Shown here: piece after piece, positions 1 to 26,567 of the stretch
Position numbering within the stretch: position 1 is the stretch's first letter
How the letters are laid out: each line of letters begins with the position of its first letter
Assembly: GCA_046758445.1 (NCBI GenBank)
Contig: JBHIAE010000039.1
Location: 1 to 26,567, forward strand
Origin: Candidatus Thorarchaeota archaeon
GTDB lineage: Archaea; Asgardarchaeota; Thorarchaeia; Thorarchaeales; Thorarchaeaceae
Direction of reading: 5' to 3'
DNA: 26,567 bases
Translations under genes and position numbers: made by a program
The notes under the pieces: model-generated
Databases searched by the model: none
Told to the model about the DNA's origin: nothing
What the model saw: only the letters and a program-made list of their open reading frames with translations

Positions 1-26
1 GGAGGCGACGCAGAGGAAGACGCGCA

Positions 27-800
27 ATGCAACGCAAGTCCTACGGGTCTGTAGCAAGCTTCCTTGTATGGGCTGCATTCTTGATCTTTTGGCTCTTCTT
101 CTTTGCTGTGGATTATGGAATATTCGAGAACATTGCAGTCGCGGCAGCATCGTTTGTTTTGATAGGTGGTGCCAACGCACTGATTTGGATTCCTCCTACT
201 GCTGGTCCAGAAGGATCTGCATGGAGAACCAGGGTGTCGGTCCTATCAGGTGTGCTTTGGGTGGCCTTTGTCATCCTATGGCTTCCCTTCTTCGCTGAAG
301 GCTTCACCCTCTATCACAACTCAGCCATTCTCCTTACCTCGTTCTTGGTTCTGGCTGGCGTGAATGCGCTGGCATGGGCGTCAGTCGCAGGACCTGAGAT
401 CCGCAAAGAGCTTGGGAGAAGGCCAAGAGTAGGCATTGTAGTCTTTATACTGTGGTTGATATTCACCGATTACTGGCTCTGGTTCCAAGCCGAGGGTTAT
501 GTTTGGGAGCAGAATGTTGCCATTGGAATCCTATCAGTAATGGTCGTCTTCGCCCTCGAAACAGCCATCTTCTCATCCTACCGAAGGGGACTTCGTAGTG
601 AAGTCGCAGGCGTCGGCCTAGCATTCGTGTGGATGATAGTTCTCTTCATTTGGTTCTGGTTCTTCGCAGAGCCGTTCAATGTCTATCAGAACTTCGCAAT
701 AGTGCTTGTTTCACTGTTCGTCGTCGTAGCAATAGGAATGGCTCTCGGAAGGAGATACTGGCCCGGGATTGATGACATGGACTGGAAAGACGAAGAGTAA
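27..800 (+). CDS. Polytopic membrane protein with four internal repeats (about 8 TM), unknown function
   Basis: Hydrophobic throughout. Four copies of W-x-x-F-[FQ]-A-x-x-[FY]-x-x-x-x-N-x-A-[IV]. The frame is open to the window edge, so the true start may lie upstream. Confidence 0.85.
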   Translation: MQRKSYGSVASFLVWAAFLIFWLFFFAVDYGIFENIAVAAASFVLIGGANALIWIPPTAGPEGSAWRTRVSVLSGVLWVAFVILWLPFFAEGFTLYHNSAILLTSFLVLAGVNALAWASVAGPEIRKELGRRPRVGIVVFILWLIFTDYWLWFQAEGYVWEQNVAIGILSVMVVFALETAIFSSYRRGLRSEVAGVGLAFVWMIVLFIWFWFFAEPFNVYQNFAIVLVSLFVVVAIGMALGRRYWPGIDDMDWKDEE

Positions 801-811
801 CACAGACTTTG

Positions 812-842
812 GAGGGGTCTAATAATTGGACTCAGACCCCTC
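812..842 (+). terminator. Hairpin downstream of the first gene, possible terminator
   Basis: GAGGGGTCT (812-820) / AGACCCCTC (834-842) perfect 9-bp inverted repeat, followed by pyrimidine-rich sequence. Confidence 0.5.
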
Positions 843-896
843 ATTACTTCTATTTGCCATTTCTTGCTCCGGGACTCTCGACGAAAGACTTATAGG

Positions 897-936
897 TATT
901 CTACTGGTAGAATATAATTATTACACCAGTGGAATA
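897..936. promoter_or_regulatory. Tandem 18-bp palindromic operator, probable PadR autoregulatory site
   Basis: TATTCTACTGGTAGAATA (897-914) and TATTACACCAGTGGAATA (919-936) lie between a TTATA box (~890) and the GTG start at 946. Confidence 0.65.
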
Positions 937-945
937 GCTTCTTAG

Positions 946-1644
946 GTGGAAACTGTGACAGGACGTGCGAAATATGGGCAAGACCGAGAAGGGGTTCTGC
1001 CCCCCACGTACCTGGCAGTCTTGTCTCTGATAGCAGCAGGTGCAAAGTATGGCTACGAGATAAACCAGATTCTGGAACAGAGAGGCTACCGCAACTGGGT
1101 GGACATCAAGATGTCATCCATATACAAAGCCCTCAACGAGCTTGAAGAGCGCCGCCTGATATCAGGAAGGAAATCTGACAAAGATCTTCGACCAGCCAAG
1201 AAGACCTACAAAGTCACAAGAACGGGAAGAAGGGTCCTCAAAGACCAGGTGATTCGATGTCTGAGCAATCCTCCACGCGTAAACACAATGTTTGACTTAG
1301 GTATATCTGCAATCTGGACGCTCACTCGCTCAGAAGCCCTTGAGGCATTAGAGGAATACAAGGACCGACTCTTGCTTGCAGCCGCTTTCCTCCAAAGCCA
1401 CGTAGATGCAATAGTGGACTTTGACGTATTGAAGGAAACTGAACCTGAAAGGCAAGTAGGTGATATGCGGATCTCTGAGGTCGAAGACAAGAGCAACCTT
1501 CCGATTGTCAAGGCACTCTTCGAGAGACCTCTCGTGGCAGTTGAAGCTCAGCACCAATACTTGGAGAGGCTTGTCTCAAGAATCGAATCGGGTGAAGAGG
1601 AGTTTCCATTCAGAACTGAGAAAAGAGAGAAGGGAGAGAAATGA
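946..1644 (+). CDS. PadR-family winged-helix transcriptional regulator with C-terminal helical extension
   Basis: VLSLI...YGYEI...SSIYKALNELEERRLI...KKTYKVTRTGR matches the PadR signature. Confidence 0.9.
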   Translation: METVTGRAKYGQDREGVLPPTYLAVLSLIAAGAKYGYEINQILEQRGYRNWVDIKMSSIYKALNELEERRLISGRKSDKDLRPAKKTYKVTRTGRRVLKDQVIRCLSNPPRVNTMFDLGISAIWTLTRSEALEALEEYKDRLLLAAAFLQSHVDAIVDFDVLKETEPERQVGDMRISEVEDKSNLPIVKALFERPLVAVEAQHQYLERLVSRIESGEEEFPFRTEKREKGEK

Positions 1645-2849
1645 CCAAGAAGAAGAAGGAATTTGCTCCGGCTGGGATCGGTGACGAGAGAATCGTCCTC
1701 GATTTCGAGCATTTTGGTAACGGGAAGAACTGTCAAACAAGTGCTCTGGTCAGATTGATGCACCACCTAGGTCATGACATCACTGAACCGATGATTATGG
1801 GGATATCATCTGGGCTAGGGTTCATCTATTGGTTCGCCAAGGGAATGCCCTATGGAATTGTCGGCGGGATGAATCGGTCAGATTGCCGCAAGTTTCCAGG
1901 GATTCTTGGAAAGGCCGTGAAGAGGCTGGGAGGCGACTTTGAATCGATATTGACGAAGAGCGTCAAGAAGGCTCACATCTTCCTAAAAGAAACCCTGAGA
2001 AGCAATCAACCGGGCCTACTCTGTGTCGACATGGCATACCTAGACCACTTGCTGACCGGTGAAGATGACCACTTTGGAGAACACAATGTCCTGGTGTACG
2101 GCATTGACGAAGAGAACGATGAAGCCTACATATCGGACAGATTTCACGGCACTCACACAATGTCTCTAGTCCAGCTCCAGAAAGCTCGGGCATCAGAGTA
2201 TCCTCCCTTCCCAGCAATGAATCAGATGACTAGGTTCTCTCTCCCCGATACCGTGAGACCAGTTGAAGAGATCATCCCTTCTGCTATCAGAGAGAATGTA
2301 GATGCCCTACTGAACCCACCCATAAGAAACATTGGCGTCAAAGGAATAGCCAAGTGGAGCAAGGAACTTGGTAGATATCCGAAGCTAATACCAGATCCAA
2401 AGAATCTGGCACACGCACTTATGATGCACTACATCTACATTGAAACTGGGGGTTCTGGAGGTGCCATCTTCCGACAGATATACGTTGACTTCCTCAGAGA
2501 AGCAGGAGATTTGATGGATCACGATGGCATTCTGAAGGCCTCTGAGGAATTCGAGGAAATCGTGAAGGTATGGCGGAATGTGGCGAACAGCCTATTGCCA
2601 CAAGACTATCCTGCACTCCGAGAGATTCGTGAAACTCAGTGGACCATCAATGAAACCTTAGAATCGAAGGGCTTGGTTGCACTGGATGAGGTGAGAATGC
2701 TTTCTGAGAAGATTCCTGCTCTATTAGATGAGGCAGCAAAGTCTGAGATTCAGGAGTTCTCCAAGTTCATTCCAGAAGTGCAGAATCTTCTGATTGAGGT
2801 AGGTCAGATGGAAACCCAGACTCTTTCAGCCCTCGAGAGTACTTTGTAG
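1641..2849 (+). CDS. BtrH N-terminal (papain-like/C39-like) domain + DUF4872-type protein
   Basis: NCQTSAL Cys, GISSGLGFIY, VDMAYL, HFGEHNVLVYGID His and GGSGGAIFRQIY motifs. ATGA overlap with padR indicates translational coupling. Confidence 0.75.
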   Translation: MTKKKKEFAPAGIGDERIVLDFEHFGNGKNCQTSALVRLMHHLGHDITEPMIMGISSGLGFIYWFAKGMPYGIVGGMNRSDCRKFPGILGKAVKRLGGDFESILTKSVKKAHIFLKETLRSNQPGLLCVDMAYLDHLLTGEDDHFGEHNVLVYGIDEENDEAYISDRFHGTHTMSLVQLQKARASEYPPFPAMNQMTRFSLPDTVRPVEEIIPSAIRENVDALLNPPIRNIGVKGIAKWSKELGRYPKLIPDPKNLAHALMMHYIYIETGGSGGAIFRQIYVDFLREAGDLMDHDGILKASEEFEEIVKVWRNVANSLLPQDYPALREIRETQWTINETLESKGLVALDEVRMLSEKIPALLDEAAKSEIQEFSKFIPEVQNLLIEVGQMETQTLSALESTL

Positions 2850-3067
2850 ACTAACCAACCTACCAGTCCGGATCCTTTCAGACTGTAGCCGGGATAGTCT
2901 TAATAATAGCTTGCCAGAGAAGTCAAGAATGGCCAAGTACAAGGACAGCAGGGTTGTGCCGCGCTTGCACCGCTGCTGTGACGTATGATGGTCAGTGGCC
3001 ATATTTGAGTTTCCAGGCAGGGCGGCGAAAAGAAGTGCATGAGATTCGAGACCTACGTCGTGACGTA

Positions 3068-5305
3068 ATGACAGGTCTGATTTTGGGCTTCATACTTACG
3101 CTTGCACTATTCCTGCCTGTTCTTCCATCTTGGAATTCTGTCTACACAGGTGTGGCTCTACATTCGCTTCTTGCCTTACTTGCCATAATTGCCGCCGCAT
3201 GGGTATATGTGGACATCAGGGGTGTGTTGCCCACGTATGAAACAATCATCTTTGCAGCACTAGTATCTCGAGGGATAATTCACTTGGGCGCAGCCATGAC
3301 GATCTCGTTGACTGAACCTGGGCCGACGGTTGCCATGACAATGCAGGCCTACGCCTCTGATGCACTGGAGATAACAATTCTTGGAGTCCTGTTGCTTTTG
3401 GCTGTCTTAAGTCATAGACAGAATCAAGACGGAAAGACAACAAGGACTTGGGCTATTGCGCTGATTCTAGCGGCACTAGCTGTTGACGGGCTCTTTTTCC
3501 ACGTGATCTTTCCCGGGCTATCGGATCTTCAACTTCAACTTGTGGGCACAGCAGCTGGTCTACTAGCAGCCGCCAGTCTAGTCTTGGCGGGATGGTTCAG
3601 AACAAGACCGCCATTCAAGGAAGGGGACCGTGAAACCTCCCTGATTGTAATAGGCTTCACTCTTTTCATGGCGGCCTCAATTCCAGCCATCATGCCACTG
3701 TTCATTGCAGAGTTCTTGTGGGCACTGGCAATGGTCTTCCAGGGTGTTGCATTTCTCGCTTTCACTCTGGCTGTCGCGACACCAAGGCTCATGACTCTTG
3801 GAATGAACTATGAAACATCATTTGGCGTTCCTGGAGTCCTGAGTCTCTTGGCATTTGTGCCGTTCATGGTGAGCATCTTCACTGTATCCATTGTACCTGA
3901 TTTCTTCGCCGTCGATCTTGGGGCCTATTACATTTCCCATACCGGAGCAGCGTTCCTTTCGGCAATAATGGCCTATTTGGTCTATGAATATAGTAAACGC
4001 AAACCAGCCTGGGTTCACTATCCTCTGATCCTCCTCTTTCTATCATGGGCTCTCATAGAGGGGTACATAGTACTTCTATGGAGAGGCGAGGATTTGGCTG
4101 TGTTGGGGGAATCAGTGGTCCCATATATAGTAGGCAGCTTAGTTTCGATTCTGGCTCTGGCTGGAGGCATCTACTGGACTGAGAAACCTCCGTCCCATGA
4201 AGTTATGAAAAGGCCTTGGGTTTGGATTTCCACGCGGCTTGCCATTGTCATGGTGGTATTGGTAGGAGGTCAGTTTCTGGAGGTTGTCATCCTAAGTGGA
4301 AACCCGCAGCTCGTTGGTAGCCCCTTGGGCAGAGTGGTGCTTCTCGGTGCGAACTTCGTGGCTATGTTCGCGTTTACGTACTTGACTTTCCTCTTGGCTA
4401 GGAAACGGGGAAGTTGGAGAACCATTGAAGGTCTCGCAGTTGGCTTCCTAGCTGTTTGGATCGTTCCCAACGTTTTGAAAGGCAACTTTGATGATTGGGT
4501 TGCCGGATGGTGGGCCGCGGAGGTGTTCCTGCTGATTGGTCTGCTCATCGGTCCGGCCCTAATTGGGGCTCTCTATCTGCAGGAAATGTTTCGAGCTGAG
4601 GAGTCTAGGCGTAGGGCAACGTTGTACAGTGATATCCTAGTTCACGACGTTTCGAATCTGCATCAAGCTCTAGCGTTGGCGTTAGGCCTTCTTGACATTG
4701 ATGACATACCCCGCGAAGTAAGAGGTGATGCCTTGGAGGATGCACGGTCCTGCCTGCGTAGAGCAGATCAGCTGGTCAAGAATGTTAGGGGATTGGGTTT
4801 CGCGGATACCGAGGACGAGATTTCTCTGGAGCGAATTGACCTTGTTAGATCGGTAGAGCAAGCGTTTGGTCAACTTGTCATGGAGAAACCAGATGCCACT
4901 GTTGAGTTCTCGGTCACCAAGAGTACCGGCAAATGCTATGTCTTGGCAAATAGCCTTCTCATGGACCTGTTCTACAATCTCTTCAAAAATTCAGTCATGT
5001 ACTCTCCTGACCAGAAGAGGATTGAAGTCGACATTGAAATGGTTAGCACTGAGGAGGAGAGCTGGTGGCAGACAAGAGTCGTGGACTATGGAAGAGGTAT
5101 AGAGCCCGAGCGCAAGGATGACCTCTTTCGAAGATTCATGAGAGGGGCAGAAGGTTCAGGACTGGGCCTCTCTGTTGTATATGCCCTAGCGCGGACATAT
5201 GGCGGCACCGTGACAGTTGAAGATAGAGTTCCGGGTGACTACTCCAAAGGGACTGTATTCGTGGTGACAATCCCGGCTTATGTCCAAGACGACAAAGAGG
5301 TCTAG
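3068..5305 (+). CDS. Membrane sensor histidine kinase with ~16 predicted TM helices
   Basis: H-box HDVSNLHQ, N-box NLFKNSVMYS, G1 DYGRGI, G2 GSGLGLSVV. Start uncertain (ORF open from 2954; ATG at 3068 begins the first TM). Confidence 0.9.
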   Translation: MTGLILGFILTLALFLPVLPSWNSVYTGVALHSLLALLAIIAAAWVYVDIRGVLPTYETIIFAALVSRGIIHLGAAMTISLTEPGPTVAMTMQAYASDALEITILGVLLLLAVLSHRQNQDGKTTRTWAIALILAALAVDGLFFHVIFPGLSDLQLQLVGTAAGLLAAASLVLAGWFRTRPPFKEGDRETSLIVIGFTLFMAASIPAIMPLFIAEFLWALAMVFQGVAFLAFTLAVATPRLMTLGMNYETSFGVPGVLSLLAFVPFMVSIFTVSIVPDFFAVDLGAYYISHTGAAFLSAIMAYLVYEYSKRKPAWVHYPLILLFLSWALIEGYIVLLWRGEDLAVLGESVVPYIVGSLVSILALAGGIYWTEKPPSHEVMKRPWVWISTRLAIVMVVLVGGQFLEVVILSGNPQLVGSPLGRVVLLGANFVAMFAFTYLTFLLARKRGSWRTIEGLAVGFLAVWIVPNVLKGNFDDWVAGWWAAEVFLLIGLLIGPALIGALYLQEMFRAEESRRRATLYSDILVHDVSNLHQALALALGLLDIDDIPREVRGDALEDARSCLRRADQLVKNVRGLGFADTEDEISLERIDLVRSVEQAFGQLVMEKPDATVEFSVTKSTGKCYVLANSLLMDLFYNLFKNSVMYSPDQKRIEVDIEMVSTEEESWWQTRVVDYGRGIEPERKDDLFRRFMRGAEGSGLGLSVVYALARTYGGTVTVEDRVPGDYSKGTVFVVTIPAYVQDDKEV

Positions 5306-5322
5306 GACACTTTGGACACGGC

Positions 5323-7689
5323 TCAGCCTGACTTCATGAATCTCCCAATGATCTCGTCTTGTACGTCCTCAGATAGATCTACAAAATAGGCACTGTAACC
5401 TGCCACTCTCACGATGAGATTCCTGTGGGCCTCAGGGTTGTTTTTTGCGTCAATTAGCCGCTGTGAGTCCATCATGTTGAATTGAATCTGCATTCCCCCC
5501 AGTTCGACATAGGACCTGAGGAGAGACACTAAGGCTTCGAGACCCTCTTCCCCATGGGCAAATCCGTGGTCCAGTGCTAGAGTGAATGCAATCCCATTTG
5601 GATAGAGGGTATAATCAACTTTGGTGGCGGACCGAATCGCGGCAGTCAACCCATTTCTTGTAGTTCCTATCGTAGGAGAAGCTCCGTTGCTAAGAGATGT
5701 AGTCGGCATGCGTCCGCTTGGAAGAGCGCCTGTGAAGTACCCAAATGGGACGTGTGTTGACACAGAGTACATCCCAGGAATGAACGGTCCTCCTCTGATG
5801 TTCTCGTGCTTCTCTACCTCCTCGCTGTAAATGGATGCAACGAGTCGCGCATACTCATCTGCGAGCTTGTCGTCGTTTCCGTATTTCGGAGCTCTGTTCA
5901 GGAGCAGCTGTCTAAGGGACTCGTGGCCTTCGAATCCGACTTTGATTGCCTGAAGCAGATCTTCAATACTGACCTTGTTCTCTCTGAAGACAAGTTGGTC
6001 AATGGCAGCAAGAGAGTCTGCTACGTCGGCCATCCCGACACCCTGAACACCCGTGAAGTTGTACCTTGCCGAGCCCGTTGTGATGTCATTGCCTAGTGTG
6101 AAACAGTCCTCAACACATAATGATAGGAACGGCGTGGGCTTCAGTTCCATGTTAGTCTTCTCGAAATGGTTTGATCCTTCAGTCATCAGTCCCACCAGGT
6201 AGGATACTTGTTTCCTGAAGGCCTCCACGAAATCTTCGATTGAATTGAATGTAAGCGGATCGCCGCTCTCAACTCCGCGCTTCTCTCCTAAGAGGATGCT
6301 CTCGCCATTGTTCAATGCAAGCTCGAAGCACATTGCCAGGTTGAAGAGGGCTGCATCAGATGATGTGAAACTAGTTCCAAACGGAGCGAGCTCGACGCAA
6401 CCAACAGTTGCATAGTCTCTAGCCTCTTCGATAGGAATTTCCTTGCGAGTCAGAGATTCAACGATGATTTCATCATTGAATATAGCTATGTTGTTCACTC
6501 CAGATACTACAGTTTCGGCAATGCTTGTCAGATACTCATTTGGTGAACTCTCGTGAATCCTAACATGAACATTCGGAACGGGCAGTGCAGCTTTTCTGGT
6601 TGCCTCAAGAATGATACCTGTCATGTCGTTTGTGGAGTCGCGTCCACTCTTGTCCATGCCCCCGATCGTAGCAGCTTGAGTAGTCAGAAGTCCATCGAAA
6701 TACAGGCCAACTATGCTGTCGAATAGTGGCACCAACTCGTTCAGCTTGATCCAGAGCATTTCAATGAGTTGGACTGCTCTTTCATGATCAATTGCTCCTG
6801 ACTTGATATCGGCCTCGTAGAAGGACTGTAGATACTGGTCCATTCGCCCTAGGGAGATTGCTTGGCCATCGTATGTTTCCAAGGTTAACGCAAGATGAGT
6901 GAACCTGACGAACTGGAGCGCTTCGTGGAGGCTCCTCGGAGGCTTGGCGGGAACTCGTCTGCAGACTCCGGCGATTCTTCCCAGTTCTTCTCGTCTCCCA
7001 GAATCTTCCTCTGACTCGGACATTTCGATGGCAAGGTCAGCATACCGATCAGCAAAACGAATGATGGCATCAGCGACTATCTTCGCGGACTTGTAGAATA
7101 GCGCCTTGCTCTTCGATTCGTCCTCAGGCATGCCATCGTACTCCTGTATGCGAGTTTCTGCGTCCGAACTAATCTTCTCGAATCCTCTGGAGAAGAGCAT
7201 TGGATAGTTAATGCTCACGTGACCGATTCCTGCCATCTCAGTAAGGACAAAAACTGAACCAGAGTAGAGGGCATCCATTACCTCTTCGGGAGTGTTCTCT
7301 TCTACATGCGCCAGCATTGATCGCTCATTCCAATAAGGGCCAATCTCTTCAGTCATAGTGCGAATGGCCTCGTCGGAAACCGAAAACTGGCCATGTTCAC
7401 GTGTTCTTAGATCTTCAAGCTCTGTGACTACCCTAGTACCGTGAGCTTCAGGATACACGGTTGCTCCAGGCATCTCCTCTACGATTGCGCCTACGATTAT
7501 CTCTCCTGGATGGATTCTGATGGGCATCCCATCCAAGACTGACGCGAGGGCCTTAGCCTGCCGCAAGATCATTGGCTCACCCTCAGTAGCCCTCATGGAC
7601 TCGGTATAAAGGACAGGCCTCTCAATGGAAACGTGGGGAATAGGTTTCGTGACAAGGTTCCTTAGGGCTTCAACACGTGAAGTGACCAA
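5323..7689 (-). CDS. Glycyl radical enzyme (PFL2/PflD, glycerol/diol dehydratase-like class)
   Basis: Single-Cys loop VGCVEL, glycyl radical motif RVAGYS, 788 aa. Lacks the CC motif of true pyruvate formate-lyase. Confidence 0.93.
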   Translation of the reverse strand: MVTSRVEALRNLVTKPIPHVSIERPVLYTESMRATEGEPMILRQAKALASVLDGMPIRIHPGEIIVGAIVEEMPGATVYPEAHGTRVVTELEDLRTREHGQFSVSDEAIRTMTEEIGPYWNERSMLAHVEENTPEEVMDALYSGSVFVLTEMAGIGHVSINYPMLFSRGFEKISSDAETRIQEYDGMPEDESKSKALFYKSAKIVADAIIRFADRYADLAIEMSESEEDSGRREELGRIAGVCRRVPAKPPRSLHEALQFVRFTHLALTLETYDGQAISLGRMDQYLQSFYEADIKSGAIDHERAVQLIEMLWIKLNELVPLFDSIVGLYFDGLLTTQAATIGGMDKSGRDSTNDMTGIILEATRKAALPVPNVHVRIHESSPNEYLTSIAETVVSGVNNIAIFNDEIIVESLTRKEIPIEEARDYATVGCVELAPFGTSFTSSDAALFNLAMCFELALNNGESILLGEKRGVESGDPLTFNSIEDFVEAFRKQVSYLVGLMTEGSNHFEKTNMELKPTPFLSLCVEDCFTLGNDITTGSARYNFTGVQGVGMADVADSLAAIDQLVFRENKVSIEDLLQAIKVGFEGHESLRQLLLNRAPKYGNDDKLADEYARLVASIYSEEVEKHENIRGGPFIPGMYSVSTHVPFGYFTGALPSGRMPTTSLSNGASPTIGTTRNGLTAAIRSATKVDYTLYPNGIAFTLALDHGFAHGEEGLEALVSLLRSYVELGGMQIQFNMMDSQRLIDAKNNPEAHRNLIVRVAGYSAYFVDLSEDVQDEIIGRFMKSG

Positions 7690-7725
7690 CGACTGCTCAC
7701 CAAATTCGCTCTTAGACCCCCAATG

Positions 7726-7733
7726 TTATAAAT
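7726..7733. promoter_or_regulatory. Archaeal TATA-like box in the divergent GRE / asparaginase intergenic region
   Basis: TTATAAAT, reading TTTATAA on the minus strand about 37 nt upstream of the GRE start. Confidence 0.4.
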
Positions 7734-7800
7734 CGCTTGCACCAACAGGCTTGACTGACCGCCACTGAAGGCAGCAGACGAAGTGTGGGAGAGAAACACT

Positions 7801-8658
7801 ATGGAGCTTCCAATGATAATTGTACACGGTGGAGCAGGAGCTTGGAAGGACGAGAGGATGCCAATCGGGTTGGAGGCCGTGGAGAAAGCTGCAAAGGTCG
7901 GATTTCTCATTCTGGACCATGGCGGTTCCGCAGTGGACGCTGCAGAGGCATGCACCGTCTTTATGGAGAGCTGTGGAAATCTGAACGCTGGCGTTGGCTC
8001 ACGTCCCAATTCCGACGGAGTTCAGGAACTTGATGCAATGATTGTTGATGGCAGCACTTTGAACTTTGGCTCAGTCGCGGCAGTCACCGGAGTCCAGAAT
8101 CCTGTTTCTCTTGCGAGATACGTGATGGAGAGAACTGACTATGCTTTCTTTGCAGGTGAAAACGCGAAACGTGTCTACGAGGATATGATAACAGAGGGTT
8201 ACAGAGTAGAGAGTCCTGCAGGGGCTATCAGGATTCCATCTGAGTCCGATGGAGCCGATACTGTCGGATGCGTCTGTGTTGATTCAGAGGGACGGATCGC
8301 GGCCACGTCATCAACAGGGGGCATCATGAACAAGATGCCAGGACGCGTTGGTGACTCGCCAGTGATGGGAGCCGGGGCATTCGCAAACGACATTGGAGGT
8401 GCTACAGCCACGGGCTGGGGCGAACACATAATGCGAGTTGTGCTCAGCAGGATGATAGTGCTCTACATCGAACAAGGAGAAGATCCACGCACTGCCTCAG
8501 AGAAAGGCATACGGCTCTTTGAGGATAAGACTGGTAGTGAGGCGGGTGTTGTTGCGGCCGACAAGCATGGCAACTTCGGGTGGGCGAAGAATACCAAGGC
8601 GATGCCCACGGTGGTCATATCGGGAAGCATGGACAACGTCCATCAGTATCTCAGATGA
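7801..8658 (+). CDS. iaaA: Isoaspartyl peptidase / L-asparaginase (Ntn hydrolase)
   Basis: IIVHGGAG, NAGVGS, ELDAMI, autocleavage site D|TVG, TSSTGG, GRVGDSP. Confidence 0.93.
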   Translation: MELPMIIVHGGAGAWKDERMPIGLEAVEKAAKVGFLILDHGGSAVDAAEACTVFMESCGNLNAGVGSRPNSDGVQELDAMIVDGSTLNFGSVAAVTGVQNPVSLARYVMERTDYAFFAGENAKRVYEDMITEGYRVESPAGAIRIPSESDGADTVGCVCVDSEGRIAATSSTGGIMNKMPGRVGDSPVMGAGAFANDIGGATATGWGEHIMRVVLSRMIVLYIEQGEDPRTASEKGIRLFEDKTGSEAGVVAADKHGNFGWAKNTKAMPTVVISGSMDNVHQYLR

Positions 8659-8680
8659 ACGTTGTAAAGAGTGAGTAGGC

Positions 8681-9103
8681 CTAGAGCTGTAGCATGCTCT
8701 CTATGACGGTGTCGTAGTCGTCGTAGGCCCTGAGTCCGGGTATCTTGCCAATTGGCTTGCCGTTCTTGAATGCTATGACCATTGGAACGGACTGAACACC
8801 GAACTGAACAGTCGTTCGCCTGTTTCTGTCAATGTCGATCTTCGCGAAGTACACTTTGCTTGCGTAGTCAGAGGCAAGCGTAGCGAGTATTGGAGCTAGT
8901 ACCTTGCACGGCGCACACCAATCTCCAAAGAACTCGACCATGGCAGTCTTTGTCTGTGACATGGCTGGCCAGAACGTGGAGTCCGTAAGGAGATTCACGA
9001 CTCCGTTGGCCATGGGCTCCTCTACCTTTGGTTTCGCAGCACGCTCCATCATCAACTGCATCTTTCTACGGCGTATCTCCGCGAGTTCGTCATCGTTCAG
9101 CAT
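8681..9103 (-). CDS. trxA: Thioredoxin with N-terminal charged helix
   Basis: WCAPC active site and VQSVP cis-Pro loop. Likely ATG start at 9103 (MLNDDELAEIRRRK). Confidence 0.9.
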   Translation of the reverse strand: MLNDDELAEIRRRKMQLMMERAAKPKVEEPMANGVVNLLTDSTFWPAMSQTKTAMVEFFGDWCAPCKVLAPILATLASDYASKVYFAKIDIDRNRRTTVQFGVQSVPMVIAFKNGKPIGKIPGLRAYDDYDTVIESMLQL

Positions 9104-9247
9104 GTAGAGTCCCCACAACCGAGTGTGTAAGCTTCGTGCACAACCGAATATGAATTCTTCGGTGAGTCGATTTCTGTTGGCGCACTCAGGTTGCTTTAAA
9201 ACCGGGTGTCAATCTCAGAAATCAAACGACCAAGGAGTCTCTGTAGA

Positions 9248-10187
9248 GTGGCTGAAACCTCGTCTAAATACTACTTGGCAGTCGTCATCGCCATGTTCTT
9301 TTGGGGAGGATCGTGGGTTTCAGCTAAGATTCTGGTCACTATCGCGCCGCCTATGACTATCGGGGTTCCTCCGCTTCTTGGTGGCGACTGTTCTCTTCGC
9401 CATTCTGCTTCCGGCAATAGGGGTGATGCCTTGGAAGCTGTTCACTCGGAAGAATGCAAGACTACTCTTTCTGGTTGGTCTGACTGGAGTGTTTGGATAC
9501 GGCGTTCTCTTCCTTACGGGTATGCGGTTCACCACGGCTGCTCAAGGTGCAATCATAGCAGGATTCAACCCTGCGACAGTGAGCCTCTTTGCGCACATCA
9601 TACACAAGGAACGACTTGCCAGACGATGGCAATACACAGGTTTTGCAGTGGCTTTCATCGGAATCGTCCTCGTGGTGGGAGTGCAAGCCCTCATCGACTT
9701 TCAACTTGAGTACCTTGTTGGCAACTTGATAATCCTGGGGGCTATGTTCACGTGGGGCCTCTACTCATCCGTCGGCAAAGAAGCGATGAAGGAGATGTCC
9801 GCCTCCGAGGTGACGGCGGCGGGAGTAATGGTTGGCTGTGTGCTCTTTGGGCTTGGAGCGCTGACCGAAGAGGTGTGGCTACTTCCTGCGCTGGTCGACC
9901 CAGTCTTCTGGATCAATGTGTTCTATCTAGGTGCCCTCGTCACGTTTGTGGGCTTCTTGTTTTACTTCGAGGCCATCAAGAATCTCGGAGCGACTAGGGC
10001 TGGAGGTTTCATCAACCTCGTCCCAGTCTTTGGAACTTCGCTCTCCGTACTCATATTGAATGAGCCTATCTATTGGACCTTCATCCTAGGATTGATGCTG
10101 GTGATCTGTGGCATTGTCGTCATAAACCTGCCAAACAGGAATATCGAGAAACCTGCGGCCTTCGACGATGAAACGGAAGACAGATAA
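9248..10187 (+). pseudogene. EamA/DMT-family transporter with a 1-nt frameshift (real lesion or sequencing error)
   Basis: The N-terminus (MFFWGGSWVSAK...PPMTIG) is in the 9206 frame and the rest in the 9378 frame. Removing one G from GGGG 9362-9365 restores IGFLRFLVAT and a two-repeat EamA protein. Confidence 0.85.
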
Positions 10188-10245
10188 CCGTGACAACTCT
10201 GCCGACAAAATCCAGGGTGCTGAATAGTACCTCCGGGTGTTGTGT

Positions 10246-11760
10246 ATGAAGGCGTATGAAGAATTGATGACCAAAGCAAAGGACATTGAAGTTCTTGACT
10301 CATCAATAGGGATTGTCAACTGGGACTTGGAAACATACATGCCCCCTTCAGGCATCCAATTGAGAAGCGAACAACTCTCTCTTCTAGACCGGCTGAGTCA
10401 TGAGATGATTTCATCGCCACAGATTGGCGATCTGCTTAACGAAGTCAGGAAGAGCCTGGACGCTATGAGCGAGGTCCAGAGGCGAAACATCCACCTACTT
10501 CAAAGAGACCATGATATCGCGACTAGGATACCAGCCGAGCTTGTGGGCAGGCTGTCAAAACAGAAGGCAATTGCTACTGACATCTGGAAGAAGGCAAAGA
10601 CAGCGAAGGATTGGAAGATGTTTGAGCCAGAGCTGAAGAAACTCGTCGAGTTGTCCAGAGAACGAGAAGAAATCGCGATGGAAGTAAAGGGGATTGATTC
10701 TCTCTATGACTCTATGCTGGACGATTTCGAAAGGGGTCTAAGCGCCGATGTAGTATCGAAGGTCTTCCGCCAATTGCGCGATAGGCTAGTGCCTCTTGCA
10801 GAAAGATGTGCAGAACCATCAAAGGATGTGAGCAGAAGTTTTCTGTCAAAGAGAGTACCCATTGACGTTCAGACCAGAATTGCAGTGGACATCGGGAATC
10901 TGATTGGGTATGACACGACTTCCGATACTGCACGCGGGAGGATAGATCCGACCGAGCACCCATTCACGACAGGTTACTTTGATGACGTCAGAGTCACTCT
11001 GCACTACTATGAGAACAACGTTTCTGCAATGATTTATGCCATGCTACATGAGGGGGGTCACGCGCTCTATGAGCAAAACCTCAATCGCGAGTTCATGTAC
11101 CAACCTGTCGGAACTGCCGCAAGCTTCGGAATCCATGAATCAATGTCAAGATTCTATGAAAACATGATTGGTCGAACTCCCGAGTTCTGGGGGTACTATC
11201 TACCAAGACTGAACGAGATCACCAGCGGAACTTTCGCCGATGTAGACCAGGGCGAGTTTGTGAAAGGAACAACCTTGGTCAGACCTTCGAAAGTCAGGAT
11301 TGAAGCCGACGAGGTCACATATTCACTCCACATCATCATCAGGTTTGAGATTGAACGGGAACTATTGGCCGAGAAACTCACTGTTTCGGAACTTCCTCAA
11401 GTATGGAATGAGAAGTACGAGAAGTACCTCGGAGTTCAAGTCAAGCATGATGGAGAAGGCGTTCTTCAAGACACCCACTGGGGAAGCGGCCTTTACGGGT
11501 ATTTCCCCAGCTATGCTCTTGGCAATGTCTACGATGGACAATGGGCCCTCAAGCTGGGCAAAGATGTACCAGATTGGGGTAAGTCTGTATCTGAAGGTGA
11601 TCTAGACCCAGTCAATAGATGGTTGGTCGATAACATTCAGAGTAAAGGTGCACTTTACGATCCGGAAGACCTAGTCAAGCTTATCACCGGCAACCAACTA
11701 GACGCAAGGCCATTCTTAGACTACCTCGAACGCAAGTATTCCAGATTGCTTGCACTCTAG
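10246..11760 (+). CDS. Carboxypeptidase, M32 (Taq) family
   Basis: WDLETYMP, HPF, HEGGHALYEQ (HEXXH), HESMS, RIEADE, LQDTHW, GYFPSY. Confidence 0.95.
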   Translation: MKAYEELMTKAKDIEVLDSSIGIVNWDLETYMPPSGIQLRSEQLSLLDRLSHEMISSPQIGDLLNEVRKSLDAMSEVQRRNIHLLQRDHDIATRIPAELVGRLSKQKAIATDIWKKAKTAKDWKMFEPELKKLVELSREREEIAMEVKGIDSLYDSMLDDFERGLSADVVSKVFRQLRDRLVPLAERCAEPSKDVSRSFLSKRVPIDVQTRIAVDIGNLIGYDTTSDTARGRIDPTEHPFTTGYFDDVRVTLHYYENNVSAMIYAMLHEGGHALYEQNLNREFMYQPVGTAASFGIHESMSRFYENMIGRTPEFWGYYLPRLNEITSGTFADVDQGEFVKGTTLVRPSKVRIEADEVTYSLHIIIRFEIERELLAEKLTVSELPQVWNEKYEKYLGVQVKHDGEGVLQDTHWGSGLYGYFPSYALGNVYDGQWALKLGKDVPDWGKSVSEGDLDPVNRWLVDNIQSKGALYDPEDLVKLITGNQLDARPFLDYLERKYSRLLAL

Positions 11761-11867
11761 GGCGTACGCGGGTGCAAAGAGTTTTGAAGTCAGATTCCTC
11801 TGTTTGCATGAGATTTGCTAAGCAAGTGCGATTGTGGAAGACAGATTGCCGGTAGCGGTGTAGTTTC

Positions 11868-12725
11868 GTGAGAGAGATTCAGATTCATCTTGAGAGGGAG
11901 AAGTATTCCCCGGGAGATCGGATTGAGGGAAATGTCATTGTCGTGACTGATGACAGCTTTGAGTGCAATGCTGTCAATCTCAGATTCACGGCCACAGAGA
12001 GGTCTCGCGTCGTTAGAGGTAGCGGGAAGTACAAAAGAGTGTATGTTGAGAAACAGACTCATTTGGACCAGTTCTTTGAGCTAGAAGGAGAAACGGTCAT
12101 TCAAGAGGGACAAACATCGTACGATTTCGCAATTATACTGCCTAAGGATGCTCCAGCCAGCTTCCGGGGATTCTATAGCTTCATCAGGTACGAGCTAGAG
12201 GCTAAGGTTGAGATTTCTTGGGCGAAAGACCCGAGGGCAATGGTCGAATTCTCTGTTGAAGTTGATAGAGCTGTTCTAACACCTGTTTCTGTCAGTGATG
12301 TACTCCTGGAGGAAGAAACCAGGCTTCTCAGTGTCGAGCTAGACACGGATGTACTAAGTCCCGGAGAGCCTTTTGAGATTGAGGTCAGACTGGACAGTGA
12401 GATTGAATTCCGAGGTTTGAGGTGTGAACTAATACACGAGGAGAGAGTTTCTCCAAAGGGGCGAGATGCCAAACGCAGGACTGTTCTCACTGAGTGGTAC
12501 TCAGAAGAATTCAGAGTCCCAAGATACGTGCCCGTCAAAGTTTTGATGCAGACAGGGGATGACTGGCCTCGGGCATTCCAATCTGACCTGATAACTTGTC
12601 GCTACCTTCTGAAGATCACGCTTGACATCGCTTGGAGATTTGACAAGGTGATTGAGATACCGATCAGATACGGAGAAACTGATCGAGAAACCGAATCTTT
12701 CGAATTGGTTGGATTCGATTTCTAG
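11868..12725 (+). CDS. Arrestin-fold protein (alpha-arrestin / SpoOM / Vps26 clan), two beta-sandwich domains
   Basis: YSPGDRIEGNVIV and LPKDAPASFRGFYSFIRYELEAKVEI match arrestin_N. A second similar domain carries LSPGEPFEIEV...PRAFQSDLITCRYLLKITLDI. Confidence 0.8.
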   Translation: MREIQIHLEREKYSPGDRIEGNVIVVTDDSFECNAVNLRFTATERSRVVRGSGKYKRVYVEKQTHLDQFFELEGETVIQEGQTSYDFAIILPKDAPASFRGFYSFIRYELEAKVEISWAKDPRAMVEFSVEVDRAVLTPVSVSDVLLEEETRLLSVELDTDVLSPGEPFEIEVRLDSEIEFRGLRCELIHEERVSPKGRDAKRRTVLTEWYSEEFRVPRYVPVKVLMQTGDDWPRAFQSDLITCRYLLKITLDIAWRFDKVIEIPIRYGETDRETESFELVGFDF

Positions 12726-12737
12726 AAGGTGTGGCCG

Positions 12738-13298
12738 TCATACATTGTTTGAGATTGGACCCTCCTGTGGTATCACACCCTTCTCACATATCAGTTCGAG
12801 AAGAGTATGAATTGCTTCATTGACGTTCTCTCCTGATTCAGTATTCGTGAAGTAACAAGGCGAATCTAGCGCAAGTGCTACCTCCAGAATCTCATCCCGG
12901 GTCACATTACTGGGCAGATCTGACTTGTTTGCAATAAGAACGAGAGGAACATCTCCACCTGTTTCGACTTCCAGCATATCTACCCATCTCTGAATGCTCT
13001 CGAAGGTATCGGGATTCGAAACGTCAAAGACAAGAATCAGCCCGGACACATCGAGGAGACAGCTCCCGGGATCCCCGGACTCCAGTGAGAATGTTCGGCT
13101 TGTGAGCTCCACACTACAAGGATAGACCCCATGTACTGTGAAGTCTCTCACTAGTTTGTCCTCGCTGACAGTTTCGTCTGTGAGTCCCTCCTTTCGTAAG
13201 CTCTCCAAGATGCTAGTCTTGCCTACCCCGGGGTCTCCAACTATGCAAATCTTCAGCGGGGCGCTAGTTCCTGACACTGCCGCCTCCTCCGTGGACAA
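12738..13298 (-). CDS. Rab/Ras-like small GTPase, atypical (no DxxG)
   Basis: KICIVGDPGVGKTS (G1), LILVFDVS...TFESIQRW, LVLIANKSDL (G4), TNTESGENV (G5-like). Confidence 0.88.
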   Translation of the reverse strand: MSTEEAAVSGTSAPLKICIVGDPGVGKTSILESLRKEGLTDETVSEDKLVRDFTVHGVYPCSVELTSRTFSLESGDPGSCLLDVSGLILVFDVSNPDTFESIQRWVDMLEVETGGDVPLVLIANKSDLPSNVTRDEILEVALALDSPCYFTNTESGENVNEAIHTLLELICEKGVIPQEGPISNNV

Positions 13299-13509
13299 TG
13301 CCTTCTAATCAGGGTTACACTAAATAATACGTACTTTCGCCGATATTACTTTGTTCATGGCGCTATTTCGATGCATTTTGAGGCGCGAAACAGAAACCGA
13401 GTGATGTTTCCTAGGTCAACATCTTGTGCGCCGATAGAATGTTCTATTAATCCATGATGTGTCGGAATCGTAGTATTCAGCGTGTCAAGTGCAATAGGTG
13501 AGATATTGA

Positions 13510-13782
13510 TTGCAGGAACTTGAGCTGAACGGGTTTGAGGATGATGAGGAGACCATCGAGGAAGCCTACTCGATAAAGCTATGCCGCTCGATACTCGTGA
13601 TTACGTGGCTCTTTTCGGCAATGTTCATCTGGTTTGCACTGAATAGCTCTCAATTCATCGAGATAGATGTCCTTGGCCAAATCATGCCTTATTGCTGGGC
13701 GTGCTTCATGGTTACTGCTTCTTGGATAGCAATCAAAGTCTACATGCATTTCAGGAGAGGACCTATTGCATTCCAGCTCTAA
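13510..13782 (+). CDS. Small 2-TM membrane protein with acidic N-terminus, unknown function
   Basis: AGGTGA SD-like motif upstream of the TTG start; two hydrophobic segments. Confidence 0.6.
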   Translation: MQELELNGFEDDEETIEEAYSIKLCRSILVITWLFSAMFIWFALNSSQFIEIDVLGQIMPYCWACFMVTASWIAIKVYMHFRRGPIAFQL

Positions 13783-13857
13783 GGTCGGTTGCCACAGAGT
13801 GATGGATAATCGCCATGCCAGACAGAAGGCGGGTTCACCATGCAGTCTATCCGTGAT

Positions 13858-14240
13858 CTAGAACCTTGAAGCCCATTGGTTGCGAGTTTGACGCCTTTCA
13901 CCCACCACTATCATGACGATGATTGCGAGGACCACAAATAGCCCTACAACACCTAGGATTGTCATCAATACTACAGGGTCAATCAATAGGCTCTGAAACG
14001 CTTCAGTTGTTGTTTCCTGAGTTTCACTCGTTATCGTCGTGGTTGTTGTGGTGGCCGGTTGAGTAATGTCGTAGTAGTCGTTGTGGTAGATGTAGTCGTG
14101 GTTGTAGTAGTAGTTGCTGTTGTTGTGGTGGTAGGAACCCCTGCTCCACTAGTCACGCCCAGAACCAGCGTCAAGCACATGGCGAGGAACAGAATGGATG
14201 CACTCTTTGAGGAAAGTGTCCTTCGCATTCTAACGAGCAT
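13858..14240 (-). pseudogene. Small mucin-like Thr-rich cell-surface protein (signal peptide, Thr stalk, C-terminal TM), one frameshift
   Basis: After a 1-nt shift near 14067 the frame continues ITQPATTTTTTITSETQETTTEAFQSLLIDPVVLMTILGVVGLFVVLAIIVMIVVGERRQTRNQWASRF*. Confidence 0.7.
14036..14133 (-). repeat. Low-complexity (ACN)n Thr-codon tract
   Basis: Imperfect GTN trinucleotide run on the + strand. Confidence 0.8.
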
Positions 14241-14439
14241 TCAGTGGTATTCCTAGACCCGCTCCTTGAATTGATTTTAAGCTTCTTCGCACCAAGAGTC
14301 GGGCATGAAAGGAGAATCAGCTTCTCTGGAAGGACTACAACTCGGAGTCGCTAACATTGAGAACTGAAACCCTGCAGTCCAATCCGTAGGTGACTGAGCT
14401 TTGAAAAGGAGTGCTCAGCTGGTTGTGTGAACAACTGCC

Positions 14440-14689
14440 CTACTTCGTACGGCGAATGTACCAGATGATCTTGTCAGCTTCCTCGACCATCTCCACTATC
14501 TCGTGACCCGTCCTGTCGGCAAAGGCGGGAAAGTCTTTCTTTGTGCCGATGTCAGTCGCGATGACCTGAAGAATCTGGGCAATATCGACCTCTTTCGACC
14601 TCTTGAATCTCCTTCTTTGCCTTGAGAATAGGCATTGGACATCTAAGTCCTGTCGCATCGAAGGTCCTGGAAACATCGTGGTCTACCAT
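14440..14689 (-). pseudogene. tusA: TusA/SirA-family sulfur carrier interrupted by a 10-bp tandem duplication
   Basis: ATG at 14689 gives MVDHDVSRTFDATGLRCPMPILKAKKEIQEV (CPxP motif). Removing one TCGACCTCTT copy (14585-14604) joins it to DIAQILQVIATDIGTKKDFPAFADRTGHEI, giving 79 aa. Confidence 0.9.
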
Positions 14690-14874
14690 ACTCAATACCC
14701 GCGAACGGGCGGAAATGCTCAGTAGTCTAAAGCATTATGTTTGCGCCATTCCCAACTGAATCCCTCTCTACCAGATTCAGTTTCAACCTGTAAATAACGA
14801 GTTCAATTTGGATTCCTGTTCCAACACTCTTATTTACTGGAGTTCTTCGGCCGGGCCCAACCTGGTGTACTACT

Positions 14875-15270
14875 ATGGCAGTATTTCAGCTACTATTGTT
14901 CCTTCTCTTCGCCATGGGATTTGCGACCATGTTTAGTGGATTCATGGTGGCGAGAAGAATGGGTTACGTATTGATGAACTAGGTCATGCTTCTAATGCTG
15001 GGTATGTTGGTGAGCCTCATCACATTAATCGCGGGAATTGTGGCACCAACGTTCTCGCTTGGATTCATGGACTTGGTGCAACTACTACTAGTGATTGATC
15101 TTATTCTCTTTGGGCTGGCTCTCCTGATGGAATTCATTCAGGCAGTGCCCGTGCTAATGAAGACAATGCAAGGCGGACCAATTCACAGCTCCCACATAAC
15201 AAACTTGGTTCTGTCGGTCTTCCTGATCCTCGCAATGGTCCTGTACTATGTTGACCTTGCGGTCTTGTAG
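14875..15270 (+). CDS. 4-TM membrane protein with an internal in-frame TAG at 14980-14982
   Basis: ATG 14875 gives MAVFQLLLFLLFAMGFATMFSGFMVARRMGYVLMN*V, in frame with the 14986 ORF. Hydrophobic character continues across the stop. Confidence 0.65.
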
Positions 15271-15290
15271 AAGTTGGAGATGATAACAAG

Positions 15291-15653
15291 ATGGCAGAAC
15301 TATATCTCTTAGGTCAATGGGGACCCGAAACAGCCGAGAGGTGCTTTGGACCATTTGTGACTGGAACGACAGCTCAGGCTCAGGAGGTTCAAACAAACAT
15401 ATTCCTGATGATGGACGCAGTGTATCTGATGAGGAGGGGCGTAGCCGAGAAAGTGAAAGCTCCCGGCTTTCCGCCACTGCAAGACCTCATCGATGCATTC
15501 CTTGAGGCCGGAGGCAAGATCCAAGTTTGTTCCAATTCTGTCGAATTCCGTGGAATCACTCAAGAAGACCTCAGGGACCCCAGAATCGAGATTGCAGGCG
15601 CCGCGACTATGGTTGATGACGTCCTGAAACACGAGAGAACCATGTTCTTCTAG
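15291..15653 (+). CDS. Stand-alone DsrE-family (DsrE/F-like) putative sulfurtransferase
   Basis: GPETAERC, IFLMMDAVYL, GGKIQVCSNSVEFRGI, IAGAATMV. Confidence 0.85.
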   Translation: MAELYLLGQWGPETAERCFGPFVTGTTAQAQEVQTNIFLMMDAVYLMRRGVAEKVKAPGFPPLQDLIDAFLEAGGKIQVCSNSVEFRGITQEDLRDPRIEIAGAATMVDDVLKHERTMFF

Positions 15654-15663
15654 CAACTCTGAA

Positions 15664-15688
15664 GGAGAGAACAGTTCTTGTTCTCTCC
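15664..15688. terminator. Perfect hairpin between convergent genes
   Basis: GGAGAGAACA-GTTCT-TGTTCTCTCC, 10-bp stem with 5-nt loop. Confidence 0.65.
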
Positions 15689-15728
15689 AATTCCATTTCT
15701 TTGAAGTACCATGGCGAAAGGCCGCTTC

Positions 15729-15956
15729 TCAGTCTTCTTTCTTGGAGAAGTAGACATAGACAGACTGGTCACTGTCATCCATGATGATGCTGTACTTAAG
15801 GTTCTCAGCTAGGCCCACATGGAACTTGAGTTCATCAATTGCATCATCGTCTTCCTTGCGAAGATGGAGATGATCCTTCAGGAACCTGAGCGAAACTGCA
15901 ATATCCTTGTCGGCAATCTCATTGACCATTTCCTCGAGCCTATCCCTCACGGTCAT
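15729..15956 (-). CDS. Small acidic hypothetical protein (~75 aa)
   Basis: Protein-like composition from ATG 15956 (MTVRDRLEEM). The ORF track extends it to 16100, which is probably non-coding. Confidence 0.6.
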   Translation of the reverse strand: MTVRDRLEEMVNEIADKDIAVSLRFLKDHLHLRKEDDDAIDELKFHVGLAENLKYSIIMDDSDQSVYVYFSKKED

Positions 15957-16153
15957 GTCTATCTCGGTGTTAGACTTCTTCAATTCAGATATTCTCTTAG
16001 AGTGCTTCTTCCATGCCAAGATAAAACACCCACTCTCGAATCCTAGTTCTGCTTCTTTTTCAATCTTTGCAGAAACAGTTCCGAAATCGTCGAAACACAA
16101 GCTGAAGGAGCACTATCAAGAGAACAGTTGTGCAAGAAACCCAAGGTTGAATG

Positions 16154-16483
16154 CTATAGCGAGATGACTCTGTCATACTGTTCCATAATCAAATCAACTG
16201 CATCCTCGTAGCTAATAGGCTCAACATCAACGACTAGGCGAGCCTCGATACCACGCTCTTCGACGTGGTTCCTAGTCGCATGGATTGGCGCACCTAGACG
16301 CAACAATGTTTCAGACTCAGGACAGCCCTTGTCCGCAAGATAGACTCCATCCTGCACCAAGAGCAATCCTAGATCGTGTCCACCGGCCTTCAAAGCACCG
16401 GCAATCTCAGTCAGGTTGTGACAGTCAGACGAAATCCACAGGAGAAACTTCACTCTTTTCACCTCAGTATCAGAATGTGACAA
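16154..16483 (-). CDS. dsrH: DsrH/TusB-family sulfur relay subunit
   Basis: LLLVQDGVY, HVEERGI, ISYEDAVDLI. Third gene of the operon; exact start uncertain. Confidence 0.85.
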   Translation of the reverse strand: MSHSDTEVKRVKFLLWISSDCHNLTEIAGALKAGGHDLGLLLVQDGVYLADKGCPESETLLRLGAPIHATRNHVEERGIEARLVVDVEPISYEDAVDLIMEQYDRVISL

Positions 16484-16822
16484 TCACCTCATTCTCGGTA
16501 AAGGCCTGCGCAACTTTCGATTCATCAACTACCTCAACCTCTTCGGATGTTTCGGCAGTGCTGATACCCCTATCTTCCAATGACTTCTCGCTTGCCAGGA
16601 TTCGACCATCGAAATCGAGGTAGGTAGCCTTGAACATTCGGAAAGGCACTTCGCTAGCAACCTTCAGCAGAGAATAGACTCCATCTCCCATGAAGAGCAG
16701 TGTCGGCTCGTGATCCATTCCGAACATCCCCACAGCAGCTCTCCATCCCTCGAAATTGATGATTCTGCCATATAGGGCCTGCTGTTGACAAGAATGAGAA
16801 TCTTACGTTCACGAAACTTCAT
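16470..16822 (-). pseudogene. dsrF: DsrF/TusC-family subunit with a 2-nt (AT) insertion frameshift
   Basis: GGAGGAGTGA SD then ATG 16822 gives MKFRERKILILVNSRPY. Removing AT at 16770-16771 continues GRIINFEGWRAAVGMFG...LLFMGDGVYSL...SLEDRGI, giving 116 aa. Confidence 0.85.
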
Positions 16823-16833
16823 AATCACTCCTC

Positions 16834-17199
16834 CTAGAAACAGAATGTGACGAACCGGTCCGACTCCCCTATATACTCCGCCAACTCAGTAAGACCCGAA
16901 ACCTCAACTCCCTCAATAAAGTCCGACCCACGTTGGTCGAAGCCCCTGGCTGAAGTACAAAGTCCACATGCTTGAAACTCGGCCCCGGCATCAGCCAGCT
17001 CTTGAAGTTTGTCGTTCATCGGTATGTCTGGATCAGGGTCCTGACCTACCTTTGCATTGTTAACACCATCGACGAACAGGAAGACCTTGACTCCGTATCC
17101 CATCTCTAGGGCAGCCTTCGCAAGGTCATAGAACGTGTGACTGTTCTGGTAGGTGTATGGTGAAGTCAGAAGAAGGATGCCAAGGGTCTTCTTTTCCAA
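16834..17199 (-). CDS. dsrE: DsrE/TusD-family sulfurtransferase subunit
   Basis: LTSPY, VFLFVDGVNN, ACGLCTSARG (persulfide Cys region), SGLTELAEYIGESDRFVTF. Confidence 0.9.
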   Translation of the reverse strand: MEKKTLGILLLTSPYTYQNSHTFYDLAKAALEMGYGVKVFLFVDGVNNAKVGQDPDPDIPMNDKLQELADAGAEFQACGLCTSARGFDQRGSDFIEGVEVSGLTELAEYIGESDRFVTFCF

Positions 17200-17341
17200 G
17201 CAAACTCAACTCCATGAGATTTGCCACGGCGGCACACCACCTGTTTAAAACTGTAACTCTACGACCAGGCGCCTTCTAAGGCCAACATTGAAAAAGCCTA
17301 CAAGAATACGCCGACTCGAGCGAACAAGTCAAAATGGTGCG

Positions 17342-18424
17342 ATGCTCTTGTCAGAGATTACTGTCAACTTCACAGACAAAGACGGCAACACAAGAGAGAT
17401 TGAATTTGACACGGAAGAAACTATTATTGACCTCAGTCGAAAAGGCATAGTAGACATAGACCTGACCGTTCTAGATCCCATGTTGGACCTGACAGAGATT
17501 CACCTCTCTTCAAACAAGATTACCAGCATAGATCTTTCGCCTATCACAGCACTTGACAATCTGCAGGTCCTCGACTTGTTCAAGAATTCACTCACAACTG
17601 TCGCTCTTGGGCCACTTGCGGAATGTAAGACTCTGCGTGAACTCAACTTGGGTGTCAACCAGATTGAATCGTTTGATCTGACACCACTCTCTTCATGCCA
17701 GAACTTGAGAAGACTCAGATTGTTCAACAACAAGATTGCTGATATCGACCTAGAACCACTCTCCATGTGTACAGGTCTTGAGAGTCTTGAACTGGAAACG
17801 AATATGATGGAGTCAATCGACCTCAGTCCACTGAGTAGCTGCAAGGAACTCCAGCAGCTCAATCTGATGTACAACTCTCTCAGCGAGATAGACCTGGAGC
17901 CTTTGTCCGAGTGTCGGAAGATGAAGTTTCTTTATCTTCATCATAATGCCTTGGGATCGATTGATATAACTCCACTGTCGAACGCCAAGGACTTCAGAAT
18001 ACTGAGGTTGGGAGGAAATGAGATTCGGGCGATTGACCTAGAACCATTGGCCAACTGCAAGGATTTGAGGAGACTCGAACTCGCGATGAATGCTCTTGCA
18101 GAGCTTGATCTCTCTCCCTTGGCAAACTGCAGGGAATTGAGGGTTCTTGATATCGCAGGGAATCAACTTAGATCAATCAATCTCGCACCTTTGGCCGAGT
18201 GTGTTGCTCTTGAAGAACTCTACCTCCACAGCGACCATCCGGAGGAGAATGAATTCACCTTTCTGAACCTGAGCCCACTCTTCGCCTTGGGTGAACTTGA
18301 AGACCTCGGAGTCCCAGTCACTTCAGAGCTTCGTGCAGACTCTGCTTTGCGAGAACAGAAGGTGCTACCTCCAGCTCTCGAGGAGCTCAGAGAAGATGGA
18401 AGAATCACGTGGGATGAGCTCTGA
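17342..18424 (+). CDS. Cytoplasmic leucine-rich repeat protein (~12 x 22-aa repeats)
   Basis: Repeating IDLxPLxxCxxLxxLxLxxNxI/L unit. No signal peptide; ATG at 17342. Confidence 0.92.
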   Translation: MLLSEITVNFTDKDGNTREIEFDTEETIIDLSRKGIVDIDLTVLDPMLDLTEIHLSSNKITSIDLSPITALDNLQVLDLFKNSLTTVALGPLAECKTLRELNLGVNQIESFDLTPLSSCQNLRRLRLFNNKIADIDLEPLSMCTGLESLELETNMMESIDLSPLSSCKELQQLNLMYNSLSEIDLEPLSECRKMKFLYLHHNALGSIDITPLSNAKDFRILRLGGNEIRAIDLEPLANCKDLRRLELAMNALAELDLSPLANCRELRVLDIAGNQLRSINLAPLAECVALEELYLHSDHPEENEFTFLNLSPLFALGELEDLGVPVTSELRADSALREQKVLPPALEELREDGRITWDEL

Positions 18425-18517
18425 CAAGGGCGTAGACCTTTTCCAGATAGGTCATAAGTGGGCTTAAGAACGCCAGAACCATATTACCTAGATAATACAT
18501 TCGCGGAGGGTCGCGAA

Positions 18518-18754
18518 TTGCCTCATGGGGATGAGGAGATCGTCAGGATCAAGCTAGCGAAACTATATGGGGAGCTATTGAACGGACCGCTTGGTGAAGA
18601 AGTACTACGGCGTCTAAAGGAGGGGAAGAGCTTCATACTTAGGTCTGAAGTCGACATGCTACTAAAAGTGACGAAAATCAAGGGCAAGGCTGTAGTTGAA
18701 GCAAAGATGAAGGAGGACAACGACAGCTTCTTCCGCTACCAACCATTGGGCTAA
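18518..18754 (+). CDS. Small hypothetical protein, paralog A
   Basis: GGAGG upstream of TTG 18518 (ORF open from 18458). Shares motifs with the next ORF. Confidence 0.7.
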   Translation: MPHGDEEIVRIKLAKLYGELLNGPLGEEVLRRLKEGKSFILRSEVDMLLKVTKIKGKAVVEAKMKEDNDSFFRYQPLG

Positions 18755-18903
18755 CATTGAGTCAGAGTATTCTGGTCCTGTCCCGATTCTTCTTGTGGGC
18801 GAATCTGCAATTCAGAGCATATCTACACATTTCATTTATAGTGTGAAAATGCTGTTTCATCTAGTTAATACCCGTTTGAGCATACTACGGGGGAGTACTC
18901 ATC

Positions 18904-19107
18904 ATGAGCTACTCTCATAAGAAAGATTCCAACGAGAAAGCTGCCATTCAGAGGTACACTCAGTACCTCAATGGTCCAGGCAAGATAGTACTCGATAATC
19001 TGGACGAGGGGGACAGCTTCATCATGGAAGCTGCTCAGCACACGATCAAAGTTACAAAACGCCTTGGAAAGGCTGTCGTTCAGATTATGCCTATGAAACC
19101 TGAGTAA
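18904..19107 (+). CDS. Small hypothetical protein, paralog B
   Basis: GGGAG upstream of ATG. LNGP...VL..L.EG.SFI...KVTK..GKAVV is shared with paralog A. Confidence 0.75.
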   Translation: MSYSHKKDSNEKAAIQRYTQYLNGPGKIVLDNLDEGDSFIMEAAQHTIKVTKRLGKAVVQIMPMKPE

Positions 19108-19199
19108 GAGCAGTATACTGGTTCTGGCCTGACATTTGCTACAGCAAAGCGGTTATATCTTGGAAATGCCGACTCTGTTGAGCTAGAGGCCTGACTATC

Positions 19200-19847
19200 A
19201 TGGTCGTTGAGATTGATGATGAAACCAAGACGCAGGTGATGGAGGTTTTCGAAGGACTCGAAAATGATGTCACGATGCATGTCTTCATTGAGGGGAAGAA
19301 GTGTCTCTATTGTCAGGACGTCAGGGACATGGCGGAGCAAATCGCAGAACTCTCAGAGAAGATCAGTGTCATCGTACATGAAGACACTCTGGGGGAGGGA
19401 AAGGCGGCTGAATTCGGTGTCGTGCGTGTTCCTGCAACCATTCTACATGGAGCTGATGATTACAAGATACGGTTCTATGGCATTGCTGCAGGACATGAGT
19501 TCGGCGCTTTGATTGGCTCAATACTGGATGTGTCTAAGGGAACATCTCAGCTCCCAGCTGATATCATAGAAGACATCAAAGCCGTTGACAAGCCAGTTCA
19601 TATTCAGGTGTTCACGACTCCGCAGTGTCCATATTGCCCAGCAATGGTCAGACTAGCCAACCAAGCAGCCATTCTCAATCCTTTGATCCAGTCAGACATG
19701 GTTGAGTCACTAGAGTTTCGAGAGCTCACTGAGAAGTACGAGGTGTTTGGAGTCCCGAAGACTATCTTCAACGAAACTGATTCCATCGAAGGTCTGACGC
19801 CTCCAGAAATCTTCGTTGAGAAGCTCTTTGAAGCGACTGACAAATAG
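19200..19847 (+). CDS. Protein disulfide oxidoreductase (PDO / AhpF N-terminal-like, two thioredoxin folds)
   Basis: CLYC and CPYC motifs, RVPA, IRFYGIAAGHEF, VFGVPKT. Confidence 0.92.
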   Translation: MVVEIDDETKTQVMEVFEGLENDVTMHVFIEGKKCLYCQDVRDMAEQIAELSEKISVIVHEDTLGEGKAAEFGVVRVPATILHGADDYKIRFYGIAAGHEFGALIGSILDVSKGTSQLPADIIEDIKAVDKPVHIQVFTTPQCPYCPAMVRLANQAAILNPLIQSDMVESLEFRELTEKYEVFGVPKTIFNETDSIEGLTPPEIFVEKLFEATDK

Positions 19848-19877
19848 ATCGAAACGATTTGACAGAGGCATCATATA

Positions 19878-20162
19878 ATGGAGAAACTCTCTTACGTCAT
19901 TATGCTAAGACCAGCCCCTTCATATGGTGAGGAAGAAACAGAGGAGATTGTGGGACAGCACTTCAAGTATCTTCAGAGCCTTCAGGTCTCCGGCGAGTTG
20001 GTGATGGTCGGGCGATTCAGCGATGTGCTTGTTGGTCTGACAATGATAGAGTGCGATTCCCTCGAGAGAGCCACTGAGATAATGAAGAACGACCCAGCTG
20101 TGAAAGCCAACATTTTCCATGCTGAACTCTACCCATGGAGAGTCGCATTGAACCGTGAGTAG
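19878..20162 (+). CDS. YciI-family protein
   Basis: HFKYLQSL...G.L...GRF, NDPAVKANIFHAELYPW. Confidence 0.8.
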   Translation: MEKLSYVIMLRPAPSYGEEETEEIVGQHFKYLQSLQVSGELVMVGRFSDVLVGLTMIECDSLERATEIMKNDPAVKANIFHAELYPWRVALNRE

Positions 20163-20177
20163 TCAGCTGGTGTAGTC

Positions 20178-21107
20178 CTACGGACATGTGAAGACGAACT
20201 CTCGCTCGTTTACATAACGGTATGCTTGGTAGGCCGCATGTACGCCTTCGGCAACACCAGTAATGGCTTGTTTGAACTCTGTATCCGCCACGTCACCTGC
20301 AGCAAATACTCCATCGACGTTGGTTCGACTAGAGCGGTCAATCTTGATTTCGCCTTTCTCATTTGTTTCTACGCCGATCTTCTTGGCAATACCTGAATAA
20401 GGAATGCCGCCGATTGCAATGAAGACCCCGTCTAACTCCAGCTTGTCTGAACCGTCGTATGGTTTATCCAGCTTTACCCCGGTAACCCTCGAATCGCCCA
20501 GTATCTCGGTCACATTTGTTTCAGTTATCACTTCAATCTTTGACTCAGATTCAATGCGGCGCCCATTGATTGGCTCTGGGCGTATCTTCGCTTTGCGGTA
20601 TATCATGTATACCTTCGGACAGTACTTCGCGAGAAGTAACGCCTCTTTCGCGGCACTGTCGCTTCCGCCTATGACTGCAACCTCTTTGTCCCTGTAGAGA
20701 GGGGCGTCGCAAAGCGCACAGTATGAGACTCCCTTGTTTCTTAGTTCGTCGTGGCCAGGTACCTCAAGTTCTCGTTCTTTCATCCCTGTGGCAAATAGGA
20801 TCGTCTTACCTAGGTACGTCTTGTTTGTGGTGACAACGTAGAAGAATCCCTGACTGTCGGGAATAACATCCACCACGGTGCCCGTTTCAATAGTCACAGG
20901 ATAGTCAAGAGCATGTTCCTTGAGATTGTCGGCGAGCTCTTTCCCTGTAAGCTGCACGAAGCCTGGGTAGTTGGCTACGTCATCAGTAAGCGTGATGGTT
21001 CCCCCATCAACGTCCCCAATCACCACAACTGAAAGATCCAATCGGGCTGAGTACATGGCTGCGCCGTAGCCTGTTACGCCCGAACCAATAACAACGAGAT
21101 CGTACAA
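20178..21107 (-). CDS. trxB: Low-molecular-weight thioredoxin reductase-like flavoprotein
   Basis: DLVVIGSG, NYPG, FATG, GVSYCALCD, TNVDGVFAAGD, KQAITGVAEG. Confidence 0.92.
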   Translation of the reverse strand: MYDLVVIGSGVTGYGAAMYSARLDLSVVVIGDVDGGTITLTDDVANYPGFVQLTGKELADNLKEHALDYPVTIETGTVVDVIPDSQGFFYVVTTNKTYLGKTILFATGMKERELEVPGHDELRNKGVSYCALCDAPLYRDKEVAVIGGSDSAAKEALLLAKYCPKVYMIYRKAKIRPEPINGRRIESESKIEVITETNVTEILGDSRVTGVKLDKPYDGSDKLELDGVFIAIGGIPYSGIAKKIGVETNEKGEIKIDRSSRTNVDGVFAAGDVADTEFKQAITGVAEGVHAAYQAYRYVNEREFVFTCP

Positions 21108-21111
21108 TGCA

Positions 21112-21354
21112 TCACACTCCGAGCTTTCGTTTCATTCTCCTCTCAGTTCTTCTGTCGAATCCAACATAAAATTCATCGCCAATGACTGTAACAGGAATTG
21201 CCCTCTGCCCACTCACTTCTTCAAGCTCCTCGAATACAGCGGGACTTGTAAGAACACATTTCTCTTCCATCTCCACGCCGACGCCCGAGAGAAACTCCTT
21301 CAACTTCTTGGAGTTGGGACAGTCGGGAGCCATGTAAACAACAGCTTTGGTCAT
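21112..21354 (-). CDS. Glutaredoxin/NrdH-like redoxin, monothiol CPNS
   Basis: VVYMAPDCPNS, SGQRAIPV, VGFD. Lies 4 nt upstream of trxB. Confidence 0.85.
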   Translation of the reverse strand: MTKAVVYMAPDCPNSKKLKEFLSGVGVEMEEKCVLTSPAVFEELEEVSGQRAIPVTVIGDEFYVGFDRRTERRMKRKLGV

Positions 21355-21519
21355 CCTGACAAGGAACCTCCACGAGTCTTCTTCTTCTTCACGCTAGTAT
21401 AAGGCCAGAGAGATATCTTTTGCTGATATAGCTTATGAAGTGTCTATCGTTGAATCCCATTGCCGAAGAGTCATAAGCGAGCGTGTAGCCTCACAAGTTT
21501 GTTCAACTAGAGGAGAGAG

Positions 21520-22002
21520 TTGATTATGAACACAGAAGAAACTCTCGAGTTCATAGACAAGCAGATCGATATGGAGCTAAAAATCATCGAGATTGTTGAA
21601 GAGAACGTTGCAGAACTTGGCAATGTATTCATAAGGGATCTCCTGCTGGGGGTCTCTCAGGACTCCAAGAAGCATGCAACCCTCCTGAGGTCACTGAGAA
21701 AGGCTGTGGAAGGTCCAACTCCTTTCATTGGCGAGCCCGAGCGGGATAGGATTGCAAAGGGTATCGAGAAACATATCAAGATGGAAGAGATGGCCGTCAA
21801 GACATACGCTGAGCTTGCGGAGGAGAGTGACAGTGACCAAGTCAAGACCGTTGCGATGATGATTAGAGAAGATGAGTTGCGCCACCATGTGCTTCTCAAG
21901 GAACTGCATAAGACCGTCGTGGAACCCGAAACACTCACAGAAGAGGACATATGGGACATCCTTTGGAAAGACACTCCCTGGCACGGCAGTCCTGGTGGAT
22001 AG
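21520..22002 (+). CDS. Ferritin-like / rubrerythrin-like four-helix bundle protein
   Basis: E...DSKKH and EE...DELRH metal-ligand-like pattern; GGAG SD. Confidence 0.8.
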   Translation: MIMNTEETLEFIDKQIDMELKIIEIVEENVAELGNVFIRDLLLGVSQDSKKHATLLRSLRKAVEGPTPFIGEPERDRIAKGIEKHIKMEEMAVKTYAELAEESDSDQVKTVAMMIREDELRHHVLLKELHKTVVEPETLTEEDIWDILWKDTPWHGSPGG

Positions 22003-22104
22003 AATCCGAATAGATGCAGTGCAGTCGACTAGAAGAAGCCTAGATAGCTGGGGATGGACTGAACTCTGCGAAATGACATTCGCGGCATCAGAGAGTCTTG
22101 TGGT

Positions 22105-22269
22105 CTATGCCTTCTTGCCATGAGCCTCATCGACTTCTTCGAAACGCCGCCTCATGCAATCCTTGATGAACTCTGGAAACGAGGAATAGCCAAGATCATA
22201 CTCTCTGTTCTTCCGCTCGAACTTTGTCTTGTAGTCCTTTGGAATCTTGATGGTTAGGCGTCGAGACAT
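22105..22269 (-). CDS. Ribbon-helix-helix (CopG-like) DNA-binding protein
   Basis: MSRRLTIKIPK...GYSSFPEFIKDCMRRRFEE. ATG 22269 preferred over 22356. Confidence 0.75.
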   Translation of the reverse strand: MSRRLTIKIPKDYKTKFERKNREYDLGYSSFPEFIKDCMRRRFEEVDEAHGKKA

Positions 22270-22431
22270 GGATGCAGCTCGAAGAAACAGCATATTACCT
22301 ATTGGCCAGACGATGCCAAAGAGCGCCATACGAATGACCTTCTTGCCAAGTGGCATACACTAACGCTTATGTTGTGCATTTCGGACTGGTCGTGAAACCT
22401 TAGTCCGTAGAATTAAGGGAGAGAATCCAAA

Positions 22432-24333
22432 GTGACGGTTGAGGACGTCAAGAGAGAGGACCAGGGCCCCGCATTGATGCTTGCGAACGAGGCCGTTGTT
22501 CGTGGAGCACTTGAGGCAGATGTCAAGGTTGTTGCGTTCTATCCAGGGTCTCCAACTTCCGAAATCCTGGACACCTTTGGTGAAGTATTGGACCACTTCG
22601 GCGATTACAGGATGCAGATTGCTGCCAATGAGAAGGTTGCCCTTGAAACTGTGGCGGGAGCCTCAATGGCAGGATTGCGGTCTTTTACCTCAATGAAGAG
22701 CGTTGGGATGAACGTTGCAAGTGATTCAATGTTTAGCATTGGATATGTGGGATTGAATGCTGGGTGTGTGTGCCTAATCGCTGATGATCCATTCGCCCAT
22801 TCATCGCAATCCGAGCAAGATAGCAGATACTTTGGTGAAACCGCATATGTCCCGATGATTGAACCTTCAACTGCTCAGGAGGCCTATGACATGGTCAAGT
22901 GGGCATTCGATGTTTCAGAGAAACACAAGACATTGGTCATAATGAGGACAACGACCAGAGTGAATCATCAAAGAGGAATGGTAAACATTGGTGACCTGAA
23001 ACGGACTCCCTTCAAGAAGAACCGATGGGCTGATGTAAAGAATCCATACTACACCGTTGGTTCAGTCGCCCGTGCTCTGAAGGCTAGGCTTCTCAAGAAG
23101 GCTGAGGCAATCAGCGAGGACTTTGAAGACTCCTCTTTCAACTTCATCCTGAAGGGTGAGGGCGACATCGGGATATTGACAGCAGGCGTCTGCTTTCTTC
23201 ACACAATTGAGGCAATGCAGAATCTTGGAGTTAGTCTGCCAGTCTTCAAACTCAGCACAATCTACCCGCTCCCAAAGAAGAGAATTGCTGATTTCATCAA
23301 ATCGCTGAGAACCCTTGTTGTGGTGGAAGAACTGACTCCGTACCTTGAAACACGGATCACCGCAGTTGCAAAGGATGTCAATCCGAATCTCAGAATCATA
23401 GGCAAGAAGTCTGGCCACTTCTCTGAAGCCCTCGAGTACAATGTTCCGATAGTGGAAGGAGTCCTTGCGGATCTGCTCTCAAGAAAGCCAAGTGTGGACT
23501 ACAGCGCCATTTTGAAGAGGGCCTCCAAGCTCAAGGGGATTCTGCCGGAGAGACCTCCGATCTTCTGTCCAGGATGTCCGCACCGGGGGACTCTGTGGGC
23601 ATTTAGGCAAGCTCTCCAGCAATTGCGCATCCGGGACAAGATTGTATTCAACAACGACATTGGGTGTTATTCAATGGCGTTTCTACCTCCCAATGAGTTC
23701 AGTGACTCAATGCTAGCGATGGGGGCCTCTGTGGGATTGTGTGCCGGGATGGAGTTGGCACTAGAGGACAAGGTCATTGCCATGGTCGGTGATTCAACGT
23801 TGTATCACGCTGCGCTTCCTGGAATAGTCAATCTGATTCATCACAACTCAAACGTCACGCTCTTTGTCCTGGATAACTCTGTGACGGCAATGACTGGCCA
23901 GCAGTTCAATCCTAATTCTCCGTTCGATGCAGGAAATCACACAGCGAGAAAGATCGACATGGAGAAAGTGTTCGAGGGGCTTGGAGCAGATAGTGTTACT
24001 GTAATTGATCCCTACGAAACTCGTGACTGCATCGATCCCATCAAAGCAGCAATCGAAGCAGATGGCTTCAACGTCATCATCGCAAGACGTGATTGCGCTC
24101 TTTACGGTGACAGGCTGAAGAAGCGGCGAGGAGAAAAGATCATTCCGAGTGAGAATGACAAAGACACATGCCGAGAGATATACGCATGTGTCCGGGAGTT
24201 CTATTGTCCCGCCATTACTGTCGATGAAACTGATCACAGGATGATGATACAGACGGACCTTTGTGATGGATGTCTCGAATGTAGGCAGGTCTGTCCAGTA
24301 GATGCTCCTAGGTCTGTGGAGGTGAAGAGATGA
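22432..24333 (+). CDS. iorA: Indolepyruvate:ferredoxin oxidoreductase alpha subunit
   Basis: NEAVVRGA, YPGSPTSEI, NEKVALE, SSQSEQD, RPPIFCPGCPHR, DIGCY, GDST TPP motif, C-terminal ferredoxin domain. Confidence 0.95.
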   Translation: MTVEDVKREDQGPALMLANEAVVRGALEADVKVVAFYPGSPTSEILDTFGEVLDHFGDYRMQIAANEKVALETVAGASMAGLRSFTSMKSVGMNVASDSMFSIGYVGLNAGCVCLIADDPFAHSSQSEQDSRYFGETAYVPMIEPSTAQEAYDMVKWAFDVSEKHKTLVIMRTTTRVNHQRGMVNIGDLKRTPFKKNRWADVKNPYYTVGSVARALKARLLKKAEAISEDFEDSSFNFILKGEGDIGILTAGVCFLHTIEAMQNLGVSLPVFKLSTIYPLPKKRIADFIKSLRTLVVVEELTPYLETRITAVAKDVNPNLRIIGKKSGHFSEALEYNVPIVEGVLADLLSRKPSVDYSAILKRASKLKGILPERPPIFCPGCPHRGTLWAFRQALQQLRIRDKIVFNNDIGCYSMAFLPPNEFSDSMLAMGASVGLCAGMELALEDKVIAMVGDSTLYHAALPGIVNLIHHNSNVTLFVLDNSVTAMTGQQFNPNSPFDAGNHTARKIDMEKVFEGLGADSVTVIDPYETRDCIDPIKAAIEADGFNVIIARRDCALYGDRLKKRRGEKIIPSENDKDTCREIYACVREFYCPAITVDETDHRMMIQTDLCDGCLECRQVCPVDAPRSVEVKR

Positions 24334-24962
24334 GCGACAGTGAAACGTACAATATTATGTTCTGTGGTGTCGGTGGACAAGGTCTGATGTTGCTATCAGC
24401 CATTCTTGGAAGAGCGGCCGTCGATGCAGGCCTTGAAGTAAGAACTGGGGAGCAGCACGGTCTCTCACAGAGGCAAGGCTCAATCTATGTCCACTTTAGA
24501 ATTGGGAAGTCGCTCTCGCCTCTGATTCCCTATGGGAAGGCTGACATGATGGTTGCTATGGAAGCAAGCGAAGTCCTGCGATACATAGAGTACTTAAAGG
24601 AGAATGGCGTGGTGATTATGAGCAACCGAATCATGCCTGCTGTCAGTGAAACAGAGCAAGTCGCGCTGGATAAGAAGAGGGAGACGAAGTATCTCACAGT
24701 AGAACAGATCGTCGAAACAATTGGAGAGGTAACCAATAGAGTCGTTCTTCTGGACTCCTTAGCCATGGCCGTTGAAGCTGGTAATCCTAGAACTGAGAAC
24801 TCCGTTCTCATAGGAGCTACCGTTGCATGTGAAGACTTCCCGATACCTGCAGAGGAGGTTAGGAAGGCGGTCTTGGCACTAGTTCCTCCTAAGACAACCA
24901 CGGCAAACTCCAAGGCATTTGACCTTGGAATGGAAGCCAGCACTGGCTGTCTTTCAACTTAG
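24330..24962 (+). CDS. iorB: Indolepyruvate:ferredoxin oxidoreductase beta subunit
   Basis: GVGGQG, EQHGLSQRQGS, SPLIP, AGNPRTEN. ATGA overlap with iorA. Confidence 0.93.
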   Translation: MSDSETYNIMFCGVGGQGLMLLSAILGRAAVDAGLEVRTGEQHGLSQRQGSIYVHFRIGKSLSPLIPYGKADMMVAMEASEVLRYIEYLKENGVVIMSNRIMPAVSETEQVALDKKRETKYLTVEQIVETIGEVTNRVVLLDSLAMAVEAGNPRTENSVLIGATVACEDFPIPAEEVRKAVLALVPPKTTTANSKAFDLGMEASTGCLST

Positions 24963-25006
24963 GAGTCACCGATGCTCTCTTTCCCGCGTTGTTTGCGGCT
25001 CAGATT

Positions 25007-26023
25007 CTACCTTCTCCGAATAGCTACGGCCACAATCATGAGCACGACACCCGCCGCTGCTATTGCTATGACTGCAATCAGGGGATCGAACGGAGGTGGA
25101 AGAACAGTGACCGTTACCTCATCTACGGCAGTGTTTCCTCGAACGTCTGCGACAACGATGGTGTAGTTGTATTCGCCCACGGCATGCCCGTCAACTACTT
25201 CGACAATGTTTTCTGCCGTGGAATTCCAGGTACCAGAGCGGAGAATGCTGCCGTCGAGTAGGATTTGATAACTCGCAGGGTATTGATCTGAAGGACTCCA
25301 AGTAATGATGTTGCCTGTTTGCCCTTGTACGTATTCTATGTCCGCCGGATGATTAAGAGTCGGAACTGTCGTTTCCATGTATTGTTCGATTCCCAGTCTG
25401 TCTAGAGTAACTGTACCAGTCTTTTCCTTTGTAGTTATGTTGTAGCTGTCAACGGAGTAGTGTGATAGGAATCCATCGACCTTCAGGTAGTCCACGTGGA
25501 CATAGAGAGTGTAGTTAGAGTATATTGTGGGAGAATCACCATTCACCACCCAGTCGGCGTCTTCCCAGCTATATCCCCAGAAGTACGGGTCTTCAGGGTC
25601 AAGCGTGAGGTTCTCAAGCGCAAGGGTGTCTTGAGCTAGCGTACTCAAGAGAGCCCAGTTGCCGAGGGGCAGAAACATGTTATAGACGGCTGCGAAGGCG
25701 AGAACCTCGATGCCCAATTCGGTCCCGTTGGCGTAGTAGGTGTTAATCACAGGCCCCGGGGGCGGAGGAGGGCTTATCAAACCCCAGGGAACGTCAGTCC
25801 AGTTATCCATAGAATCTGGGATCGCTGGGAGTGTTGCGTTAAACTCAAAGTAGATCTCGTCATCAATAAACAAGCCATCCCCTTCAAGATACATGTGGAA
25901 ATGAAAGACATCATCCACTGTGAACCCCCATTCGAATCCTTGATTCGTCTGAGCCACTATTGGCATCGAACACATTAGGGCTGCCAGAAGCAGAAAGACA
26001 GCCAGTTTGGATGTGCGATTCAT
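25007..26023 (-). CDS. Secreted, C-terminally membrane-anchored surface protein with Ig-like juxtamembrane domain
   Basis: Signal peptide MNRTSKLAVFLLLAALMCS, several N-x-S/T sequons, beta-rich HPADIEYVQGQTGNIITW...GEYNYTIVVAD domain, TM helix followed by RRR. Confidence 0.85.
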   Translation of the reverse strand: MNRTSKLAVFLLLAALMCSMPIVAQTNQGFEWGFTVDDVFHFHMYLEGDGLFIDDEIYFEFNATLPAIPDSMDNWTDVPWGLISPPPPPGPVINTYYANGTELGIEVLAFAAVYNMFLPLGNWALLSTLAQDTLALENLTLDPEDPYFWGYSWEDADWVVNGDSPTIYSNYTLYVHVDYLKVDGFLSHYSVDSYNITTKEKTGTVTLDRLGIEQYMETTVPTLNHPADIEYVQGQTGNIITWSPSDQYPASYQILLDGSILRSGTWNSTAENIVEVVDGHAVGEYNYTIVVADVRGNTAVDEVTVTVLPPPFDPLIAVIAIAAAGVVLMIVAVAIRRR

Positions 26024-26141
26024 ACTCATCTCTCCCTCACAAAACAATATGTACCGATAAGTCCGCATATGTTGTTAAAAGCAAATCGCTAATCCACCTA
26101 GAGAACACCCAACTCAGACGAGCCTATGCCCTTCCCCATAG

Positions 26142-26155
26142 AGTTATAAATAACT
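26142..26155 (+). promoter_or_regulatory. TATA-like box embedded in a short palindrome
   Basis: AGTTATAAATAACT, about 40 nt upstream of the 26193 start. Confidence 0.4.
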
Positions 26156-26192
26156 ATAGCTAATTTTCTCCAGTGCGATAGGAGGACCATTA

Positions 26193-26567
26193 TTGACATC
26201 CGATCTCTATGACACAATCATCGTAGGTGGAGGCCCGGCGGGATGTTCGGGAGCACTCCACTTGGCGTTTCACAAGCGCAGAGTACTCGTCCTGGATCGA
26301 GGAACCAGTCCCATGTACTTCCACACGAACACCATCATGAATTTCGCTTCCGGAGAGCCTTATCATGAGGGTAGGACGCTTCTCCGGCAGATCCAGGGTG
26401 TTTCTCGTTCTGCTGGAGCGGAATTCAAAGAGGCAAACGTAGTTCAGGTTTCAGGGAGGTACCCGCATTTCACTGTAAAGACGGACAGAAGCTTCCGTGC
26501 AAAAGACAAGAACGAATACCATACCAAGACACTTCTCTTCGCAACAGGAACTGCCAGGAAACACCCC
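26193..26567 (+). CDS. TrxB-like FAD-dependent oxidoreductase, N-terminal part (truncated by window; not in ORF track)
   Basis: GGAGG at 26181, TTG start, YDTIIVGGGPAGCSGALHL...LLFATG. Open to the window end. Confidence 0.85.
   Translation, partial: MTSDLYDTIIVGGGPAGCSGALHLAFHKRRVLVLDRGTSPMYFHTNTIMNFASGEPYHEGRTLLRQIQGVSRSAGAEFKEANVVQVSGRYPHFTVKTDRSFRAKDKNEYHTKTLLFATGTARKHP

What the first reader, a model, noticed from the sequence alone, without database searches (positions are those of the whole stretch)
14440..22002. Asgard sulfur-relay plus thiol-redox island: TusA, two DsrE systems, PDO, TrxB, Grx and ferritin-like protein
Seen: once hidden frameshifts are repaired, about 7.5 kb hold tusA (CPMP), a 4-TM protein followed by a stand-alone DsrE, a complete dsrE-F-H operon, PDO, YciI, trxB-grx and a ferritin-like gene. 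Known: TusA-DsrEFH relays feed DsrC/DsrAB or TusE/MnmA in bacteria, and TusA-DsrE3 feeds sHdr in sulfur oxidisers. None of those acceptors is in this window. Inference: a persulfide/polysulfide trafficking or reduction system coupled to thioredoxin-type reductases, possibly an electron sink for peptide fermentation (iorAB and peptidases are nearby).
Basis: partly seen in the sequence, partly recalled or inferred. Interest (0 to 1): 0.72.

Follow-up and report, generated by a model that had tools for sequence, protein, structure and literature searches.

The report
Broken Thorarchaeal sulfur relay beside thioredoxin genes
This Thorarchaeota contig carries a set of sulfur-carrier genes (TusA, a DUF5400 membrane protein, a DsrE3-like protein, DsrEFH) next to an ordinary thioredoxin-reductase/PDO redox cluster, but here three of the carrier genes are knocked out by young mutations while the redox genes are intact, so the two sets are neighbours rather than one machine.

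Summary
The gene content is confirmed by Pfam, NCBIfam and PDB searches. The "hidden frameshifts" are real lesions, not noise. tusA carries an exact 10-bp tandem duplication. The DUF5400 four-helix membrane gene has TAG in place of an invariant Gln. dsrF has a 2-bp TA insertion. Contigs assembled separately from three runs (one study) carry the stretch with no indel, and every relative examined is intact, including one at 88% DNA identity. TAG is this genome's commonest stop among long ORFs and no tRNA-CUA was found, so recoding is unlikely. dN/dS of 0.04-0.19 shows the lesions are young.

The divergent trio of tusA and DUF5400-dsrE3-like appears in every one of 54 Thorarchaeota loci whose DNA reaches those positions. 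dsrEFH sits beside it only in some lineages. PDO-TrxR-Grx-rubrerythrin, which travels with the LRR gene, adjoins dsrEFH only within this family. It lies 22 kb away in one genus and has an independent distribution across genomes.

No DsrC/TusE was found in 41 Asgard genomes. This genome has no MnmA or DsrAB, and a second tusA-dsrE-iscS-like operon is intact.

Verdict: an accessory sulfane-sulfur relay, recently inactivated, beside an ordinary NTR/PDO thiol system. The proposed coupling is not supported.

The parts
14440..14689 (-). tusA, disrupted pseudogene. The N-terminal piece carries the RCPMP active-site motif. The C-terminal piece is in another frame.
   Evidence: Pfam TusA hits on both pieces (35.1 and 33.2 bits, cut-off 28.6). 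The frames were read. Relatives have one frame.
14585..14604 (.). Exact 10-bp tandem duplication (TCGACCTCTT x2 on the + strand) that frameshifts tusA.
   Evidence: TRF gives period 10, 2.0 copies, 100% match. It appears as a 10-bp insertion relative to L066/G007, L059/G004 and L064/G015. It is present in contigs of 3 runs.
14875..15270 (+). DUF5400-family 4-helix membrane protein gene, interrupted by an in-frame TAG at 14980-14982.
   Evidence: Relatives read CAG/CAA (Gln) at this codon. Gln36 is invariant in the 12-sequence alignment A1. Of 61 Thorarchaeia copies, only this one has an internal stop. Pfam DUF5400 is recorded on orthologues.
15291..15653 (+). Stand-alone DsrE3-like sulfur carrier, intact. 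Conserved Cys80 in the VCSNS motif.
   Evidence: Pfam DsrE 52.2 bits. Best solved relative is 3MC3 (S. solfataricus SSO1125, DsrE3A), E 2e-10, with the active Cys aligned and the second Cys of C-x7-C absent.
15729..16100 (-). hyp123, a conserved hypothetical gene downstream of dsrH. Found only in this genus.
   Evidence: No Pfam family. Orthologues at 59-86% identity in genus g1 loci.
16154..16483 (-). dsrH/tusB-like gene, intact.
   Evidence: Pfam DsrH 33.7 bits. TIGR03011 44.3 bits, below the 49.2 cut-off. PDB 2D1P_C TusB, E 0.011. Conserved Cys residues in relatives.
16470..16822 (-). dsrF/tusC-like gene, disrupted by a 2-bp TA insertion at about 16771-16774 after codon 17.
   Evidence: DNA alignment with L066, L059 and L064. 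Relatives are in one frame. Pfam DsrE on the C-terminal piece. The intact G004 copy hits TIGR03010 TusC at 37.2 bits, below cut-off.
16834..17199 (-). dsrE/tusD-like gene, intact. ACGLC motif, with the first Cys aligned to A. vinosum DsrE Cys78.
   Evidence: Pfam DsrE 86.6 bits. PDB 2HY5_A, E 3e-8, alignment. 90-93% identical within the genus.
17288..18424 (+). Leucine-rich-repeat protein gene, divergent from dsrE. It travels with the PDO block, not with dsrEFH.
   Evidence: Pfam LRR_8, 148 bits. In G018 the LRR gene lies with PDO-trxB-grx, 22 kb from dsrEFH.
18458..19107 (+). Two small paralogous unknown genes (hyp98 at 18458-18754, hyp67 at 18904-19107).
   Evidence: No Pfam family. Conserved between LRR and PDO across the family.
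19200..19847 (+). Protein disulfide oxidoreductase (PDO) with two thioredoxin folds, CLYC and CPYC.
   Evidence: TIGR02187, 226.7 bits, above the 185 cut-off. PDB 1J08 (E 2e-41) and 1A8L.
19878..20162 (+). YciI-like protein gene.
   Evidence: Pfam YCII, 48.4 bits.
20178..21107 (-). Low-Mr thioredoxin reductase with a CALC redox motif.
   Evidence: Pfam Pyr_redox_2, 150.7 bits. PDB 3F8P S. solfataricus TrxB-3, E 2e-61. TIGR01292, 310.7 bits against a cut-off of 343.45.
21112..21354 (-). Monothiol glutaredoxin-like protein gene (CPNS; relatives CPHS), 4 bp upstream of trxB.
   Evidence: Pfam Glutaredoxin, 50.7 bits. Relatives aligned.
21520..22002 (+). Rubrerythrin/ferritin-like four-helix protein gene, divergent from grx-trxB.
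   Evidence: Pfam Rubrerythrin, 29.7 bits. 63-77% identical across the family.

Best explanation
The 7.5 kb holds two separable units that are adjacent only within this Thorarchaeota family.

Unit 1 is a sulfur-carrier set: tusA, divergently paired with DUF5400-dsrE3-like, plus the operon dsrE-dsrF-dsrH-hyp123.

Inferred mechanism for the intact version in relatives: sulfane sulfur (persulfide, polysulfide or thiosulfonate) is bound on the TusA Cys (CPMP motif) and on Cys80 of a DsrE3-like protein, presumed trimeric like other DsrE3 proteins. The small DUF5400 membrane protein holds or feeds this step at the membrane. The sulfur then passes to the DsrE Cys of a DsrEFH-type complex and on to an unidentified acceptor that is not DsrC/TusE. 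The route looks accessory, serving scavenging, detoxification or energy-linked sulfur handling, rather than an essential biosynthetic role.

Shown for this genome: unit 1 has recently been inactivated by three independent lesions, namely a 10-bp tandem duplication in tusA, a nonsense codon in DUF5400 and a 2-bp insertion in dsrF. These are young pseudogenes. Sulfur trafficking is presumably left to the intact tusA-dsrE-iscS-like operon on contig C13 and to the cysK-TusA fusion on C61.

Unit 2 comprises LRR, two small genes, PDO-YciI, Grx-like-TrxR and a rubrerythrin-like protein. It is the ordinary archaeal thioredoxin-reductase/PDO disulfide-reducing and oxidative-stress system. It is intact and does not depend on unit 1.
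For: Lesions are real and specific to this genome.
- The stretch 14300-17300 is recovered without any indel in contigs of three runs/samples at about 11-23x.
- DNA alignments show the 10-bp insertion, TAG versus CAA/CAG, and the TA insertion against three relatives, including G007 at 87.6% DNA identity.
- Only G000 among 61 Thorarchaeia DUF5400 copies has a stop.
- TAG ends 602 of 1339 ORFs of at least 300 codons, and no tRNA-CUA was found.

Lesions are clustered.
- Three of 7 relay genes are broken within 2.3 kb.
- Against this, at most about 8 of 205 G004 orthologues show possible lesions elsewhere in the genome.
- My rough binomial figure from these numbers is P about 2e-3 or lower.

Lesions are young.
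- dN/dS between G000 and G007 is 0.04-0.19 for relay genes, like other species pairs.
- There is no extra divergence of G000 proteins.

Unit 1 is a module.
- The tusA/DUF5400/dsrE3-like trio is present in every one of 54 Thorarchaeota loci whose DNA reaches those positions.
- A tusA-dsrE(DrsE_2) pair lies beside dsrEFH in another Asgard family (L115, L118).
- Active-site Cys residues are conserved.

The units are separable.
- In G018 LRR-PDO-trxB-grx-ferritin lies 22 kb from the relay.
- G004 has the relay but no PDO was found with this query.
- PDO occurs alone or with trxB in other Asgard genomes.
- dsrEFH occurs without PDO in other Asgard genomes.

Unit 2 identity.
- PDO is above the equivalog cut-off. 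The best solved relatives are P. horikoshii/P. furiosus PDO and S. solfataricus TrxB-3.
- NTR-PDO is an established archaeal disulfide relay that serves peroxiredoxin and SurR (PMC7278568).

Backup relay: an intact tusA-dsrE-cysteine-desulfurase-like operon on C13.
Against: - The acceptor and the physiological sulfur species are unknown. No biochemical data exist for any Asgard TusA/DsrE or for DUF5400 (no paper mentions DUF5400).
- The window has a fourth frameshift in an unrelated EamA transporter gene, and an earlier unchecked note reports another gene with amber codons. Some general pseudogene load therefore exists, which weakens the specificity argument.
- Logan contigs are consensus sequences and can hide minority intact alleles. 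The three runs come from one study.
- dsrE, dsrH, dsrE3-like and hyp123 remain intact under apparent purifying selection. This would also fit a still partly functional system.
- Synteny of dsrEFH with PDO-trxB over about 8 genera is compatible with a loose functional link.
Confidence: 0.68

Rival explanations
1. TusA, the two DsrE systems and PDO/TrxR/Grx form one persulfide/polysulfide trafficking-and-reduction system, with thioredoxin-type reductases reducing carrier-bound sulfane sulfur to H2S as an electron sink for peptide fermentation.
For: dsrEFH-LRR-hyp98-PDO-(yciI)-trxB-grx-ferritin synteny is kept in 10 of 12 family loci examined. iorAB, an M32 carboxypeptidase and an asparaginase lie in the window. 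Thiol reductases can in principle reduce persulfides (general knowledge).
Against: The block contains an unrelated LRR gene and at least five transcription units on alternating strands. The PDO block is 22 kb from the relay in G018, and no PDO was found in G004. The trio has other neighbours in most Thorarchaeota loci. Other Asgard dsrEFH loci have no PDO/trxB. In this genome the relay is broken while all redox genes are intact.
Confidence: 0.12
2. The relay of intact relatives is a biosynthetic sulfur relay. It supplies the unidentified intermediate carriers for archaeal tRNA thiolation (NcsA/TtuA-like, ThiI-like enzymes) or for cofactor synthesis, as TusA-TusBCD does for MnmA in E. coli.
For: The DsrE/F/H proteins hit the TusD/TusC/TusB models best. 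The genome encodes an Ncs6/TtuA-type PP-loop enzyme and two ThiI-like enzymes. The sulfur donors and carriers for archaeal s2U/s4U synthesis are listed as unknown (PMC5372739).
Against: No TusE/DsrC in 41 Asgard genomes and no MnmA here. Scores are far below the equivalog cut-offs. There is no adjacency to the thiolation enzymes. The relay is dispensable in this genome, and dsrEFH was not found in some high-quality Thorarchaeia genomes. In other Asgard families dsrEFH sits beside GcvH-like and Fe-S proteins, not tRNA enzymes.
Confidence: 0.25
3. The lesions are artefacts or minority or mosaic alleles, and the relay is functional in the living population.
For: All three runs belong to one study and are held only as consensus contigs. 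dN/dS shows purifying selection. MAGs can mix strains.
Against: Three separately assembled runs agree without a single indel at 11-23x. A 10-bp exact duplication and a C-to-T nonsense change are not typical read errors. For all three lesions to be the consensus they must each be majority alleles.
Confidence: 0.07
4. The 10-bp tandem duplication is a reversible slipped-strand on/off switch for tusA, that is phase variation rather than decay.
For: An exact tandem duplication can be lost precisely by slippage. An earlier unchecked note on this window proposed the same (e1-5681257).
Against: No variant without the duplication appears in three runs. Two further lesions of non-reversible kinds sit in partner genes. 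No relative carries the repeat.
Confidence: 0.04

Closest known systems
DsrEFH (Allochromatium vinosum, PDB 2HY5) / TusBCD (E. coli, PDB 2D1P) sulfur-relay heterohexamer
   Same: Three paralogous small genes in the order E-F-H. The DsrE subunit's Cys aligns with the A. vinosum active-site Cys78. DsrH keeps conserved Cys residues. A tusA gene lies nearby.
   Different: Only 30-40-bit similarity, far below the NCBIfam equivalog cut-offs. No DsrC/TusE, DsrAB or MnmA partner anywhere in 41 Asgard genomes or this genome. An extra conserved gene (hyp123) ends the operon. dsrF is frameshifted here.
dsrE3A-dsrE2B-tusA clusters of sulfur oxidisers (Metallosphaera cuprina, Liu et al. 2014, PMC4175335; sHdr-associated TusA/DsrE3, Tanabe et al. 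2024, PMC11094781)
   Same: A tusA gene paired with a single-domain DsrE3-like protein whose active Cys aligns with S. solfataricus SSO1125 (3MC3). Such pairs carry thiosulfonate or persulfide sulfur between Cys residues.
   Different: The second Cys of the DsrE3A Cys-x7-Cys motif is absent. There are no hdr, dld or lbpA genes alongside. The partner gene is instead a DUF5400 membrane protein, found in every Thorarchaeota locus whose DNA covers that position. The host is an anaerobic Asgard archaeon.
YeeE/YeeD (TsuA/TsuB) thiosulfate-uptake pair
   Same: A TusA-family protein genetically coupled to a small membrane protein. This suggests sulfur hand-over at the membrane.
   Different: DUF5400 has about 4 helices, 131 aa and no cysteine. 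There is no sequence or fold similarity to YeeE (Foldseek found nothing below E 0.1). The TusA hit to the YeeD model is negligible.
Archaeal NADPH-thioredoxin reductase / protein disulfide oxidoreductase system (S. solfataricus TrxB3-PDO; Pyrococcus PDO 1A8L/1J08)
   Same: PDO has two CxxC thioredoxin folds and scores above the equivalog cut-off. TrxR is 2e-61 to Sso TrxB-3 with a CxxC motif. They sit with a Grx-like and a rubrerythrin-like gene, as expected for a peroxide/disulfide stress set (PMC7278568).
   Different: The HRRxxxR NADPH motif reads YRKAKIR, so the donor is uncertain. The Grx-like partner is monothiol (CPNS/CPHS). An LRR gene and two unknown small genes are embedded in the conserved block.

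Membership tests
TusA (PF01206) | Profile match above the gathering score | tested here: met
   Both pieces match: 35.1 bits (profile 21-70) and 33.2 bits (profile 2-27), cut-off 28.6.
TusA (PF01206) | Active-site Cys in a CPxP motif | tested here: met
   GLRCPMPILK is read in the N-terminal frame.
TusA (PF01206) | Uninterrupted reading frame | tested here: not met
   A 10-bp tandem duplication shifts the frame after about residue 33. Relatives are in one frame.
DsrEFH / TusBCD | Three paralogous genes in one operon in the order E(D)-F(C)-H(B) | tested here: met
   dsrE 17199-16834, dsrF 16822-16470 and dsrH 16483-16154 lie on the minus strand. Pfam DsrE/DsrE/DsrH.
DsrEFH / TusBCD | DsrE active-site cysteine (A. 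vinosum Cys78) | tested here: met
   The phmmer alignment to 2HY5_A places query FQAC on MVVC. ACGLC is invariant in 13 relatives.
DsrEFH / TusBCD | Scores above the curated equivalog cut-offs (TIGR03012/03010/03011) | tested here: not met
   52.0 against 89.25, 37.2 against 94.15, and 44.3 against 49.2 bits.
DsrEFH / TusBCD | DsrC/TusE acceptor encoded in the genome | tested here: not met
   PF04358 gives no match in G000 (92.7% complete) or in any of 41 Asgard genomes. The E. coli control is positive.
DsrEFH / TusBCD | Terminal enzyme DsrAB or MnmA present | tested here: not met
   The only NIR_SIR protein is an assimilatory-type one beside cysH and cysK. The only hits to the MnmA profile are weak PP-loop matches to Ncs6/TtuA-like, ThiI-like and NadE proteins.
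DsrE3A (Liu et al. 2014) | [quoted passage not shown] | tested here: not met
   The first Cys is conserved (VCSNS). Gly occupies the position of the second Cys in the alignment to 3MC3.
DsrE3A (Liu et al. 2014) | Genetic linkage with tusA | tested here: met
   tusA lies divergently upstream of DUF5400-dsrE in all of the 54 Thorarchaeota loci whose flanks allow it to be seen.
DsrE3A (Liu et al. 2014) | Linkage with hdr-like, dihydrolipoamide dehydrogenase or lipoate-binding protein genes | tested here: not met
   None in the window or among the conserved neighbours of the trio. GcvH-like neighbours were seen only beside dsrEFH of other Asgard families.
DUF5400 (PF17379) | Profile match above the gathering score | tested here: inconclusive
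   The window copy read through the stop scores 18.8 bits against a cut-off of 25. Many orthologues carry a precomputed PF17379 hit or the NCBI name 'DUF5400 family protein'.
Protein disulfide oxidoreductase (TIGR02187) | Equivalog score and two CxxC thioredoxin folds | tested here: met
   226.7 bits against a cut-off of 185. CLYC and CPYC are present in the sequence. 1J08, E 2e-41.
Low-Mr thioredoxin reductase (TIGR01292) | Equivalog score, redox CxxC, FAD/NAD(P)H folds | tested here: inconclusive
   310.7 bits, just under the 343.45 cut-off. CALC aligns with the CSVC of Sso TrxB-3 (3F8P, E 2e-61). The NADPH motif HRRDTFK reads YRKAKIR.

The most novel reading that the evidence does not exclude
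The divergent trio of tusA and DUF5400-dsrE3-like, found across Thorarchaeia, is a previously undescribed membrane-linked sulfane-sulfur capture module. Here a cysteine-free 4-helix DUF5400 protein is the membrane partner of TusA/DsrE. The module works together with a DsrC-independent DsrEFH complex that delivers sulfur to a new kind of acceptor, possibly a GcvH/LbpA-Hdr-like system as hinted by other Asgard loci. The joint decay of tusA, DUF5400 and dsrF in this genome would then be natural genetic evidence that the three belong to one pathway.
Probability: 0.35. Interest if true: 0.6.

Novelty: new variant of a known kind. Interest (0 to 1): 0.42.

Why it matters
TusA/DsrE relays are well studied in sulfur-oxidising bacteria and Sulfolobales, but not in Asgard archaea. 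This locus shows three things.

1. Thorarchaeia keep a fixed tusA/DUF5400/DsrE3-like trio. That gives the orphan family DUF5400 its first functional context.
2. Asgard DsrEFH-type complexes exist without any DsrC/TusE, so a different acceptor must exist.
3. One natural population has knocked out three genes of the set while leaving the neighbouring thioredoxin system untouched. This is a natural experiment that links the two DsrE systems to each other and argues against a link to TrxR/PDO.

It also warns against 'repairing' frameshifts when inferring metabolism from MAGs. This organism probably cannot run the relay that its annotation would suggest.

Tried and rejected
- **Stop-codon recoding (Pyl or a suppressor) as the explanation of the in-frame TAG.** Rejected. 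TAG is the commonest stop of long ORFs (602 of 1339). Aragorn, run with and without introns, finds no tRNA-CUA. The single 'tRNA-Stop (tta)' call with an intron looks like a false positive. The codon replaces an invariant Gln.
- **Apparent in-frame stops in 26 of 205 orthologues.** On inspection most lay in over-extended N-termini or in spurious antisense ORFs. They were not used as evidence of recoding.
- **Relaxed selection on the relay.** Not seen in a relative-rate comparison or in pairwise dN/dS.
- **Fold of DUF5400.** AlphaFold2 model with pLDDT 82. Foldseek against the PDB gave only generic helical bundles, best E 0.15.
- **Protein Atlas.** It returned only the protein's own cluster.
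- **Full HMM search of 1.8 billion representatives.** Only 9 hits.
- **Literature.** No paper mentions DUF5400, and none describes Asgard DsrEFH function.
- **Expression.** No RNA holder was listed for the stretch.
- **Second GcvH-like gene of this genome (C48).** It lies beside GlcD/GlcF-like genes, not TusA/DsrE, so it gives no sHdr-type link here.

Full report
**1. What is there**

The window is a whole 26.6-kb contig (C39) of a 3.25-Mb genome that is 92.7% complete. Orthologues in public records are named Candidatus Thorarchaeota or Promethearchaeota MAGs. Holding runs are labelled hydrothermal vent metagenome.

ORF listing with Pfam, NCBIfam and PDB searches gives this map:
- tusA (-) 14440-14689
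- a 131-codon four-helix membrane gene of family DUF5400 (+) 14875-15270
- a stand-alone DsrE (+) 15291-15653
- hyp123 (-) 15729-16100
- dsrH (-) 16154-16483
- dsrF (-) 16470-16822
- dsrE (-) 16834-17199
- an LRR protein (+) 17288-18424
- two small paralogous unknowns (+) 18458-19107
- PDO (+) 19200-19847
- YciI (+) 19878-20162
- trxB (-) 20178-21107
- a monothiol Grx-like gene (-) 21112-21354
- a rubrerythrin/ferritin-like gene (+) 21520-22002
- iorAB from 22432

**2. The 'hidden frameshifts' are three real lesions**

- tusA is split by an exact 10-bp tandem duplication at 14585-14604 (TRF, 100% match). Against three relatives it aligns as a clean 10-bp insertion.
- The DUF5400 gene has TAG at 14980-14982 where relatives read CAG or CAA. 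That Gln is invariant in a 12-sequence alignment. Among 61 Thorarchaeia genomes that hold the gene, only this copy has an internal stop.
- dsrF has a TA insertion (cccTAtatgg, about 16771-16774) after codon 17 relative to three relatives.

The closest relative is G007, whose contig is identical to record CAYFTD010000167. It is 87.6% identical in DNA over this stretch and has all three genes in frame.

Logan contigs assembled separately from three runs (three samples, one study; word depth about 11-23) cover 14300-17300 with no indel and only 1-4 substitutions. The lesions are therefore not an artefact of one assembly. The limits are that contigs are consensus sequences and that the runs are not independent studies.

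Recoding is unlikely. TAG terminates 602 of 1339 ORFs of at least 300 codons, and no tRNA with anticodon CUA was found.

**3. Are the lesions more than background?**

I translated 299 ORFs from sixteen 20-kb samples of the complete G004 chromosome and compared them with G000. Of these, 205 had orthologues at 60% identity or more.
- Most apparent in-frame stops were over-extended N-termini or antisense ORFs.
- At most four looked like frameshifts.
- My upper bound is about 8 lesions in 205 genes.

Three broken genes out of seven in the relay (2.3 kb) then has a rough binomial probability of about 2e-3 or less. This is my own arithmetic.

Two caveats apply. The region was chosen after the fact. 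The window also holds a fourth frameshift, a +1 G in an EamA transporter gene near 9370.

The lesions are young. Pairwise dN/dS between G000 and G007 is 0.04-0.19 for the relay genes, no higher than in other species pairs. G000 proteins are no more distant from outgroups than G004 proteins.

**4. Two units, not one**

The trio of tusA(-), DUF5400(+) and dsrE3-like(+) is found in the same arrangement in every one of 54 Thorarchaeota loci whose DNA reaches those positions. DUF5400 is single-copy in 61 of 87 Thorarchaeia genomes, and in 21 of 24 high-quality ones.

dsrEFH lies beside the trio only in this genus and a few other lineages. Elsewhere the trio is flanked by a PAS protein, an ArsR-type regulator, a probable P-type ATPase and similar genes.

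The block dsrEFH-LRR-hyp98-PDO-(yciI)-trxB-grx-ferritin is kept in 10 of 12 family loci, but the link is not fixed:
- In G018 the LRR-PDO-trxB-grx-ferritin block sits 22 kb from the trio and dsrEFH.
- G004 has the relay, yet no PDO was found with this query.
- In other Asgard families PDO stands alone or with trxB only.
- In other Asgard families dsrEFH has no PDO or trxB nearby.
- The presence patterns of DsrE and PDO across 41 genomes differ in both directions.

Within the window the genes form at least five transcription units on alternating strands.

Together with the fact that only relay genes are broken here, this argues that the thiol-redox genes are neighbours of the relay rather than part of it.

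**5. What each unit is**

*Relay.*
- DsrE is nearest to A. vinosum DsrE (2HY5_A), with the active Cys aligned.
- DsrF and DsrH hit the TusC and TusB models.
- All three score well below the equivalog cut-offs.
- The stand-alone DsrE is nearest to S. solfataricus SSO1125 (3MC3). Tanabe et al. class that protein as DsrE3A (PMC11094781). The Thorarchaeal protein lacks the second Cys of the Cys-x7-Cys motif that Liu et al. use to define DsrE3A (PMC4175335; alignment).
- DUF5400 has no cysteine. It has a strongly conserved KTMQGGPIHSSH motif. Its modelled fold has no informative match, and no paper mentions it.

*Acceptors.*
- No DsrC/TusE in this genome or in 41 Asgard genomes.
- No MnmA. The weak hits are an Ncs6/TtuA-type enzyme, two ThiI-like enzymes and NadE.
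- No DsrAB. There is only an assimilatory sulfite reductase-cysH-cysK/TusA cluster.
- Many CCG-domain proteins exist, but none lies near a TusA or DsrE gene.

*Backup and wider context.*
- A second, intact tusA-dsrE-cysteine-desulfurase-like operon lies on C13.
- In two other Asgard families dsrEFH lies beside TusA genes, GcvH-like proteins and Fe-S or DGC/thioredoxin-like proteins. This context is reminiscent of the sHdr-LbpA systems of sulfur oxidisers. It is a lead for the missing acceptor, not a finding.

*Redox unit.*
- PDO passes the equivalog cut-off and matches Pyrococcus PDOs.
- TrxR matches S. solfataricus TrxB-3 at 2e-61.
- The NTR-PDO pair is an established archaeal disulfide relay that reduces peroxiredoxin and SurR (PMC7278568).

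**6. Mechanism**

*Shown:* gene identities, conserved cysteines, conserved gene arrangements, the three lesions, and the lack of the canonical acceptors.

*Inferred for intact relatives:* TusA and the DsrE3-like protein (presumed trimeric) exchange Cys-bound sulfane sulfur at or near the membrane with DUF5400 as partner. DsrEFH then carries the sulfur to an unknown acceptor that is not DsrC.

I judge the route accessory (about 0.45) rather than biosynthetic (about 0.25-0.3), for four reasons:
- It can be lost while a second relay persists.
- dsrEFH was not found in some high-quality Thorarchaeia genomes.
- It includes a membrane partner.
- In other Asgard families it sits beside GcvH-like and Fe-S proteins.

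*Inferred for this genome:* the relay does not work, and the PDO/TrxR system serves general disulfide and peroxide stress.

**7. Novelty**

This is a new variant of a known kind of system. The new points are:
- the fixed DUF5400 partnership;
- DsrEFH without DsrC across the Asgard genomes searched;
- the joint, recent decay of three relay genes, which supports a functional link between the two DsrE systems and argues against a link to TrxR/PDO.

The scan had already noted the 10-bp duplication on this window and the C13 and C61 sulfur operons of the same genome. I checked these directly.

Noticed in passing
window 9206-10187 (+), near 9370-9375: The EamA/DMT transporter gene is split by an extra G in a G-run relative to the G004 orthologue. 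This is a fourth disabling lesion on the contig, in a gene unrelated to sulfur.
   Followed up: partly
window 14031-14240 (-): A small ORF with a signal-like N-terminus and a long Thr-rich run lies over a degenerate 3/12/18-nt repeat (TRF rows 14036-14123).
   Followed up: no
window 11868-13298 and 17288-18424: Eukaryote-signature-type genes flank the locus: an arrestin-like protein, a Ras-family small GTPase and an LRR protein. The LRR gene moves together with the PDO-trxB block in G018.
   Followed up: partly
window 21112-21354 (-): The Grx-like protein is monothiol (CPNS; CPHS in all relatives). It has a conserved second Cys at position 33 and a basic C-terminal tail. It gives weak hits to the YruB and 'Uxx-star' (seleno)protein families.
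   Followed up: partly
L119 (G038:C191) 1-2843 and L116 (G030:C1) 9418-12773: In two other Asgard families dsrEFH lies beside two TusA genes, a GcvH-like protein and a 4Fe-4S protein, or beside a GcvH-like, a DGC-domain and a thioredoxin-like protein. This context is like sHdr-LbpA systems and may point to the missing acceptor.
   Followed up: partly
L024/L113 (G033:C60) 3264-3626: The DsrE homologue of this Asgard genome has one in-frame TGA. It may be a selenocysteine-containing DsrE.
   Followed up: no
G000:C13 44248-45960 (L001 1468-3212): An intact tusA-dsrE-cysteine-desulfurase-like operon. The desulfurase-like protein reads SSNDFYGP where the PLP-binding His-Lys is expected.
   Followed up: partly
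G000:C61 12727-16196: An assimilatory cluster of sulfite reductase-like protein, PAPS/APS reductase, and a cysteine synthase with a C-terminal TusA-like domain.
   Followed up: partly
window 8681-9118 (-): A 145-aa thioredoxin with a 40-residue N-terminal extension lies 10 kb upstream of the PDO/TrxR block.
   Followed up: no
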